Source: a virus (Duplodnaviria; Caudoviricetes). Taken from it: a DNA stretch of 54,147 bases. Both the position numbers and the translations under genes were made by a program. Position 1 is the first letter of the stretch. Every line of letters begins with the position of its first letter. Under the pieces are notes generated by a model, which saw only the letters and a list, made by a program, of their open reading frames with translations, was not told where the DNA came from and ran no database searches. This document shows, one piece after another, positions 1 through 54,147 of this stretch. The stretch lies in the IMG/VR virus record IMGVR_UViG_3300018080_000221, positions 1 to 54,147 of that record. One strand, given 5' to 3'.

Positions 1-123
1 AGGAGTGCCAGATGGCTGGACTGTACTTAACGACAATCCTCCAGCTACGGAGGTAACCGAGGTAGGGTCTGGGGCGGGGCATGGTGGGGCAGGTAATGGA
101 GCGGCTAACATATACCGCTCAGA
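1..123. repeat. 123-bp terminal direct repeat (copy 1); circular-assembly overlap
   Basis: Identical to 54025-54147; lies inside an ORF that reads through the junction in frame. Confidence 0.95.
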
Positions 124-925
124 TGCTAATGCTGTCGAGGCCCGCCAGAATGTATTGACTATAGGAGGCTGGTACAGGGCAGAGTCCGTGGTCAGCTTTG
201 CTGGTGGTGGAGCCGTTCGGATGGTGTTGGGGAATGCCATAGTCGTAGCTATGGGAGCAGTAGCGACTTATATCGGCACTGGTCGGGCCTCCGCCACCAG
301 CTATAGACTGCTCAGTGCAAGCTCTTCAGACGACATCACAGTAGACTCCACATCGGTTAAGGCATTAGCACTCGATGAGCTGTTCTCAAGCGTGCAGGTA
401 TCGACTGCAGACGTAGTGATATCTGCCGAGCTGGACGTTGTTACTGCTTACACCCAGGCTGGGTTGGTACTCAACCTGGACGATAAGGATAGCCCAGCCA
501 ACTTCGTTATAGCCTACCATGATGGCACTATGGTTTACTTGGAAAAGTGCGTAGCAGGTACGTATACTACCGTTCAGAGTACTGTCGTTGCCTACGCCGC
601 AGGGGCTACCCTAGTAGTTATCAAGGACGGTACTAGCTACTCGGTCTACTATAACAACGCCCAAGTAGGTACGACGCGGACGATTGCAGATGCTGGGATC
701 GTGGATAATACGCTACACGGTATGTTCTCTACCTACGAGGGGAACCAACTGGATAACTTCCTGCTGATGCCTAGGGGAACTGGCAACGAGTATAATACAC
801 TGGACCGCTGGAGCTATGACTATACCTGCCCAGCAGTACCTCCAGGGGTGATGCTCCTAGAGACAGGGGTAGACCAATTACTCCTTGAAGACGGCGATGG
901 AATTGAATTGGAGGACTTTACATAA
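1..925 (+). CDS. 3' part of ~591-aa virion accessory/fibre protein (starts at 53174); beta-rich, ConA/LamG-like C-terminal part
   Basis: In frame with ATG 53174 across the overlap; ends with LLLEDG-type motif; lies between portal and protease genes. Confidence 0.65.
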   Translation, partial: GVPDGWTVLNDNPPATEVTEVGSGAGHGGAGNGAANIYRSDANAVEARQNVLTIGGWYRAESVVSFAGGGAVRMVLGNAIVVAMGAVATYIGTGRASATSYRLLSASSSDDITVDSTSVKALALDELFSSVQVSTADVVISAELDVVTAYTQAGLVLNLDDKDSPANFVIAYHDGTMVYLEKCVAGTYTTVQSTVVAYAAGATLVVIKDGTSYSVYYNNAQVGTTRTIADAGIVDNTLHGMFSTYEGNQLDNFLLMPRGTGNEYNTLDRWSYDYTCPAVPPGVMLLETGVDQLLLEDGDGIELEDFT

Positions 926-1497
926 TGGCTGACCAGAAGATTACAGACCTGACGGCTCTGGCTACTCCAGACCCTGCAGACGTGCTGGCTATCGTTGATG
1001 ACCCTGCAGGCGCTCCAGCCACCAAGAAGATCACGGCAGATGCCCTGATCTACGGGTTGGCGGCTCTGGGAGAGGTATATACCAATGGAGGGGTCGGTAG
1101 CCAAACGCTGACCCTGCAAAATACCTGGTATCAGATCACCCAGATTGATAGCGACTGCGCCTGTGCGGTGAATACGACTCCAGATGCGGCTAACAATAAG
1201 ATTCAGGTAGACGTCACTGGGCTATATACTGTATCCTGGCAAATCTCCTTTAGTGGTACAGGAGGCCGCACTTTCGAGGTGCAGCCTAGGCTAGACGCCG
1301 CTCAACTGGCTAATGCCACTGCCGCCAGGAAGTTGGGGGTTGGCGGGGACGTAGGCTCTTGCGGGGCCATCGGTACGTTCGATGCCGCCGCAGTTACTGC
1401 AGACGTGACCTTGTGGGTCAGGTGCACTAGCCATGCAGGCGCTGACTTCGACGTGCAGGAACTGCAGCTCAGGATTGCCAAGGTAGCGTCGACGTGA
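925..1497 (+). CDS. Fibre/decoration protein with C1q/TNF-like beta C-terminus
   Basis: N-terminal MADQKITDL...TKKIT motif typical of phage fibres; GLYTVSWQISF strand pattern; TAATG coupling. Confidence 0.55.
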   Translation: MADQKITDLTALATPDPADVLAIVDDPAGAPATKKITADALIYGLAALGEVYTNGGVGSQTLTLQNTWYQITQIDSDCACAVNTTPDAANNKIQVDVTGLYTVSWQISFSGTGGRTFEVQPRLDAAQLANATAARKLGVGGDVGSCGAIGTFDAAAVTADVTLWVRCTSHAGADFDVQELQLRIAKVAST

Positions 1498-1772
1498 GCA
1501 GTGGATGGTTCTGGAGGGCATTGCCGTGGATATGGAACGCCGTGCAAGACGAATTGAAGCACTTTATATCGTCGGGGTTGGTGGCCTTATTAGCGTGGGG
1601 CTTGATGCGGTGGATCACCCACTTGCCCTCATATTTAAGGGCATACCCATCACGTGGGAGAATCTTGCCCGTAAAGCGGGGAGACCGCTACATCTACCTA
1701 TGGTGCTTATCAGTGGTACCATTTTCATCGTACTTGGTGCATTATGTTGTGGATTTCTACTTGACGAAATGA
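1494..1772 (+). CDS. Small membrane protein
   Basis: Two hydrophobic segments; GTGA overlap with upstream stop. Confidence 0.5.
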   Translation: MSSGWFWRALPWIWNAVQDELKHFISSGLVALLAWGLMRWITHLPSYLRAYPSRGRILPVKRGDRYIYLWCLSVVPFSSYLVHYVVDFYLTK

Positions 1773-1817
1773 GTGGCACACACGCCTAGTTTCGGGGCTG
1801 TGCAAGGAGGTTTGATT

Positions 1818-2558
1818 GTGAATGGGAAGAAAGACTGGTCACTATGGCAGAAGAGGGCTGTAGTCCTCGATGCCTGGTGGAAGTCCTATGGCATGGAGCC
1901 ACCGTACCCATACGTCCACGAGGTATTCGATAAGTATTTGATTGTGGACATCGACTCCAGATATGCCAAGGTGAAGTACGACTTTAACGATGGTGAGGTG
2001 GCCTTCTCTGAGCCTGAGACTTGGAAGCCAGTGCAGGTCGAGTATAAGTCTGGGCTGGCGGTAGTACGTCGCACCGTCCTCCAGCCTATCAAGTTCTCTG
2101 GCGGTAGCGAGTTGGAGTACGAGTGCTATGGCATCTTGTTTGGCGACGAGGACCACCGTGACTTGGAGGGTACATACTTCACCAAGGACACGAACTTCTA
2201 TCTCGACTGGTACAATCAGCGGCCGTGGCTCTACCACCATGGAATGAACAAGCACGTTTCGTTGGATGCCGCTGGAGTATGGAAGACTGCAGAGGCAGAC
2301 GATAAGGGAGTATTCTTTACTGGCGAACTAGACTCCCGCCATAAGTACCTGGAAGAAATTCAGACGCTGCTGGATGAGGGTAATCTATACCCATCAACTG
2401 GTACGTTTAGCTATCTGATGAAAGTAAGTAAAGGTGGATGGATCTCTGACTGGCCTGTCGGAGAACTATCCTCAACAGTGGCCCCGGCGGAGTTCCGTAT
2501 GGACGCCATCAGTCCGAGGGCTGCTAAGGCATTGGAAACCTTAGGAGGTATGCCATGA
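1818..2558 (+). CDS. Prohead maturation protease (HK97-like)
   Basis: DLEGTYFT...LYHHG...ELSS..PAE motifs; AGGAGG before GTG 1818; upstream of scaffold/capsid. Confidence 0.75.
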   Translation: MNGKKDWSLWQKRAVVLDAWWKSYGMEPPYPYVHEVFDKYLIVDIDSRYAKVKYDFNDGEVAFSEPETWKPVQVEYKSGLAVVRRTVLQPIKFSGGSELEYECYGILFGDEDHRDLEGTYFTKDTNFYLDWYNQRPWLYHHGMNKHVSLDAAGVWKTAEADDKGVFFTGELDSRHKYLEEIQTLLDEGNLYPSTGTFSYLMKVSKGGWISDWPVGELSSTVAPAEFRMDAISPRAAKALETLGGMP

Positions 2559-3034
2559 GCAAGTTGTTGGACCGCATCCCCTGGCTTCGTGCCAATGCTG
2601 CCAAGAGTGACGCTGAGGTTGAGTCGGAGGAGGGGGGGACTCAAGAACAGCCAGAGGCTCAGGAAGCAGCCACGGACACCGAGCAGGAGGAACAGGAGCA
2701 AGAGCAGACTGTGACCCTGGAAGAGATTGTCGAGCAGGTCAGGACGGCAGTCTTGGAGGAGGTGCAGCAGGCACTCGAACCTATCGTCAAGGCAGTCCAG
2801 GATATGGATCAGGCCATCCAGTCCCAGGACAGGCAGTTGGCGGAGGTTACCAAGAGTACCGCTGAGCAGGTCAAGAGCGCAATGTCGGGGGGTGATTGGC
2901 TCAAGAACCTTTATATCCGCAGTCGGGATGAGGAAGCCGCTGAGCAGCCTGACCCCGATCAGCCCCCAGAGGCAGCCGTACTGGCAGAGGGTGAAACCCC
3001 CAGTGGCCGTATCTTTGGGCAGAACAAGGCTTAG
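2555..3034 (+). CDS. Scaffolding protein
   Basis: Acidic coiled-coil between protease and capsid genes. Confidence 0.6.
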   Translation: MSKLLDRIPWLRANAAKSDAEVESEEGGTQEQPEAQEAATDTEQEEQEQEQTVTLEEIVEQVRTAVLEEVQQALEPIVKAVQDMDQAIQSQDRQLAEVTKSTAEQVKSAMSGGDWLKNLYIRSRDEEAAEQPDPDQPPEAAVLAEGETPSGRIFGQNKA

Positions 3035-3045
3035 GAGGTATAGCC

Positions 3046-4488
3046 ATGAATATCGTTGTTAGACCAGATGGCACCTTGGCGCTGGCTCAGCCCCAGGATA
3101 GTGCCATCCGAGCATCAGGCAATCCAGTGACGACTCCACCCATCTATGGGCATGGCGGATTGTTTGGTATGGCAGGGATCGACCCTGTAGTCGTCAATGC
3201 TATGGTCGGGGCGCACGGCATCGAGAGGGAGTTGTCCTTCTTTGGTTCTGATGTCCAGACGCCGTACTACGACACGCTGATGTATATCGGCTCTAGTGGC
3301 TATGCCCAGTCCTCGTTGTGTGGGGATTGTGGTAAGCCGTCCTTCAAGGAAGCGGTCCAGAGTGCCTGCTTTGGCCGTCTGTGCCAGATGACCAACGAGC
3401 ACGCAGTGGATATGCTGGGCATGAAGGGTACGTTCGCCCACAAGCGAGTCGCGCTCTTTAACCCCGTCACCGACGCTGCAGGTAACACGGTCATCGCCCA
3501 GGGCCAGGAGATTCAGGATAAGTTCCTCCTGGAAGTCGCTGGTATGGGCCTGGGCCTGCGTAACCGCCTGGCTACTGAGCTTTGGACGGGCAACCCTGCC
3601 AATAACCTGGGCGGGCATTGGGAGTTCCCTGGCTTGCAGTTGCTGGTGAATACGGGCAAGACCTGCGCTGCCAGTGGTATCGCTACTCCTGGCCTGGATA
3701 GTTACGTGGCCAGCTATGGCAGCAACGTCATCGGTGCTTTGGGCAGCCCCAGCATCGTCTCGACAGTGGCGGCAATGATTCGCTCCCTGCGCTTCCGTGC
3801 CCAGGCAGCTAACCTGAACCCCGACACCTTTGACGAGTTCATCGCCGTGCATCCTAGACTGAAGGAGTGTATCCTGGATGCTTGGGCCTGCGAGTATGGC
3901 TTGAAGTGTCAGAACACGACTGTATCAGCTGAGACCCGCAACGATAGCTTGGCGCTGGCCAATATCCGCGACGACATGATGAAGGGTAGCTACATCGTCG
4001 TCGATGGCCGTCGCATCCGAGTAGTCTCTGATAGCCAGATGCCAGTGACGGCAGTTCCATATGGCAACTATACAGCGTGGCGTGGTAGTATCTTCTACCT
4101 GGTGAAGAGTGTCGAGGGCGAACTGATCTTGTGGGGTGAGTACCAGGACTTCAACAAGACGTTCGGGGCCAGCTTGTCCTGGATCAAGAGCATGGTCGGT
4201 GGTGCGCCATTGACCATCACCGATGGCGGTCGGTTCATTGTGGCAGGCGACTTCCACGATGGCCTCTGCTTCGATGCCAAGCTCCTAACCAAGACACGCC
4301 TGATCGCTCGCATGCCGTGGTTGCTGGGTCGTATCGACAACGTCGTGTGCTTGCCGCTGGGCACGTACCCCGATGTTACCGGCAGTGGTGGCCTGTACGA
4401 TAACCAAGGCGGCACGCAGTACAAGCCGTACCTGGGTATCTATGGCGAGTGTGGCCAGCTGGACGAGGCCCAGGCGCCAATCCAGTAG
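3046..4488 (+). CDS. Major capsid protein
   Basis: 480 aa, strong AGGAGG RBS, biased codon use, LWTGN...FPGLQLL HK97-fold-like segment, followed by terminator. Confidence 0.75.
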   Translation: MNIVVRPDGTLALAQPQDSAIRASGNPVTTPPIYGHGGLFGMAGIDPVVVNAMVGAHGIERELSFFGSDVQTPYYDTLMYIGSSGYAQSSLCGDCGKPSFKEAVQSACFGRLCQMTNEHAVDMLGMKGTFAHKRVALFNPVTDAAGNTVIAQGQEIQDKFLLEVAGMGLGLRNRLATELWTGNPANNLGGHWEFPGLQLLVNTGKTCAASGIATPGLDSYVASYGSNVIGALGSPSIVSTVAAMIRSLRFRAQAANLNPDTFDEFIAVHPRLKECILDAWACEYGLKCQNTTVSAETRNDSLALANIRDDMMKGSYIVVDGRRIRVVSDSQMPVTAVPYGNYTAWRGSIFYLVKSVEGELILWGEYQDFNKTFGASLSWIKSMVGGAPLTITDGGRFIVAGDFHDGLCFDAKLLTKTRLIARMPWLLGRIDNVVCLPLGTYPDVTGSGGLYDNQGGTQYKPYLGIYGECGQLDEAQAPIQ

Positions 4489-4504
4489 TCTTTAGCTTTT
4501 AGTG

Positions 4505-4554
4505 GGCTACCAGCCGAGGCGCAATCCCCCCACCGCCAAGGCTGGTAGCCTTTT
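4505..4554 (+). terminator. Intrinsic terminator after capsid gene
   Basis: GGCTACCAGCC...GGCTGGTAGCC stem followed by TTTT. Confidence 0.7.
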
Positions 4555-4576
4555 ATCACGAGAGGGGGATGGGGGA

Positions 4577-5377
4577 ATGAGTACCGTCATCTACATACAT
4601 ATACCGAAGTGCGCAGGGTCTACAGCCTTGGGCATCTTGCATCCACTGTTTAAGGATGAAGAGATATTCCGGCAACGGGGCAGCGTCATCCAGGAGTATG
4701 GATGGTTGAGAGATAAGTCCGATGAGGAGAAGATGCGCCTCCGGTTGGTGTGTGGGCATATGTGCTACGGTTGGCACGAGGCTTTGGCTGAAGGCCAGCC
4801 GTACACGTATATAACCTTATTGAGAGACCCAGTCAATCGAGTGCTTAGCTTTTGCAGGTACGTGGAGAGGTTTAGCTGGCATACCATGAACGAGGTGATG
4901 CTAGATTTCGATAGCGATTGGGCCAAGTTCGTATCTTCAGGAAGGTGCAGGGCTGTAGACAATGGTATGGTCCGCATCCTATGCGGGGCAGACCAGATGT
5001 GGCAGGCCGACAAGAGAGGCGACATGAAGTTGCCTTATGGCTCCATTACTGAAGAGCATCTGGAGATGGCCAAAGAGAACCTAAAGAGATTTGCAGTAAT
5101 AGGTATTACTGAGCAATTCGACTTATTTATGCACCAGTTGAGGGCGCAGTTTGGTTGGGAGGTGCCACTCGCGTATAAGAGCGTCAACAGCCAAGGCAGA
5201 CTCAGAAAAGAGGACTATCCCTGGCATGTCTATGAGGCTATAAGAGAGGCCACTAGATTGGACCAAAAGCTCTACAGCTGGGCGATACAAGAAAGGATGG
5301 GGGGTACAATATATGAAGCGCCTTTATCTTGGTTCGGGCCGCAAGAGGCTGCCGGGATACATACATATAGATGCTGA
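4577..5377 (+). CDS. Sulfotransferase (Sulfotransfer_2 / Gal-3-O-sulfotransferase-like)
   Basis: 5'-PSB IHIPKCAGST and 3'-PB LRDPVNRVLS motifs; C-terminal LDQKLY. Confidence 0.85.
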   Translation: MSTVIYIHIPKCAGSTALGILHPLFKDEEIFRQRGSVIQEYGWLRDKSDEEKMRLRLVCGHMCYGWHEALAEGQPYTYITLLRDPVNRVLSFCRYVERFSWHTMNEVMLDFDSDWAKFVSSGRCRAVDNGMVRILCGADQMWQADKRGDMKLPYGSITEEHLEMAKENLKRFAVIGITEQFDLFMHQLRAQFGWEVPLAYKSVNSQGRLRKEDYPWHVYEAIREATRLDQKLYSWAIQERMGGTIYEAPLSWFGPQEAAGIHTYRC

Positions 5378-5849
5378 TCCAGACGTATGTCCCGACCTAG
5401 TGACCACAATAGACGACCTATCGGAGATTGAGAGCAGGTCGGTAGAGGCAGTCTATGCCTGCCATGTACTGGAGCACGTAGACAGATACGACGTTTTGCG
5501 TACTCTGCAAGAATGGCATAGGGTACTCATACCTGGAGGGGAGCTCAGGGTAGCAGTGCCAGACTTCGAGACCATGGTGGAGTTGTATGCCGGAGGAGTA
5601 CACCTGGAACGTATCTGGGGATTGTTTTATGGGGGCCAGAGGACGGAGTGGGACAGCCATAGGGTAGTGTTCGACTACGAAACCTTGGCCACCTACCTCC
5701 AAAAGGCTGGCTTCTATGGGATGGAGAAGTATAATGCCTATAAGTGGCTGGACAGGATTAACCTGGACGCTGGCTCTTATATCGACTTTAGCACAGCCAC
5801 GATCAACGGCATCTTGATATCCCTGAATGTAGTGGGGTTTGCCAAATGA
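5313..5849 (+). CDS. Class I SAM-dependent methyltransferase
   Basis: LYLGSG, IDAD, HVLEH, EWHRVLIPGG..VPD motifs. Confidence 0.85.
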   Translation: MKRLYLGSGRKRLPGYIHIDADPDVCPDLVTTIDDLSEIESRSVEAVYACHVLEHVDRYDVLRTLQEWHRVLIPGGELRVAVPDFETMVELYAGGVHLERIWGLFYGGQRTEWDSHRVVFDYETLATYLQKAGFYGMEKYNAYKWLDRINLDAGSYIDFSTATINGILISLNVVGFAK

Positions 5850-7600
5850 GCGATAACTACCAGGTAGAGTTAGTAAGTGGTACATACAACCGACTGCAGC
5901 TACTACAAAGGATGATAGCTTCTGCCAGGAAGTCTGTGGGCAGGCTGCGGTATAGGTTTATCCTGGTAGACGGCGGCTCGACTGACGGGACCATCGACTG
6001 GTGCAAGGAGCAAGACGACATCCTGCTTATCGAGCAGGGGGAGTTGCTAGGAGCTATCAAAGCCTACAATGCTGGATGCGAGGCGGCGACTGGTGAGTAC
6101 GTCGTCATCCTTAACGACGACATTACAGTTAATGGCAACTCTATCGTCCAAGGCTATAACTTCATGGAGAGTCATCCTGAGTGCGGTCAAGGAGCGTTTG
6201 GGCATGTCTACCAACGTAGGGGAGATAAGGCCAAGAGCGAAGTCCGTTGGCAAGGGGCCTATGGCTATCTCTATGGCCAGTGCAGCATTATCCGTAGGGA
6301 GCTTGGAGAGCTGGTCGGATGGTGGGGTACTGGTTACCGTACCTACGCCGGAGATACCCAGCTCAGCTTGAGGCTATGGGAATGCGGCTGGTCCGTACTG
6401 AGGGTAGTAGAGGCCAGCGTTACCGACTATGAGTTTGAGGATGAGCTCAGAGTCGTTAACGGTAAGGGGGCCAGTAACGTTCATCCAGACACCATTGCAT
6501 TCCAGCAGAGGTGGAAGGGCAGACTGCCTGCCGTGCGCGACTGGATACCTGCTGGCTATAACCGCATCTGGGGCAAGGCTGCTAGGGGAACTCTGAAGAC
6601 TGTACGGTTCAAGATTACCCCTCCTAACTGGCCTGAGAGGACTGCCTTGATTAACGTCTTCAAGAAGTACGGAGAGGCTACCCAGATCAACCAGTCAGAT
6701 TATAGCAGGAAGAACGGGCACGCAGCACTGCAGAAGTACGCCATAGATTGGGTACATAGGAACAAGCCAGACCTTATCTTGCTTCAGTCCCATGTCCCCA
6801 AGAACGCCGTGCTTCCAGAGACCGCACGCACAATGAAGCGCCTGTGCCCTGACGCGGTGATCGTGAATTGGAATGGGGACTGCCACTTCCCACTGAGCGA
6901 CTTTGACATCTCTATAGCCAGGTCGGTGGACTTGCACCTTCATATCTCGCCTACCCTGTATCCAGAGTACTTGGAGCGCGGGGTAGGTAACGTAGGATAC
7001 TGGCCCATTGGAGTGGAGACTGAGTTCTTTGAGGCTGAGAGGGCTACCAATTGGACTTCTCAAGGCCCTGGGCCAGACGTGATCTTCCTTGGCGCCCTCT
7101 ACGGTATTGGAGTCTTTCCAGAGGCCAAGACCAGACGAGAGGCAGTACATCGGTTATGGACGGATGACGAGGTGAGTCTGAAGGTCTATGGCCCAGGCTG
7201 GCACCAGATAGGGATAAACACGCATCCTACCTGGGATCGCTTCTTGGAGAATGCTGAGGCATATGCTAACTCCGCTATGGCCTTGAGCATCAGTCAGGCA
7301 TCCCATCTCTGGGGATATACTTCCGACAGGCTCTACAACATTTGCGCAAGTGGCTGTCCCGCCCTGGTCCAGAAGTTCGAGGGTATGGAGGAGCATGGAT
7401 TCGTGGATGGCGAGACCTGCATAGCCTGGGATGGCCTAAACAATATGATGGATCAGGTTAGGTACTACCTGAAGCCAGAGAACGTAGATCATCGAGAAAG
7501 AATAGCCATAGCAGGACGTCAGTTGATCAAGGATAAGCATACCTGGGACCATCGAGTGCCTGTATTGTTTGATATGATAGGGGGATTGCAATGCCGTTAG
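5846..7600 (+). CDS. Two-domain glycosyltransferase (GT2 + CgeB-like GT-B)
   Basis: TYNR, VDGGSTDGT, LNDD in N-half; SDRLYNICASG...HTWDHR in C-half. Confidence 0.85.
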   Translation: MSDNYQVELVSGTYNRLQLLQRMIASARKSVGRLRYRFILVDGGSTDGTIDWCKEQDDILLIEQGELLGAIKAYNAGCEAATGEYVVILNDDITVNGNSIVQGYNFMESHPECGQGAFGHVYQRRGDKAKSEVRWQGAYGYLYGQCSIIRRELGELVGWWGTGYRTYAGDTQLSLRLWECGWSVLRVVEASVTDYEFEDELRVVNGKGASNVHPDTIAFQQRWKGRLPAVRDWIPAGYNRIWGKAARGTLKTVRFKITPPNWPERTALINVFKKYGEATQINQSDYSRKNGHAALQKYAIDWVHRNKPDLILLQSHVPKNAVLPETARTMKRLCPDAVIVNWNGDCHFPLSDFDISIARSVDLHLHISPTLYPEYLERGVGNVGYWPIGVETEFFEAERATNWTSQGPGPDVIFLGALYGIGVFPEAKTRREAVHRLWTDDEVSLKVYGPGWHQIGINTHPTWDRFLENAEAYANSAMALSISQASHLWGYTSDRLYNICASGCPALVQKFEGMEEHGFVDGETCIAWDGLNNMMDQVRYYLKPENVDHRERIAIAGRQLIKDKHTWDHRVPVLFDMIGGLQCR

Positions 7601-8601
7601 TTAGTTTGATTATGCCTGCCAAGCTGGAGTCCGATGAGGACGTGGGCTGGATGAAGGAGCAACTAGAGACCATCCTGACTCAGGACCAAGAGAGCTGGGA
7701 GCTGCTTGTGGTTAACGACCACTCAGGCCAGTCCTTCAAGCCTCTGGCAGACTTCTTCAGGGACGACCGGATCAGTGGGATGAAGGCTAGTGGGTATGGC
7801 CCTGCAGCTGCTAGGAATCAAGCAGCAGAGGCCAGCACCAGTGGACTCCTGCTTCCGGTAGACCACGACGACAAGGTAGCACCAGGGGCACTCAAGCTCT
7901 TGCTTGGTGGGTGGGGCGAGTGCGGTAATGGAGTAATCTATGGGGATACGGTGATCTTTGGAGAGAACGGTAGCCGTGTATTCCAGTCTCCTCCATTCGA
8001 CCCAGACCTGATGCTGAAGCAGCTATTGATGCCAGTCTTTGGCCTGCATAGTAAGGCTGCATGGCAAGATGCTGGTGGATGGAAGTCCCAGCTTGAGCAT
8101 GGCCTAGAGGACTGGGAATACTACCTATCCTTGATGGAAAAGGGCCATTGCGGACACCACGTCAAGGGAGTCACCTATTACTACCGCAAGCATACCGGTA
8201 GCCGACTTTCAAACCTATTAGCCACGGATACAGGCTACCAGGTAGCCTATTCCAGAATGAGAGATATGCATAGCGACCTGTTCGCTGGGAGGATAAAAGT
8301 GCCTTGTGGACCTTGCTCAGGACAAATCGTAGGAAATAACAAGCCCATTCAGCCGCAGTCGTCTGTCATGACGGCAGTTCAGATGTCTCAAGTACCAGCT
8401 GACCAGTTGGTGCGGGTAGAGTACACTGGTAGACGTGCTGGCTCCTTTACCATTACTGGCCGTCCTAGTATGGCTCAATACGACGTGTCTGGGCCTGGGA
8501 GCGAGCTGGTTGGAGTAGACGGGCGACCAGGCGTGCTTGGCCAGGACATCAGGTTCATTACCTCCTTGGACGGTGGTAATACCTTTAGGGTAGTCCAATG
8601 A
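7591..8601 (+). CDS. GT2 glycosyltransferase with extra C-terminal domain
   Basis: VSLIMP, VNDHS, ARN, VDHDD, LEDWE, YYYRKH motifs. Confidence 0.85.
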   Translation: MPLVSLIMPAKLESDEDVGWMKEQLETILTQDQESWELLVVNDHSGQSFKPLADFFRDDRISGMKASGYGPAAARNQAAEASTSGLLLPVDHDDKVAPGALKLLLGGWGECGNGVIYGDTVIFGENGSRVFQSPPFDPDLMLKQLLMPVFGLHSKAAWQDAGGWKSQLEHGLEDWEYYLSLMEKGHCGHHVKGVTYYYRKHTGSRLSNLLATDTGYQVAYSRMRDMHSDLFAGRIKVPCGPCSGQIVGNNKPIQPQSSVMTAVQMSQVPADQLVRVEYTGRRAGSFTITGRPSMAQYDVSGPGSELVGVDGRPGVLGQDIRFITSLDGGNTFRVVQ

Positions 8602-9350
8602 TTATATGGCTGGCATCGTATCCAAGGTCGGGGAATACCTTGACTAGGATAGCAGTAAACGCTTTGTATGGAATTAAGACCCACTCCATGCATGCCGATG
8701 CCCCCTTGAATAGGCAGGACTACAGAGTAGCCTACGGATTTGTCATCAACGACAAGCTCAAGAATAAGTTGTATAGGCTGCGTGATAGGCCGCAGAGGTA
8801 CTTCATCAAGACTCATGCTGTCCTGGATAAGCCTAACTATATACAAGACGAGGACAAGGCCATCTATATAGTCAGGGATGGCCGGGATGCATTGGTATCT
8901 CGTGCCCACTTCTTTGCTGACAAGTATGCTGAGTATAAGGGCCATTTCATTGGTACCCTGAAGAGGTTGGTGATAGAGGATATCAAGTACAGACCTTGGA
9001 GCGAGTCGGTAATGACCTGGGCGGCTAGGCCAAATACTGCCTACGTCAGGTATGAGGAGATGGTGGTAGACCCATTTGGAGCCTTGGGAGCTGCCATGGC
9101 CAAGCTTGGGGTCAGTATCCCAAAAAAGAGTAGGGAAATGCCCAAGTTCACCACACTACACGACTCGGACAGTACCTTCTTCCGCAGGGGGGCAGCGAGG
9201 GCCTGGGTAGACGAGATGCCGGAGGAGCTGATCCAGGAGTTCTGGACTAGGAATTGGAGGGGGATGGTCTACTATGGATATGGAGATGGTGGTCAAGTTT
9301 CTGCTAGCGACATTAGCGATCTACAAGCTGAGTATGGTGCTTGTCCATGA
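8598..9350 (+). CDS. Sulfotransferase (Sulfotransfer_1 family)
   Basis: WLASYPRSGNT, IKTH, YIVRDGRDALVS, RYEEM, FFRRG motifs. Confidence 0.88.
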   Translation: MIIWLASYPRSGNTLTRIAVNALYGIKTHSMHADAPLNRQDYRVAYGFVINDKLKNKLYRLRDRPQRYFIKTHAVLDKPNYIQDEDKAIYIVRDGRDALVSRAHFFADKYAEYKGHFIGTLKRLVIEDIKYRPWSESVMTWAARPNTAYVRYEEMVVDPFGALGAAMAKLGVSIPKKSREMPKFTTLHDSDSTFFRRGAARAWVDEMPEELIQEFWTRNWRGMVYYGYGDGGQVSASDISDLQAEYGACP

Positions 9351-9606
9351 GAAATGGGGCGACCCGATCAGGGATAGGCTGGGCAAGGTCTGGATGACTA
9401 ACAAAGTCGGGATTCCAGTGACCTGGCTAGGCCGAACCCTCAGCTGCTTCTTCTGTACATCGTTCTTGGCGGCAGTCGTGGTCTTTACCGTACTCTTTTA
9501 CAAGACACCTGCACACGCGCTTTTAGGGGCGTGTGCTGCTTCTGGCGGAGTCGAACTACTATACATCTGGTCAGGCTCTCATAGGCTGTTCAGGGTCAAA
9601 GACTAG
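9274..9606 (+). CDS. DUF1360-like membrane protein
   Basis: LAIYKLS...E...PIR...LSCFFCTS pattern; hydrophobic helices; start may be 9286. Confidence 0.6.
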   Translation: MDMEMVVKFLLATLAIYKLSMVLVHEKWGDPIRDRLGKVWMTNKVGIPVTWLGRTLSCFFCTSFLAAVVVFTVLFYKTPAHALLGACAASGGVELLYIWSGSHRLFRVKD

Positions 9607-9614
9607 GAGTCCTT

Positions 9615-10793
9615 ATGGCTATAGCAAGTACGCCTACAATATTAAGCCTAGACAGGTATGCCGAGATTATGGCTATCCCTGGCTGGATGCTGGCTCAGGG
9701 AATCCACCCAGACCGACCTATGGGGGGAGACTGCCCTAACGTTTGGTACCAGTCTGGGTATGCTAGTACCCCCAACCGGATAGTCCAGAGGGAGGAGCTT
9801 GCCAAGGCTATCGAGACTGCCGAGGTAGCCATAGCTGAGTACCTGGGCTTTTGGCCTAGACCTGTATGGATAGCCGCCGAGGAGAAGGAGTGGCCTGGAA
9901 ACTCCAAGAGGCATAAGATCAGTAACCCTACCTTCTTTACTGAGTGGGGGCAGCTGATCGAGTTTGGGGTCGAGACCTGGGAGCTTCAGGAGTCTTTGTA
10001 TCCGGTAAACGTGGTCTATAGCGATAAGGATAGTGATGGTTATAACGAGTGGGCTACCATCACGTTTGCCACTACGCTGACCGACCCATGCGAGATTGAG
10101 GTAGTACCGTATGGTAAAGACCCCACAGATAGGGAGTGGCGCATCCGGCCCCTAGACATAGAGATCAGTGGCGGCACTTGCACTATCCAAGGATGGTCCT
10201 GGCTCTTTTTCAATCCGGATAGGTGGCTCACTCTGGATGAACTAGCAGTTGGTAACGCCAGCGACCTCCTATCGGTAGTAGACATCTACAGGCACTACAA
10301 CGACCCATCGACTCAAGGGCAGCTAGTCTGGAAGTCCGACCTGGAGGAATGTACTGGTACCACGGCTATCTGTACTGAGACTTGCCAGTCGGCCTGTGGA
10401 GTGGTGGACTCGGTCAGGGTAGGTAAGTTCCATCTAAGGGCAGCTAGCTACAGTGGTGGGACTTGGACCGGAACTGACCTCAGCTACGGGGACTACCCAG
10501 ATGCTGCCAGGGTATGGTATAGAGCGGGCTACAGGAGTCACCGAGGTTATAACTGCCATAGATGGCCTCCACGACTAGACGTAGCCATAGCAAGACTGGC
10601 CAACGTATATCTTCCAGAAGCTCCTTGCGGGTGCGGGTATACCAGGGAGCGGTGGGAGGAGGACAGGACAGAAGAGGATGTAGTTACAGCGGACATTGCA
10701 GTTGCTAAGGCAGTATTTGGTACTACTGCCAAGGGAGCTGTCTTTGCCCGTTCGGTGGCGGCTAGTTTGTCGCCTATAGGACAGGGGGGATAG
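9615..10793 (+). CDS. Head-tail connector/adaptor protein
   Basis: AIETAEVAIAEYLGF..P and WYRAGY...AIARLA adaptor-like motifs; position before tail tube. Confidence 0.6.
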   Translation: MAIASTPTILSLDRYAEIMAIPGWMLAQGIHPDRPMGGDCPNVWYQSGYASTPNRIVQREELAKAIETAEVAIAEYLGFWPRPVWIAAEEKEWPGNSKRHKISNPTFFTEWGQLIEFGVETWELQESLYPVNVVYSDKDSDGYNEWATITFATTLTDPCEIEVVPYGKDPTDREWRIRPLDIEISGGTCTIQGWSWLFFNPDRWLTLDELAVGNASDLLSVVDIYRHYNDPSTQGQLVWKSDLEECTGTTAICTETCQSACGVVDSVRVGKFHLRAASYSGGTWTGTDLSYGDYPDAARVWYRAGYRSHRGYNCHRWPPRLDVAIARLANVYLPEAPCGCGYTRERWEEDRTEEDVVTADIAVAKAVFGTTAKGAVFARSVAASLSPIGQGG

Positions 10794-10801
10794 GAGAAAC
10801 C

Positions 10802-12268
10802 ATGTCTTTCATTACTAATGCTGAAGGCAATGCCTTCTACCAGACCGAGAGACGAAACTCCTTCAAGTGGCTGACCTGCACAGGTATTGGCGACATCAAT
10901 AAGCCAGAAGGAGATTCGACTCCTCAGTACTGCCCCGACCCCATGAACAGTGGTAAGTTCAAGATCGACGGCTCCATCAAGGGTGAGCCTGGGTTCGGCA
11001 CGTACACCATCACTAAGCCTCTGGCAACAGTGGCTAACTTTATCTTGGACCTGAATTGCGACTTCGTACTCAGAATCAACTGGGTATGTCGGGGCAATCG
11101 TCAGGATCCAGACAATTTCGAGATTGCTACCTTGCTACTGGATAGCGAGGCCAATGCCAAGGGTATCGGCAATCCGGTCAGAGGGCCAGAGGATACAGAG
11201 GCCAGGGTAAACACGACTATGAACGTCAACTTTACCGACTGGATTACTTTGTACCACTTGACGGTAGAGGCGCAGACCTTGACCAATACCGCCAATGGCA
11301 ATGCAGTCTGGTTCTTCCCGCAGCGGTGCGAGGATAGGTGCGGGGATGCTCGTGGCCTATGCGAGCATGGCATCATGGGCCTCGACAACTCTGCAGGCTA
11401 CCTGTACGACTCTGAGGTCAAAAAGACTACAGATGGCGATAACTGGGCAGCTACAGCAGCCGACCCCTTTACCTTTGGCGGTAATATCCAAGCCATCACT
11501 GGACTGGAGACCGTCAGTGGCGAACGTTACCTGACCTTTAGAGGGGAGTCCGTACCGGCAGCTCCAGCAGAGGCCTCCTACAGTGATGATCACGGGGTTA
11601 GCTGGACCAATACCTTCATCGGCGCGGTCAATGGCCAGACGGTCAACGCAGTTACCATCACTGGCGCCAAGATCATGGTGGCTTGTAGTGGTGGCTATAT
11701 CTACAAGTCCGAGAACTCTGGAGAGAGTTGGACAGCTGTAGAGTCTGCAGTCGAGACCACGCAAGACTTGACCGACATCGTCTTTTACGACGACAAGAAT
11801 GGTTACTGTGTGGGTAATGCCAATGTCTTCCTCTTCACGCAGGATGGTGGCGAGACTTGGTCATCTGGTACTGGCCCTGCTGCAGGTAAGAACCTCTTGT
11901 CGGTAGCAGTCAACGACAAGGACCACGTGTTCGTTGGCACCAATGATGCCAGGCTCTTCAGGACAGAGGATGGTACTGCCACAGTCCCGACCTGGGAGGA
12001 ATGGCTGAACCTGAGCTCTGGCTCCGTAGACTGGATTGAGTTCGACGAGCACCAGTACGTTGGCTATATGATCTACAACACTGCAGCACCGCGTGGGTAT
12101 GTCTACCGTTCAGACGATGGCGGGGCGACCTGGAACCGCATCAGTGGGCAGCCGACTAACTCTGGCCTGAACGACGGCCACGTTTGCGACGCTAACAATG
12201 CAGTTGTAGTTGGTGAGGCCCATGGCGGCAATACGTTCGCAGCCAAGGTCCAGCCATCATCCACCTAG
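10802..12268 (+). CDS. Major tail (tube) protein with C-terminal BNR/YCF48 beta-propeller
   Basis: Precedes chaperone and tape measure; Asp-box repeats SDDHGVSW, SENSGESW, TQDGGETW, SDDGGATW. Confidence 0.7.
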   Translation: MSFITNAEGNAFYQTERRNSFKWLTCTGIGDINKPEGDSTPQYCPDPMNSGKFKIDGSIKGEPGFGTYTITKPLATVANFILDLNCDFVLRINWVCRGNRQDPDNFEIATLLLDSEANAKGIGNPVRGPEDTEARVNTTMNVNFTDWITLYHLTVEAQTLTNTANGNAVWFFPQRCEDRCGDARGLCEHGIMGLDNSAGYLYDSEVKKTTDGDNWAATAADPFTFGGNIQAITGLETVSGERYLTFRGESVPAAPAEASYSDDHGVSWTNTFIGAVNGQTVNAVTITGAKIMVACSGGYIYKSENSGESWTAVESAVETTQDLTDIVFYDDKNGYCVGNANVFLFTQDGGETWSSGTGPAAGKNLLSVAVNDKDHVFVGTNDARLFRTEDGTATVPTWEEWLNLSSGSVDWIEFDEHQYVGYMIYNTAAPRGYVYRSDDGGATWNRISGQPTNSGLNDGHVCDANNAVVVGEAHGGNTFAAKVQPSST

Positions 12269-12283
12269 TAGAAGGAGGGGGGC

Positions 12284-12853
12284 ATGACTAGCTTTGAAGA
12301 TCATTTCCTCAAAGAAGTGGTCACCGATAATGGCACGGTCGTATGGTGTAGGGGAGTTCCCCCCTACACCGTTAACGACGTGTACGCCAAGTATCCCAAG
12401 CCGAAGATACCAATGCAGGTACTGGAGTCTGAGGCTGGGGGTACTGAGCGCAAGATGTACCTGCCAGGAACTCCGGAGCATGACGCCTGGAGGGATGAAG
12501 TCGAGGAGTGGCAGAGGATTACCCACTTGGCAGTCTTGGACCATTACATAGACTATGGAGTAGTGAAGTGGGCATTCCCATGGGAGGCCGGGGAGACATG
12601 CAGTGAGCCCCCAAAGGGCTGGGAGCCTCCAGGGACGATCCTCAGGAATGGCCCCAACCTCGACGACCCAGTTGCCAGGAGGATACTCTTCATCAAGTTA
12701 TGTATCCTGCTTTCTAGTGAAGACATAGATAGGGTAGATGCCGTTACCTATTCCGTCAAGCCAGTGGAGAAGAAGGATACAGAGGCAGCCATGGTCCCTA
12801 CGACATCCAGGTCTGGGGACGGCCCCCAGAGCCTGGAGAGCAAAGCGCAGTAA
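12284..12853 (+). CDS. Tail assembly chaperone (gpG-like)
   Basis: Position between tail tube and tape measure. Confidence 0.65.
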   Translation: MTSFEDHFLKEVVTDNGTVVWCRGVPPYTVNDVYAKYPKPKIPMQVLESEAGGTERKMYLPGTPEHDAWRDEVEEWQRITHLAVLDHYIDYGVVKWAFPWEAGETCSEPPKGWEPPGTILRNGPNLDDPVARRILFIKLCILLSSEDIDRVDAVTYSVKPVEKKDTEAAMVPTTSRSGDGPQSLESKAQ

Positions 12854-13014
12854 CCTATAGACCTCAGCTAGCAGAAGACATGGCAGCTATGGAATGGGGT
12901 ATACCGCTAGATGAGTGGTATACCCATTCCTACGAGGTCAGGTGCCAGATGATGGCTACGGTTATTGCTAAGGGCCGTGTAGAGACTCTAATGATAAGGA
13001 GTCGTAATGACTGA
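12733..13014 (+). CDS. gpT-like chaperone extension in the -1 frame (or separate 44-aa ORF from ATG 12880)
   Basis: Open -1 frame filling the gap to the tape measure gene: ...AAMEWGIPLDEWY...RCQMMA; absent from ORF track. Confidence 0.55.
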   Translation, partial: GRCRYLFRQASGEEGYRGSHGPYDIQVWGRPPEPGEQSAVTYRPQLAEDMAAMEWGIPLDEWYTHSYEVRCQMMATVIAKGRVETLMIRSRND

Positions 13015-15265
13015 GCAAACCCCCCAGCTTGGGGTTGAAGCAGTACTCCTAGATCAGCAGTTCCAGCAAAGCTATAAGAGGGTAGAGCAGTCCCTCAAGA
13101 ACATGGAGAAGCATACCAAGCAGCTTGCCGACGCTAGTGTGAAGTCTAGTGAACGGAAGGCTACTGCTGTCAAGAGTTCGTCTAACCGTCAGATTGCCTC
13201 CCTTATCCGCCTACGCCGTCAAATGATCACGGTAATGTTCTATACTCAGCTGCTGTCCCAAGCTGTCGTCGGGGCATACAACGAGATGGCAGAGGGGGCA
13301 GAGAATGCTGCAGAGAGGGCAGGCGGTCGTGCCTTGGCTAGGGAGGCAGAGGTAAACCTTGGTCCTATAGTCAGGCAGCTGGTAGACGTTAGTAATGGGG
13401 CTATCTCTGCTCAGGAAGCCTTCAAGGTAGCTAATGCTGGTATTCTGGAAGATCAGGGCAGGTTCAGCGAGCAATACTCCGAGCTGTGGGAGGCTGCCAG
13501 GGTAGCTGCAGTCACTGGGGGCGGCGATGCCATAGATATCTTTTCGTCTCTACTGCAGTCTATGCGAGAAGGGACTGGCGAGGCCGCAGACTCCACAACT
13601 AAGATATTCAACCTCAAAGCCTCGTTACAAGAGTATGCCGCTGCTATGGGTACGACTGCCGATCAGCTGACCCACGGAGAGGCTGCCCAGGCCCAGTTTG
13701 CCGCCATAGTCGAGCGTACCAACGAACTACTCGCTGCCGGAGCTGACGAGGCATTGGCTGCAGTTGAGCCCTACAAGCAGCTAGAGTCTACCTGGGAGGA
13801 CTTCAAGAACGTCTTGACCGTCACTGCCCAAGATACAGGCGTGCTTGGCTTGGTCTCTAAAGCCATACGAACGCTTACAGAAGAAGTGGTGGTATTTGGC
13901 TCAGCATTTACCACTATAGTTGGCGGGCTGGTGGAGGCGGGTAGTCCTGGCAAGGGAGTCCAGAGCCTGTTCTCTGATCTCTTGATGGGGGGCGCCCAGT
14001 TTGAGGAGAGGCTAGCAGAGAATCAAAAGAGGGCACTAGAGGCCCTGGGATATTTTGAGGATGATGTAGACCCAACTCAGAGGGAGTACAAGGAATCCTA
14101 CGAGATAGAGCCTCCCAACATCGAACCCATTACCAAGCAGCTGATCAAGCGTGAGGAGCTATTTGAGAAGCACGCTGAGAACCTGGAGAAGATACAACGC
14201 AAGTACGAGCAGAGGCTGGCCGACATCGAGCTTAACTACACCAATGAGGTAGCCCGTATCCAGCGTAGTGCCATGAGGTCGAGAGAATCTGCCCTGCGTA
14301 GTCATACCATGCGGGTAGAGGATGCCACCATTAAGCACCTCAGCAAGATAGCCGACCTGCAGGAGAAGTATGAGCTCAAGGTATTCCAGAAGACAAGGAA
14401 GTTCCAGATTGAGCAGCTCCAGAACGAGAGGATGTACCAGTATGAGCGTTCCCTGCTAGTAGCTGAGGGTGACGTCTTGGGCATCGAGGACTTGGATGCC
14501 AGGTATGCCCTGGAGAAGCAGAAGGATGAGGAGAACTTCCAGGATACTATGACGGCAGACGACGAGACTCACCAGCAAAGGATGGCTCGCGAGGAGGAGA
14601 TGTTTGGGGAGAGGATAGCCCAACTCATCAGGCACTACGAGGCCCAGCTGGAGGAGATCAGGATCAGGGAGCAGGACCAACTGGATGAGGCTGAACGTAA
14701 GCGGCAGGAGAACCGAGACAAGGCCCAGCAGGATATGGAGCAGCAGCTGGAAGATGAGCAGGCCAGGCACGAGAAGTCCCTAGAGCAATGGAACCAGTAC
14801 TGGAACCAGGTGGCCAAGCAAGCCAAGATAGGCTTCGAGCAAGTCAGCGCCATCATCGAGGAGTTCTTTGGCCCCACTGGGGAGGCTCAGGGTATCCTGG
14901 ACGACTTTATCGAGAGGTTCAACCTGAGGTCTGATATCGAAGCTAGGGTACTGCCCATCGTCGGTACTGGCTCCTCTGGATACGATACTATGCCCTGGGA
15001 GGATATACCAGTGGGCCATCAGTTCGGAGGTAGTGGTATGGTATCTTCCCCTACCCTCTTCAGGGCTGGAGAAGGAAACCTACCAGAGAGATACTCCTTT
15101 GAGCCTATGACCACCATAGGGTCCTCGATGCAGGTTAGTTGGGGTGGTGGGGCTATTCCCATAGAGGGATCAGGTAGCCTATCTGGAGCTGACCTCTCTG
15201 GAGTAGGAGATGCTATCGCTCAGGGTATCCTGATACAATTGACGGGAGCTATGCAAAGTGGCTAG
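13007..15265 (+). CDS. Tape measure protein
   Basis: 752 aa, Ala-rich helical N-half, long coiled coil, C-terminal GHQFGG...AGEG..PE motif. Confidence 0.85.
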   Translation: MTEQTPQLGVEAVLLDQQFQQSYKRVEQSLKNMEKHTKQLADASVKSSERKATAVKSSSNRQIASLIRLRRQMITVMFYTQLLSQAVVGAYNEMAEGAENAAERAGGRALAREAEVNLGPIVRQLVDVSNGAISAQEAFKVANAGILEDQGRFSEQYSELWEAARVAAVTGGGDAIDIFSSLLQSMREGTGEAADSTTKIFNLKASLQEYAAAMGTTADQLTHGEAAQAQFAAIVERTNELLAAGADEALAAVEPYKQLESTWEDFKNVLTVTAQDTGVLGLVSKAIRTLTEEVVVFGSAFTTIVGGLVEAGSPGKGVQSLFSDLLMGGAQFEERLAENQKRALEALGYFEDDVDPTQREYKESYEIEPPNIEPITKQLIKREELFEKHAENLEKIQRKYEQRLADIELNYTNEVARIQRSAMRSRESALRSHTMRVEDATIKHLSKIADLQEKYELKVFQKTRKFQIEQLQNERMYQYERSLLVAEGDVLGIEDLDARYALEKQKDEENFQDTMTADDETHQQRMAREEEMFGERIAQLIRHYEAQLEEIRIREQDQLDEAERKRQENRDKAQQDMEQQLEDEQARHEKSLEQWNQYWNQVAKQAKIGFEQVSAIIEEFFGPTGEAQGILDDFIERFNLRSDIEARVLPIVGTGSSGYDTMPWEDIPVGHQFGGSGMVSSPTLFRAGEGNLPERYSFEPMTTIGSSMQVSWGGGAIPIEGSGSLSGADLSGVGDAIAQGILIQLTGAMQSG

Positions 15266-15608
15266 ACTAGGCGTGGTGTTCGCTATCAATGGTAAAGGAG
15301 TCACCTCACCCGATGAGGAGGTCTGGGCCCATAATGTACTAGGAGAGGACTTGGATGGGCTGCAGAAGAGGAGTGCCTATGCAAAGCTCGAATGGCGTCG
15401 GGTGGTAGGTGAATCTTGCGATTTGGATTGGTTCGATTACGATAATACTACTCTGACCTCGCTGACCACTAGACTCCCTGGAGAAATAGACCAGTACGAG
15501 ATATATAACGATGCCATCTGCCAATCAGTGGTAAAGCGTAACCGGAGGGGAGTAGCCAGCGAGATAGTGGCTGTCTTCCTAGTCAACTTGGGGGATACAG
15601 GGACATGA
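15258..15608 (+). CDS. Distal tail-like protein
   Basis: Small gene directly after tape measure. Confidence 0.5.
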   Translation: MARLGVVFAINGKGVTSPDEEVWAHNVLGEDLDGLQKRSAYAKLEWRRVVGESCDLDWFDYDNTTLTSLTTRLPGEIDQYEIYNDAICQSVVKRNRRGVASEIVAVFLVNLGDTGT

Positions 15609-17191
15609 CTTCACCTTTTCCTGCAGGGCTAGTAGCCGCATTGAAAGGCTATGCACACGCCGGTAAACTTCGGGGTGTGCAGGGGCCTGCGATTACCCCT
15701 GCCTTTTATTGCTGTATATCTGGTAATACTGTAGGGGTAGCTAAAGACCCAGTACCAGTACCCATCCTAGACGTTCAGGTAGTCTGCCCCAACGAGGCAG
15801 TTACCATGGACTACTCCAACAGCTGGTCTCCTACAGATACCATAGCTAGTTGGGAAGTTACTTGGGGTGACGGTCAGACCTCTAATGGACTTTGGCCTGG
15901 AGCAGGGTCAGTGGCCCATCCACTAGGTGGTTATGTGGCTGCAGGCAAGTACGACGTGGTTCTGACCGTCACTGATACTCTGGGAGCTGAGGGCACTGGC
16001 AGGCTTCAGGTAATAGTCCTCAGCTGCGCCGATGAAGATGCCATGGACGAAGGCGACCCTGCCGGCTACCCAGCCTACAGGTGGGCTAACTGGGAGGAGG
16101 TCAAGGGAATAGCTACTAGCCAGCAGTACGTATGGAGTAACGACGACGTACTTGGGGCTGGAAGTTGGGCCAAGGTAGAGAGTAGCCAGCTGAGCACCTC
16201 TACCCTTACGGACGCCAAGATCACCAGGGAGCCCAGTGGACTAGAGAGGCTATTCGTTTCCAGGTACGACGGTATCTATACCTATGAAGTGCCTCCAAGT
16301 GGCGGTACTTGGGTAAAGCGGCAAGACATCACCGACCTCATTACCGCTGCGGGGTATAACCCTGCTAACTATAACGACGTACAGATCGTAGACTCCCTGG
16401 CCTTTGTTGAGAATAGACCTGGCTGGGGGTATGCATTCTTCCATGCCTACAAGAATGGCCCACTCTTCAAAGGAGCAGACGCTATCTGGGGAGTGGCTAC
16501 TACCTTCAGTGGATGGAGGAGTATAGCCTATTCAGTAGTGATAGACGACATGGGAGTGGTAGCCAATAAGCTGCAGAGGTTTACCTCCGGCCAGTTAGCA
16601 GTGGTCCAAGAGAGCAATGGAGCTACTGTATATGCCGCGTCTGGTAGGTTAGATGAAGATGCAGGAGTAGATGAGAGTACCTTACACGTGTCTGGTAACT
16701 ATGGCGGCAGCTGGAGTAGGGCCTCGACTATGCCCAACTATGGGGCCAGCGCATTTTGCTCTGTAGGGAGGAAGTGGGCAGGGATAGTCTACTGGTCTAA
16801 CGTTAATGGTACCTATCGGTCTGGGGTCAAGATACATGCCGAGAATGGCCCTATGAGCGTGAGCCCAGAAGATGCCAGGTACATGCTATTGATGACTGGC
16901 CAGAAGGTAATCGAGTTCACGCCCTCCACCATCCGGCAGTTTGGAGGGGCTGGAGCCGACTGGCCCCATTGGCCTGGTAATGATGGCGAGCATTTTATAG
17001 TTACTCATAGGAACGACGACCATACTGCATATAGGATACTTTGGGTGGGAGATGACGGGGTGAACGGGCAAATCTATGCATTGAAAGAGGATGGTACTAT
17101 GACCGATGTAGGAGGAGGGTATACTCCTACCACCTTAGGCGACGCCTTCATGGCTAGGCCAGAGACGGAGGAGTACCTTGCCTACCCTTAA
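15605..17191 (+). CDS. Tail protein with PKD domain and probable beta-propeller
   Basis: WGDG...H..Y...GKYDVVLTVTD PKD motif; SGNYGGSW Asp-box-like. Confidence 0.7.
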   Translation: MTSPFPAGLVAALKGYAHAGKLRGVQGPAITPAFYCCISGNTVGVAKDPVPVPILDVQVVCPNEAVTMDYSNSWSPTDTIASWEVTWGDGQTSNGLWPGAGSVAHPLGGYVAAGKYDVVLTVTDTLGAEGTGRLQVIVLSCADEDAMDEGDPAGYPAYRWANWEEVKGIATSQQYVWSNDDVLGAGSWAKVESSQLSTSTLTDAKITREPSGLERLFVSRYDGIYTYEVPPSGGTWVKRQDITDLITAAGYNPANYNDVQIVDSLAFVENRPGWGYAFFHAYKNGPLFKGADAIWGVATTFSGWRSIAYSVVIDDMGVVANKLQRFTSGQLAVVQESNGATVYAASGRLDEDAGVDESTLHVSGNYGGSWSRASTMPNYGASAFCSVGRKWAGIVYWSNVNGTYRSGVKIHAENGPMSVSPEDARYMLLMTGQKVIEFTPSTIRQFGGAGADWPHWPGNDGEHFIVTHRNDDHTAYRILWVGDDGVNGQIYALKEDGTMTDVGGGYTPTTLGDAFMARPETEEYLAYP

Positions 17192-18356
17192 TGTCTCCGA
17201 TAGCCTGGCTATATCCTCAATAAGCGGCAGTGCTAACCGTGGAGGATGGGAGGTCAGGTTCAATGTAATGGCAGATACCGACCTCCTGGACCTCTACCAG
17301 GAGCTACTACTCACCTGGGACCCATTGATTGGGGACTATGGGATGCCTACTCAGGAAGCCTTTCACGGCCACGTAGTCCCTGCCCAGTTCGTCTTTGACG
17401 TGAAGGGTAGCTCTACGCAATGCGTGGCCAGGACTAGCGACTCCATCTTAGAGAGAGGCTGGCTGCAGGGAGTACACTTTGTCGATGTGGATGCCGATGG
17501 CCGTGCTAACTACCACCAGTTCGACTCGGTGACTGGAGTAAGCCCAGAGAGGCTGACCCTGGGTAGGCTGGTCAGGCATATCTTGGGCTACTATGATGCC
17601 CTGGGCAATCCTCCAGCCACTAACCCAGATTGGGTAGCCCATACCAATATGGTATATCATGCTACCCTGAACCCGCATGGATGGATAGACCTGAGTGGGG
17701 TAGAGACTACTCCATTTGCCGACCCTGGCAACCTGGACGGCACTGCTAGGGCCGAGAGGTACATGATCAGGGAATCCAATAACATGTGGGGCGTCATCAG
17801 GAACATAGCCAAGAACGACCACTTTGTGGCCTACTTTGATAAGGGTAACGGGTTTCACTATGAACGTAACCCAATGTTCCAGGCTGCCCTGCCGTCTTCA
17901 GTGATGACCTTCACTAAGGAGTTCTGCGCTGGCAGGCCGCAGGTAGTCTTTAGGGATGCCCAGCAGATCAGGCAAGTCAGGTATCATGCAGTTACAGACG
18001 ACGCCGATACCTTGCATGCCGAGTATCCTATATCGTCTACCCATGTCTACGGTAATGTCGTCAACCAGAGCAGACTACGATGCAGCGACCAGGACGCACT
18101 CGACTACTGGGCCAAAGTGAGGTACTTCTGGGAGAACCGTCCCTATACTGTCAAGTGGCCTGCCCCTGGGCTATCTGGATTGCTGTTCGAGCTTTATGAC
18201 CGGGTAGCTATTACCTATGCAGGGACCACGGCCAACGGAGTGCATATCGACTGGACTAGCGAATACTTTTATATTACCGATATATCCGTAAGTCCTAACG
18301 GGTTCAGGAGTGGTACTACCATGCTTACCCTAGAAGCGGAGAACCAGATACCATGA
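17178..18356 (+). CDS. Tail hub/baseplate protein
   Basis: Position; FELYDRVAITY...YITDISV hub-like C-terminus. Confidence 0.6.
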   Translation: MPTLNVSDSLAISSISGSANRGGWEVRFNVMADTDLLDLYQELLLTWDPLIGDYGMPTQEAFHGHVVPAQFVFDVKGSSTQCVARTSDSILERGWLQGVHFVDVDADGRANYHQFDSVTGVSPERLTLGRLVRHILGYYDALGNPPATNPDWVAHTNMVYHATLNPHGWIDLSGVETTPFADPGNLDGTARAERYMIRESNNMWGVIRNIAKNDHFVAYFDKGNGFHYERNPMFQAALPSSVMTFTKEFCAGRPQVVFRDAQQIRQVRYHAVTDDADTLHAEYPISSTHVYGNVVNQSRLRCSDQDALDYWAKVRYFWENRPYTVKWPAPGLSGLLFELYDRVAITYAGTTANGVHIDWTSEYFYITDISVSPNGFRSGTTMLTLEAENQIP

Positions 18357-19660
18357 GCTGGGAACCAAATGAGGATACCCTGATCCTAATCCATAGGTAC
18401 ATGGAGGTAATGAAGGAGAGACTTCCATGGTTGTTAGATGTTGCCGAGTTCATCCAGGGCTGTACCGTGGAGGACTTGGACCCATACTCGGCTGGCCTTA
18501 CCACCTGGCCCAGACTTATCCAAGTGAAGCTACGTGGTGAGTATAATACCGACGTATGGTACAGGCAAAGCATGGGCCTGGCAGTAACTGACGAGGTTAC
18601 TGTAGTCAGGATCAGGGATGGGGATCAGTACGAGATATTCTCTGCAGGGGGCTCTTCTGGAGCAGGGCTGCCTGGGGTGTCCTTTGCTAATCCCACTGCC
18701 CAGGTTGGTACCTCTGCAGTCAATGGTACTGCTACTACGGCTATGCGGTCTGACGCTGCTCCTCCTATAAATCAGGGCATCACTCCTACCTGGACCAATA
18801 AGCATACCTTTGATGGCGACCTAGATATGAACGGCAATGACCACATCTGGGATGCCGATGCCGATACTAAGGAGTACGCGGCAGTAGACGACGAGATCGC
18901 CTGGGACATAGGAGGAGTGGTCTCAGGACGCAGGTACTCCGATGGTATCCAGGTGATTGCCGACCAGGACTTCTTCCCCAACATGGATGGCAGGGGGCTG
19001 GCTAGTAGGTTTATCAACTCTCCAGGACTTACGCTCTGGGATGCCCACTTCAGGCCAAGCGAGACTACTGGCCCAGGCAATGGTACCCTAACTGGTTATG
19101 CCTGGGCAGGCGCGCCATTGGGAGGCACTCCTGCTGCCGTATACTACAGCTACAATGATGACTACCTGTACATGGCCGACGCTGCCAAGTGCTTCCTGTA
19201 TACAAATATCGCCAATGCAGCGGCTAGTTGGCAAGGTAAGTACATAGAGGCAAGGGTATCTGGAGGGATAACCGTGGAGTGTGGAGTCCGCATAGACGAC
19301 GGTACTGATAACAACTGGGTGGAGATGTTCTTAGATGGCTCCTTGGTTGTGGGAGAATCTACTCTGAGGTACAGGTACAGAGATAATGCTGGAGCCATAA
19401 CCACCGTATCGGCAGCTACTACAGTGCCATTTGGAACCTTCCTGACCTTCCAGTTGCTATGCTACTACTCGGCCCCCAACTATTTTGCCTATGGCTACCT
19501 GAAGGGCGAGCATGGAGGAAGATGTAACCTTGTCTCCTTCTCCCACCAGCTGAATGGCAACTGGACGGCAGGGCCGCCTGCAGCAGGACGCGTGGGCGTA
19601 TTCGTAGACAACGCAGGCAACTCAGCCAATTGCGACTGGTTCTATAAAACCTTTACCTAG
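18353..19660 (+). CDS. Tail fibre / receptor-binding protein
   Basis: ANPTAQVG..AVNGTATTAMRSDAAP fibre motif; beta-rich lectin-like C-terminus. Confidence 0.65.
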   Translation: MSWEPNEDTLILIHRYMEVMKERLPWLLDVAEFIQGCTVEDLDPYSAGLTTWPRLIQVKLRGEYNTDVWYRQSMGLAVTDEVTVVRIRDGDQYEIFSAGGSSGAGLPGVSFANPTAQVGTSAVNGTATTAMRSDAAPPINQGITPTWTNKHTFDGDLDMNGNDHIWDADADTKEYAAVDDEIAWDIGGVVSGRRYSDGIQVIADQDFFPNMDGRGLASRFINSPGLTLWDAHFRPSETTGPGNGTLTGYAWAGAPLGGTPAAVYYSYNDDYLYMADAAKCFLYTNIANAAASWQGKYIEARVSGGITVECGVRIDDGTDNNWVEMFLDGSLVVGESTLRYRYRDNAGAITTVSAATTVPFGTFLTFQLLCYYSAPNYFAYGYLKGEHGGRCNLVSFSHQLNGNWTAGPPAAGRVGVFVDNAGNSANCDWFYKTFT

Positions 19661-19669
19661 GAGGCACAC

Positions 19670-20182
19670 TTGTTCTCAACAGTCAATATACTCATACTGG
19701 GGCAGCGAGACCTGGAGCTTAGAAGGGTAGAAGAACTGGCCCAAGGACTGAACTTCTCGGTTAGGATCACCGATGGAGTCCACGACGCATTGGAGCAGAC
19801 GGAGGCTACAGACGTACTGATAGCAGTGGAAAGCGTACCTACTGGACCTACTACTCCGGTCATCAGAAGATTCCTGGTAGAGAGTAACGGCCCTCTGTGC
19901 GTCATTATAGATGCCTTTGCCGACGATAAGAAGGCATACGACTGGATGGCTGCAGGAGCCTGGCATGTCTGGAGGAGGCCGATAGACCCGCAGGCAGTGC
20001 AAGCCACATTGATCAAGTACGGTAGGATGGTACTGGACGACAGGGAAAGAATAGCACTAAAGGCTGAGGTAGCTAAGCTCAAGAGGTGGGTGGCTGGCCT
20101 GGTAATAGCCGTAGCAGGGCTGAATGTCCTGGAACCTATATTTGGAGATCAGTTAGTAGCATGGCTGATGTCGTTATTGTAA
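19670..20182 (+). CDS. Degenerate receiver (CheY-like) domain + coiled coil + C-terminal TM helix
   Basis: ILILG / DVLIAV / PLCVII / AGA..VWRRPID secondary-structure pattern; GGAGG RBS before TTG. Confidence 0.55.
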   Translation: MFSTVNILILGQRDLELRRVEELAQGLNFSVRITDGVHDALEQTEATDVLIAVESVPTGPTTPVIRRFLVESNGPLCVIIDAFADDKKAYDWMAAGAWHVWRRPIDPQAVQATLIKYGRMVLDDRERIALKAEVAKLKRWVAGLVIAVAGLNVLEPIFGDQLVAWLMSLL

Positions 20183-20207
20183 GGCTAGAAATAGAGAGGA
20201 TGCAGAT

Positions 20208-20411
20208 ATGACTTGGAGGGAACTGCTCGTGGATGGGATGCTGGTACAAGCGGTCACTACGCTGGCCTTGGTGGTTACTTGGTGCGTTATGACGGCTCTG
20301 CAGATTCCAGTACCCCCGTTTATGGAGACTCTGCTGACGATGGTTATTGGTCACTGGTTCGGTGTGGTACTGACCAAAGCCTCTTATAGGGCCTCCTGCC
20401 ATTGTAAGTAA
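20208..20411 (+). CDS. Putative holin
   Basis: 67 aa, two TM helices, IPVP..L.MVIG.WFG, basic tail; last late gene. Confidence 0.6.
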   Translation: MTWRELLVDGMLVQAVTTLALVVTWCVMTALQIPVPPFMETLLTMVIGHWFGVVLTKASYRASCHCK

Positions 20412-20417
20412 AGAATC

Positions 20418-20463
20418 AAAGGCCCTGCACACCCCCGAAATTAGCGCGTGTGCAGGGCTTCTT
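20418..20463. terminator. Probably bidirectional terminator between convergent arms
   Basis: GCCCTGCACAC/GTGTGCAGGGC stem flanked by AAA and TTCTT. Confidence 0.7.
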
Positions 20464-20465
20464 GA

Positions 20466-20657
20466 TCACCCCTTCTCCTGAAAGGCTGATGGATACTTAG
20501 CCCTCAGCATAGCAGGAGTAATCCTCTGGTATCTACCACTCTTACCGAACACCTTACCACACTTGGAGCAGCGGGTGAGCGACTTGTACTCACTGGGCCC
20601 AACCTTGATGGTCGATGATCTGATATCGTGGCGTCCTCCCTCAGGACACTTACTCAC
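20466..20657 (-). CDS. Small Cys/His zinc-ribbon protein
   Basis: CPEGGRH...CSKCG. Confidence 0.6.
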   Translation of the reverse strand: MSKCPEGGRHDIRSSTIKVGPSEYKSLTRCSKCGKVFGKSGRYQRITPAMLRAKYPSAFQEKG

Positions 20658-20892
20658 TTCTTATCACCTCCTTACAATAGGCGCATCTGGTCTCGCAGGC
20701 GATAGCTCGGCCTTTGGAGTCTCTCTTAATAAGTTGAGTAGGCACGTGACGACAGAACGTCTTGCCTCTCTGGATAATCACCCCACACTTCTTGCATACC
20801 CAGACCTCCTGGAATTTGCAGCCTCCTTGGGCATGCTCGTGGGCCTCAGGTTCATGGTTACCTCCCCTGGGGCAGCCAGTTCTACTCTTCAT
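20650..20892 (-). CDS. Small double zinc-ribbon protein
   Basis: CPRGGNH..GGC..CKKC..H..CAYC. Confidence 0.6.
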   Translation of the reverse strand: MKSRTGCPRGGNHEPEAHEHAQGGCKFQEVWVCKKCGVIIQRGKTFCRHVPTQLIKRDSKGRAIACETRCAYCKEVIRSE

Positions 20893-21109
20893 AAGGCTTC
20901 TCCTTACCACAGGATGAGCACTTCCAATAACGGCCTCGGATGGCCCCTGCCGAGTCGTAGGTGAACTTACAGACCCAGACGTGGCTCTCGATGGTACGTT
21001 GCTTTAGTACCTTCTGGCATCTTAGGCACTGGCTGATCCTCTTGAACTGGCAGCCCCCCAATGGTATAGAACGATGCATCACTTGATTATGCTCGCACTT
21101 CTTACTCAT
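20882..21109 (-). CDS. Small double zinc-ribbon protein
   Basis: CEH..GGC..CLRC..HVW..CSSCG. Confidence 0.6.
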   Translation of the reverse strand: MSKKCEHNQVMHRSIPLGGCQFKRISQCLRCQKVLKQRTIESHVWVCKFTYDSAGAIRGRYWKCSSCGKEKPYEE

Positions 21110-21503
21110 CAGGAGCCTCCTCCAGGGCTGAATCGGTGAACTTGGAGATTTTTATCGACTTCGTGTTGTATTTCTGCTTCAAGCCCTGTACATACAGGTA
21201 GCGGCGTTCTCCCGATGCCTGGCAGTACCGATGCATCTCTGTAGCCAGGGCCTTGGCAACTGGCAGTAGGCTCAGGGCAATCTGGGCTATATCTGCTGCC
21301 TTGCCTGCCCACCACCGCCAGATACTGTCTTGAGGCTTGATAGTACCTCCAAAGTTTTGCTGGATATTGACTAGGGCCTGGCGGTCAGCGGTACATAGCT
21401 CCACCTTGGTAGTTCCCTGGCGCTTATTAGGCCCCATATCTATTATACGCCAGTACCCCTTCTCGACGATGAAGTCTATAGCTTCATCCTTAGTGCTTGT
21501 CAT
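21102..21503 (-). CDS. Degenerate LAGLIDADG-fold protein
   Basis: DFIVEKG...VELCTAD...IQQNFGGTI...WRW...LLP pattern. Confidence 0.5.
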   Translation of the reverse strand: MTSTKDEAIDFIVEKGYWRIIDMGPNKRQGTTKVELCTADRQALVNIQQNFGGTIKPQDSIWRWWAGKAADIAQIALSLLPVAKALATEMHRYCQASGERRYLYVQGLKQKYNTKSIKISKFTDSALEEAPDE

Positions 21504-24039
21504 CGTATGCCTCCAGGTGGCCCCAATCTGGGCCTAGGTCTATGTCCACCTTCCATGGGACTTGGGGAAACCACTTCTCCCCAGTAGCCTTCATGATAGA
21601 CTGGACTTTTCTACCTACCTCCTCGACCTTGTCGTTCCTGACCTCCAAGAGGACGCTGTCGTGGATAGTAGCTACCATCTTGGCGTAGTCGATACCCTCA
21701 GCCTTTAGCCAGTCGCATACCGAGATAAAGGTCATCAAGGTAACGTCTGAGGCAGCCCCTTGGACCGGCATGTTCCCTGCGGCCTTACGGGCATCGTCTA
21801 GGTTATCGTTGGTGATGAGAGGGTAGCGACGCCTACGCTTGGTTACAGTCTCCACGTAGCCTCGCGTCCTCAGGGTCTTGAGCTGGCCCTGCTTCCACTC
21901 CTCCAAGGTAGTCATGAGCTTCTTATACCTGCGGACGAACTGCCTGGCTAGGGTCATCGACATCCCAGTCTCCATAGCGAAGGAATGCTCAGTACCTCCA
22001 TACAGGTAGGCAAAGTTGAACTTCTTGCAGTTGTTGCGCTCGTCCTTGGTATACTCCTCTCCGTACATAGCTACTGCTACTTCAGAGTGGAGGTCGCGAC
22101 CCTCCTGGTATACTTGCAAGAGGAATGGCTCTCCAGATAGGGCAGCGGCTACTCTCATCTCTGCCTGGGAGATGTCTACCTCCATAATCGACCATCCTTC
22201 AGGAGCTTTGCAGTAGGCCGCCCTGATATACTGCCCCCAGGTATCCCCCAGAGCCGAGCCTGTACCTGGCCTGGGGATAGTCTGGATGGCAGGGTCACGG
22301 AAGGATACCCGGCCAGTCTCTGTACCATACAAGAGGCAGTCGGGATGTATCTTCCCCTCAGGGTCGATCATACTAGCATTGGTCCTCTTACGGTAGAATA
22401 GGTTGTCGATGTAGGAGCTTTTCAGCTTCAGTAAGGACTTCAGCTGGTCGAACCCCTCCAACCACTTATAGGCTACAGAATCCTGGCGACCCCAGCCGGC
22501 CAGCTTCTGCCTGATCAGTAGCCTCGCCTCTGCGCAGGTCGTCTTTGGCTTTGCGTTCCTAACCCTGACCGTAGGCAGTGCGAAGTGGTCATACATGATC
22601 TTCTGAACCTGCATCCAGGAGTTGGGGTTGAATTCGTACCCGCACATCTCTTCAAGTTCCTCTTGCAGCTTGACTGCCCCATCGCCCATCTCCTCAGACA
22701 AGCGGTGAAGCTCGTCTACGTCGCAGTACAGGCCATAGAGTTCCATATCCACCATATGAGGCAAAGCCGCCATCAGTGGGTAGCGGTACGGCATCTCGAA
22801 CATATCATCTGCCTCTAGCTGCTCCTTGAGGATGAACCAGAGTCTCAAGTTATAGCAAACGTCCAGGACGTTATACTCCATCAGCTGGTCGGCTGGGACA
22901 CTGGAGTACATATCGTTCTTGCTCTTGAGGTACTTCTTGACCAGTTCTCCCTCATAGTCTCCGATGTCGAGATAGTTAGTCAGCAACGGCTTGAGCCCGT
23001 GGTACATGGTCTCGTCGATCAGGTAGTGAGCTACCAAGCTGTCGTCATCTGCTCTAGCCTGGACCCCCAACTGGTGCCTGAGATACCTGATGTCGAACTT
23101 GGCGTTATGCCCGACAAAGGTGATACCATTATCTGGAGCAAAGAGGCGGTTGAGTGCCTCGGCTGTCTCTGGTAGGTAGACCATCTCTGCAGGAATGACC
23201 CAGGCTCGGTTGACGTCGTAGGCAAAGGCCATACATAGTATCCTATGCTCCCAATAGACCAGCTGATCAGTCTCAAGGTCGAAGCAGATGGTGAGTCCCT
23301 CCCTCCCCTGCTTGAGCATCGCATTTACCCAGTAGTTGAGGTCGTCTATATCCTCGACTACGTGGTAATGAGGATACGGCAGGTCTAGTGGTCCTCCATT
23401 GGCCAGCTTCTGAACGTCGTGGACTAGCTCAGAGAAGTGGCCTCCTGTACGTAGGATATAGGCTGGGTGCCAGGTACATATGACCCCGTCGTGCCACTGC
23501 CCTCTGAGCGACCCCTGCAGGATACCTGTAAGGGCCTTACCTGCTACTGCTCCAGCTGCTAGGATTGGGATGCCCTCGGCCTGGTAAGGTGCCAGCTCTG
23601 CAAGGAGTCTTGGACGGCAGCACTGGGCAGCCCTCCAAGGTATCTTGTTGGCTGGTGGATGGCAGAGGGCTGTATTGGTAAAGTATAGGTCGTCACGGGT
23701 GAGGTCAGTTGCTCCTTCTAGGATAGCCGTCAGCAACTTACCGGAGTCCCCAATGAAGGGGACTCCTTGCTTGGCTTCATTCCTGCCTGGGGCCTCCCCG
23801 CAAACAACGCCTCTGCACACGCCCTTATTCGGGGGTGTGCCAGAGCCTTGAACCATCGGACGGTGGAGCAGTGGGCAATGTATGCACTGGGGCTTAGGCA
23901 ATTCAGTATCCTTCACGCCCAGGGCTATATGCTTGCGCTCTGCTGCTATCAAGTCCTCATATGATACCTTCAGTAGGTCTTTATGATGAATCTTTGGCAG
24001 GTCCACTGGCTCTACTAACTGCTTGGCCCTCTTAGCCAT
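21490..24039 (-). CDS. polA: Family A DNA polymerase with N-terminal family-4 uracil-DNA-glycosylase-like domain and 3'-5' exonuclease
   Basis: CIHCPL, GEAPG, PFIG.SG, TWHPAY; FDLET, HNAKFD, YNVLD; DISQAEMR, KKFNFAYLYG, IHDS. Confidence 0.93.
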   Translation of the reverse strand: MAKRAKQLVEPVDLPKIHHKDLLKVSYEDLIAAERKHIALGVKDTELPKPQCIHCPLLHRPMVQGSGTPPNKGVCRGVVCGEAPGRNEAKQGVPFIGDSGKLLTAILEGATDLTRDDLYFTNTALCHPPANKIPWRAAQCCRPRLLAELAPYQAEGIPILAAGAVAGKALTGILQGSLRGQWHDGVICTWHPAYILRTGGHFSELVHDVQKLANGGPLDLPYPHYHVVEDIDDLNYWVNAMLKQGREGLTICFDLETDQLVYWEHRILCMAFAYDVNRAWVIPAEMVYLPETAEALNRLFAPDNGITFVGHNAKFDIRYLRHQLGVQARADDDSLVAHYLIDETMYHGLKPLLTNYLDIGDYEGELVKKYLKSKNDMYSSVPADQLMEYNVLDVCYNLRLWFILKEQLEADDMFEMPYRYPLMAALPHMVDMELYGLYCDVDELHRLSEEMGDGAVKLQEELEEMCGYEFNPNSWMQVQKIMYDHFALPTVRVRNAKPKTTCAEARLLIRQKLAGWGRQDSVAYKWLEGFDQLKSLLKLKSSYIDNLFYRKRTNASMIDPEGKIHPDCLLYGTETGRVSFRDPAIQTIPRPGTGSALGDTWGQYIRAAYCKAPEGWSIMEVDISQAEMRVAAALSGEPFLLQVYQEGRDLHSEVAVAMYGEEYTKDERNNCKKFNFAYLYGGTEHSFAMETGMSMTLARQFVRRYKKLMTTLEEWKQGQLKTLRTRGYVETVTKRRRRYPLITNDNLDDARKAAGNMPVQGAASDVTLMTFISVCDWLKAEGIDYAKMVATIHDSVLLEVRNDKVEEVGRKVQSIMKATGEKWFPQVPWKVDIDLGPDWGHLEAYDDKH

Positions 24040-24835
24040 GACCCATCCTCTCTCCCTCATTAGAGGCCATCTTGGTAGCTTTATGGTAAATGGCGAGATT
24101 GATCTCTGCCAGGGTCAAGGTCTCTTTGAGTAGGTAGCCCTCTGGACGCCAGGCATCCTCAGTCATATTGCACTTGCCTATCATCTCGGTATAGACCTGA
24201 CCCTGCAAGGCGGCCGCGTAGGGGCAGGTGGTATCCCAACTGCGGATATGTGGGAAGTAGCTGATCGCTTGGATAGGTTGGGACATAACCGACCATTGCC
24301 CTAGTAAGTGCAGCCTGGATGGATGCCCCATATAAGGAGTCAATCTGATGCAGTGCGTCCTGACCCATGAGAGGGCAGCGATGCGGCCTCCAGGGAACTT
24401 GTCTAGCACTTTAGGTATCCCAATGGTGAGCTGAGGGATACGCTCCCATAGGTCAGTACCCATCATCTGCCTCAGGCACTCCACCCACTCCTGTACAGAG
24501 CCTCCTTGCGGTACGACCATAACGCTATTGGCATAGGCAGACAGTTCCAGGGCATGGGCATGGAACAGCTTGAGGGTCTTGTCCTTATCCATAAAGGCGT
24601 CGGGGCAGACTACCTCAAATGGCTCGATAGCCTTGGCAACCTTGTAGAGGGTCTTGACCCTTGGCTCTCCAGTCTCTATGACCCCATTATCTAGGATGAC
24701 TCCGCTATGATCCCTGAACTGCTCCCATTCGTCCTCTGGCAGGTCGTTGAATAGGTGGGCTTGGAGCATAACGTATACCCCAGTGGCTAGATGCTTCACC
24801 ATCTTCAGTGGTAGTACGGGCGCAAATTCAGTCAC
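24032..24835 (-). CDS. Divergent TGT/DpdA-fold (7-deazaguanine transglycosylase-like) protein
   Basis: VILDNG, CPD, VVPQG, LHLLG, RSWDT match the order of TGT active-site motifs; AAGGAGG before GTG 24835. Confidence 0.7.
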   Translation of the reverse strand: MTEFAPVLPLKMVKHLATGVYVMLQAHLFNDLPEDEWEQFRDHSGVILDNGVIETGEPRVKTLYKVAKAIEPFEVVCPDAFMDKDKTLKLFHAHALELSAYANSVMVVPQGGSVQEWVECLRQMMGTDLWERIPQLTIGIPKVLDKFPGGRIAALSWVRTHCIRLTPYMGHPSRLHLLGQWSVMSQPIQAISYFPHIRSWDTTCPYAAALQGQVYTEMIGKCNMTEDAWRPEGYLLKETLTLAEINLAIYHKATKMASNEGERMGHG

Positions 24836-25262
24836 GGCTCCCCCTCCTTTTCCTGGGCGACACGCCCCTGCCTGCTTGGGCCTTGACGATGGGGTCGGCC
24901 TCCACCTGGATGCCCTTCTTCTCTGCTTCCCTGGCCAGTAGCATGCGGATAAGGCCCCCGAACATGGCTGAGTAGATATGGACATCCCCAGTTTCCTCCT
25001 CGACCTCCGACCATTGTACAGAGAAGAAGTCGTTGGGATCATAGCCATCCAGCAATTGACTGAGCCTGTCGATCTTCTTCTTGAGCTCCTGCACAAAGCC
25101 ATGGGGGAAGTTGATGCGTTCCCAGACTGGAGAGGAACGGTCATACATCTTGCCCTTCTCAGAAAAGACGCCATTGGCATCCTCTTGGAACCCCTTGACT
25201 TCCTCATACCACTCGGCAAGTAGCAAGTCAAGTACCTTTTGCTCCTCAATAAACAGTTTCAT
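24828..25262 (-). CDS. All-alpha NTP pyrophosphatase (DUF1599/Nmad1-like)
   Basis: KGKMY...G...KKIDRL...EETGDVHIY pattern. Confidence 0.6.
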   Translation of the reverse strand: MKLFIEEQKVLDLLLAEWYEEVKGFQEDANGVFSEKGKMYDRSSPVWERINFPHGFVQELKKKIDRLSQLLDGYDPNDFFSVQWSEVEEETGDVHIYSAMFGGLIRMLLAREAEKKGIQVEADPIVKAQAGRGVSPRKRRGSRD

Positions 25263-25689
25263 CTTGCAGTAACCTCCTGTATATACTAACTGACGGTAGT
25301 TGAAATGGTCGGTATACCTTATGAGTCCTCCTCTCTACCCTTACCCAGCTGCCTATAGTATCCCACCTCTTGGCAGTTGGGTAGTTTACTTCTGCCAAGA
25401 TATTGTTCTGGATCATCCACTGGTCGTCTGGCAAGCCTCCGGTGGTGAGGGTATGGTCTGCGCAATCGGCTACCAGGAAGTATTCCCACCTGCTATAGCC
25501 ATACGGGCGCAGTGCCCATATCTGGCCTATGTCTCGGCAATCGGCAGAGGCTATATAGCCATCGACCATAGGAGTTATTAGTGGGAGGTGGCCTGTCCTC
25601 ATACGGTTCAAGACCACCTCCTCCATCAGCCCTTCTCGGTAGTGACTAGCCCAGCCGTAGATGATCACCAGGGCAGCTAGGGCATTCAT
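25246..25689 (-). CDS. RlpA/DPBB-like protein with hydrophobic N-terminus
   Basis: GWASHY...GYIA...C..IG...LVADC...AEV pattern; ATGA coupled to queC. Confidence 0.45.
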   Translation of the reverse strand: MNALAALVIIYGWASHYREGLMEEVVLNRMRTGHLPLITPMVDGYIASADCRDIGQIWALRPYGYSRWEYFLVADCADHTLTTGGLPDDQWMIQNNILAEVNYPTAKRWDTIGSWVRVERRTHKVYRPFQLPSVSIYRRLLQDETVY

Positions 25690-26417
25690 TCTGCTTCGAT
25701 GTAGCCAGCATCTATGCAACGACTGACCACGCGCCTCATGCCATCGAGGTCATAGGCAGGGTCGTGCATGTCGTTGGCCCAGAATGCTGCGGCACGTAGG
25801 AGGCAACTATCGCACGTACCGCAAGCCTGCTCGTCGTTCCGGTAGCAACTACGCGTATGCTCCCAAGGAACACCCAGGTCTCTTCCAAGCTCGACAATCT
25901 CTGCCTTGGTCAAGGTTATGAGTGGATGAGCAATGGTAACCTCGAACCCTCCCAGTGCCAGGACTGCAGTATCGGCAAACGCCTCCAAGAAGTCCTGCCG
26001 GCAATCTGGGTATTCCACGTCTTGCTCAACCCACCCCCCGACCAGCATATGTGCGTCGTACTTGTAGAGTAGGGGGAGAGTCCTGGCCAGCTGGAAGAGG
26101 TTGCGTCCTGGTACGAAAGATGATGGGTTACCATACTTGTCAGTAACGCCAGGTCTCAAGTCCGTAACGTCGCTGGTGATAGCCTCTAGTCCATAGCCGT
26201 CAATCTTGATGGCCTGGAATGGGATGACGTGGCCTAGCTCGGATGCCAGAGAGCCCATCACCATTAACGCTGCGTTGGCCTCGTAGTCGGCTCCAAGCTG
26301 CCCATAGTCGAAGTGGGCAATCGCTACTACCTCTGTATTCGGACGTGCTGCTGCCCAGTATAGGGCCGTGGAGGAGTCCATTCCTCCACTAAGTAGAACC
26401 ACTGCTCTGTCCTTCAT
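25686..26417 (-). CDS. queC: 7-cyano-7-deazaguanine synthase
   Basis: LSGGMDS, FVPGRN, YPDCR, SCY..CGTCDSC..R. Confidence 0.95.
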   Translation of the reverse strand: MKDRAVVLLSGGMDSSTALYWAAARPNTEVVAIAHFDYGQLGADYEANAALMVMGSLASELGHVIPFQAIKIDGYGLEAITSDVTDLRPGVTDKYGNPSSFVPGRNLFQLARTLPLLYKYDAHMLVGGWVEQDVEYPDCRQDFLEAFADTAVLALGGFEVTIAHPLITLTKAEIVELGRDLGVPWEHTRSCYRNDEQACGTCDSCLLRAAAFWANDMHDPAYDLDGMRRVVSRCIDAGYIEAE

Positions 26418-27024
26418 CTTCAGTTACCTCCATTCCTAGAGTATTATAGAGCCTACCTTCAAACTGCATGCGCCAACCTGGCTCTAGTAGGTCTACGGCG
26501 TGCAGTACCGACGGCGTGTTAGCTTTGATCTTGTTCTTGGTTATATACTTCTGGGCCTGCCCTCCTAGACGGCTGGCTATATAGATAACCTTCTGATCTG
26601 GCTTGAGTCCTTGCCCATATAAGAGGACCAGCCCATGCATCAAGATAAACTGTATCTTGTCCTTGGCTACCTTCCTATCCAGGTACAGGTTATAGAGCCT
26701 GCCGCTATGGATAAAGTTATGGCAAGTATAGCACAGGGCAACGGTCTCTCTATAGCGGAGCACCAACTTATCCCACAAGTAGTCGTAGCACTCGTGGGCC
26801 TCTAACCATTGGTGATACTTGGCGTTAGAGGAGGAAACCCCGCAGGCAAAGCAATGGTAGTTGTTAACCTCGTAAACCTGCTTACGATGCCTATCCCACC
26901 ATTCCTTACCCATCAACGTCCTTGGGTTAACCCCTGACAGGTACTTGGGTATGTTAGGATGCTGCAGAATATCTGGCCTGGTAAACTTGAGGCCAGTAGC
27001 CGATAGGTCCAGGCTAATCTTCAC
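26389..27024 (-). CDS. HNH endonuclease
   Basis: W...R..VY...CFACG...LEAHE...LCYTCHNFIH. Confidence 0.75.
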   Translation of the reverse strand: MKISLDLSATGLKFTRPDILQHPNIPKYLSGVNPRTLMGKEWWDRHRKQVYEVNNYHCFACGVSSSNAKYHQWLEAHECYDYLWDKLVLRYRETVALCYTCHNFIHSGRLYNLYLDRKVAKDKIQFILMHGLVLLYGQGLKPDQKVIYIASRLGGQAQKYITKNKIKANTPSVLHAVDLLEPGWRMQFEGRLYNTLGMEVTEDEGQSSGST

Positions 27025-27340
27025 GATTGACTGACCTGTCTACATTGAACCCTTCTGGATACCTACCTGCTAGCTTATCCAAGTTCAAAGTGGCTACCTC
27101 TTCTAGCGTCAGCCCTATGGCATCGGCAGTGACTGCCACGTACCATAGGACGTCCCCCAGCTCCTTAGCTACTGCCGCTGCCCTGATTGGGTGGCCGTGC
27201 CAGACGTACTTCTTGACTAGGTCCAGTACCTCACCAGCTTCCCCTCCCAATCCTATAGAAGCATAGACCAGCTTCTGGACTCCACTATCGAAGCCCATAC
27301 AGGTCTTGAGTGCCCCCTTCTGGTATTCATTTAGTTCCAT
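27014..27340 (-). CDS. mazG: MazG-like NTP pyrophosphohydrolase
   Basis: YQ..A, GLGGEAGEV, ELGDVLWY, N..KL..RYP. Confidence 0.92.
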   Translation of the reverse strand: MELNEYQKGALKTCMGFDSGVQKLVYASIGLGGEAGEVLDLVKKYVWHGHPIRAAAVAKELGDVLWYVAVTADAIGLTLEEVATLNLDKLAGRYPEGFNVDRSVNRED

Positions 27341-27341
27341 A

Positions 27342-29801
27342 CTACCCCCTTATCGTTAGCGTGAACTCTTTGGTGGTTATCTCTGATGGTATATCTAGCT
27401 CAGCATCGTAGGCAGCTTGTAAATCTATCCCATGGGCCCTGACCATCTTACCCTCTAGCTTCATTACCTGGGCTGGTAGGACAAACCTGGTCATCTCCTC
27501 TAGCATACTGACCATAGCTGCCTTACTGAGCGATGGTTGGCCCATCCTATGAGAGTGCGAGGCATAAGCATGGTAGGCTGGAGTGACGTGAAACCATAGG
27601 ACTCCATCCTTGAGCTTATAGGAAAAGTTAGCACTGCCCCTAGCAGCTATGTTAACTACGAACTCTACAAAGTCATCGGCTGCTACTGGCGCCCTACCTC
27701 TAGCCACGACGTATACATTCTCAAGGGCCTGCCTCATTACCTGTATAGGTGGTCTTGGCGTTCCTAAGAAATCGGCAAGGATATCAATCCCATACCAGGC
27801 TACTGCCAGGTTACGCCTGACCCTGTCTGGCATAGGATAGACGAATGCCTTATCTACCTCCTTCTGGGCGTCGATCAAACCCTCCCGCACACCCCCGATT
27901 TGGAGCGTGTGCAGTGCATATGGTAGAGATAGGCTATGGAGGTCTACCGCCGACAGCCGCTGGAACGCACGCCAGGCAGGTGAGTCCTTCATAACGGTAT
28001 CCTTCTTGAGGTGGACGGCTACAATACGCTCCTTTACTGCTGGGTCTTGGAGCTGATCCTCACCGTCTATGGAGAAGGGCGCAGTCAGTGGGTATTGGGT
28101 TATAGTCTGGTCTGGCCGTCCTCTGGCATCGACTCCACTATCGTAGCTGAGGAGGATGTACCTCAAGAACTCCTTAGTCATATTGGCCCTGAACTCGCTG
28201 AACGAGATGGGAGGGGCATTAGACGATCCCAGGAGGGACAGCAGTACGAACCTAGTCGTATTAGCGTCGTACCCCTTGGGGTCGGTATAGCCCGCCATCC
28301 TCAGGAAGATTCTCTGGATGAGCGTCGTCTTGCCGCTGCCCTTGGTACCAGAGACAGAGAGTATGGGAAAGCGGTAGCCTGCCTCCTCGATTGCCGGCTT
28401 CAGTGGAGTAGCAGCATACCATCCTATCATAGGCCAGATAGCATCTGGGTCGTGGAGATTGGGCAGGTTCTCCGCTATGACCTCCTTGACCTCTTGGGAT
28501 AGGTGACTATCTGTGATAGAGATGGATGGTAGGTTCTTGGTAGCTGGTACATACACTATCGGGGCACGACTGTCTCCCTTCCAGATAGACCCGTCAGAAC
28601 CTATGACCGCTTCCCTGGTTACATAGTAGGTACGGTCATCGTCTACTATCGAGTGCCGTCCCATGGTCCTGGTCGAGCGGGCCAGAGGTACTCCCTTGGC
28701 CTGTAGTTGCTGGATAAGGTAGGCTGACATCTGCCTGACATGAAGGTCTCGTCCAAGCCAGTTCCACGCAGCCTTATTCAGCCTGGGGGTGAGCTTACCA
28801 AGGGAGCTGAGCTCAGTCTTGGTAAAGACTTCCCCTTTCCAGACGTGCTTAGTACCGTTAGCCCTAACGTCTGCAACGATGGCATCTTCATCCCCTTCAA
28901 GGAGGAGGAGGGGGTCGAGCACGAACGTAGACACCTGGGCTGCTCCTCTACCGGAGGCCATGTAGTAGCAGTTATCCTTCTCAACGACTGGCCCTGGTCC
29001 TGCTTGGTCCTCTGAACCTCCATCGCCAGCCTTGGTCCTTATAGTAATGACCTCTGCTGAGGATTCCCTGGCAGAGGCTATAGTCTTATCTAGGTAGTGC
29101 CCCCGTTCTGATTGGTGCTTATCCCCGCACTTATGGCAGTCAAAGATGCGGGTAATGGACTCATCACTCATTCCTGCAGAGACCAAGGCAGTCACTATCG
29201 CCCAGTCTCTCTCCGACCTGGACGTATACCCCCTACGGTCACCGTTCCTCACTTTCCTGGCCATCTTGTCTGTTATGGCGAGGGAAGCATCCACGTCACC
29301 AAGGGAGTATACGTACTCAGGTCGTATAATATCAACAGACACCACTATAGGGGCATCTGATTCTTTCATATTCATTGAGCCTGGCAATCTCATCAGTCGG
29401 TCTATATTATGACAACTATCGCCCTTGACCGACTGGGCCAGGCTGGCATTACGTGTCTCTATCTCCTTACGTTCCGGTATGAAGGTATCTATCCTCCAGT
29501 ATAAGTGGTATCCGTGGCCAGATCGGACTATGGCCGACGGAGGTAATACAGCAGGTATCAAGTCTGGACGGTCCAAGTCTACCCAGAGAACCTGACTACC
29601 TAGGCAATTGGCCTTACCTATGGCATCTGCCTTAGCCCGTACTGCTGGACCAAAGTAGACGTCTAGCTGTTCAGGTATCTTTAGAGCATCTATGGCCCTG
29701 ATGGGTATCCACCTACGATGCTCCCTATCCGTGCCTCCAATACTCAGTTCTATGAGGTTGTCGTTGTTCAGTCCACTGAAGCATAAATTTAGGAGGTCCA
29801 T
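27342..29801 (-). CDS. Primase-helicase (RepB'-like AEP primase + P-loop domain)
   Basis: WVDLD, SGHGYHLYW, RLMRLPGS.N.K, SRSERD, GTKGSGKT. Confidence 0.85.
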   Translation of the reverse strand: MDLLNLCFSGLNNDNLIELSIGGTDREHRRWIPIRAIDALKIPEQLDVYFGPAVRAKADAIGKANCLGSQVLWVDLDRPDLIPAVLPPSAIVRSGHGYHLYWRIDTFIPERKEIETRNASLAQSVKGDSCHNIDRLMRLPGSMNMKESDAPIVVSVDIIRPEYVYSLGDVDASLAITDKMARKVRNGDRRGYTSRSERDWAIVTALVSAGMSDESITRIFDCHKCGDKHQSERGHYLDKTIASARESSAEVITIRTKAGDGGSEDQAGPGPVVEKDNCYYMASGRGAAQVSTFVLDPLLLLEGDEDAIVADVRANGTKHVWKGEVFTKTELSSLGKLTPRLNKAAWNWLGRDLHVRQMSAYLIQQLQAKGVPLARSTRTMGRHSIVDDDRTYYVTREAVIGSDGSIWKGDSRAPIVYVPATKNLPSISITDSHLSQEVKEVIAENLPNLHDPDAIWPMIGWYAATPLKPAIEEAGYRFPILSVSGTKGSGKTTLIQRIFLRMAGYTDPKGYDANTTRFVLLSLLGSSNAPPISFSEFRANMTKEFLRYILLSYDSGVDARGRPDQTITQYPLTAPFSIDGEDQLQDPAVKERIVAVHLKKDTVMKDSPAWRAFQRLSAVDLHSLSLPYALHTLQIGGVREGLIDAQKEVDKAFVYPMPDRVRRNLAVAWYGIDILADFLGTPRPPIQVMRQALENVYVVARGRAPVAADDFVEFVVNIAARGSANFSYKLKDGVLWFHVTPAYHAYASHSHRMGQPSLSKAAMVSMLEEMTRFVLPAQVMKLEGKMVRAHGIDLQAAYDAELDIPSEITTKEFTLTIRG

Positions 29802-29835
29802 GGTTGCCTTTCAACTAGGGCAGGAGGGATGAGGT

Positions 29836-29863
29836 GGGAGGGTAGCGTGCGGTCTACCCTCCC
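29836..29863. other. Intergenic 10-bp stem-loop after SSB gene
   Basis: GGGAGGGTAG/CTACCCTCCC. Confidence 0.5.
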
Positions 29864-29913
29864 CAACTCTACTTTGGTACATAGCTACAGGCAATCACCT
29901 GAATGCCAGTGGC

Positions 29914-30303
29914 CTACTCCTCATCTTCCTCGGTGATCCAGGTGCTGATCTTGTTACGGACACGACCATCCCCACCATCCTCAACGGTGCGAAGCTGCTG
30001 GGTGATGTACACCTGGGCCTGAGCGCCAATCAAGTCCTCAAGGTCCAAGTCTGTGGGCAGGTTCATGGCCTTCAGTGCCTGACCAGTAATGCCTGCGCCT
30101 CGGCCTTCGAGCATCAGGTTGGGCCAGAGCTTGCGCCCTTCGTACTCCTCATGGTCGATGACCTCGACAACGAGCTTGACCATCTGCTCGCCCTTGGTGC
30201 TGGACTTGTCGAGCTTGGCCTCTTTGACCTCAATCCAGTAAGCCCCCACGGGCATCGGGGAAAAGTCTGCTGCGTTGGAAAAATCTACAGAAATCTGCGG
30301 CAT
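29914..30303 (-). CDS. DUF669-like single-stranded DNA-binding protein
   Basis: F.P.P.G.Y...GRKLW; acidic tail; AGGAGG RBS; follows AAA gene. Confidence 0.75.
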   Translation of the reverse strand: MPQISVDFSNAADFSPMPVGAYWIEVKEAKLDKSSTKGEQMVKLVVEVIDHEEYEGRKLWPNLMLEGRGAGITGQALKAMNLPTDLDLEDLIGAQAQVYITQQLRTVEDGGDGRVRNKISTWITEEDEE

Positions 30304-30374
30304 TGTTAACCTCCTAGGGTTTGCCATGTAAATAGATAGATAAACAAAACAACTACTCACTAGGGTAAAGCCAA

Positions 30375-31223
30375 TTACTTCATAAGCACCTCCATTAGTT
30401 TGCCAATGGTTGGCGACGGGACGCTATGAGGGGCATCAATGACCCCTTGCCACTTGGCCATAAAGTCCCTGCCTCCACGGGTTAGTAGGACATTGAAGTG
30501 GCCAGGGCCTGCTTGCGCCCGGTTCCTCTTTGGCTCTGGCAACCCCAAGTCCTCCCTCTGCCTACGAGAGAGTTGCTCTGCTATGACCAAGCGACCGACC
30601 AGCTCGGCGTTGGCAGGGACAGCCATATCCGACCTACCCTGGAGCATAGGGCTGTACCACGTATAGCCCAAGTCCTCAAACTCGCGTCTGGTTTGCAGAG
30701 CCGTCATCAGTACATTGACGTCTAAGCCGTAGTACTTATCGGTCAAGTTCACCATCATAGATAAGACGTCCCCCCAATGCTGAATCTCCGTACGCTTGGG
30801 CTTGTTCCCAGGTTTGAGGTCGGTCTGCCCTGTCGCGGCCTGGATACATCTACCCTGGGCATGGGTGATCGAGTCCACTACCACCGTATTGAAGTGGTCG
30901 AATCCCCAACGGTCCAGGTAGGCAGCGACGACCTCTGTAAAGTCCTTATGGGCTTGGCTTGGCTGCTTCCACCCCCTGGACTGCCCATTGGCGAACCATT
31001 CGTAGGGTACATTGAAGTCTGCAAACTTCTCGATACCTACGACCAATGGCGGAGGGTCATACCTCCGTAGGCTGATTGGCTGGCCCCTGGAGTTCAGGAC
31101 CAAGACTGGGCGCGTGGCTGGATGCTCCATGGCCGACCCCACTAACGTAGTCTTGCCCGTGCCGCTGTCCCCATAGATCAGGGCCTTGAGCAGGGCTGGC
31201 TGTTCTAGGCTGACTGATTTCAT
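30375..31223 (-). CDS. AAA_24/Sak4-like ATPase (recombinase)
   Basis: LIYGDSGTGKT, VVVDSIT. Confidence 0.85.
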   Translation of the reverse strand: MKSVSLEQPALLKALIYGDSGTGKTTLVGSAMEHPATRPVLVLNSRGQPISLRRYDPPPLVVGIEKFADFNVPYEWFANGQSRGWKQPSQAHKDFTEVVAAYLDRWGFDHFNTVVVDSITHAQGRCIQAATGQTDLKPGNKPKRTEIQHWGDVLSMMVNLTDKYYGLDVNVLMTALQTRREFEDLGYTWYSPMLQGRSDMAVPANAELVGRLVIAEQLSRRQREDLGLPEPKRNRAQAGPGHFNVLLTRGGRDFMAKWQGVIDAPHSVPSPTIGKLMEVLMK

Positions 31224-31224
31224 A

Positions 31225-31524
31225 TTACCAGTCCGGGTCCCAGTCGTGACCACGTCCGAGCGAACTACGACGCCTGCCTTCCCTCTTGACTTGACGAACC
31301 TGCTGGATGACGCTCAAGTCCCCGGAGGCAAGACCGCTAAGGGCGGCTATCTGGTTGTAGCCAGCAAATGGCTCTACAGGCTGGTCATTGTGCCAGCTAC
31401 CATCGTCAAATGGCGTGCCGTCGTTGCCGTCCCAAGTATCCACAGCAACCCACCGATCCCCAACCCATAGCTTCTTGCCATTCTTACTGAGCGTGCCTAT
31501 CTTGCGCTTCTTTTTCTTAGGCAT
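31225..31524 (-). CDS. Hypothetical protein
   Basis: Fills gap with GGAGG RBS. Confidence 0.55.
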   Translation of the reverse strand: MPKKKKRKIGTLSKNGKKLWVGDRWVAVDTWDGNDGTPFDDGSWHNDQPVEPFAGYNQIAALSGLASGDLSVIQQVRQVKREGRRRSSLGRGHDWDPDW

Positions 31525-32589
31525 TTAATCCTCCCAATAGTTTCTATTGGCAAACTCTATCTCCAGGAGTGCCTGGGCTTCGTCTGCCATATCGTGGTTG
31601 AATAAGTCGCATACCTCCTTGAAGGCGCACCAACTACAGTGGTAGCCCGACAAGGGATATATCGGTACATCTGGGTCTACCATCTGGCGACCCTCGTGCT
31701 GTAGTGCTATGACTGCCTCACTAAGCTGCTTCTTTGTCCTTGGTATCCTCCTCTCCATAAAGAACTGGTTTTCCCTAGAGCCCAGCATACTGACCACCGA
31801 CATGTTAGCTGCCAGGACGTCCTCCGCTGATACCTCATTGGCCTTTGCCCACTTCTGGACGTAGAAGCGGAACCACTCCAGGCTGAGCTGCTGCTTCTTG
31901 GCCGAGCTGAACCTCATAGGGGTACTGAGCCGCTTGGGTACATCGGGTATACGCTTCCTCAGGCAACGGTAGAGTACACCTGAAGGGGTCGGGGGGTATA
32001 GCTGCCCCGCTGCCCACATATAGGCGGTCGGCTGAATACCCCTGAACGTGCCGCTCATATTGCCCAGGCTCTTGGCGGTCTTGAACTCGAATATGTATAT
32101 CTTACCACTTCTGAGGTGACGAACTCTGCCGTCGAACCTCCCTGCATAGACGGCATCCAGCCCTGGGATTGGCACTTTGAAGCTCTCCTCAGTAGAGAGC
32201 AGGGTGTACGGATAGTCTACATTGGGAGACCATAGCTCGTAGTGCTTGAGCATAGTGAGGCCCAGTTGCCTGAGCTTGGCCATGTTGTCTTCCTCTGCAG
32301 GGATTAGTGGGCCTGTCCTGGCGATGATCTTGGCAATGCGTCCAGATAGCCACTTATCGAACCTATCCTTAGCGTCATCAAAGACAAAGCGCATCGGCTT
32401 ACCAGTACCTACAGAGTTACGATAGCCATAGTCCAAGCCCTCGTGCACCCCCAAGCCTAGGATCAATGGCTCTGGAGGGAACGAACGGCCCCTGCCCTGC
32501 CTGAGAGTGGAGCCAAAGTCCCACTTACGGCGGCAGAGTACAAAGGTCTGTAGGTCAGTGACGTGAACTTCCTTGACTAGATCATCCAT
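31525..32589 (-). CDS. PD-(D/E)XK (RecB/Cas4-like) exonuclease
   Basis: C.RKW, G..VH, GRFD, EFKT, C-terminal CSWC.F..VC. Confidence 0.85.
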   Translation of the reverse strand: MDDLVKEVHVTDLQTFVLCRRKWDFGSTLRQGRGRSFPPEPLILGLGVHEGLDYGYRNSVGTGKPMRFVFDDAKDRFDKWLSGRIAKIIARTGPLIPAEEDNMAKLRQLGLTMLKHYELWSPNVDYPYTLLSTEESFKVPIPGLDAVYAGRFDGRVRHLRSGKIYIFEFKTAKSLGNMSGTFRGIQPTAYMWAAGQLYPPTPSGVLYRCLRKRIPDVPKRLSTPMRFSSAKKQQLSLEWFRFYVQKWAKANEVSAEDVLAANMSVVSMLGSRENQFFMERRIPRTKKQLSEAVIALQHEGRQMVDPDVPIYPLSGYHCSWCAFKEVCDLFNHDMADEAQALLEIEFANRNYWED

Positions 32590-32690
32590 AAGCCCTCCTC
32601 TGGCCCTATACCTACCATAACTACCGTCAGGAGTAAGGCCCATATAGCTGCTACTATTAGTAAGATGATTATCTTGGCAATGGTCTTCAT
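32577..32690 (-). CDS. 37-aa membrane peptide (MKTIAKIIILLIVAAIWALLL...)
   Basis: AGGAGG RBS; below ORF-track cutoff. Confidence 0.5.
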   Translation of the reverse strand: MKTIAKIIILLIVAAIWALLLTVVMVGIGPEEGLWMI

Positions 32691-32745
32691 ACTGCCTCCT
32701 TTCTGGAGCATAGTGGATGGGCCCCCCAACCCATCCACCCCACCG

Positions 32746-32919
32746 CTAGAACTTCAGATTGGCGCTGCGTTCAGCATCCTTCCGTTGGATGGTCTGGACT
32801 TTGACCTTCAGCATAGCTTTGGATACCGACTCTACAGTCCTGGTCCTGCCTCCTGGTAAGGTGATCTTGGCGCGGTGGACGCCGCGTTTCTCATCATACC
32901 AGTATCTTACACTGCCCAT
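32746..32919 (-). CDS. 57-aa basic protein (MGSVRYWYDEKRGVHRAKITL...)
   Basis: AGGAGG RBS; TGATG coupling to folE stop; below cutoff. Confidence 0.55.
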   Translation of the reverse strand: MGSVRYWYDEKRGVHRAKITLPGGRTRTVESVSKAMLKVKVQTIQRKDAERSANLKF

Positions 32920-33518
32920 CATTTACCTCCTTCCTTAGCCAGGAACATAAATTCCTGGTATAGATAGGGATTACCAAGGAAGTAACCCCGCTTAACTGAC
33001 GTACCTAGGCTGCCCGTATTCTCGATACCACGGCACTGCATACAGGTATGCCGGCCAATGGCATAGGCTGCCACTGAGGACTGGCCCGTTATCTCTGCAA
33101 TCTCGTCTGCCACCTGATTGAGGAACCTCTCCTGTATCTGCAGACGGTGGGCATACTTATAGCAAACTCTGGCTACCTTGGATGCCCCCAGGTATTTATC
33201 CTTTACCTGATAGCCTACCACGACATCCATCGAGAACGGCAGTAGGTGATGCTCGCACATGGACCAGACGTCATTGACTCTGAGGACTACTAACTGACCC
33301 TGCCCCTTGGCCTCGAAGGTAGTACCTATCTTGCCAGGATCGTACTCAATAAAGGACTTCCAGAATCTAGCTACTCTGTCTGGGGTATCAACCAATCCCT
33401 CACGAGTGGGGTTCTCTCCTATGGCCCTGAGCAGGCGAGTCACCGAGATTCGGATCAAGTCCTCCTGCACACCCCCTGACTCGGCGTGTGCGGCTGCTGT
33501 CGTTTCTTCCTTCATCAT
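32919..33518 (-). CDS. folE: GTP cyclohydrolase I
   Basis: REGL.DTP.RVA, SMCEHHLLPF, SK..R, RLQIQE, HTCM..RG. Confidence 0.95.
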   Translation of the reverse strand: MMKEETTAAAHAESGGVQEDLIRISVTRLLRAIGENPTREGLVDTPDRVARFWKSFIEYDPGKIGTTFEAKGQGQLVVLRVNDVWSMCEHHLLPFSMDVVVGYQVKDKYLGASKVARVCYKYAHRLQIQERFLNQVADEIAEITGQSSVAAYAIGRHTCMQCRGIENTGSLGTSVKRGYFLGNPYLYQEFMFLAKEGGK

Positions 33519-34153
33519 TTCACCCCTATATACTTATGGACTTGGACCGACAGCCGGCAACCGAGTTGAAGGCATGCCTTGAAGGCCAGCTTGGTGGAGT
33601 GCTCCTCCTGGGAGATAGGCTGTAGGCAAACGCGCTGAGGGTCTATGTCGTGTAGGTTCATGAACGCCTTCAGCCTGGCTATAGAGGGCATCCCACCCAC
33701 CAGCCACTTGATCTCGTCTGCCCCCTCAACGACGTTCTTCAGGTAGCTACCCTCAGGGAGCATATGCTTGGGGCTTACCACGATATGGTCGATTAGGTGT
33801 GCCCCTGGGATAGGTAGGCTACCATTGGTCTCCAGATGGATGCATGGAATGGGATGGCTCAACTGGATGAGCGCCTCTAGCAGGGCCTCCAGGGGTTGTA
33901 GGCACGGCTCGCCTCCGGTCAGTACCAGGAGGTCGTTGGCATGGGCAGTCTGCTGGATAGCCTTAACCAGTCGATTCAGGGTATAGGTCGTACCCCCTTC
34001 AAGGCCGATGGACCCCTTGGTATCGCAGAAGCCGCAGTCGAGATTGCACCCCTGGAACCTGACGAAGGTAGCAGGCCAGCCAGAGAAGCGTCCTTCTCCC
34101 TGGATAGACCGGAAGATAGAGTGTACTAGGTAGGTTGGCTTAGACTTCGACAC
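33515..34153 (-). CDS. queE: 7-carboxy-7-deazaguanine synthase (radical SAM)
   Basis: SIQGEG, CNLDCGFCDT, TGGEP, ETNG, SPK, LSVQVHK. Confidence 0.95.
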   Translation of the reverse strand: MSKSKPTYLVHSIFRSIQGEGRFSGWPATFVRFQGCNLDCGFCDTKGSIGLEGGTTYTLNRLVKAIQQTAHANDLLVLTGGEPCLQPLEALLEALIQLSHPIPCIHLETNGSLPIPGAHLIDHIVVSPKHMLPEGSYLKNVVEGADEIKWLVGGMPSIARLKAFMNLHDIDPQRVCLQPISQEEHSTKLAFKACLQLGCRLSVQVHKYIGVK

Positions 34154-34679
34154 TGCATCCTCCTAAGCCCTCCCATAGAGTGACGTTTACTATCTCTACT
34201 CTGGGCAGCTCCTCTATCTTCTGCTGAAGGTACAGAGCAATATTCTCTGCAGTTGGCAGTGGAATGAAGTCATTGAGCCAGGAGTGGTCCAAGTCGTCGA
34301 TGATCTCCTTGATATCGCCAAAGTCCACTACCACGCCGTCGGCCTCGTTGACATGCCCCAACATCTCTACCTTGACTCGGTAAGAATGCCCATGAGGATT
34401 ACTACACTTACCTGGATGGCACGGCAAGTAGTGTCCGGCCTCGAAGGTACGCTCCACCGTCAGCCATGCATGGCGCTTCGGCCCTGAGGGGTTGGTACGG
34501 CAACGGACTCCCCTAACGGCCTCACCCCTGAGGTGAGGCTCTCCTGGGATGTCCACATCTGCCATCGCTTCTCGGCACTCCGCCTCTGCGGCCAGGAGTT
34601 CTTGTAAGTCTGTTATCTGCTTGAGAGCCTCAATCTTGCTCACTTGGTTACCCTTGCCTACATCTGCGTCGTGCATCAT
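34140..34679 (-). CDS. queD: 6-carboxytetrahydropterin synthase with N-terminal extension
   Basis: FEAGH, C...HGHSY, DFG, LDH..LN, PTAENIA. Confidence 0.93.
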   Translation of the reverse strand: MMHDADVGKGNQVSKIEALKQITDLQELLAAEAECREAMADVDIPGEPHLRGEAVRGVRCRTNPSGPKRHAWLTVERTFEAGHYLPCHPGKCSNPHGHSYRVKVEMLGHVNEADGVVVDFGDIKEIIDDLDHSWLNDFIPLPTAENIALYLQQKIEELPRVEIVNVTLWEGLGGCSVEV

Positions 34680-36076
34680 ACTTCCTTCCTAGAGGAGGAC
34701 AACTCCTCGATCATAGACCTTACCAAGTCCATAGTCTGCCAGGCCTGCTTGAATGCCTTGAGGACCAGGTCGTTGGTGGTCTTTTCGATATGTAGGTAAA
34801 TCGCCTCCACTGGATGATCAGTCGTGAGGCGGTGAATCCTCTGCTTAACTTGGTCCATCAGGATAGCTGAGTGGACTTGGTCGTATAGGATAATCTTGTG
34901 GGCCTTTGCCAGGTTCAGCCCAGTACCGATAGTATGGATGGTGCCTACTAGATATTGATGCTGGCCTGCCTCCCACTCTTTCTGGATACGGGCACGCTTC
35001 TTCTCGCTGATATCCCCACTGATTGCCGTGGTCTTGAGGAGGCCAGCGATATGGTTAGCAGTAGGCTTGAACCTGGTGGCTATGACCGCTGGCTCTGTAT
35101 AGCTAGAAGTCCATTCCTTGGTCCATTGGAGCTTAGCCCCTGGGATACCAGAGTCTACCGTCCAAGGATGGCTGAGGAACTGCTCTAGCCTGGTGAGCTT
35201 GGCAAGGACGTTCACCATAATGACCTTGGTAATCTTGCCGTCTTCACCCAGGATGCGCGCCTCTGCCTCTGCCTTCTTGAGCTTACGGTACACCTCCCTC
35301 TGCTTACCCTCCAGGGGCAAGGGCAGGTAGGTCTCCTGGAGCTGAGGAAGCTGGGGAGCTACATGAGTTTTCTTCCTACGCAGGCCATAGTAGGCCATGA
35401 CACGGGAGAGGAGGTCCAGGTTCTTTGCCCCCTGGAACTTGGGGTAACGACCATAGTCACCCTCCTCCATAGTAAACTCTGCAAACGTCCCCCTGAACCT
35501 CCAGAAGGATTGCCAGTCCTGACGATTGGGGGCCATCCAGTCTAGCTGGGACCACCAATCTGCTGGGTTCTTATTGAAGGGAGTAGCTGTAAGGCCGATA
35601 CGGGCGGCATCGGGTGGCGTCACATCCTTGACGGCCTTGGACCTGGCAGCCTTCCTGTTCTTGATGTAGTGGGCCTCGTCTACTATGACCACGTCCCAAG
35701 GTACAGAGGCAAACTCCTCAGTCTGGAGTCTAGCTCCTGCGTAGTGAACGACCGTCCACTTAGGGATGAGGTGACGCTTGGCCAGTGATGGCAGCTTCAT
35801 CTCAAATTCGAGTCGGTTGCCGTGAGCGTCGTACTTGAACCTGCCTCCTACAGTGGCCAGTAGCACGTCTGTGCCTGGGTCGCACTCGTGGATTTCCTGT
35901 CTCCACCAGCGCTTCAAGGTATTAGGGCAGATGACTAGGATACGCTTGCCCATATCCTTTGCCGCCATTACGGCTTGGCAGGTCTTTCCTAGTCCTGGAT
36001 CATCCCATAGATAACCCCGACCGTGGGCCTGTAGGTAGGCTACTCCTTCTTGCTGGTATGGATAGAGAGTCCTCAT
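34676..36076 (-). CDS. SNF2-family helicase
   Basis: DDPGLGKT, DEAH, LTATP, GTGLNL, RIHR. Confidence 0.9.
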   Translation of the reverse strand: MRTLYPYQQEGVAYLQAHGRGYLWDDPGLGKTCQAVMAAKDMGKRILVICPNTLKRWWRQEIHECDPGTDVLLATVGGRFKYDAHGNRLEFEMKLPSLAKRHLIPKWTVVHYAGARLQTEEFASVPWDVVIVDEAHYIKNRKAARSKAVKDVTPPDAARIGLTATPFNKNPADWWSQLDWMAPNRQDWQSFWRFRGTFAEFTMEEGDYGRYPKFQGAKNLDLLSRVMAYYGLRRKKTHVAPQLPQLQETYLPLPLEGKQREVYRKLKKAEAEARILGEDGKITKVIMVNVLAKLTRLEQFLSHPWTVDSGIPGAKLQWTKEWTSSYTEPAVIATRFKPTANHIAGLLKTTAISGDISEKKRARIQKEWEAGQHQYLVGTIHTIGTGLNLAKAHKIILYDQVHSAILMDQVKQRIHRLTTDHPVEAIYLHIEKTTNDLVLKAFKQAWQTMDLVRSMIEELSSSRKEV

Positions 36077-36273
36077 ATCGACGACCTCCAGATTGGCTTA
36101 TGTACCCACTCCAGAAGCGACTCCCATATACCAGGGAAGGCAGCCTTCAACTTCTTTAGATTGTCGGTATCTGCCTGGCGCATTGCCGCTGCCACTATAG
36201 CATAGAACGGAAACTCCCCTATGGCTAGTCGCAGGCTTTCTTTGTACTCATGTTCGTTGAGTTCTCTTGGCAT
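36073..36273 (-). CDS. Small helical protein (paralog of neighbour)
   Basis: AMRQADTDNLKKLKAAFP motif. Confidence 0.6.
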   Translation of the reverse strand: MPRELNEHEYKESLRLAIGEFPFYAIVAAAMRQADTDNLKKLKAAFPGIWESLLEWVHKPIWRSSI

Positions 36274-36434
36274 CGTCTACGTGTGACCTCCTTCTGTATA
36301 TTGGGGTAGAGAGCGCATAACTTCCTCAAGTCCACGCCCTCACCGTCCTTGATTATGGCTGCTGTTATCAGGGATCGGATACCAGATGCCTGATCAGCCA
36401 GCCGTTTGGCCTCTTCATACTCTTTATCTTTCAT
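36225..36434 (-). CDS. Small helical protein (paralog of neighbour)
   Basis: EY.E..RLA...L.KL..YP.I shared with 36073-36273. Confidence 0.55.
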   Translation of the reverse strand: MKDKEYEEAKRLADQASGIRSLITAAIIKDGEGVDLRKLCALYPNIQKEVTRRRCQENSTNMSTKKACD

Positions 36435-36918
36435 TCTCAGTCTCCAGGACACTCAACCCAAGTCCTAGCTTCTCAGAACGCTCGATAAAGGTGAGGAGGT
36501 GGCGGTAGGCATCAAGGATATGCTTACGTTGGGGATGGCCCTTGAGCTTGGTAACAAACTCTCGGACCATTGGGTACATCTTCATACGGGAGTTAGGCCA
36601 TGCCTGCTTAGCTTGGCTGGCCATCTGGTAGGTGATAGGAGTCCCTGCGTGATAGGCAAGCCACTCTATGCGACCGATCTCTCTAGCCGTATAGACCTGG
36701 CTGCCGATGTGCTGCTTGGCCTTATGGGAATAGACACGGTAGTCCTCGACTACGAGCTGGTCAGCGTAGAACAAGGAATGGTCTGCTACGACCTTGAGTT
36801 GCCCTATGCCTTGCCAGGCTCCATGGTTAACTACTGCCATGCCTGGTACCTGAGACGTGGCGACGACGGCGGTCAAGAATGCTGACGTTTCGCCTGGGTC
36901 TATTGCTAAGATTTGCAT
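36424..36918 (-). CDS. RuvC/RNase H-fold Holliday junction resolvase
   Basis: ILAIDPG, VVED, IG.IE, H..DA.RH. Confidence 0.8.
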   Translation of the reverse strand: MQILAIDPGETSAFLTAVVATSQVPGMAVVNHGAWQGIGQLKVVADHSLFYADQLVVEDYRVYSHKAKQHIGSQVYTAREIGRIEWLAYHAGTPITYQMASQAKQAWPNSRMKMYPMVREFVTKLKGHPQRKHILDAYRHLLTFIERSEKLGLGLSVLETENER

Positions 36919-36997
36919 AGCTGACTCCTTTGGTGAAAAGGAAAAGAGGAGGAGTGGGGATGGCCACTACTACCACCCCCAGAGTGCTCCTATACAC

Positions 36998-37333
36998 TCA
37001 CTCCTCCACTGAAGCATAGTCTAGCGGTACACTGAAGTCTGCCTTAGGATCGCTCCTAGTCCAGGAGGTAGGCTCTGCCTTGATCTTGGCCTGCATAGCC
37101 TTATGTAGCCTACGCTGACCGTCCATGTACCTCAGGAGGTCGGCATGCTTGACGTGGGCCACGTCCTCTATCTTATAGGCAGCGAGCTTACCACGATGGA
37201 TGTGGTTATAGACCTTCTGGACAGGTACTCCCAAGATACGAGCCACTACTTGTATGGGGTATATGTCGGCTGCTGGTATAGCCAGTAGCCAACGTTTCTT
37301 GTCCTTAGACAACCCTGCCATCCTGCTGGGCAT
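36998..37333 (-). CDS. HTH_17/excisionase-like DNA-binding protein
   Basis: VARILGV....VY..I..GKL.A.K. Confidence 0.75.
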   Translation of the reverse strand: MPSRMAGLSKDKKRWLLAIPAADIYPIQVVARILGVPVQKVYNHIHRGKLAAYKIEDVAHVKHADLLRYMDGQRRLHKAMQAKIKAEPTSWTRSDPKADFSVPLDYASVEE

Positions 37334-37380
37334 AAGACTGTTCTCCTTTAACGCGAGATTAGAACGCCTCCGAGACTTCT

Positions 37381-37410
37381 AGTATACTCTAACAGGCTGG
37401 GTTTAGTCAA
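37381..37410 (-). promoter_or_regulatory. sigma70-like promoter for replication arm
   Basis: TTGACT-N18-TATACT with CAGCCTGT in spacer. Confidence 0.75.
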
Positions 37411-37739
37411 GCCTTGGCAGACGACCTAAGAAAGGTATCCACCTCACTTATGACGTAGAACCTGTCCAGCTCGCCACTGTCGTCTAGGAAGTAGTCTGCA
37501 GCTGGCTGTCCGGCCTTCTGGATGTCGGCTAGGAAAGCCTCTGCTACCTCCTCACCATACTTGAGGACTAGGAATGCCTTGAGCTCTCGGTGGTATGGGT
37601 CCATATCCTTGGACGACTGGACTGGTAGGAAGTACGTCTCGTCGGCTGACTGGATATAGAAGAAAACGGAATCACCCACCCTGCACAGCCCCGATCCTTG
37701 CGTGTGCAGTCTCTTTACTCCATCGGGTAACTTGGGCAT
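37407..37739 (-). CDS. Hypothetical protein
   Basis: AGGAG RBS, packed operon. Confidence 0.6.
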   Translation of the reverse strand: MPKLPDGVKRLHTQGSGLCRVGDSVFFYIQSADETYFLPVQSSKDMDPYHRELKAFLVLKYGEEVAEAFLADIQKAGQPAADYFLDDSGELDRFYVISEVDTFLRSSAKA

Positions 37740-37743
37740 GGGT

Positions 37744-37977
37744 CTATTGCTCCTTCGTGGCCCCGCATACGACGCACTTATGGACCTTGGTCATGCTCGT
37801 CGGATGCAGGTAGGTCTGCCACTTATGCTCGTACCAAGTACGGAGGGTCACCCCCTCCATCTTGCAGAGCGTACAGACCTTGACCTGCTTGCGCTTACAG
37901 GGGCCAGCCCTGACCTCTTTGATGGTCCACCTGTGGCGGCATTTGCCTATATCTAGTAATGGATCATATCTTGGCAT
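37744..37977 (-). CDS. Small double zinc-ribbon protein
   Basis: CRH..GPC..CTLC..HKW..CVVCG. Confidence 0.6.
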   Translation of the reverse strand: MPRYDPLLDIGKCRHRWTIKEVRAGPCKRKQVKVCTLCKMEGVTLRTWYEHKWQTYLHPTSMTKVHKCVVCGATKEQ

Positions 37978-38183
37978 TACTTCACCGCCCCGCATACCTT
38001 GCAGGTATACTGACGTGCCCCTGGCTTGAGCTCCCACTCGTGGCGGGGGAACGTACCACCAATGGCCTTCTTATGCCCGCAGTCCAGGCAGATCAGGAAC
38101 ATACTGAAGGCGCACTTGCCCTCCTCGACCCTACCTATCTTGCTGGTTGTATGGAGATGCTTGCAATCGGTCTTTGAGCTCAT
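37977..38183 (-). CDS. Small double zinc-ribbon protein
   Basis: CKH..GKC..CLDC..HEW..CKVCG. Confidence 0.6.
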   Translation of the reverse strand: MSSKTDCKHLHTTSKIGRVEEGKCAFSMFLICLDCGHKKAIGGTFPRHEWELKPGARQYTCKVCGAVK

Positions 38184-38377
38184 GACTTGGCCCCCACGGC
38201 CTGCCTGGAAACGCCGCATACCTTGCAGCGTCCCAAGAGGTTCCAGTTATGGGGCTGAGGAGCAGCAACTGGCATCTCGTAGTCGCACCTCGTACACCTT
38301 ACCCAGGCTTGGTGGCTGTGCGGCGTTGCCCTGTAAAAGACCGCGCTCCACTTATGAGTACATCTCTTTTGCTTCAC
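38180..38377 (-). CDS. Small double zinc-ribbon protein
   Basis: CTH..H..CTRC..HNW..CKVCG. Confidence 0.6.
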   Translation of the reverse strand: MKQKRCTHKWSAVFYRATPHSHQAWVRCTRCDYEMPVAAPQPHNWNLLGRCKVCGVSRQAVGAKS

Positions 38378-38990
38378 TTTCCCTCCATTCTATGGCACAA
38401 TAGCGCCTCTGTAACCACTCCACGTCGGGGTGGTCATAACGATCTGCGTCTAGGTCTGCCCTGAAGACCGGAGCCAGGTTGGGCATCTGGTCATTGGCGA
38501 GCTGTATTGCCTTGCCCAGGGTCGTGCTTGGGTCCAGGGCGCAGTAGGCCCACTTCTGCCTAAAGACCTTAGGGCTGCGCCTGGCGATGATCACCTCCCC
38601 AGCATCCCACTCTATGAAGAACTTTGCCTCAGGAGGATGGTTCTTCTTAGTACCTGGGGTCAGGTCTGCCAGGCTATAGTTACCAAACCGGAAGGCATGG
38701 TACATATCCGAGATAGTCTGGACATCCTGGAAGTGCCTGGCGAGTTGGGTCTGCGTCCACGGGGCCTTGGGGTTGCGGTACCAAGTCTCCCCGTAGTAGA
38801 GAGTAGCAAAGTCCCGCAGGCCCACGTATCCAGGAACCCGGCAGCAGAGTGGTGGGGCTGGGGGAGTCTCCTCCCCCTTGGCGATCCTGGCAGCCAAGAC
38901 ATTGAGCGTCTGCCTATATGAGGCCAGCTCCTTGGGGGTAAAGATATACCCGCAGATGACGCACTGGTGGTTATGCAGATAAGTTCTCAT
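38352..38990 (-). CDS. Hypothetical protein with N-terminal CxxC
   Basis: 212-aa ORF coupled to neighbours. Confidence 0.6.
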   Translation of the reverse strand: MRTYLHNHQCVICGYIFTPKELASYRQTLNVLAARIAKGEETPPAPPLCCRVPGYVGLRDFATLYYGETWYRNPKAPWTQTQLARHFQDVQTISDMYHAFRFGNYSLADLTPGTKKNHPPEAKFFIEWDAGEVIIARRSPKVFRQKWAYCALDPSTTLGKAIQLANDQMPNLAPVFRADLDADRYDHPDVEWLQRRYCAIEWRESEAKEMYS

Positions 38991-39289
38991 AGTTCTATCT
39001 CCCTGATATCCATAAACTTGACCTGCAGAAGCTGTAGTGGGCTTTCGTAGTTGAATAGGCGGCAGTAATAGACCACCCCCGATGGGAGGGCTGGACTCGT
39101 GAGTACCAAGCGGTACATCTCGTTCTCCACCATGTACTCCTTCAGGGCAGTCTTCAGCCAGTCGCCGTAACGCTGGGCATCTGCTGAGGCCTCGTCCAGT
39201 GCTTGGGTAATCTCCTGCTCTGCAATGAGTGCCCGTTGCCTGGCGCCATCTAACTGGCCCAGGTTCTTGAAGCTGCCTTCGTCAGGCAT
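38987..39289 (-). CDS. Hypothetical protein (coiled coil + GVVYYC)
   Basis: GGAGG RBS; similar to upstream neighbour. Confidence 0.55.
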   Translation of the reverse strand: MPDEGSFKNLGQLDGARQRALIAEQEITQALDEASADAQRYGDWLKTALKEYMVENEMYRLVLTSPALPSGVVYYCRLFNYESPLQLLQVKFMDIREIEL

Positions 39290-39560
39290 CCATGGCCTCC
39301 TCATCCTCATCCTTGATGACTGGTACTTCCTGGACGGTAACGCCCTCACTGGGCCTGCGGGTGCAGTAATAGGCTACACCGTCTACCAAGAATACTGCCT
39401 CCTTCAAGTGCCTGATACCCATGAGGACTCGGACTACTCCCGTAAACTCGCACCTGGCATGGCTGAAAGCCTGACGACGATCCTCAAGTTCAGCCTCCGC
39501 CACTGTATAGTCTGCCTTGGCCTCCTGGAGGTTCTTGGCTGCCTCTACTAACTTATCCAT
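39282..39560 (-). CDS. Hypothetical protein (coiled coil + GVAYYC)
   Basis: AAGGAGG RBS. Confidence 0.55.
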   Translation of the reverse strand: MDKLVEAAKNLQEAKADYTVAEAELEDRRQAFSHARCEFTGVVRVLMGIRHLKEAVFLVDGVAYYCTRRPSEGVTVQEVPVIKDEDEEAMDA

Positions 39561-40056
39561 GGGCATCCTCCTTACGGAGCACAACGTCGCCATCCTGGAG
39601 GGGAGCAGGGCCATCCCCGCACCACTCTACCTCAACGGTACGTTGGACTACCACCTTATGGCAAGGCGGGTCCTCCGTACTCCAGACGAGGCATACACGC
39701 GTGCCGTCCTCAGAGATGCCAAAGTCCTGGCGCACGCTCCTGGGGTCCATGGTACTGCGCGTGGCGATGACCTTATCCTTGTCGAGGATGCGTAGGATAG
39801 TCGTCGCTACTGGCCTGAAAAGCCGCTCATGCTTATACCTATCCAGGTTAGGATAGTAACTGAGCTGGGGCACTACTTGGCCCTCTAGGGGCCTGCTGAG
39901 GTAGTAGCCTGCATACTTCACAGGCACGTTGAGCAGCTCCTGGTTCCCATGGGCAAGGTAGAGACTGAGACGCTCCGCCTGCTCCTGAGCATTCTTGAGG
40001 TCATGCTCCATCTTCTCTCTGAGGGTGGTAAAGGTCGTGGTCGGCTCTTCAGTCAT
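39553..40056 (-). CDS. Hypothetical protein
   Basis: GGAGG RBS before MTEE. Confidence 0.6.
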   Translation of the reverse strand: MTEEPTTTFTTLREKMEHDLKNAQEQAERLSLYLAHGNQELLNVPVKYAGYYLSRPLEGQVVPQLSYYPNLDRYKHERLFRPVATTILRILDKDKVIATRSTMDPRSVRQDFGISEDGTRVCLVWSTEDPPCHKVVVQRTVEVEWCGDGPAPLQDGDVVLRKEDAHG

Positions 40057-40234
40057 TGGAGTCCTCCCCTGCTGCCTGCCCGATCTCGGCTGGCCTGAAG
40101 ATTTCAGGACGCTCGCCACTACGATGGATCTTCAAGTTACCAAAGCACGTAACCCGCACCGAGGTGGCTCCCTCTTCTTGGGCAACCTTAGCAAGTACCT
40201 GGGCTGCCTTGGCGATTTCTTTAGTGAGTTCCAT
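40049..40234 (-). CDS. Hypothetical protein
   Basis: AAAGGA RBS before MELTKE. Confidence 0.55.
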   Translation of the reverse strand: MELTKEIAKAAQVLAKVAQEEGATSVRVTCFGNLKIHRSGERPEIFRPAEIGQAAGEDSND

Positions 40235-40390
40235 GGTTCGTTTCCTTTCTGCCCTACAGGGCACTGTATCGAGTCTGTAAGTAGACTCGACGGGCTAGAG
40301 GTAAAGTTAACCTCTACAGACCACTGACTGAGTGATGAAGGGTAAAGGAGAAATCAAAACCCCTACCACCCAGCCAGTAGTTTATAGCTG

Positions 40391-40576
40391 TTAATGGTTC
40401 TTGGCAGACCTAGCTGCTGGTATAATGCTGAGCACGAATCCTATAGACCACCATAGGGCATGCCATTGGGGACCATAGCTTTTGGCTCCAGCAGTACCTA
40501 GCAGCCAAAAGGCTCCAGACGCCAGTATGAGGACGATGTCTACCAGGACGGACTCCTTCTCGGTCAGATGCCTCAT
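40391..40576 (-). CDS. Small two-TM membrane protein
   Basis: Hydrophobic segments; ATGA coupling. Confidence 0.55.
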   Translation of the reverse strand: MRHLTEKESVLVDIVLILASGAFWLLGTAGAKSYGPQWHALWWSIGFVLSIIPAARSAKNH

Positions 40577-40887
40577 ACTACCAATACCTCTGGGTTAATG
40601 CCTAGTTGGTCTAGGAACGTCAGGCACTCGGTCAGGAATGGGGAGGTAAACTCTTTATCCTCCCAGTTATCCCAGCCACGCTCAGCAGGCTGCATACGGG
40701 TCGCTGGGTAGAAGTAGGGACTGGACCAGCAACGACAAGTAGCAATGAAGCCTTGGCCCTGCGCGTACTGTAGGGCAGCCTCCCATGGCGGGTCCCCTGG
40801 GTCCCAGGCGAACGGTTCGTACTCTTCTGAGAGGCAATCTCCTTCACGTAGGACGGCCTCAAGTTCGATTAGCTCTTGCTTAGTCAT
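40573..40887 (-). CDS. Acidic hypothetical protein
   Basis: AAAGGA RBS. Confidence 0.55.
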   Translation of the reverse strand: MTKQELIELEAVLREGDCLSEEYEPFAWDPGDPPWEAALQYAQGQGFIATCRCWSSPYFYPATRMQPAERGWDNWEDKEFTSPFLTECLTFLDQLGINPEVLVV

Positions 40888-40890
40888 GGT

Positions 40891-41034
40891 CTAGTTTCCT
40901 TTCCTTTCTAGCCGATTAGCCAGGGAGTCTGCTACTATACTTCCCAACTCCATGGCAATGGGGGCCAGGAATACGAACAGGACAAATACCAGAGTCAATG
41001 TAAGTACCATCACTGCAAAGGTTATGGCATTCAT
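40891..41034 (-). CDS. Small single-TM protein
   Basis: Hydrophobic; GGAGG RBS. Confidence 0.5.
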   Translation of the reverse strand: MNAITFAVMVLTLTLVFVLFVFLAPIAMELGSIVADSLANRLERKGN

Positions 41035-41564
41035 TCTCTGCCCTCCTCTTGGAGGTGCAGCCAGCAAACCAAATCGCCGTCCTCGCACAGCCGCCAGCCT
41101 AGGGGTGTGTGGGTATCGAAGGTAAATATAGACCGTCCACAGACGGAGCAGGTATGCTGTACTGGGTTCCTGTCCTCTTTATGCAGGGCAAAGAGTAATG
41201 CGCTATTGGTAACTAGCCCCTCTGGCTGTACTGCGGTAGGTCCATGGTTGATAGCCTCAGAAGGGGCCATCGTTAGGGAGGTAGACTGCCTCAGGGACCA
41301 GAGCACTGGTGACGGGGCAGGCGTATGGGTAGCAACGAATGTCCGGCCCTGGTAGGAGATGACGATATGCCTATAGTTCTCCTCGTGGATGGCATGGCTG
41401 GTCAGGTACGGTTCGAGTCGGTTGACTGCCTCTATAATCTGGCGGGTAGTCCCGTTATCATATGCATGGACGAACCGCCTGAAGGCACGGTTAAAGTCAG
41501 AGCGATATGGAACCTGCTGCCCATCTCTGGTTTGGTCAGCGGGTCTAGGTGCGTCTGAGTTCAT
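41031..41564 (-). CDS. Hypothetical protein with C-terminal Zn finger
   Basis: CSVCG...GW...CWLH. Confidence 0.55.
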   Translation of the reverse strand: MNSDAPRPADQTRDGQQVPYRSDFNRAFRRFVHAYDNGTTRQIIEAVNRLEPYLTSHAIHEENYRHIVISYQGRTFVATHTPAPSPVLWSLRQSTSLTMAPSEAINHGPTAVQPEGLVTNSALLFALHKEDRNPVQHTCSVCGRSIFTFDTHTPLGWRLCEDGDLVCWLHLQEEGRE

Positions 41565-41911
41565 AGCCTTTCCTCCATAATCCTCTCGATAAGGTCCACT
41601 GGCTGGCCTAGCTGCTCAGCGACTGCCTGGGGCTTCAGCAGCCTGTCGCTAACCAGGTAGTCCACCAGCGGGACCAGTTTATTGATAAGCTCCTCTTGGG
41701 GCATAGAGGCGTACTTGGCGCTACCCCTGGGTTGCCGACGTGGTATCTCGTTGCGGTCTATGATGGCGTAGAGAGTGTTAGGGCAGACGCCCGTTAGCTC
41801 CATGATCTGGCTAACGGGCATCTCCTGCTGGTAGTAATCGCAGACCATCTGCTCCCTCACCTCGTCGATGCGATTGGGGCGGCCTGAGTTGGTGGAGCCA
41901 GTATTAGTCAT
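41561..41911 (-). CDS. HTH DNA-binding protein
   Basis: YQQEMPVSQIMELTGVCPNTLYAII; second HTH-like segment; start 41911. Confidence 0.65.
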   Translation of the reverse strand: MTNTGSTNSGRPNRIDEVREQMVCDYYQQEMPVSQIMELTGVCPNTLYAIIDRNEIPRRQPRGSAKYASMPQEELINKLVPLVDYLVSDRLLKPQAVAEQLGQPVDLIERIMEERL

Positions 41912-43112
41912 TCGGGTACTCCCATACGTGGCGGATAGCACGCTCGCCAGAGGGGGCATCCTGCCAGGCTTCGAAGTCCTCTGATAACCAATTGGTGAAG
42001 GTACCACGCTCTGGGTGGACGATGGTGACCTGGTCATGCAGGTACAGCCATGCACTGACGCCGTTGTACTCAGCCTCGATAGCCGCGATATACTCCTCAA
42101 CCTTAGAGGGCATCTTCTCGTAGGTAGTGCGCAGGTGGAGCAGTGCCTCGCAGCGGACGTCGATATATTCCTTGATGTACCACTGGAGGTCCTCTAGTAC
42201 CTGCGCTTCGTAGGCAGCGATCTGCTCGGCAGAGAGTGGGCGGAGGTCGTTAGGCCAGGCGGTAAAGTTCTCTGCCCAGCAAGACGCCCCGTCCAGGTGC
42301 TCAGCCTCCTCGATGTACTCGTCTACTAGGTCAGGGTTATCTAGGAACGCGTCTGACGAGTAGATAGTACGGTAAGCCAGGTCTCTGGCACGGAGCTGGT
42401 CGTGGGTGAGTTCTACATGGATACGCCCAAAGATGATGGCCTCGATAAGGTCGGGTAAGGACTCTATACAGATACCCAGGTCGTCGTTATGGAAGCAGGC
42501 GCATGCCCCTCGGTGCTGGATATGCAATCGGCTACCATCGAGGTCGTATACCATAGCGCAGGGCATCTCTACCTCGTCAGGCGACTGCTCAGGGTAGTGG
42601 GTGGTAATCGGTGCCCACACCGGCTGGTAGTTAGGATCGAAGTCGACAGGGTTAAGGGTCAGGCTGTCCAAGATCGTTGGCGGGATACCATACTCGGACG
42701 TATAGTCAGGAGCAGTCGGGTCGTTAGGGCCAGGACTAAAGCCTGTGGCAGGGTCGAACCCCCAGGGAACCCCTTCACGAAGGGAGGCACAGCCCCAAGA
42801 ATCAGGGGTGTGCAGGGGAGGGGGTAAGTCCTCGTTGCCTGCCCCCAGTGTAGAGGAGGATGGCTGGACACGGTCCTCTTCAGGGACGCTGGGCAGCTCG
42901 CCTGGTAGATAGGCCAGGAGGGAGTCGATAAGTTGGGTAGCGATACGGTTCCTGGCTGCGCAGAGGCGCAAGTCGTCTTTGTCGGTCAGGTCGGGGTCGC
43001 CGTATGATAGGTTGGTGGCCTCCTCTGCCTGCTTAACAACGTCCGGGGAGGCTGCTAGGGCGGATACGGCGGCTTCCTTGCTAGTGGTTAGGAGATACGT
43101 TAGGAGGTGCAT
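41904..43112 (-). CDS. Large acidic early protein with internal repeat
   Basis: 402 aa, D/E/P-rich; AAAGGA RBS; first gene after promoter 43219-43248. Confidence 0.7.
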   Translation of the reverse strand: MHLLTYLLTTSKEAAVSALAASPDVVKQAEEATNLSYGDPDLTDKDDLRLCAARNRIATQLIDSLLAYLPGELPSVPEEDRVQPSSSTLGAGNEDLPPPLHTPDSWGCASLREGVPWGFDPATGFSPGPNDPTAPDYTSEYGIPPTILDSLTLNPVDFDPNYQPVWAPITTHYPEQSPDEVEMPCAMVYDLDGSRLHIQHRGACACFHNDDLGICIESLPDLIEAIIFGRIHVELTHDQLRARDLAYRTIYSSDAFLDNPDLVDEYIEEAEHLDGASCWAENFTAWPNDLRPLSAEQIAAYEAQVLEDLQWYIKEYIDVRCEALLHLRTTYEKMPSKVEEYIAAIEAEYNGVSAWLYLHDQVTIVHPERGTFTNWLSEDFEAWQDAPSGERAIRHVWEYPND

Positions 43113-43218
43113 AGCAGTTCCTTTCTAGTAGTCTGGTGCCTAAGCTGGATTAGGCGTTTATGGGTAGTCAGCTAGGGAGCTAGCCTGTTAAGGTCTCGCT
43201 CCGGTTTTTCTCCCTTCT

Positions 43219-43248
43219 AGTTTACTATAACAGGCTGGCTTTAGTAAA
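43219..43248 (-). promoter_or_regulatory. sigma70-like early promoter
   Basis: TTTACT-N18-TAAACT. Confidence 0.7.
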
Positions 43249-43329
43249 GTCCCCCCAGTAGGGCCAAACGCCCTGGCAAGTAGGAAAGGGGGAGAGGACG
43301 GCTGTTATGGTAGACGGCTGATAAGGTAG

Positions 43330-43790
43330 TAGATGGTCATACTTTTAGTTTTTAGAAACTAAAACAGGTCGTTACTTTTTAGTTACTAAAAACTAAGTCA
43401 TGGCCTGAAATGGGGTATAATCCATAAAGATAATGCTATAAAAGCGGTCTGCGAGTAGTTTATTTTTATAGTTTACTTTATAGTTTATTTGAATGTAGAT
43501 TGATTTGTTTAGGGTTAGTTTAGGTAGTATTGCCCTCCTTATCTATATAAATAATAAATAATTATAAAATAATTATTATTATATTTTTTATAGCTACTAT
43601 TAGATGAACCAAAAGGAGAAGAAATTAAAATTCAATTAAATTAAAATATATATAGAGCTATACCGACCCCCCTTGGAGCGTTATTTTGCTATGGTTTATA
43701 GTTTATAGCGATAAGTACGATGGTTTAGATAGGTCGTTTGATATAGGTCGGTGCGTAAGGTAGAGTATAAACTATAAACTATATAAATAA
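43330..43790. other. Putative replication origin
   Basis: Only strongly AT-rich non-coding block; repeated TATAGTTT/AAACTATA and TTTTAGTT/AACTAAAA in both orientations around a near-pure A/T core. Confidence 0.6.
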
Positions 43791-43823
43791 AAGAACCCCC
43801 TACCCTATAGATAGGGCAGGGGG
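43785..43823 (-). terminator. Intrinsic terminator
   Basis: CCCCCTGCCCTAT/ATAGGGTAGGGGG stem then TTCTTTTATTT on minus strand. Confidence 0.75.
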
Positions 43824-43917
43824 AGCAGTAGAGCTGATATAGCCATCGGTGATCGCCAGCCTGACTGGTTAGGCAACGACCCCTAGCTGGTCGGGCCAGC
43901 GGTCGGGCGGGCGGTGG

Positions 43918-44502
43918 TTAGAAATCCAAATCCAGGTCGATGTCCTCTTCAGCCACCTCGGTCAGGTCTTTGGCCTTAGCTGGGGTGGAGGCTTTCTTCT
44001 TCTTGTATGCAGGCTCGAAGGAGAACTCATTCTCCGTCAGGTCTGTCGGGGCCTTGTCTGGGTAGAACCCAGCGACTGCGGCCTGGATAGCGACAGAGAG
44101 GGCGTCGGCATCGACAACGGCAGAGTCGAATCTGACCAGGTATCGGCGCAGGCCCAAGCGTGTGGTGGTGCGCGTCTGGTACCCCTCCACGAACACGGGG
44201 TTGATCAGCCAGACCTCGTAGGACTTCATCTGGACCTTATTGCAGATAGGCTCTTGCTGGTTGGTTGCCGGGTTCAGGATGGTCTTGTCCCTGTTCTTGC
44301 GCACGAGCTGCCGAACATACTGGCTGTGCTTCAGGCCCATCGCAGGCGTGGCGTCGTTAATCTTGTACCAGTCGCAATACGGCTTCTGGAGTTCAGGGTA
44401 ACGTGCCCCTGGGTTAGGCGGGGCTGGCTTGGCCTGCTTGGCCTGCTTGGTCTGCTTGGCTGGTTTAGCTGCCTTGGTGGGTGTTGCCTGTTTCTTTGCC
44501 AT
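43918..44502 (-). CDS. Putative DNA-binding early protein (paralog of 47074-47547) with AKQ/AKP-repeat N-tail
   Basis: AGGAGG RBS; shared R.G.RR.L.R and E.AYK.KK motifs. Confidence 0.75.
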   Translation of the reverse strand: MAKKQATPTKAAKPAKQTKQAKQAKPAPPNPGARYPELQKPYCDWYKINDATPAMGLKHSQYVRQLVRKNRDKTILNPATNQQEPICNKVQMKSYEVWLINPVFVEGYQTRTTTRLGLRRYLVRFDSAVVDADALSVAIQAAVAGFYPDKAPTDLTENEFSFEPAYKKKKASTPAKAKDLTEVAEEDIDLDLDF

Positions 44503-44747
44503 GGTATTACCTCCTATAGGTGTGTATGGCTTATGGTAGGCTAATTCCTACCTAGCTGGTCCCTAAGTCATAGGCTTATCACTGCGGGCTGCCGGACTGG
44601 GTAGCAGGCAGAGAGCGGCGTGGCCTAGGGACCAGCTAGCTATTAACTAGCCTGGTATGGTAACAGGTGGTGCACGTTCTTGTTAAGGTCGTCTTTAGGA
44701 CTAGGCGATAGGAAGAAACTAAGTTGCGGTTATTCCCTATCGCCTTT

Positions 44748-44777
44748 ATTATACTATAACAGTAGGGGGTAAGTAAA
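44748..44777 (-). promoter_or_regulatory. sigma70-like early promoter
   Basis: TTTACT-N18-TATAAT. Confidence 0.8.
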
Positions 44778-44796
44778 GTCTAGATAGTAGTACCAA

Positions 44797-45021
44797 TTAA
44801 AACTTAGGGCAGGGCATGTTGTACCCCTTGGCTGTGATCGTGGCGTAGCGATGGGTGAGGGGCAGCTCCTTCTGGAGTTCCTTGAGGGTGGCTATCTCTC
44901 GGCGATACTGCTCTTGGTTTACCTCTGGGATGTCTGGGTGGGTTGCTCTGGTAGATAGGTTATCTATACGAGCTTGTAATGCGTTATGGATGGCATACAT
45001 CTGGGTCTTTGTTAAGTTCAT
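44797..45021 (-). CDS. Hypothetical early protein
   Basis: AAAGGAGG RBS. Confidence 0.65.
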   Translation of the reverse strand: MNLTKTQMYAIHNALQARIDNLSTRATHPDIPEVNQEQYRREIATLKELQKELPLTHRYATITAKGYNMPCPKF

Positions 45022-45039
45022 TAGTTGTCCCTCCTTTAA

Positions 45040-45070
45040 GGGTGGGTGGGTGGGTGGGTGGGTGGGTGGT
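45040..45070 (+). repeat. (GGGT)7 microsatellite / G-quadruplex motif
   Basis: Seven perfect GGGT units plus GGT, intergenic. Confidence 0.9.
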
Positions 45071-45387
45071 TAGTCGTGCTCTTGGTTGGTAACTAGTTCG
45101 TATGCGGCTTTGATGGTGTTCTGCTTGATGGCCTCCTTGAGTGCCAGGCGAGTCGCGCGGTGGCGATGCCTAGCCAGGTTACGCTCCAGTTTGTAGGTCA
45201 GGGTGGCTAGGTAATGGCGTCGGATAGGGGCAAGCCAGGGTAGGGGGTTACGCGAGTTCAGTGCTGCCTGGACACGGCTGTAGCGTTTGAGTAGGCGTTG
45301 CCTGCGGCGGTCAGCTGCTGCTGCCTTCCTTGCTAGGTTCTTGACTGGGCGGCTATGGTATACGTATCTCAGGACATGGTTGCTCAT
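45070..45387 (-). CDS. Very basic (Arg-rich) early protein
   Basis: AAGGAG upstream; R/K-rich helix. Confidence 0.6.
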   Translation of the reverse strand: MSNHVLRYVYHSRPVKNLARKAAAADRRRQRLLKRYSRVQAALNSRNPLPWLAPIRRHYLATLTYKLERNLARHRHRATRLALKEAIKQNTIKAAYELVTNQEHD

Positions 45388-45464
45388 CTCGTTTGTGCTC
45401 CTTAACGATGGTTATAGAGGAGGGGCCATACTGGTATCATCAGTATACCCCCTCCCTGGTCAGG

Positions 45465-45824
45465 TCAGTCTGTAGTAGGGGGCTGGGGGTTCAGAGCAAT
45501 CCAGCGCAATGCATCCTGTATAAGGCTATACGTCTCTGGGAAGGCAGAGCGCTCTATCTGGTACCGTAACCAGTACTGTACCCCTCGGTTGTCGGATGCC
45601 TCCATGGCGGCTATGTATGCCCCAGCACGCTTGCGGCCCAGCTCCTGTACCAGCCTGGCCTTAGCACTGCTGATGACCTTTACCTGGTTACCAGTTACGT
45701 TCTTAACCACGTACATCTTACCCTTAGGGGTAGGGGGCACGGGGTCAGGGTCAGCCAGGACTCTGTCGGTCAGGTCTCTTACCTCGTCTATGGTAAACTC
45801 TAGGGTAAACTCTTCCATCTGCAC
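45465..45824 (-). CDS. Hypothetical early protein
   Basis: AGGAG RBS (start may be ATG 45818). Confidence 0.6.
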   Translation of the reverse strand: MQMEEFTLEFTIDEVRDLTDRVLADPDPVPPTPKGKMYVVKNVTGNQVKVISSAKARLVQELGRKRAGAYIAAMEASDNRGVQYWLRYQIERSAFPETYSLIQDALRWIALNPQPPTTD

Positions 45825-45845
45825 ACTCCTGTAATCGGGGCTGTG

Positions 45846-46244
45846 CTAGCCCTCTAATGCCGTATGCTCCCCAAGGGTACGGCTAATGAAGTCGGCAACG
45901 AGGTTAAGCTCTGACCTGGTATACTGCCCCTCGTTAATCATGTCTATGAAGGTATTGACGACTGCCTGATTACGTAGGTAATATCCATACTGGACTACCT
46001 CCATTCGTAACCTGGCCCATACCTGAAGGTCAGACGGCCTATGGTATATATGCGCACCCTTAGGGGTAGGGGAGGGGGTAGCAGGCAGGTCGTGGAGTAG
46101 GGTTACGGATACCTCCTCGTAGTACGAGACCTGCTTCTCCAGGGCGTTATAGACCTTGTCCATGGCTTCCGACGGCCAGGCTGCTTCTACGCAGTAGTGC
46201 TTAGTGCCCTGGTCGGTTAAGACTGTTACTTTATACCTCTTCAT
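45846..46244 (-). CDS. Hypothetical early protein
   Basis: AAAGGAG RBS; first gene after promoter 46302-46331. Confidence 0.65.
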   Translation of the reverse strand: MKRYKVTVLTDQGTKHYCVEAAWPSEAMDKVYNALEKQVSYYEEVSVTLLHDLPATPSPTPKGAHIYHRPSDLQVWARLRMEVVQYGYYLRNQAVVNTFIDMINEGQYTRSELNLVADFISRTLGEHTALEG

Positions 46245-46301
46245 ATTACTCTCCTTTACTGGTAGGGGCAGGGTGCCCCGCGGCCTTATAGCTCTACCTT
46301 A

Positions 46302-46331
46302 ATTATACTACGACAGGCTGCTCTTAGTAAA
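46302..46331 (-). promoter_or_regulatory. sigma70-like early promoter
   Basis: TTTACT-N18-TATAAT. Confidence 0.8.
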
Positions 46332-46391
46332 GTCTCCGCAGGCTGCCCAATTGCGGTGGTAGGCAGGGGAGGGAGCGAGTCGCCTATATAG

Positions 46392-46454
46392 CAGGGTAGG
46401 GGGCAGGGTAGGGGGATACCCCTGGGGCAGAGTAGGGGGGTCAGGGTAGGGGGG
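46392..46454 (+). repeat. Imperfect CAG(G/A)GTAGGGGG repeat x4
   Basis: G-rich units in non-coding DNA. Confidence 0.7.
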
Positions 46455-46581
46455 TGAGCCTGATGGGGTCACGGCGTTGAGGCAGGGTGAGTGGCAGCTC
46501 GTGAGCTGAAAAAAAATCATACAGCTCGCTCCGGTAAAGTATTCTGTTATAGAGTAGGGGAGGGACTATGCCCTCCCCAGA

Positions 46582-46791
46582 CTACCGACGTCGCCTGGTT
46601 CGCCAGCGACGGCGGAGATGGTCCCATCCCTCGTCGGCTAGCTTATAGATAACCAGGGCAAGTACTACTGCTACCCATAGGGGGATAGTTACGTTACCAG
46701 ACCAGCTCCCCAGGCGCACGCCCAGGGTAAAGCTCCCCAGGCTATTAAGGAAGGATACTACTTCCTTAACTATACCGATAAACTTATCCAT
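46582..46791 (-). CDS. Small membrane protein with Arg-rich tail
   Basis: AGGAGG RBS; TM helix. Confidence 0.65.
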   Translation of the reverse strand: MDKFIGIVKEVVSFLNSLGSFTLGVRLGSWSGNVTIPLWVAVVLALVIYKLADEGWDHLRRRWRTRRRR

Positions 46792-46931
46792 TACCTATAC
46801 CTCCTAGCAGCCTGCTTAAGCATTCTCGCTCGCATATTCGCTCGACCAGCAGCCGCGAGTAGGGCAGCAGCCTTAGCCTTACGTGCTTCCTTAGTTAACC
46901 TTACGACCTTAGCCTTCCTTAGCATTATCAT
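46791..46931 (-). CDS. 46-aa basic Ala/Arg/Lys peptide (MIMLRKAKVVRLTKEARKAKAAALLAAAGRANMRARMLKQAARRYR)
   Basis: AAAGGAG RBS; TAATG coupling to next gene; below ORF-track cutoff. Confidence 0.65.
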   Translation of the reverse strand: MIMLRKAKVVRLTKEARKAKAAALLAAAGRANMRARMLKQAARRYR

Positions 46932-47073
46932 CTTTTTCTCCTTTACCCCTAGAGTAGGGGAGTATAGTAATTACGTTCTCTGCCCCCTAAAGGCGGGCGC
47001 TAGAGTAGGGGTTTACCTACCCCTTAGCGTATCCGCCTATAGGGGGATATTTAGTTTTGGTAGGGGGCAGAGA

Positions 47074-47547
47074 CTAGAATTCGATGCCCGTAATCTCTAA
47101 CTCCGACGGTTCTTTAGGGGCACGTTTCTTAGCTCCCTTTTTAGCCTTATACGCTTCCTCTAGGGTATACTCGATGTCGAGGGCGTCGAGTGCCTCCTTA
47201 ACCTTCTCGAAGTTTTCGATAGGGGTTCTAAGGAGGAAGCGGCGCATACCCGTACGTACCGATTTATTCTCCTTATAGTAGGTAATCGAGGGCACGTAGA
47301 CGTACCACTTTTCGAGCTTCCCGATAAGGAGTTTAACTCCCTCGATTTTGCCCTCTTTTAGAAGCCTAGAAGCGTACATCGGGTACTTAACTTCTAGAAG
47401 GGGGCAGCTATCCTTAATCGAGACGAATACTTTAGGGTCGCGGATATTCTTAGGGGTAAGTTTACCCTTCCAGTAATCCTTAACCTTAGCATTCTCCTTA
47501 CGAGTAGAGAAGCCGATAACCTTAACCGAAACCTTTTTAGTCGCCAT
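47074..47547 (-). CDS. Putative DNA-binding early protein (HTH_17/MerR-like core)
   Basis: AAAAGGAG RBS; RLLKEGKIEG.K...W motif; paralog of 43918-44502. Confidence 0.75.
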   Translation of the reverse strand: MATKKVSVKVIGFSTRKENAKVKDYWKGKLTPKNIRDPKVFVSIKDSCPLLEVKYPMYASRLLKEGKIEGVKLLIGKLEKWYVYVPSITYYKENKSVRTGMRRFLLRTPIENFEKVKEALDALDIEYTLEEAYKAKKGAKKRAPKEPSELEITGIEF

Positions 47548-47649
47548 TCTTACTATTCTCCTTTTCCCCTTAAGGGGATATACTAGACTTTAGATTAGGT
47601 TTATAAGTCTAGCCTTAGAGCTATACTAGGGTATAGCCCTAAAGTTAGG

Positions 47650-47913
47650 TTATAATACCTCCGTTATATTCTCGATAATATTCCTACTCCTATCGTCTAC
47701 TCTCCTAAGAGATACCGAGTAGGGGAGGGGTAACTTAGCTTCTAGCTCTAGGGCCTTACCGTAAGCGGTATAGGCTTTATAGCTATCGTTGCTCTCTCTA
47801 TAGGGGAAGCCTTCCTTAAGAACTACTAAGGTATACTCTCTCTCCCTCTTAGCCTTATCGCTATCTCTACCGGGAACGAATTCTACTTCTAAGGTAAACT
47901 CGAAGCCTAGCAT
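47650..47913 (-). CDS. First early gene, hypothetical protein
   Basis: AGGAG RBS; downstream of promoter 47998-48026. Confidence 0.65.
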   Translation of the reverse strand: MLGFEFTLEVEFVPGRDSDKAKREREYTLVVLKEGFPYRESNDSYKAYTAYGKALELEAKLPLPYSVSLRRVDDRSRNIIENITEVL

Positions 47914-47997
47914 TCTCTCTCTCCTATTCTAGGGGGAGTAGCTCTCCCTCTTAGTTATTAGTTAGTATCTCGTTTCTTAATCCTTAACTCTAAATCT

Positions 47998-48026
47998 ATT
48001 ATACTCTATTTCTCTCTAAAAGTAAA
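47998..48026 (-). promoter_or_regulatory. Outermost sigma70-like early promoter
   Basis: TTTACT-N17-TATAAT. Confidence 0.8.
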
Positions 48027-48174
48027 GACCTAATTAGTCGAGTTTAGGAGTTTAGTATACCCCTCGTGAAGTTTTACGTAACTTGGTGATATAACCCTGA
48101 GGCTCACCTTTCTCATACCAGGAGTACCCGATAGAAGTATGGCCAGTAGCATAACTCACCCATATGAAGGAGGC

Positions 48175-48204
48175 TGGACTAGGGCAGCCTGATTAGTATA
48201 TACT
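48175..48204 (+). promoter_or_regulatory. Rightward (late-arm) promoter
   Basis: TGGACT-N18-TATACT with CAGCCTG spacer shared with the early promoters. Confidence 0.6.
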
Positions 48205-48248
48205 AGAAGCTAGGATTAACCTGAAAAGAGGGGGGTTCTCAACTATAG

Positions 48249-48431
48249 ATGCTGAACTTAAACGTACTTGACCAACCAGGGGAGAGGGTAACCCTAATAA
48301 CCAAGACAAAGATAGTCATTGCGACGGTTACGGAGCCAGACACGGCCAACGACCTGGAGTTACACACTCCAGGTTCGGGGCTGTGCATCGGCTTGAGAAT
48401 TGAGCAGGTGAGGGATCGTGAGCTGGAATGA
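48249..48431 (+). CDS. Small hypothetical protein
   Basis: 60-aa ORF between promoter and TerS. Confidence 0.4.
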   Translation: MLNLNVLDQPGERVTLITKTKIVIATVTEPDTANDLELHTPGSGLCIGLRIEQVRDRELE

Positions 48432-49089
48432 CGAAGACACGGTGGTGCCAGTCGTCGTAGATGGCGAGGTAGTCCCAGCCGTTCCCTTTGGTGGCCCCAT
48501 CACGTTCGTACCTGAGAGGGACATTTGGGAGAGGCATCCAGACGAGAGCGACCAGCAATGGGCCTACTTCCAGCAATACAGGGATATGACCGCCTACGAC
48601 CGGAGCATTGGAGCTGTTGCCGAGCACTTTGAGGGCCACGTCGTTGGTAACCTCCGCGAGATTTTTCACCGCTTCAGGTGGCGTGAGAGGGTAGCAGAGT
48701 ATGATCGCTACCAGGACAGCCACTTCAGAGAGGCGTTATTGGCAGAACGTATACGTACCAGGAAAGGTATGGCTGGCTTGGGATCAGTGATGCGCAAGAA
48801 GGCAGCCAACGCGCTCAAGCATGTGAAGGAGACCCTGGAGACTACTACCGTAGACCCAGAGACTGGAGAGGTTCACAAGGAGGTCAAGACCGTTCTCACT
48901 GTGAAGGAGATACTAGACCTGGCTAAGGTGGGAGCTGACCTGGAGACTACCGCCCTCGACATGAAGGGGGAGCCCATCGTAGCACGGCAGATTAACATGT
49001 ACATAAACGACAGCGACGAGGAGATACTGGAGGCTGCTAGGGAGCTGCTCAGGATCAAGGGAGCGAAAGTGATCGACCATGAGGACTGA
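48418..49089 (+). CDS. terS: Terminase small subunit
   Basis: WER.PDES...F..YRD...RS...W.ER...YD family pattern; directly upstream of TerL. Confidence 0.75.
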   Translation: MSWNDEDTVVPVVVDGEVVPAVPFGGPITFVPERDIWERHPDESDQQWAYFQQYRDMTAYDRSIGAVAEHFEGHVVGNLREIFHRFRWRERVAEYDRYQDSHFREALLAERIRTRKGMAGLGSVMRKKAANALKHVKETLETTTVDPETGEVHKEVKTVLTVKEILDLAKVGADLETTALDMKGEPIVARQINMYINDSDEEILEAARELLRIKGAKVIDHED

Positions 49090-50563
49090 GGAGAGAGAAG
49101 CCCTCATCAAGCTGCTGGAGCAGGACCCAGTATGGTGGATGGAGAGGAACTTCTGGATACCAGACAGGCGCGACCCTATGACGGGGGAGGAGCTGGGGCC
49201 AGGGCCGATCATACTCCATCCTATCCAGAAGCGCATCCTGAGAGCTGTACTTATCAAGGGCGATGGGGGCAGATTTCCCTACTCGACCATGCTCTATAGT
49301 ACCATCAAGAAGTCGGGTAAGACCAGGATAGGAGCGGGAGTAGCTGCATGGTTTGCGGCCACCCAGGGCAGGTATAACGAGGTCTATTGCTTGGCTAACG
49401 ATGGTAAGCAGAGTTCTGACCGTATCCTATCAGCCATCAAGCAGTGCGTGACGTTGAATACTAATATGGATTGGAACGTCACCAAGACCAAGATCACGTT
49501 GCCTAATGGCACGTACATAGAGGCCATCCCTTGCGACCCCAAAGGCTCTGCAGGGGCTAACCCAGGATTGACTGTCTGGTCTGAGATGTGGGGATATGCC
49601 CACCAGCATAAGGAGCGTTTGTGGACTGAGATGACTATTCCGCCTACCAGATTTGGTAAGGCGATGCGGTGGGTAGAGTCCTATGCAGGGTACAAGGATG
49701 AGTCGGCAGTACTCTACTCCCTGTACGAGCAGGGCACGGAGCATGGTAGAAGGCATCCAGAGTTTAGCGGTCCAGACGACCCTCCATGCTACACCAACGA
49801 GGCCGCTAACATGTTCTGCTATTGGGACGATGGAGATGCGGCACGAAGGATGCCCTGGCAGACAGACGACTATTATGCCCAGGAACGGAGTCAGCTAGTT
49901 GCTAGCGAGTTTGACCGTATCCATCGCAACTTTTGGATAGACTCTGTGGATAAGGCCATCGACTTGGCTTGGTGGGATGCGTGTAAGGAGGACGTGCCAG
50001 CACTGGACCATCGCACTCCGGTAGTGATGGCAGTAGACGCCTCAGTGAGCCACGACTCAACTGCGGCCTGCTTGGTCAGTAGGCATCCAGACCCGCAGAG
50101 GAGGAACAAGGAGACTATGATCCGTAAGGTCAGGGCATGGTATCCTTCGCCTGGAGAGAAGATAGACCTGACAACAACGTTGGAAGCGTGTATATTGGAC
50201 TGGTCCGAGAGGTATAATATAGTCTGCTTGGTCTATGATAAGTACCAACTCCATAAGATGATGATGGATATCAGGAAGGAAGGTATCGTCAGGGTAAGGG
50301 AGTTTGGGCAGCAGGTAGACCGTTCAGTAGCAGACCGGCAGATATTGGACCAGATACTCACCAGGATGATAGCCCATGACGGTAACCAGGAACTGAGGGA
50401 GCACGTAGATGCCGCAGCTACCAAGATCACTGGAGACAATAAGATGCGTTTTGTGAAGGCGTCTGATCAGAAGGACGCCCAAGGGCGCACGGCCAAGCCT
50501 ATAGACCTATTAGTTTGCGCTTCCATGGGTAACCATGAGTGCCTGAGGTTGAACCTAGCATGA
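49079..50563 (+). CDS. terL: Terminase large subunit (Terminase_1-like)
   Basis: LHPIQ, KKSGKT Walker A, VWSE Walker B, AVDAS..HD, YD.YQ, PIDLLV. Confidence 0.92.
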   Translation: MRTEEREALIKLLEQDPVWWMERNFWIPDRRDPMTGEELGPGPIILHPIQKRILRAVLIKGDGGRFPYSTMLYSTIKKSGKTRIGAGVAAWFAATQGRYNEVYCLANDGKQSSDRILSAIKQCVTLNTNMDWNVTKTKITLPNGTYIEAIPCDPKGSAGANPGLTVWSEMWGYAHQHKERLWTEMTIPPTRFGKAMRWVESYAGYKDESAVLYSLYEQGTEHGRRHPEFSGPDDPPCYTNEAANMFCYWDDGDAARRMPWQTDDYYAQERSQLVASEFDRIHRNFWIDSVDKAIDLAWWDACKEDVPALDHRTPVVMAVDASVSHDSTAACLVSRHPDPQRRNKETMIRKVRAWYPSPGEKIDLTTTLEACILDWSERYNIVCLVYDKYQLHKMMMDIRKEGIVRVREFGQQVDRSVADRQILDQILTRMIAHDGNQELREHVDAAATKITGDNKMRFVKASDQKDAQGRTAKPIDLLVCASMGNHECLRLNLA

Positions 50564-52089
50564 AGACTGTACAAACGCCAGAAGCTAGAGGGACTACTCT
50601 CATAGATACAGGAGCCGAGATAGAGCAGGCTTCTGGGGTCTTCAGCTGGAACGTCACCGGTGAGGGCGTGGATCAGGTTCCAGCCTACGGCTCCAAGACC
50701 AGGGATGAGTACCTGGTTAGGCACCTGACCAAGTATGGTAATGACCTCCTGGCCGGAGCGGTATCCAACCTTCAGGCTAAGATAGTTACCACTCACTGGT
50801 TCGTGGAGGGGCCTTTGGCCTTGGCTGAGGCTGCCAGGAATATGCTACTCTACCAGAGCGACTTCGGGGCGGGGTGGGAGTCTATGGCTGCCCCGTGGAT
50901 ACATGGTTACCTCTGCAGGGATGGGGGCGGCATCTTGGAGAATGGCAGGGCCAGTCGTAGTGACCACGATGGGCCGTCCCTGGGATTCGCCCATATAGAC
51001 GAGTCCAAGATGACCCGTACTGGCGACCCAGAGTATCCATTTAAGTATCAGGCCAAGAATGGCCATATTAAGATGCACCGGAGCCAGGTATCCCCGATGG
51101 TAGATATGAGGGATGGTCGGGACTCCATGAAGGGCGTAGGGTTCTGCGCCCTCAGCCGTACCCTTGCAACCTCACATATCCTGATGGATGTGGTTACCTA
51201 TAAGCGTGAGATGCTGAGCGACCTTCCCCCTGCAGGTATCCTCTTTATCAATAACATGACCGAGCCGCAGTGGAAAGACCTCAACCAGAAGTACGATGGC
51301 CGGCAGCAGAACTCTGGCAATACGGTCTGGCGGGATATTATGGTGGCCCTGGGTATTGACCCGGCCTACCCCGTCAGTGCTGAGCTATTCCAGTTGCGGC
51401 GTCTGTGGGAGTCCTTTGACGAGCGTACCCAGATGGAGATGGCTATTTATTCCTTTGCCCTGGGCTTTAGAGTAGACCCCAGAGAGTATTGGCCAGTCTC
51501 GTCAGGTAGCTTGGGCACTGCAACTGAGGCAGAGATACAGCACAGGAAAGCCAGGGCCAAGGGTGAAGGCGCGATCTTTTCGGCTATAGAGCGCATCTTC
51601 AACGGGCCGTTCGGTATCAGTCCTGTCCTCAAGTTCCGCTTCGACTTCAGGGACGACGACGAGGACCAGCAGGCGGCAGAGATTGCCAAGCTGAAGATAG
51701 ACAACATCCGTAAGCTCTGGGAGGCAAGCCCCAACGCCGTATACTTCCAGTTGGAGCAGATGCGGGCAGAGCAAGCCAAGCAGAGGGCCCAGGAGTTCGC
51801 TGACCAGCAAGACCAGGACGACGAGCAAGACCCAGACGAGGATACTAAGCAACTGAACTTCGACGAGAGCCAAGCCAGCGACATAGTTGGTATTGGCGGT
51901 ATGATCTCTACTGAGGAGGCCAGAAACCTGCTAGTGAGCTGGAATATCGTGGAGCCGCACGTCTTGGGGCAGCAGATCGACGATGGCCGTGTCTACGATG
52001 TTAAGGGGCTGATTAAAGCCTATGGGCCTTGGGTGAGGGTGTATGATGATGGTCGTTATCTTCGCCTGAGTTCACGCACACTTGGTTAG
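50560..52089 (+). CDS. Portal protein
   Basis: ~510 aa after TerL; P.GILFI, GFRVDP..Y, GTATE, FRFDFRD. Confidence 0.8.
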   Translation: MKTVQTPEARGTTLIDTGAEIEQASGVFSWNVTGEGVDQVPAYGSKTRDEYLVRHLTKYGNDLLAGAVSNLQAKIVTTHWFVEGPLALAEAARNMLLYQSDFGAGWESMAAPWIHGYLCRDGGGILENGRASRSDHDGPSLGFAHIDESKMTRTGDPEYPFKYQAKNGHIKMHRSQVSPMVDMRDGRDSMKGVGFCALSRTLATSHILMDVVTYKREMLSDLPPAGILFINNMTEPQWKDLNQKYDGRQQNSGNTVWRDIMVALGIDPAYPVSAELFQLRRLWESFDERTQMEMAIYSFALGFRVDPREYWPVSSGSLGTATEAEIQHRKARAKGEGAIFSAIERIFNGPFGISPVLKFRFDFRDDDEDQQAAEIAKLKIDNIRKLWEASPNAVYFQLEQMRAEQAKQRAQEFADQQDQDDEQDPDEDTKQLNFDESQASDIVGIGGMISTEEARNLLVSWNIVEPHVLGQQIDDGRVYDVKGLIKAYGPWVRVYDDGRYLRLSSRTLG

Positions 52090-52100
52090 GGGGCTGTGCA

Positions 52101-52661
52101 TTGGCTGGCGAAATTCTTTACCGAGCCTTCAGGACCAGAGGGGTATACGCCAACATGGACGCCTTCCGTAGGGTGGTAGGGGAAGGTATGCAGCAGACCG
52201 TGTTCCCTAAGATCGTGAAGGGACTTGAGGGTCAGATAGAGCATTGGGACGTAGATGACCAGTTCTTGGAGTTCCTGCCTGTGAAGCTGATTAGCGAGGC
52301 GGGTATCTCCATCAAGGTCTTTCCTAGGGGGCCAGGGGTCAAGCTCTGGAAGTTCAAGAGCTTTGGGACCAAGGAGCATAAGGTCAGGGTCAAAAAGACC
52401 CATACGATGCGCCACCATCGCTTCAAGAGGTATAAGCCTGCACTGGCCCTACCTAACCCAGGAGTGAAGCGTGGGTTTGGTCCAGCCCCATTCGCGCCAG
52501 GGACAGTAGGCTTCAGGCACGAGGTAGTGGTGCCAGCCATGGCGGGCCAGTTCTTTGAGAAGAGGGTAGCAGACGACTACAAGGCTAATCGGCAATTTAG
52601 CCGTGACATGGAGAAGATTGTCAGGAAGGCAGTGAGAGCTGCTCAGAAGGAAGGCAACTGA
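52101..52661 (+). CDS. HK97 gp10-like neck/tail-completion protein
   Basis: Basic; FGTKEH...KPAL...EVVVP..GQFF pattern. Confidence 0.5.
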   Translation: MAGEILYRAFRTRGVYANMDAFRRVVGEGMQQTVFPKIVKGLEGQIEHWDVDDQFLEFLPVKLISEAGISIKVFPRGPGVKLWKFKSFGTKEHKVRVKKTHTMRHHRFKRYKPALALPNPGVKRGFGPAPFAPGTVGFRHEVVVPAMAGQFFEKRVADDYKANRQFSRDMEKIVRKAVRAAQKEGN

Positions 52662-53164
52662 TGCCAATACCTACATTTAATCAACTATGGCTCCAAGTGA
52701 GAGCAGGTGTATACGGATGGGTGAAGGGCGGCCACCAGGGCCAGCCCAGGCCCATTGCGGTAGATGATCAAGGTCGCCTTATTATCACTACCGGAGCAGC
52801 TGGAGGTGGGGGCGTTAGCGGCGTGGCTGTAGAGATAGCTGGCCAAGATGTAGCAGCCAGTCATCATCACGAGCCAGCGGCTAACACGGCAGCGGTAGTG
52901 ACCCTAGCAGCTCCAGGTGCCGGAGTGAGTAACGTCATCGGGCAAGTGACTTGGTCCTATGATGGAGAGCCGACCAGTGGCACTCTTACCATTGCTCAGG
53001 GAGCCACTACCATCTTCAAGGTAGACATCACCACCAGTGGTCCTGGTCCCATCTCGTGGCCAGTACCTATGAAGTTTGCAGCCAACTCAGTAGTGACTGT
53101 GACGTTGGCTGCTGGCGGTGCTGGTATCAGTGGCATCGTCAACGTACACGCCTGGACGGAGTAG
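52661..53164 (+). CDS. Ala/Gly-rich beta structural protein
   Basis: PIAVDDQGRL motif; TGATG coupling. Confidence 0.55.
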   Translation: MPIPTFNQLWLQVRAGVYGWVKGGHQGQPRPIAVDDQGRLIITTGAAGGGGVSGVAVEIAGQDVAASHHHEPAANTAAVVTLAAPGAGVSNVIGQVTWSYDGEPTSGTLTIAQGATTIFKVDITTSGPGPISWPVPMKFAANSVVTVTLAAGGAGISGIVNVHAWTE

Positions 53165-53173
53165 GAGTAGACT

Positions 53174-54147
53174 ATGGGCCTCAGAGGACTCTGGGGAATA
53201 AAAGCCCTGCGGGGTATCATAGGTGGCGATGGATGGCTTCTCAGGGATGAGTTTTGCGATACCAGGGCAGCCGGCAGTGTCGACGGCACTCCAGCAGACC
53301 CTGGCCCTGGAACCAGGGAAGTCCAAGACACGACGCCAAACATGGTGGTTGGTAGCGGCATCGCCAGTATGACTGGGATACTATCATGGACCGACCCGAC
53401 CTTGTCCTACGAGGACTCCCTGGCACGGGCAGTCGGTAGGTTCTTTACTGCCAAGGTCAACATGGGAGCAGTAAATACTTATGCCTTTGTCTGGTCGTCG
53501 GATAATACTCCTGCCAATATCGGGGCGTGGCGGTATGGAGTATATATCTCCGGCGTTGGAAATATACGGGCAGTGGGTACTGGAGCGACTCCAGATGTAG
53601 GCGTCGGAACGATTGCGGCTGCTACCGACTATCGTTTCTTGGTCTTACATGCCAGCCCATTAGGTTGCTACATATTCATAAAGGGTGGTGTCTATACCTA
53701 TTGGACCCTACTCTACAAGATACTTGAGGATAGTACGACTCCTGTATATCCATTGGTCCTGGCCCGTTCTGGCTCGCTAGACGTGGACTTCATTAGGATT
53801 CCAGATACCCTGTGGCTGCCAACGCCGCTGGCCTACGACGCGTTTGGCCGTGGGGATGGGGCCATTGGCTCTACAGAGTTTGCAGGACCAGACAGTCAGC
53901 CTGCTCCAGTTGAGGCATGGTTGTCTGGAGGCTCGACCTGGGCAGTAAGCTCGAATGAGGCAGTGAATACTCCTACCCCTGGCAGCGAACTGCTTACCAA
54001 CCCATCCTTTACTGCTTGGACTGCAGGAGTGCCAGATGGCTGGACTGTACTTAACGACAATCCTCCAGCTACGGAGGTAACCGAGGTAGGGTCTGGGGCG
54101 GGGCATGGTGGGGCAGGTAATGGAGCGGCTAACATATACCGCTCAGA
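53174..54147 (+). CDS. 5' part of ~591-aa virion accessory protein (continues to 925)
   Basis: AGGAG RBS, ATG 53174, no stop to window end (MGLRGLWG...LLRDEF...). Confidence 0.8.
   Translation, partial: MGLRGLWGIKALRGIIGGDGWLLRDEFCDTRAAGSVDGTPADPGPGTREVQDTTPNMVVGSGIASMTGILSWTDPTLSYEDSLARAVGRFFTAKVNMGAVNTYAFVWSSDNTPANIGAWRYGVYISGVGNIRAVGTGATPDVGVGTIAAATDYRFLVLHASPLGCYIFIKGGVYTYWTLLYKILEDSTTPVYPLVLARSGSLDVDFIRIPDTLWLPTPLAYDAFGRGDGAIGSTEFAGPDSQPAPVEAWLSGGSTWAVSSNEAVNTPTPGSELLTNPSFTAWTAGVPDGWTVLNDNPPATEVTEVGSGAGHGGAGNGAANIYRS
54025..54147. repeat. 123-bp terminal direct repeat (copy 2)
   Basis: Identical to 1-123. Confidence 0.95.

Follow-up and report, generated by a model that had tools for sequence, protein, structure and literature searches.

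The closest described systems are those of mycobacteriophages. In Cluster O the structural operon contains an O-methyltransferase gene and three glycosyltransferase (GT) genes, and the Corndog products gp35-38, an O-methyltransferase and glycosyltransferases, are not part of the particle according to an excerpt of PMC4351075. These enzymes reportedly modify capsid and tail tube subunits (excerpts of PMC11600133, citing Freeman 2023, and of PMC12619734). As far as these excerpts describe the cassettes of Cluster O and Che8-type phages, the locus studied here resembles them in combining a methyltransferase with several GTs inside a virion structural operon, but it is located after the capsid gene, whereas theirs lie between portal and protease. 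Unlike them, it also contains two sulfotransferases, a CgeB-like domain and a DUF1360 membrane protein. In a tblastn search of 50,697 phage records no mycobacteriophage match was registered for the GT fusion or the Sulfotransfer_1 enzyme (ST1); only a weak GT2 match, to a Synechococcus phage and a faecal phage, was obtained, and none for ST1. Since homologues of the cassette enzymes were not detectable in mycobacteriophages, the likeness to their capsid glycosylation should be taken as an analogy, not as homology.

Virus-encoded GTs with a methyltransferase domain glycosylate the capsid of chlorovirus PBCV-1, and giant viruses have fibril glycans. These systems share with our case a virus-encoded, host-independent glycan machinery and sugar methylation, and relatives of the present phage also possess sugar-nucleotide enzymes; however, they belong to eukaryotic viruses, employ other enzymes and, to our knowledge, include no sulfation. 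Phage modules acting on host glycans (Gtr-type O-antigen conversion, teichoic-acid GlcNAc transferase) likewise use a phage-carried enzyme of the GT2 fold, and 6h1j, presumably the prophage-encoded teichoic-acid enzyme TarP, is among the profile matches found here. Such modules generally consist of 1-3 genes of temperate phages, membrane-embedded components included, whereas the present phage has a multi-enzyme cassette of ~5 kb within its head module. With heparan sulfate 2-O/6-O-sulfotransferases, SULT1 and Teg12/StaL the phage sulfotransferases share PAPS-binding segments and, for ST1, the catalytic His, but they are much smaller, stand-alone and phage-encoded.

The cassette and its borders

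The window, i.e. the whole stretch of DNA analysed, is a complete virus record of 54,147 bp with a 123-bp terminal repeat. Its region 4577-9606 is occupied by six ORFs (Table 1), all on the plus strand and overlapping by 4 to 77 nt, each with a purine-rich stretch 5' of the start codon, and the first of them begins 89 nt 3' of the capsid gene stop. Gene content, order and position of the cassette, which an earlier note had proposed, were borne out by named Pfam families in these ORFs after the capsid gene. The “capsid” label also proved correct. The product of this gene had no match in Pfam or PHROG; its AlphaFold2 model (82-sequence alignment, pLDDT 85, pTM 0.81) gave 262 Foldseek matches in PDB at E<=0.001, with the SU10 capsid 7z46_J as the best one (E 2e-9) and with HK97 and further capsids among the rest, and its Atlas leads were SU10_MCP clusters.

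Table 1. Features of the cassette and its borders (Pfam bit scores were judged against curated cutoffs)
Feature	Position	Strand	Basis
Major capsid protein, HK97 fold, SU10-like	3046..4488	+	Predicted structure, Foldseek
Hairpin and T-run after capsid stop codon	4505..4556	+	Stem inspection, folding
Sulfotransfer_2-like PAPS-dependent sulfotransferase (ST2)	4577..5377	+	266 aa; Pfam 20.5 bits (cutoff 22) for the extended ORF from GTG 4502
Small class I SAM-dependent methyltransferase	5313..5849	+	178 aa; Methyltransf_11 32.6 bits vs 21.2
Two-domain glycosyltransferase, GT2 and Glyco_trans_1_2	5846..7600	+	Pfam 70.0 and 66.7 bits
GT2 glycosyltransferase with C-terminal domain	7591..8601	+	Pfam Glycos_transf_2 47.1 bits
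Sulfotransfer_1 PAPS-dependent sulfotransferase (ST1)	8598..9350	+	250 aa; Pfam 72.3 bits
DUF1360-like small membrane protein, last in cassette	9274..9606	+	Pfam 21.6 vs cutoff 21; phrog_781
Candidate head-tail adaptor, downstream border	9615..10793	+	Atlas leads only

For the presumed capsid terminator, a perfect stem of 11 bp (4505-4515 / 4540-4550) with TTTTAT behind it was found, and a strong hairpin, different in sequence, is present 3' of the capsid stop codon in 10/10 loci folded; on the other hand, the consensus scanner gave no flag and the 91-nt fold had a z-score of only -1.16. This element is likely a leaky terminator or attenuator, and the cassette would be co-transcribed with the capsid gene by read-through. 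Downstream, the supposed neck gene has adaptor-type leads in the Atlas (adaptor, head completion and Phage_connect_1 clusters), all of them weak, with TM by query <0.5; its product had no match in Pfam or PHROG, and in the loci L004, L016 and L104 a conserved copy of the gene likewise follows the cassette. Its assignment to a head-tail adaptor is, therefore, only a lead.

Enzymes of the putative glycan pathway

Catalytic and cofactor motifs of the cassette enzymes are intact and are conserved in relatives down to 33-47% identity. The sub-cutoff assignment of ST2 is rescued by an orthologue in L004, which scores 30.9 bits for Sulfotransfer_2, and by the profile of 8 orthologues, which matches heparan sulfate 2-O-sulfotransferase at E 9e-12 and 6-O-sulfotransferase at E 1e-8. 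Its motifs IHIPKCAGST and LLRDPVNRVLS are kept in 8/8 aligned orthologues. Judged by these matches, the family resembles carbohydrate O-sulfotransferases. In ST1 the segments YPRSGNT, KTH, RDGRDALVS and FFRRG..W align with PAPS-binding and catalytic segments of SULT1A1. ST1 has 606 homologues at E<=1e-3. In the segment FFRxGxxGxW the protein of the window has R at a position where at least 90% of homologues have G, a point against the virion reading given below. R instead of K in the P-loop-like segment is common to its whole bacterial family. Thus, to call the two sulfotransferases unrelated, as was done earlier, is an overstatement: they do belong to different Pfam families, but their PAPS-binding motifs are of the same kind.

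The closest cellular relative of ST1 (40% identity) was found in a polysaccharide gene cluster of a Phycisphaerae MAG (L022), where it is flanked by ABC-2 transporter permease and ATPase genes and by GT2, GT2 and GT4 genes. This GT neighbourhood indicates a glycan as the acceptor of the ST1 family. The phage cassette differs from that cluster in having no export genes. It may also be noted against virion acceptors that this relative resides in a polysaccharide export cluster and not in a protein-glycosylation one.

The methyltransferase has an LGSG glycine motif near its N-terminus, matches phrog_6636 (methyltransferase) at 1.3e-8 and has orthologues of 37-64% identity in relatives. In the following gene an N-terminal GT2 (GT-A) domain is fused to a C-terminal CgeB-like Glyco_trans_1_2 domain; its motifs VDGGS.DGT and LNDDI are invariant across 4 orthologues, and in L016 the fusion is represented by two separate ORFs. 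Motifs VNDHS and D-x-DD of the second GT2 are also invariant, and its conserved C-terminal domain of ~100 aa (8296-8598) is probably Ig-like. A search of 1.84 billion representatives with this domain yielded 23 matches at E<=1e-3, including both small proteins that stand alone and giant ones with Ig repeats. A simple hydropathy window revealed no transmembrane segment in the five enzymes. As soluble peripheral proteins, comparable GT2 enzymes commonly work at the membrane on polymeric or lipid-linked glycans, so missing transmembrane segments do not separate the possible acceptors. The DUF1360-like protein has two hydrophobic segments, and its homologues end the cassette 3' in L004, L016, L104, L106, L110, L113, L115, L119 and L124/L125. 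A model confined to the cytoplasm leaves this constant companion without a role, which speaks against virion acceptors.

Persistence of the cassette beside the capsid gene

Among closer relatives, 10 distinct loci had at least 500 bp of sequence 3' of the capsid gene. An ST2 orthologue (31-64% identity) directly follows this gene in nine of them; in the tenth (L003), it is followed by another nucleotide-sugar transferase and by the GT fusion found in the window. Distant relatives were represented by 15 loci with capsid identity of 26-43%, each with 6.9 kb or more of sequence beyond the capsid gene. GT genes were registered 3' of the capsid gene in 11 of them and not found there in the other 4, which weighs somewhat against the virion reading, a sulfotransferase in none of the 15, and several have sugar-nucleotide and DUF1360 genes as well. 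Where capsid identity has fallen to 26% (L124/L125), the GT fusion still stands immediately 3' of the capsid gene. Pfam analysis of 93 post-capsid ORFs from 12 distant loci gave 14 GT2, 6 Glyco_trans_1_2 and 2 GT1 domains, 3 methyltransferases, 6 NAD-dependent sugar epimerase/dehydratases, 1 dTDP-sugar isomerase and 4 DUF1360 proteins; these phages, therefore, possess a glycan toolkit that is self-contained. Comparison across relatives thus strengthens the link between the cassette, which stays beside the capsid gene from 79% to 26% capsid identity across a large uncultivated phage family, and the head module.

Acceptor of the predicted glycan

Based on these data, positional and comparative throughout, one can assume that the cassette is a cytoplasmic system glycosylating virion proteins, in which methyl and sulfate tailoring was gained in one clade; we give this reading about an even chance. 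Being part of the head module of the family, the cassette would be expressed late and act in the cytoplasm. A short glycan would be assembled by its three GT domains (GT2, CgeB-like, and GT2 with the Ig-like domain) and then tailored: O-methylation would be the task of the small SAM methyltransferase, and both sulfotransferases would add sulfate esters from host PAPS. A sulfated, methylated product is reasonable, since ST2 is similar to carbohydrate O-sulfotransferases and the cellular homologue of ST1 belongs to a polysaccharide cluster. Of the virion glycan suggested by the earlier note, this product and, owing to synteny, the link to the head module have thus gained ground, while virion proteins as acceptors we can only infer, the major capsid protein, or a neighbour of it, being the foremost candidate.

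A serious rival, which we consider on the whole unlikely, is that the same enzymes extend, methylate and sulfate a surface glycan of the host during infection (O-antigen, capsule or EPS units, wall polymers, S-layer glycans), thereby masking receptors against superinfection or sparing progeny adsorption to debris, with the DUF1360 protein assisting at the membrane; its constant presence in the cassette fits this reading. Nearest family models of the GT2 domains are polysaccharide GTs (EpsD, WcaA, TuaG), although all score far under their own cutoffs; profile matches of the second GT2 in PDB include chondroitin synthase, GalT1, SpsA and the beta-1,3-GlcNAc transferase 6h1j; and, in addition to the transporter and three GT genes around the closest cellular homologue of ST1, 10/79 cellular ST1 loci have a GT2-like gene no more than 7 kb away. 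However, the cassette is fixed in the head module over the whole range of capsid identities, whereas conversion genes of temperate phages are usually found near attachment or immunity regions, and among the window ORFs scanned with Pfam, a set that covered the small ones in part, there was no match to an integrase family, nor to a flippase, a polymerase, an exporter/transporter or an initiating polyprenyl-phosphate transferase. Relatives with whole sugar-nucleotide pathways and 2-4 GTs also look more like de novo synthesis than a one-step change of a side chain.

Less probable still is a product belonging neither to virion nor to envelope, for instance a soluble glycoside or glycolipid bearing sulfate and methyl groups, or direct sulfation of protein side chains, e.g. 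capsid or host tyrosine, without participation of GTs. The nearest matches of the ST1 profile are indeed cytosolic phenol/steroid SULTs (E 2e-26), a tyrosine-ester sulfotransferase and the glycopeptide-antibiotic enzymes Teg12, Teg14 and StaL, and the C-terminal region of the capsid protein contains conserved Tyr: across 82 sequences Y466 is invariant and Y451 almost so; sulfotransferases of viral metagenomes are classed as auxiliary metabolic genes in an excerpt of PMC8290583. Against this, the tight operon of sulfotransferases, methyltransferase and GTs, jointly kept behind the capsid gene, speaks for one shared pathway, ST2 is similar to sugar O-sulfotransferases, and none of the cassette genes is of a lipid or polyketide type by Pfam.

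Modification of the phage DNA by these enzymes, late or at packaging, is hardly credible: DNA-glycosylating phage GTs exist (excerpt of PMC12619734, citing Pyle 2024) and expression of the cassette would coincide with packaging, but the phage has its own 7-deazaguanine module (GTP cyclohydrolase I FolE, PTPS/QueD, radical-SAM QueE and QueC) in the replication region on the other strand, no thymidylate-synthase-like hydroxymethylase that could supply a glycosyl acceptor base was found in 50 window ORFs scanned with Pfam, and the ST2 profile points to carbohydrates. The CA/TG desert, which the earlier note linked to such modification, is local (~1 kb at 47-48 kb), with a count of 17 at 47,001-48,000, compared with about 117-154 per kb for the majority of intervals elsewhere, and genome-wide odds ratios of 1.06 for CA and 1.05 for TG, so this link, given the separate module, found no support. 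We also know of no sulfated DNA base.

If glycosylation of virion proteins is indeed the function of the cassette, the particle would carry what has not yet been shown for any tailed phage, a sulfated glycan, forming an anionic, methyl-capped coat around it that may serve in masking, in setting colloidal and charge properties, or in adsorption to or avoidance of surfaces.

Layout of the cassette and its genomic setting

The six genes that separate the capsid gene from the candidate adaptor gene are predicted to encode two sulfotransferases (ST2 and ST1, for the Sulfotransfer_2-like and Sulfotransfer_1 enzymes), a methyltransferase, a two-domain glycosyltransferase combining GT2 with a CgeB-like domain (GT fusion), a second GT2 enzyme (GT2b) and a DUF1360-like protein. 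This content, claimed in the earlier note for positions 4577-9606, was reproduced by the ORF list and the Pfam scan; in NCBIfam no cassette protein matched any family above cutoff. All six genes occupy the same strand, each ORF overlaps the next (by 65, 4, 10, 4 and 77 nt, in order), and a purine-rich stretch is found 5' of every start codon. Hydrophobic segments were absent from the five enzymes in the Kyte-Doolittle window.

Coordinates of the cassette genes and of other features of the window
Feature	Position	Strand	Basis or remark
ORF open at window 5' end	2-925
Predicted capsid protein, 480 aa	3046-4488		AlphaFold2 model, Foldseek
ST2	4577-5377	+	Sulfotransfer_2, 20.5 bits
Methyltransferase, 178 aa	5313-5849	+	Methyltransf_11
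GT fusion, 584 aa	5846-7600	+	N-terminal Glycos_transf_2, C-terminal Glyco_trans_1_2
GT2b, 336 aa	7591-8601	+	Glycos_transf_2
ST1, 250 aa	8598-9350	+	Sulfotransfer_1
DUF1360-like protein, 110 aa	9274-9606	+	DUF1360
Candidate adaptor, 392 aa	9615-10793		Atlas leads
BNR/Asp-box beta-propeller, 488 aa	10802-12268	+	PSII_BNR, Sortilin-Vps10; weak glycosylhydrolase-family match
Family A DNA polymerase	21490-24060	-	N-terminal UDG-superfamily domain and 3'-5' exonuclease domain, fused
DUF6610-like protein, 405 aa	24032-25249	-	Weak match
QueC, GTP cyclohydrolase I, radical-SAM QueE-like, PTPS QueD-like set	25686-26417, 32919-33518, 33515-34153, 34140-34679	-
MazG pyrophosphohydrolase	27014-27340	-
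AT-rich island	43200-43800		GC 0.24-0.43, short tandem repeats
ORF within the CA/TG desert	47074-47547	-
Large terminase	49079-50563		phrog_9, E 1e-32
ORF open at window 3' end	53174-54145

The protein encoded upstream of the cassette has no sequence match in Pfam or PHROGs, and PDB profile searches gave chance-level matches only. Its AlphaFold2 model was unusable with a 5-sequence alignment (pLDDT 35.5), and a model built with 82 sequences (pLDDT 85, pTM 0.81) was used instead. Foldseek matched this model with probability 1.00 to the capsid of SU10 (E 2e-9), to those of HK97 and T5, to many other capsids and to encapsulins, in agreement with the Atlas leads. According to its predicted structure, the protein is an HK97-fold major capsid protein, and its family has at least 134 metagenomic members. 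Cysteines C92, C95, C113 and C408 are invariant in this family (region ~90-115, and 408), several others are nearly so, and the CxxC...C segment matched zinc-ribbon proteins at chance level; the HK97 fold may here have acquired an insertion that binds metal or forms disulfides. On the other side of the cassette the candidate adaptor gave weak Atlas leads only, to adaptor, head-completion and gp6-like connector clusters. Of the placement between capsid and neck genes, as proposed originally, the capsid side is thus backed by the structural model and Foldseek, and the neck side remains a lead from weak Atlas matches. Directly 3' of the candidate adaptor gene follows a beta-propeller protein, kept in two close relatives (L004 and L016), which could be a virion protein binding or cleaving glycans.

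Between the capsid stop codon and the cassette there is a hairpin with a perfect 11-bp stem followed by TTTTAT. It was found by reading and folding, the consensus terminator scan left it unflagged, and the fold of the whole segment around it was non-significant relative to shuffles (z -1.16). A strong hairpin is nevertheless formed at this site, from differing sequences, in all ten loci folded, that of the window and those of nine relatives, and it is therefore plausibly a conserved element, acting as a leaky terminator or stabilising RNA.

The window, an entire IMG/VR record of 54,147 bp classed there as having direct terminal repeats, carries an exact 123-bp repeat at both termini, with the two ORFs that are open at the window ends on its two sides. 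Its minus-strand replication module includes the family A DNA polymerase, an SNF2 helicase, a PD-(D/E)XK nuclease and an AAA_24 ATPase. The AT-rich island separates divergent gene blocks and may serve as an origin or in regulation. Across the whole window CpG is depleted (odds ratio 0.61), with enrichment of AG/CT and TA. A blastn search with the region 3046-10793 found no nucleotide-level relatives in a collection of 50,697 phage genomes.

Predicted enzymes of the cassette

With 72.3 bits against a cutoff of 22 (PF00685), ST1 aligns with SULT1A1 at the 5'-phosphosulfate loop (YPRSGNT and YPKSGTT, respectively), at the catalytic His (KTH in both) and at the 3'-phosphate motif (VRDGRDALVS and ARNAKDVAVS). 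Among 34 homologues there is no variation at K71, H73, R93, D94, R96, D97 or S101; the deviation registered is in the C-terminal FxRxGxxGxW segment, where ST1 has R at the nearly invariant G201. By profile comparison it comes closest to cytosolic SULTs and the sulfotransferases Teg12, Teg14 and StaL. Homologues are numerous (606 at E<=1e-3), with cellular ones, at most 40% identical, coming from Planctomycetota, Acidobacteriota, Actinomycetota, Chloroflexota, Proteobacteria and others. Hints to the host are absent, given this spread over many phyla and a window that contains no tRNA genes. Scanning the 50,697-record phage collection with ST1 by tblastn gave no match, and single-protein scans of IMG/VR with ST1 and the GT fusion found no relatives.

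ST2 is the weakest Pfam call of the cassette (PF03567), its score falling short of the cutoff of 22 bits, with orthologues at 30.9 (L004) and 22.1 (L002). The assignment is backed by three other observations. Read from the start at 4577, the protein opens with the PAPS-loop-like IHIPKCAGST, followed by LLRDPVNRVLS; the corresponding motifs IHIP[KR]xAG[ST] and LR[DN]PxxRxxS are present in 8/8 orthologues, down to 33% identity; and the profile of orthologues matches heparan sulfate 2-O-sulfotransferase (E 9e-12, both motif regions) and 6-O-sulfotransferase (E 1e-8). A scan of IMG/VR with this profile re-found three known contigs only.

Both GT2 domains (PF00535) score well above the cutoff of 23.3 bits, with 70.0 for the GT fusion and 47.1 for GT2b, and their DxD-type motifs, LNDDI and D(H/A)DD, respectively, are invariant among orthologues. 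The CgeB-like Glyco_trans_1_2 domain (PF13524) covers residues 431-571 of the GT fusion with 66.7 bits versus 25, and reaches 74.4 in the L004 orthologue. Only three weak partial matches to the GT fusion were found by tblastn in the 50,697 phage records. The nearest profiles to GT2b are chondroitin synthase, GalT1, SpsA and a beta-1,3-GlcNAc transferase. A search of 1.84 billion representative proteins with its conserved C-terminal 101 residues (window 8296-8598) gave 23 matches at E<=1e-3, some resembling GT2b, others being short proteins that consist of this domain alone or giant (surface) proteins with Ig-like repeats. These matches are the reason to consider this domain as probably Ig-like.

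The methyltransferase matches the class I SAM-dependent family Methyltransf_11 (PF08241; 32.6 bits versus 21.2) at profile positions 48-93 only. Its truncation at the N-terminus was considered and rejected, as the short N-terminus retains the glycine-rich motif I (LGSG), hence the partial coverage. The DUF1360 call (PF07098) is borderline, 21.6 bits versus 21, with 26.5 for the L004 orthologue; the protein has two hydrophobic segments, and in the literature found no function is given for this family. Non-functional catalytic motifs, considered by the earlier note as a ground for refutation, were not seen: the predicted cofactor-binding and DxD motifs are kept in homologues of ST1 and in orthologues of ST2 and both GT2 enzymes.

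Conservation of the cassette next to the capsid gene

Searching IMG/VR and metagenome contigs with the capsid protein yielded 15 distinct loci of closer relatives after removal of duplicates (L007 = L002, L013 = L005), and 10 of them extend at least 500 bp past the capsid gene. In nine of these ten an ST2 orthologue (31-64% identity) directly follows the capsid gene, usually with the methyltransferase and the GT fusion next, yet these nine are not independent, since L004, L005 and L011 represent nearly one phage, while L002, L008 and L016 are mutually close. In the tenth, L003, a Nucleotid_trans-type protein and an unassigned ORF precede the GT fusion. From the capsid gene through the 752-aa protein, L016 and the window are collinear; the GT fusion of L016 is present as two ORFs (1922-2890 and 2900-3652), either a genuine split or an assembly error. 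The L004 cassette has an NAD-dependent sugar epimerase/dehydratase gene and no Sulfotransfer_1 gene. ST1 orthologues with 61-64% identity are encoded in L006 and L016, and contigs of 55,077, 40,436 and 33,769 bp, sizes that are equal in both protein searches, suggest more capsid/ST1 pairs on shared contigs.

A profile scan based on 82 sequences added 22 distant loci with capsid identity of 26-43%, 15 of which have at least 6.9 kb downstream. The synteny survey suggested by the earlier note was thereby run: it tied the cassette to the capsid gene in the closer relatives and found GT genes 3' of the capsid gene in 11 of these 15 distant loci. Profiles of the cassette proteins detected ST2, methyltransferase, GT fusion, GT2b, DUF1360 and adaptor genes in L104, where an iterated search revealed, after the GT fusion and before GT2b, an additional ORF resembling epimerases/dehydratases. 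In the mutually near-identical L124 and L125, with capsid identity of 26%, GT fusion, GT2b and DUF1360 genes lie directly 3' of the capsid gene, and GT and DUF1360 genes are present in L113 and L119. In L116, L118, L121 and L123 profile and Pfam searches found no post-capsid GT.

Among 93 post-capsid ORFs of 12 distant loci Pfam recognized 14 GT2, 6 Glyco_trans_1_2, 2 GT1, 3 methyltransferases, 4 DUF1360, 6 NAD-dependent epimerases/dehydratases (Polysacc_synt_2/RmlD-like) and 1 dTDP-sugar isomerase. An iterated GT2 profile called 25 of them instead of 14, but its calls with E from 1e-7 to 1e-11 may reflect profile drift, so that only matches below 1e-20 were counted; these strong ones come from L106, L107, L110, L111, L113, L115, L119 and L120. 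Local iterated profiles detected neither ST1 nor ST2 in the 93 ORFs, and there is no sulfotransferase family among 25 of the 36 Pfam families listed for them. Four GIY-YIG/NUMOD3 homing-endonuclease ORFs and one N6_N4 DNA methylase are interspersed among the post-capsid glycan genes of L106-L123. The picture that emerges from these comparisons is that of an old, capsid-adjacent glycan module of variable content, usually closed by the DUF1360 gene, with sulfotransferases seemingly limited to the clade whose capsid identity to the window is roughly at least 43%.

Possible acceptors of the proposed glycan

Based on these data one can assume a late-expressed cytoplasmic pathway, in which a short glycan would be built, then methylated and sulfated, with virion proteins as acceptors. 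This reading is the most economical, and we give it about even chances, because the cassette stays with the capsid gene even in very deeply diverged relatives, because relatives encode their own sugar-nucleotide enzymes, because no carrier-lipid, flippase, polymerase or export functions were seen in the window ORFs scanned, and because a precedent by analogy exists in Cluster O mycobacteriophages. According to the available text of PMC4351075, these phages have an O-methyltransferase and three GTs in the structural operon, and the accessible parts of PMC11600133 and PMC12619734, citing Freeman 2023, state that the enzymes modify capsid and tail tube. The cassette resembles that system in having GT genes inside the structural region, from capsid to candidate adaptor, with conservation in relatives. 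It differs in that the GT fusion and ST1 gave no mycobacteriophage match in the tblastn search of the phage collection, and since no sequence similarity to the mycobacteriophage enzymes was found for these two proteins, the relation would be one of analogy only.

A more specific proposal is that a widespread, uncultivated family of tailed phages with genomes of ~50-55 kb carries a capsid glycan coat of viral making, which in one clade is sulfated, O-methylated and polyanionic owing to two PAPS-dependent sulfotransferases that the phages encode. We put it forward tentatively, as the less probable side of the question. An even bolder variant would have the SULT-like ST1 directly sulfating conserved tyrosines in the C-terminal region of the capsid protein.

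The main rival to virion proteins as acceptors is tailoring of the host envelope, which we consider unlikely, though deserving serious attention. GT2 enzymes of this type normally act in polysaccharide pathways, and the nearest cellular context of ST1, found in a Phycisphaerae MAG between ABC-2 permease/ATPase genes and GT2, GT2 and GT4 genes, is that of an exported polysaccharide. The ever-present DUF1360 membrane protein is also unaccounted for by modification of virions. On the other hand, Pfam found no initiating polyprenyl-phosphate transferase, flippase, ABC exporter or polymerase among the 50 window ORFs scanned, functions that the host could supply. Other products, or direct sulfation of proteins, are distinctly improbable. 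Across cellular ST1 loci a GT2-like gene was found by tblastn within 7 kb in 10 of 79, and the neighbours of an ST1 homologue in a Bradyrhizobium genome have no relation to glycans.

Modification of DNA, offered by the earlier note as an alternative that would link the cassette to a CA/TG desert, has hardly any chance, as the replication module contains its own 7-deazaguanine toolkit, independent of the cassette. GTP cyclohydrolase I, QueD, QueE and QueC are the usual set for 7-deazaguanine DNA modification, and genes for GTP cyclohydrolase I, QueD-like PTPS, radical-SAM QueE-like protein and QueC in this module point to such a pathway. The DUF6610-like protein, which has no PDB sequence match, might be a DpdA-like transglycosylase, and a MazG pyrophosphohydrolase is encoded nearby. 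The desert itself is real, with 17 CA/TG dinucleotides in 47,001-48,000 and only 2 in 47,601-48,000 versus some 117-154 per kb in most of the remaining segments, but it is local (genome-wide odds ratios are 1.06 for CA and 1.05 for TG) and nothing ties it to the cassette. It has a GC content of 0.41-0.49 and takes in a minus-strand ORF as well as sequence upstream of the terminase region.

Methyltransferase-plus-GT cassettes within phage structural operons are already known. What the comparison adds is that glycan cassettes next to the capsid gene are characteristic of a large family of environmental phages, one without relation to the mycobacteriophages. In the literature found, experimental glycosylation of tailed-phage virions is described, as far as the available parts of PMC11600133 and PMC12619734 go, only for mycobacteriophages. 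Phrase searches of the main texts of an incomplete set of papers found neither a phage-encoded sulfotransferase acting on virions nor a sulfated phage glycan; viral "sulfotransferase AMGs" are listed in metagenome papers (PMC8290583, available part). Diversification of the cassette looks O-antigen-like, with some members having sugar-nucleotide enzymes and others methyl and sulfate tailoring. Should the proposed capsid coat prove real, it would be without precedent in tailed phages, both as a sulfated virion glycan and as a functional use of sulfotransferases. Were the particle shown to be the acceptor, glycosylation of particles would rank as a strategy general to phages, their post-translational chemistry would extend to sulfation, and the "sulfotransferase AMGs" of viromes would have to be reread as genes of structural modules.

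What the first reader, a model, noticed from the sequence alone, without database searches (positions are those of the whole stretch)
21490..27340. 7-deazaguanine system with divergent TGT-fold enzyme, two NTP pyrophosphatases and the polymerase in one operon
Established: FolE, QueD, QueE and QueC make preQ0, and DpdA-type TGT homologues put 7-deazaguanines into phage DNA. Seen: the gene order is mazG-HNH-queC-DPBB-Nmad1/DUF1599-TGT-like-polA with overlapping ends. The 267-aa TGT-like protein has LDNG rather than DSG and no obvious zinc-binding CxC..C motif. I found no QueF, ArcS, Gat-QueC or DpdC, so dPreQ0 is the default product. Inference: pyrophosphatases and a polymerase flanking the TGT-like gene resemble the logic of dZ phages (deplete the normal dNTP, incorporate the analogue), so this may be a pre-replicative route or a new DpdA subfamily.
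Basis: partly seen in the sequence, partly recalled or inferred. Interest (0 to 1): 0.85.

Follow-up and report, generated by a model that had tools for sequence, protein, structure and literature searches.

The report
DpdA3-type deazaguanine module beside polymerase
This phage carries the genes to make the guanine analogue preQ0 and a stripped-down base-swapping enzyme of the already described DpdA3 family, placed directly in front of its DNA polymerase gene as in most relatives, so it is a new member of a known system whose mode of action is still open.

Summary
The gene array is real. On the minus strand, with overlapping ends, it runs primase, MazG, HNH, QueC, a 157-aa ORF, a 144-aa ORF, a 267-aa TGT-fold protein and UDG-exo-PolA. 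FolE, QueE and QueD lie 5.6 kb upstream.

The 267-aa protein is not a new DpdA subfamily. A profile of its relatives matches Cellulophaga phage phiST DpdA3 over its full length (99.8%, E 1.5e-29). It also finds the Campylobacter phage CP220 DpdA3 (E 3e-26). The model is a TGT-type barrel. The nucleophile Asp is invariant, and the zinc site and large DNA-binding insertion of bacterial DpdA are absent.

Only one pyrophosphatase (MazG) is firm. The "Nmad1" and "DPBB" calls remain leads.

In 35 DpdA3-family loci (26 clusters at 50% identity), a DNA polymerase gene (PolA, PolB or PolIII-alpha) is directly adjacent in 14 clusters. It lies within 3.3 kb in 7 more. MazG-superfamily and small P-loop kinase-like genes recur beside DpdA3.

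Most likely product: dPreQ0 DNA, perhaps highly substituted. DNA-level exchange, the published view, is my favoured mechanism.

The parts
34140..34679 (-). QueD (6-carboxytetrahydropterin synthase), 179 aa with an N-terminal extension
   Evidence: NCBIfam TIGR03367, E 7.8e-25, 87.1 bits, just under the 89.25 cut-off
33515..34153 (-). QueE (radical-SAM 7-carboxy-7-deazaguanine synthase), 212 aa
   Evidence: NCBIfam TIGR04322, E 1e-39, below the equivalog cut-off
32919..33518 (-). FolE (GTP cyclohydrolase I), 199 aa
   Evidence: NCBIfam NF006826, E 1.1e-42, below the cut-off
27342..29801 (-). Primase/helicase-like replication protein, 819 aa; first gene of the tight array
   Evidence: PHROG primase families, E 5e-15 to 3e-12. 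Homologues stand upstream of QueC in L003, L008, L009, L010 and L023
27014..27340 (-). MazG-type all-alpha NTP pyrophosphatase, 108 aa
   Evidence: Pfam PF03819, E 5.3e-11, 43.1 bits, cut-off 22. phrog_229, E 9e-40. Substrate not determined
26389..27024 (-). HNH endonuclease-like protein, 211 aa
   Evidence: phrog_5200, E 4.6e-23. No Pfam hit at E<=0.01. 56% identical homologue at the same place in L003
25686..26417 (-). QueC (7-cyano-7-deazaguanine synthase), 243 aa, single domain
   Evidence: Pfam PF06508, E 4.7e-47. TIGR00364, E 6.3e-39, below the cut-off
25246..25719 (-). 157-aa ORF; probable start at Met11 (25689), which gives a 4-nt overlap with queC. Possible RlpA-like DPBB protein with a hydrophobic N-terminus. 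Not conserved in relatives
   Evidence: No Pfam or PHROG hit. Atlas lead: DPBB_1 cluster, score 0.93, TM 0.58. Absent from L003. L008 and L010 carry a Vut_1 transporter at this position
24828..25262 (-). 144-aa helical protein; conserved partner gene directly upstream of dpdA3 in this clade. Possible remote Nmad1/DUF1599 or MazG-superfamily member
   Evidence: Homologues directly upstream of DpdA3 in L003, L008, L009 and L010. 23 homologues at E<=1e-3. Pfam nothing for this protein; 6 of 24 relatives hit DUF1599 weakly, best E 0.045. Atlas score 0.86. Foldseek best match DCTPP1, E 0.39, not significant
24032..24835 (-). DpdA3-family 7-deazaguanine transglycosylase, 267 aa, GTG start. Minimal TGT-type TIM barrel without a zinc site
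   Evidence: AlphaFold pLDDT 90.5. Foldseek PDB: 198 hits at E<=1e-3, all 49 listed rows TGTs. VIA: Z 18.0 arcTGT, 16.9 DpdA 7ui4. BFVD best hit phiST M4SLA5, E 6.3e-13. hhalign to phiST DpdA3: 99.8%, E 1.5e-29
21490..24060 (-). Family-4 UDG-like domain + 3'-5' exonuclease + family A DNA polymerase, 856 aa. Overlaps the end of dpdA3
   Evidence: Pfam UDG 6.7e-21, exo 3.5e-20, DNA_pol_A 6.8e-74. UDG Cys, GE and HP positions conserved in 13 aligned PolAs
21102..21503 (-). 133-aa ORF of unknown function overlapping the end of polA
   Evidence: 61% identical homologue at the same place in L003. No family

Best explanation
This is the DNA-modification and replication module of a complete (terminally repeated) uncultured phage genome.

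Pathway. FolE, QueD, QueE and QueC convert GTP to the free base preQ0. This follows from established knowledge of these families.

The enzyme. The 267-aa protein is a member of the DpdA3 family of minimal TGT-fold transglycosylases. It keeps the TGT/DpdA catalytic set:
- D201 aligns with the DpdA nucleophile Asp256.
- Q110 aligns with the base-binding His181.
- D49 (in LDNG) and D79 are invariant, and I infer that they are the general acid/base and the second base-binding Asp.

Proposed action. I propose that it exchanges guanine for preQ0 at the deoxyribose C1' of phage DNA, giving dPreQ0 (or dADG if the nitrile is hydrated). Substitution is probably high, because all DpdA3 phages analysed so far replace G completely. 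The tight, family-wide linkage of dpdA3 to the DNA polymerase gene suggests that exchange is coupled in time, perhaps physically, to replication.

Accessory genes. MazG and the 144-aa helical protein are accessory; their roles are inferred, not shown.

Odds:
- DpdA3 family membership: about 0.9.
- A 7-deazaguanine in virion DNA: about 0.8.
- DNA (not free nucleotide) as the substrate: about 0.6.
For: Identity and family:
- Model pLDDT 90.5.
- All 49 listed Foldseek PDB rows are tRNA-guanine or archaeosine TGTs; 198 hits at E<=1e-3.
- VIA-align over 48,161 chains: the top four are TGT-superfamily. These are 1iq8 (Z 18.0, rmsd 3.4, 236 aligned), 7ui4 DpdA (Z 16.9, 3.5, 233), 3unt (16.6) and Cap10 9ntn (15.4).
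- The profile of 81 relatives hits DpdA 7ui4 by sequence at E 6e-5. It aligns VPQG with the His181 position and the invariant D201 with Asp256 (chain numbering = native + 20) (residue roles from PMC10164549 passages).
- hhalign of the family profile: phiST DpdA3 99.8%, E 1.5e-29, 242 columns. Youna2 homologue 99.9%. DpdA4 HVTV1_69 only 80%, 122 columns.
- The profile finds CP220 CPT_0056 at E 3e-26 and Brevundimonas phage StAshley gp00090 at 8.4e-37.
- D49, E54, D79, H176, G179 and D201 are invariant in 81 sequences.

Pathway:
- Searches identify QueC, FolE, QueE and QueD.
- No QueF.

Literature (PMC10516641, abstract and passages):
- DpdA3 phages CP220, phiST and immuto_2-6A are completely modified.
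- The authors propose post-replicative insertion.

Linkage:
- 35 loci, 26 clusters at >=50% identity.
- Polymerase directly adjacent in 14 clusters, within 0.4-3.3 kb in 7, none seen in 5.
Against: - No DpdA3 enzyme has been shown to act on DNA in vitro or in E. coli. The 2023 authors report that their attempts failed.
- The protein lacks the zinc site and the large Ins8 insertion. The DpdA structure paper describes both as conserved in the DpdA family and places Ins8 at the DNA.
- No DpdB-like partner was identified here, and it was not searched for specifically.
- The D49 and D79 role assignments are inferred from position and invariance, not from an alignment to a solved structure.
- The same 2023 paper argued that DpdA3 is unlikely to insert preQ0, because phiST and the Campylobacter phages lack the full pathway. 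The substrate here (preQ0, ADG or CDG) is therefore uncertain.
- The NCBIfam hits for FolE, QueD, QueE and QueC are all below the curated equivalog cut-offs.
- The phage is uncultured, so there are no chemical data.
Confidence: 0.6

Rival explanations
1. Pre-replicative, nucleotide-level route. DpdA3 exchanges the base on a free deoxyguanosine nucleotide, for example dGMP produced from dGTP by MazG. Kinases raise the product to the triphosphate. dGTP is kept low by the pyrophosphatase(s). The linked polymerase then builds fully substituted DNA, as in the dZ, hmC or hmU phages.
For: Literature and structure:
- All three analysed DpdA3 phages show complete replacement, and free ADG nucleoside was seen in CP220-infected cells (PMC10516641 passages).
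- Attempts to show DpdA3 activity on DNA in E. coli failed.
- DpdA3 is a bare barrel without the DpdA DNA-binding insertion and zinc site.

Neighbours of DpdA3 genes are nucleotide enzymes and polymerases:
- MazG in 5 of 33 loci by iterated HMM.
- PRA-PH in L025.
- Nmad1-like in 5 of 33 loci, plus weak DUF1599 hits in L020 and L026.
- AAA_18 or AAA_28 kinase-like genes directly beside DpdA3 in phiST and MA9V-3, L004 and L025.
- In CP220, an HD+AAA_33 gene and an AAA_28 gene flank DpdA3 on both sides.
- A 446-aa protein, P0131, carries a weak N-terminal P-loop match (AAA_33, E 0.0035) in front of a DpdA3 domain.
- A TGT-fold enzyme with a non-nucleic-acid acceptor exists: Cap10 ranks 4th by fold.
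Against: - No TGT-family enzyme is known to act on free nucleotides.
- This window has no kinase candidate. Its only Walker A motifs, seen by eye in the translations, are in the Sak4-like protein and the primase/helicase.
- MazG-superfamily or kinase-like neighbours are not universal. Nucleotide-metabolism genes (RNR, PurA, thymidylate synthase) cluster near replication genes in phages in any case.
- A small ATPase could equally be a DpdB-like helper for DNA exchange, since DpdB's ATPase is required for DpdA.
- The published interpretation is post-replicative.
- MazG specificity is unknown.
Confidence: 0.25
2. The protein represents a separate, new DpdA subfamily (a 'DpdA5'), or belongs with DpdA4/DUF6610 rather than DpdA3.
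For: - Only 22% identity to phiST DpdA3 by tblastn (E 3e-4).
- Its only Pfam hit is DUF6610, the DpdA4 model, at E 1.4e-5.
- 14 of 81 relatives also hit DUF6610.
- No tree was built.
Against: - The DUF6610 score (25.3 bits) is below the 27-bit cut-off.
- The family profile aligns with phiST DpdA3 over its full length (99.8%) but with DpdA4 over only 122 columns at 80%.
- DpdA4 is 386 aa; this protein is 267 aa and phiST DpdA3 is 259 aa.
- The best structural neighbour among viral models is phiST DpdA3, TM 0.71/0.73.
- The profile detects CP220 DpdA3 at 3e-26 but HVTV1_69 only at 3e-7.
Confidence: 0.08
3. The enzyme acts on something other than phage DNA or dNTP precursors: host or phage tRNA (a classical TGT role), or a protein acceptor as with Cap10.
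For: - The fold and catalytic residues are shared with tRNA TGTs.
- Cap10 is among the top fold matches (Z 15.4).
Against: - There is no zinc subdomain, PUA domain or other RNA-binding extension.
- The genome has no tRNA genes.
- Family members occur in phages whose DNA, not tRNA, is shown to be modified.
- The gene is linked to the DNA polymerase in 21 of 26 clusters.
- No CD-NTase context.
Confidence: 0.04

Closest known systems
DpdA3 of Cellulophaga phage phiST (CGPG_00065 = PhiST_gp042) and Campylobacter phage CP220 (CPT_0056); Cui et al., NAR 2023, PMC10516641
   Same: - About 260-aa minimal TGT-fold barrel with no zinc motif.
- Full-length profile match and best viral structural neighbour.
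- Sits with FolE/QueD/QueE genes, a MazG (phiST) and a DNA polymerase gene.
   Different: - Only about 22% identity.
- This phage also has QueC and no DpdL, so preQ0, rather than CDG, DG or ADG, is the expected base.
- The upstream partner is a 144-aa helical protein, not an AAA_18 P-loop protein.
- The polymerase is UDG-PolA, not PolIII-alpha.
Uncharacterised homologues in Bacillus phages BSP7/BSTP, Weizmannia phage Youna2 and Brevundimonas phage StAshley
   Same: - Same module: primase ... QueC, QueD, QueE, FolE ... DpdA3-like directly upstream of (overlapping) a UDG-containing PolA.
- QueC is present. No QueF appears in the 11-15-kb stretches I fetched; the rest of each genome was not searched.
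   Different: - 28% identity or less.
- A 183-187-aa protein with a weak P-loop match stands upstream instead of the 144-aa helical protein.
- The preQ0 genes are contiguous there, but split into two blocks here.
DpdA4 / DUF6610 (Halovirus HVTV-1 gp69)
   Same: - A zinc-less, distant TGT relative in a virus with preQ synthesis genes.
- The only Pfam model that touches the window protein.
   Different: - 386 aa.
- Partial profile match only: 80%, 122 columns.
- Archaeal virus with QueF and a dPreQ1 product.
Bacterial DpdA (Salmonella Montevideo, PDB 7UI4) with DpdB
   Same: - TIM-barrel transglycosylase.
- Nucleophile Asp and base-binding position aligned.
- Z 16.9 over 233 residues.
   Different: - bDpdA is about 415 aa. 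It has a CxCxxC...H zinc site and a 128-residue Ins8, needs the DpdB ATPase, and modifies under 0.1% of G at a sequence motif.
- None of these features is present or shown here.
dZ (2-aminoadenine) phage cluster MazZ-PurZ-DatZ-DpoZ
   Same: Layout analogy only: an NTP pyrophosphatase, a base-pathway enzyme and a family A polymerase in one block.
   Different: - No PurZ or DatZ here.
- The PurA-like genes found next to DpdA3 in L012 and L015 resemble cellular PurA (34-38%) more than the Arthrobacter-phage PurA-like proteins (25%).
- The chemistry is base exchange, not de novo nucleotide synthesis.

Membership tests
DpdA3 (phage 7-deazaguanine transglycosylase subfamily) | Full-length homology to phiST CGPG_00065, the founding member | tested here: met
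   hhalign of the 81-sequence profile against PhiST_gp042: 99.8%, E 1.5e-29, 242 of 259 residues aligned. BFVD best hit M4SLA5, E 6.3e-13
DpdA3 (phage 7-deazaguanine transglycosylase subfamily) | Same family as the Campylobacter phage member | tested here: met
   The profile built from the window protein's relatives finds CP220 CPT_0056 at E 3e-26 as the only match in the 177-kb record
DpdA3 (phage 7-deazaguanine transglycosylase subfamily) | TGT-type (beta/alpha)8 fold | tested here: met
   pLDDT 90.5. Foldseek: all 49 listed rows are TGTs. VIA Z 18.0, 16.9 and 16.6 to arcTGT, DpdA and TGT; the next non-TGT barrel scores 14.9
DpdA3 (phage 7-deazaguanine transglycosylase subfamily) | Catalytic aspartates of the TGT/DpdA mechanism | tested here: inconclusive
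   D201 aligns with the nucleophile Asp256 and Q110 with His181 of DpdA. D49 and D79 are invariant in 81 sequences, but their equivalence to Asp95 and Asp130 is inferred, not aligned
DpdA3 (phage 7-deazaguanine transglycosylase subfamily) | Encoded with 7-deazaguanine base synthesis genes | tested here: met
   QueC lies 0.85 kb upstream; FolE, QueE and QueD are at 32919-34679
DpdA3 (phage 7-deazaguanine transglycosylase subfamily) | 7-deazaguanine replaces G in virion DNA (complete in the tested members) | not testable with these tools
   Uncultured phage. Needs LC-MS/MS of DNA
Canonical TGT / ArcS (Pfam PF01702) | Match to the TGT model | tested here: not met
   No PF01702 hit for the protein, for 0 of 81 relatives at E<=1e-3, or anywhere in the genome at E<=1
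Canonical TGT / bacterial DpdA | Structural zinc site CxCxxC...H and the large insertion after beta-8 | tested here: not met
   No such motif in the sequence. The only Cys conserved at 90% or more is C120. After beta-8 the model has one short helix, a loop and one long C-terminal helix
DpdA4 / DUF6610 (PF20314) | Score above the Pfam gathering threshold; full-length similarity to HVTV-1 gp69 | tested here: not met
   25.3 bits against a 27-bit cut-off. hhalign 80%, 122 columns only. Length 267 aa against 386 aa
MazG (PF03819), for 27014-27340 | Match to the MazG NTP pyrophosphohydrolase domain | tested here: met
   E 5.3e-11, 43.1 bits, cut-off 22. phrog_229, E 9e-40. dGTP specificity is not testable here
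Nmad1 / DUF1599 (PF07659), for 24828-25262 | Match to the DUF1599 model | tested here: inconclusive
   No hit for the protein, even at E<=10. 6 of 24 relatives hit weakly, best E 0.045. Atlas score 0.86, a lead only. hhalign to a weak DUF1599 hit (L026 ORF): E 0.004, probability 8%. Foldseek best match DCTPP1, E 0.39
RlpA-like DPBB (PF03330), for 25246-25719 | Match to DPBB_1 | tested here: inconclusive
   No Pfam hit at E<=10. Atlas feature score 0.93 to a cluster in which 41% of members carry DPBB_1, and TM 0.58 to an RlpA cluster
dZ-like pre-replicative replacement system | Enzyme that removes the canonical dNTP, synthesis of the analogue at nucleotide level, and a dedicated polymerase | not testable with these tools
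   MazG and PolA are present, but substrate specificities are unknown. No kinase candidate in the window. Context evidence from relatives only

The most novel reading that the evidence does not exclude
DpdA3 enzymes, including this one, are not DNA transglycosylases. They are the first TGT-fold enzymes that exchange the base on free deoxyguanosine nucleotides.

On this reading, a MazG- or HD-type hydrolase supplies the monophosphate and depletes dGTP. Small P-loop kinases, or host kinases, re-phosphorylate the product. The gene-linked polymerase then incorporates it. 7-deazaguanine DNA in DpdA3 phages would therefore be made pre-replicatively, which would explain the 100% replacement.
Probability: 0.25. 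Interest if true: 0.85.

Novelty: new member of a known kind. Interest (0 to 1): 0.5.

Why it matters
The window itself adds one more, divergent, member to the DpdA3 family. It combines DpdA3 with a full preQ0 pathway and no QueF. In the passages I read, no phage with that combination has had its DNA analysed. This predicts phage genomes heavily or fully substituted with dPreQ0 or dADG, and cultured phages of Bacillus, Weizmannia and Brevundimonas carry the same module.

The wider value is in the family survey.
- DpdA3 genes are tied to the DNA polymerase gene across three polymerase families.
- They are often flanked by MazG-superfamily and kinase-like genes.

How DpdA3 phages reach complete replacement is unexplained, and no DpdA3 has been reconstituted. 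The survey narrows the question to two mechanisms, replication-coupled DNA exchange and nucleotide-level exchange. Both can be tested with named, cultivable phages.

Tried and rejected
- DNA similarity of 21490-27340 to 50,697 phage records found no match.
- The scan of genome contigs for relatives found none.
- The A1 (15-sequence) profile against PDB gave 7ui4 only at E 0.46. The deeper A3 profile was needed.
- The 144-aa protein:
  - The PDB sequence profile gave only a chance bromodomain hit.
  - hhalign to the window MazG gave 1.5% probability.
  - VIA-align wide gave only generic helical hairpins, best Z 7.0.
  - Foldseek gave no hit at E<=1e-3.
- Complex prediction of DpdA3 with the 144-aa protein returned 'no answer' (score 0.00, mark 0.32; controls not run). 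This is neither support nor evidence against binding.
- The search for longer, fused forms of the DpdA3-like protein (469-2000 aa) found none. The tool itself calls this weak evidence.
- PurA-like genes beside DpdA3 in L012 and L015 were considered as PurZ, which would imply dZ phages. I set this aside because they are closer to cellular PurA.
- UDG-PolA as a marker specific to DpdA3 was rejected. Of 5 further UDG-PolA phages sampled out of 27 records, only 1 (StAshley) has DpdA3.
- Literature:
  - 'DUF1599' (3 papers) and 'Nmad1' (6 papers) listings held nothing relevant.
  - Crippen et al. 2019 is not held. What I say of it comes from Cui et al. 2023.
  - 'deazaguanine' + 'pre-replicative' + 'phage' matched 4 papers, of which 3 were listed (titles and abstract starts only). 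None is about a nucleotide-level deazaguanine route.
  - In Cui et al. 2023 'polymerase' occurs twice, once in a reference title and once naming the phiST gene.
  - Supplementary Data S1 and S13 of that paper list the DpdA3 homologues. They may already include BSP7-type or other relatives.
- No phylogenetic tree was built.
- DpdC and DpdB were not searched for.

Full report
**What is there.** The window is a whole virus record. It has an exact 123-nt direct repeat at both ends (1-123 = 54025-54147) and is classed as having direct terminal repeats. From 29801 down to 21102 the minus strand carries a tight array whose reading frames abut or overlap. In order:
- a primase/helicase-like protein (27342-29801);
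- MazG (27014-27340);
- an HNH endonuclease-like protein (26389-27024);
- QueC (25686-26417);
- a 157-aa ORF (25246-25719);
- a 144-aa ORF (24828-25262);
- a 267-aa protein with a GTG start (24032-24835);
- an 856-aa polymerase (21490-24060);
- a 133-aa ORF (21102-21503).

Pfam confirms MazG, QueC and the polymerase. It also shows that the polymerase carries an N-terminal family-4 UDG domain and a 3'-5' exonuclease domain. The HNH call rests on PHROGs only. FolE, QueE and QueD lie at 32919-34679, next to an SNF2 helicase. Their NCBIfam matches are strong but below the curated equivalog cut-offs.

The genome has no QueF, no canonical TGT/ArcS-type PF01702 match and no tRNA gene. The other minus-strand ORFs that I scanned gave only a PD-(D/E)XK nuclease and an HTH protein. 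The four-enzyme route to preQ0 is therefore complete and nothing known lies beyond it. I did not search for DpdC.

**The 267-aa protein.** Its only Pfam hit is DUF6610 at 25.3 bits, under the 27-bit cut-off. A paper search showed that DUF6610 is the model that led to DpdA4 in Halovirus HVTV-1. The same paper defined DpdA3 from phiST CGPG_00065 (PMC10516641, abstract and passages).

By tblastn against 50,697 phage records, 6 records match. They are Weizmannia phage Youna2 (28%, E 3e-6) and five Cellulophaga phiST-group records (22%, E 3e-4). The phiST hit is PhiST_gp042, the gene between an AAA_18 gene and the PolIII-alpha genes.

The family is large. An exhaustive phmmer over 1.84 billion representatives gave 1,082 proteins at E<=1e-3, 155 at 1e-10 and 16 at 1e-30. 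Nearly all are 240-300 aa long.

In an alignment of 81 of them, D49, E54, D79, H176, G179 and D201 are invariant. N50, P78, P109, G111, W117, C120, G139 and R151 are nearly so. Scanned singly against Pfam, 14 of 81 touch DUF6610 and 0 of 81 touch TGT.

The AlphaFold model is confident (pLDDT 90.5, pTM 0.90) and is an eight-stranded barrel that ends in one long helix.
- Foldseek against the PDB gave 198 hits at E<=1e-3, and all 49 listed rows are tRNA-guanine or archaeosine transglycosylases.
- Against viral models the best hit is the phiST protein itself (M4SLA5, E 6.3e-13, TM 0.71/0.73).
- VIA-align against 48,161 chains put arcTGT (Z 18.0), the DNA preQ0 insertase DpdA 7ui4 (Z 16.9, rmsd 3.5, 233 residues), bacterial TGT (16.6) and the CBASS protein Cap10 (15.4) on top. 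Unrelated barrels follow from Z 14.9 down.

By sequence, the 81-member profile hits 7ui4 at E 6e-5. In that alignment the invariant D201 falls on chain residue 276 and Q110 of VPQG on chain residue 201. The chain carries a 20-residue tag, which I checked against Phe265. These positions are therefore Asp256, the nucleophile, and His181, a base-binding residue, of the DpdA paper (PMC10164549 passages). The roles of D49 (in LDNG) and D79 (in CPD) as the other two aspartates are my inference.

The CxCxxC...H zinc site and the 128-residue Ins8 are absent. That paper describes both as conserved in the DpdA family.

- Against phiST DpdA3: 99.8% probability, E 1.5e-29, 242 columns.
- Against the Youna2 homologue: 99.9%.
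- Against DpdA4 HVTV1_69: 80%, E 1.4e-5, 122 columns.

The same profile picks out exactly one ORF in the 177-kb genome of Campylobacter phage CP220, CPT_0056, at E 3e-26. Built as an HMM, it finds gp00090 of Brevundimonas phage StAshley at 8.4e-37 and HVTV1_69 at only 3e-7. The protein is thus a divergent DpdA3, not a new subfamily. No tree was built, so I leave 0.08 for a separate clade.

**The two small ORFs.** The 144-aa protein has 23 homologues at E<=1e-3. They share a conserved 110-residue helical core. In the 47%-identical relative L003 it forms the N-terminal part of a 268-aa protein at the same position.

Pfam and PHROGs give nothing for it. The following point to Nmad1/DUF1599 or the MazG superfamily, all weakly:
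- 6 of 24 relatives hit DUF1599 (best E 0.045);
- the protein atlas gives a score of 0.86 to a cluster in which 20% of members carry DUF1599, and TM 0.45-0.53 to MazG-like models;
- Foldseek's best rows are DCTPP1/RS21-C6 pyrophosphatases at E 0.4-0.7.

I call this a lead.

The 157-aa ORF probably starts at Met11. It resembles RlpA-type DPBB proteins only by the atlas and is missing from L003. In L008 and L010 that slot holds a Vut_1 transporter. From memory, Vut_1 is the YhhQ family that imports queuosine precursors.

**Family-wide context.** Two scans of IMG/VR gave 28 loci with a relative (2 of 96 and 26 of 48 pattern matches confirmed). Adding the window, four isolates (phiST, Youna2, BSP7, MA9V-3), StAshley and CP220 makes 35 loci. 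These fall into 26 clusters at >=50% identity. I annotated the flanks with phmmer and with three-round HMMs seeded from the window and isolate proteins.

| DNA polymerase gene | Loci (of 35) | Clusters (of 26) |
|---|---|---|
| Directly adjacent (overlapping or within 100 nt) | 20 | 14 |
| 0.4-3.3 kb away | 10 | 7 |
| None seen | 5 | 5 |

The five loci without a polymerase nearby are MA9V-3, CP220, L027 (only 2 kb of downstream sequence), L030 and L031. The polymerase is PolA in most loci, PolB in L020, L028 and L029, and PolIII-alpha in phiST.

An HMM of the window-type UDG domain hits the PolA in 23 of the 25 PolA loci surveyed. Thirteen of these were training sequences; ten were not, including Youna2 and BSP7. 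UDG-PolA is not exclusive to DpdA3. Of five further UDG-PolA phages sampled from 27 records, one (StAshley) has DpdA3. One has a thymidylate-synthase/hydroxymethylase cluster in front of the polymerase, and three have neither.

Genes right beside DpdA3 also include:
- MazG in 5 of 33 loci and the 144-aa family in 5 of 33;
- PRA-PH in L025;
- weak DUF1599 hits in L020 and L026;
- AAA_18 in phiST and MA9V-3;
- AAA_28 in L004 and L025;
- in CP220, an HD+AAA_33 protein upstream and an AAA_28 protein downstream;
- PurA-like genes between DpdA3 and PolA in L011-L013 and L015, and an RNR large subunit upstream in L015;
- a formyltransferase in L032 and DUF366 in L030 and L031.

One 446-aa protein (P0131) has a weak P-loop match in front of its DpdA3 domain.

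**How it most likely works.**

*Shown:* the preQ0 genes, the DpdA3 membership, the fold, and conservation of the aligned nucleophile.

*Established elsewhere:* FolE/QueD/QueE/QueC make preQ0. DpdA uses Asp95 and Asp256 in a double-displacement base exchange. DpdA3 phages CP220, phiST and immuto_2-6A have all G replaced.

*Inferred:* this enzyme puts preQ0, or ADG, in place of guanine in phage DNA at high level. The conserved placement in front of the polymerase gene means that exchange is coordinated with replication. I give DNA-level exchange about 0.6.

- In its favour are the complete replacement, the bare barrel, the nucleotide-enzyme neighbours, the free ADG nucleoside reported in infected cells, and the failed reconstitution on DNA in E. 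coli.
- Against it are the lack of any precedent, the lack of a kinase candidate in this window, and the non-universal MazG or kinase neighbours. Phage replication modules generally collect nucleotide-metabolism genes, and a small ATPase could also serve DNA exchange as DpdB does.

**Comparison and novelty.** The locus works like, and is a member of, the DpdA3 systems of 2023. It differs in three ways: QueC without QueF or DpdL, a helical rather than P-loop partner, and a UDG-PolA. I found no statement in print about the DpdA3-polymerase linkage or a nucleotide-level route. This rests on the searches, which gave listings and passages only, and supplements were closed. The verdict is a new member of a known kind, of moderate interest. 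The family survey turns an open question into a bench test.

Noticed in passing
window 1-123 and 54025-54147: Exact 123-nt direct repeat at both ends of the window. The record is a complete, circularly permuted or terminally redundant genome of 54,024 bp. The open frames at the two ends (53174-54145 and 2-925) may be one gene.
   Followed up: partly
window 23386-24060 (N-terminal 225 aa of the polymerase): The family A polymerase has an N-terminal family-4 UDG-like domain. Its GE motif, HP motif and four Cys are conserved in 13 aligned PolAs. The same fusion is found in 23 of 25 PolA genes next to DpdA3-like genes, but also in phages without DpdA3.
   Followed up: partly
L041 (Campylobacter phage CP220) 7543-10036: The CP220 DpdA3 (CPT_0056) is flanked by an HD phosphohydrolase fused to an AAA_33 kinase-like domain (CPT_0055) and by an AAA_28 kinase-like protein (CPT_0057). 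No polymerase gene is adjacent.
   Followed up: partly
L008 6200-6871; L010 6805-7536: A Vut_1 (PF02592) membrane transporter sits between QueC and the 144-aa-family gene, in loci where no FolE, QueD or QueE was seen in the flanks. From memory this is the YhhQ preQ0/preQ1 importer family, which would suggest precursor salvage.
   Followed up: no
L012 6666-7904 (same in L011, L013); L015 9257-10447: An adenylosuccinate synthetase homologue lies between DpdA3 and PolA, in loci that have a DpdL-like gene and no QueC. It is closer to cellular PurA (34-38%) than to Arthrobacter-phage PurA-like proteins (25%).
   Followed up: partly
L014, L016, L021, L022 (e.g. L014 3182-5422 and 5587-7875): Two consecutive ORFs of about 760 aa follow DpdA3. 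Both match the window PolA and both have a UDG-like N-terminus.
   Followed up: no
P0131 (446 aa, from the representative search): The DpdA3-like region occupies residues 226-386, behind an N-terminal part with a weak P-loop (AAA_33) match at E 0.0035. This may be a fusion of the two neighbouring gene types.
   Followed up: partly
L030 8579-9184; L031 8633-9202; L032 8626-9201: DUF366 proteins (E 1e-41 to 3e-45) lie directly downstream of DpdA3 in two loci where only QueE was detected. A formyltransferase (PF00551), reminiscent of the predicted DpdN, lies downstream in a third.
   Followed up: no
L034 (MW202455) 261-8340: A UDG-PolA is preceded by genes annotated as thymidylate kinase, NTP-PPase-like protein, two thymidylate synthases and a 'pyrimidine hmase'. 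Here a pyrimidine-modification cluster occupies the position that DpdA3 modules occupy elsewhere.
   Followed up: no
window 26389-27024 and 21102-21503: The HNH gene between mazG and queC, and the 133-aa ORF after polA, are both conserved in place in L003 (56% and 61% identity). The HNH gene is therefore not a recent homing insertion.
   Followed up: partly
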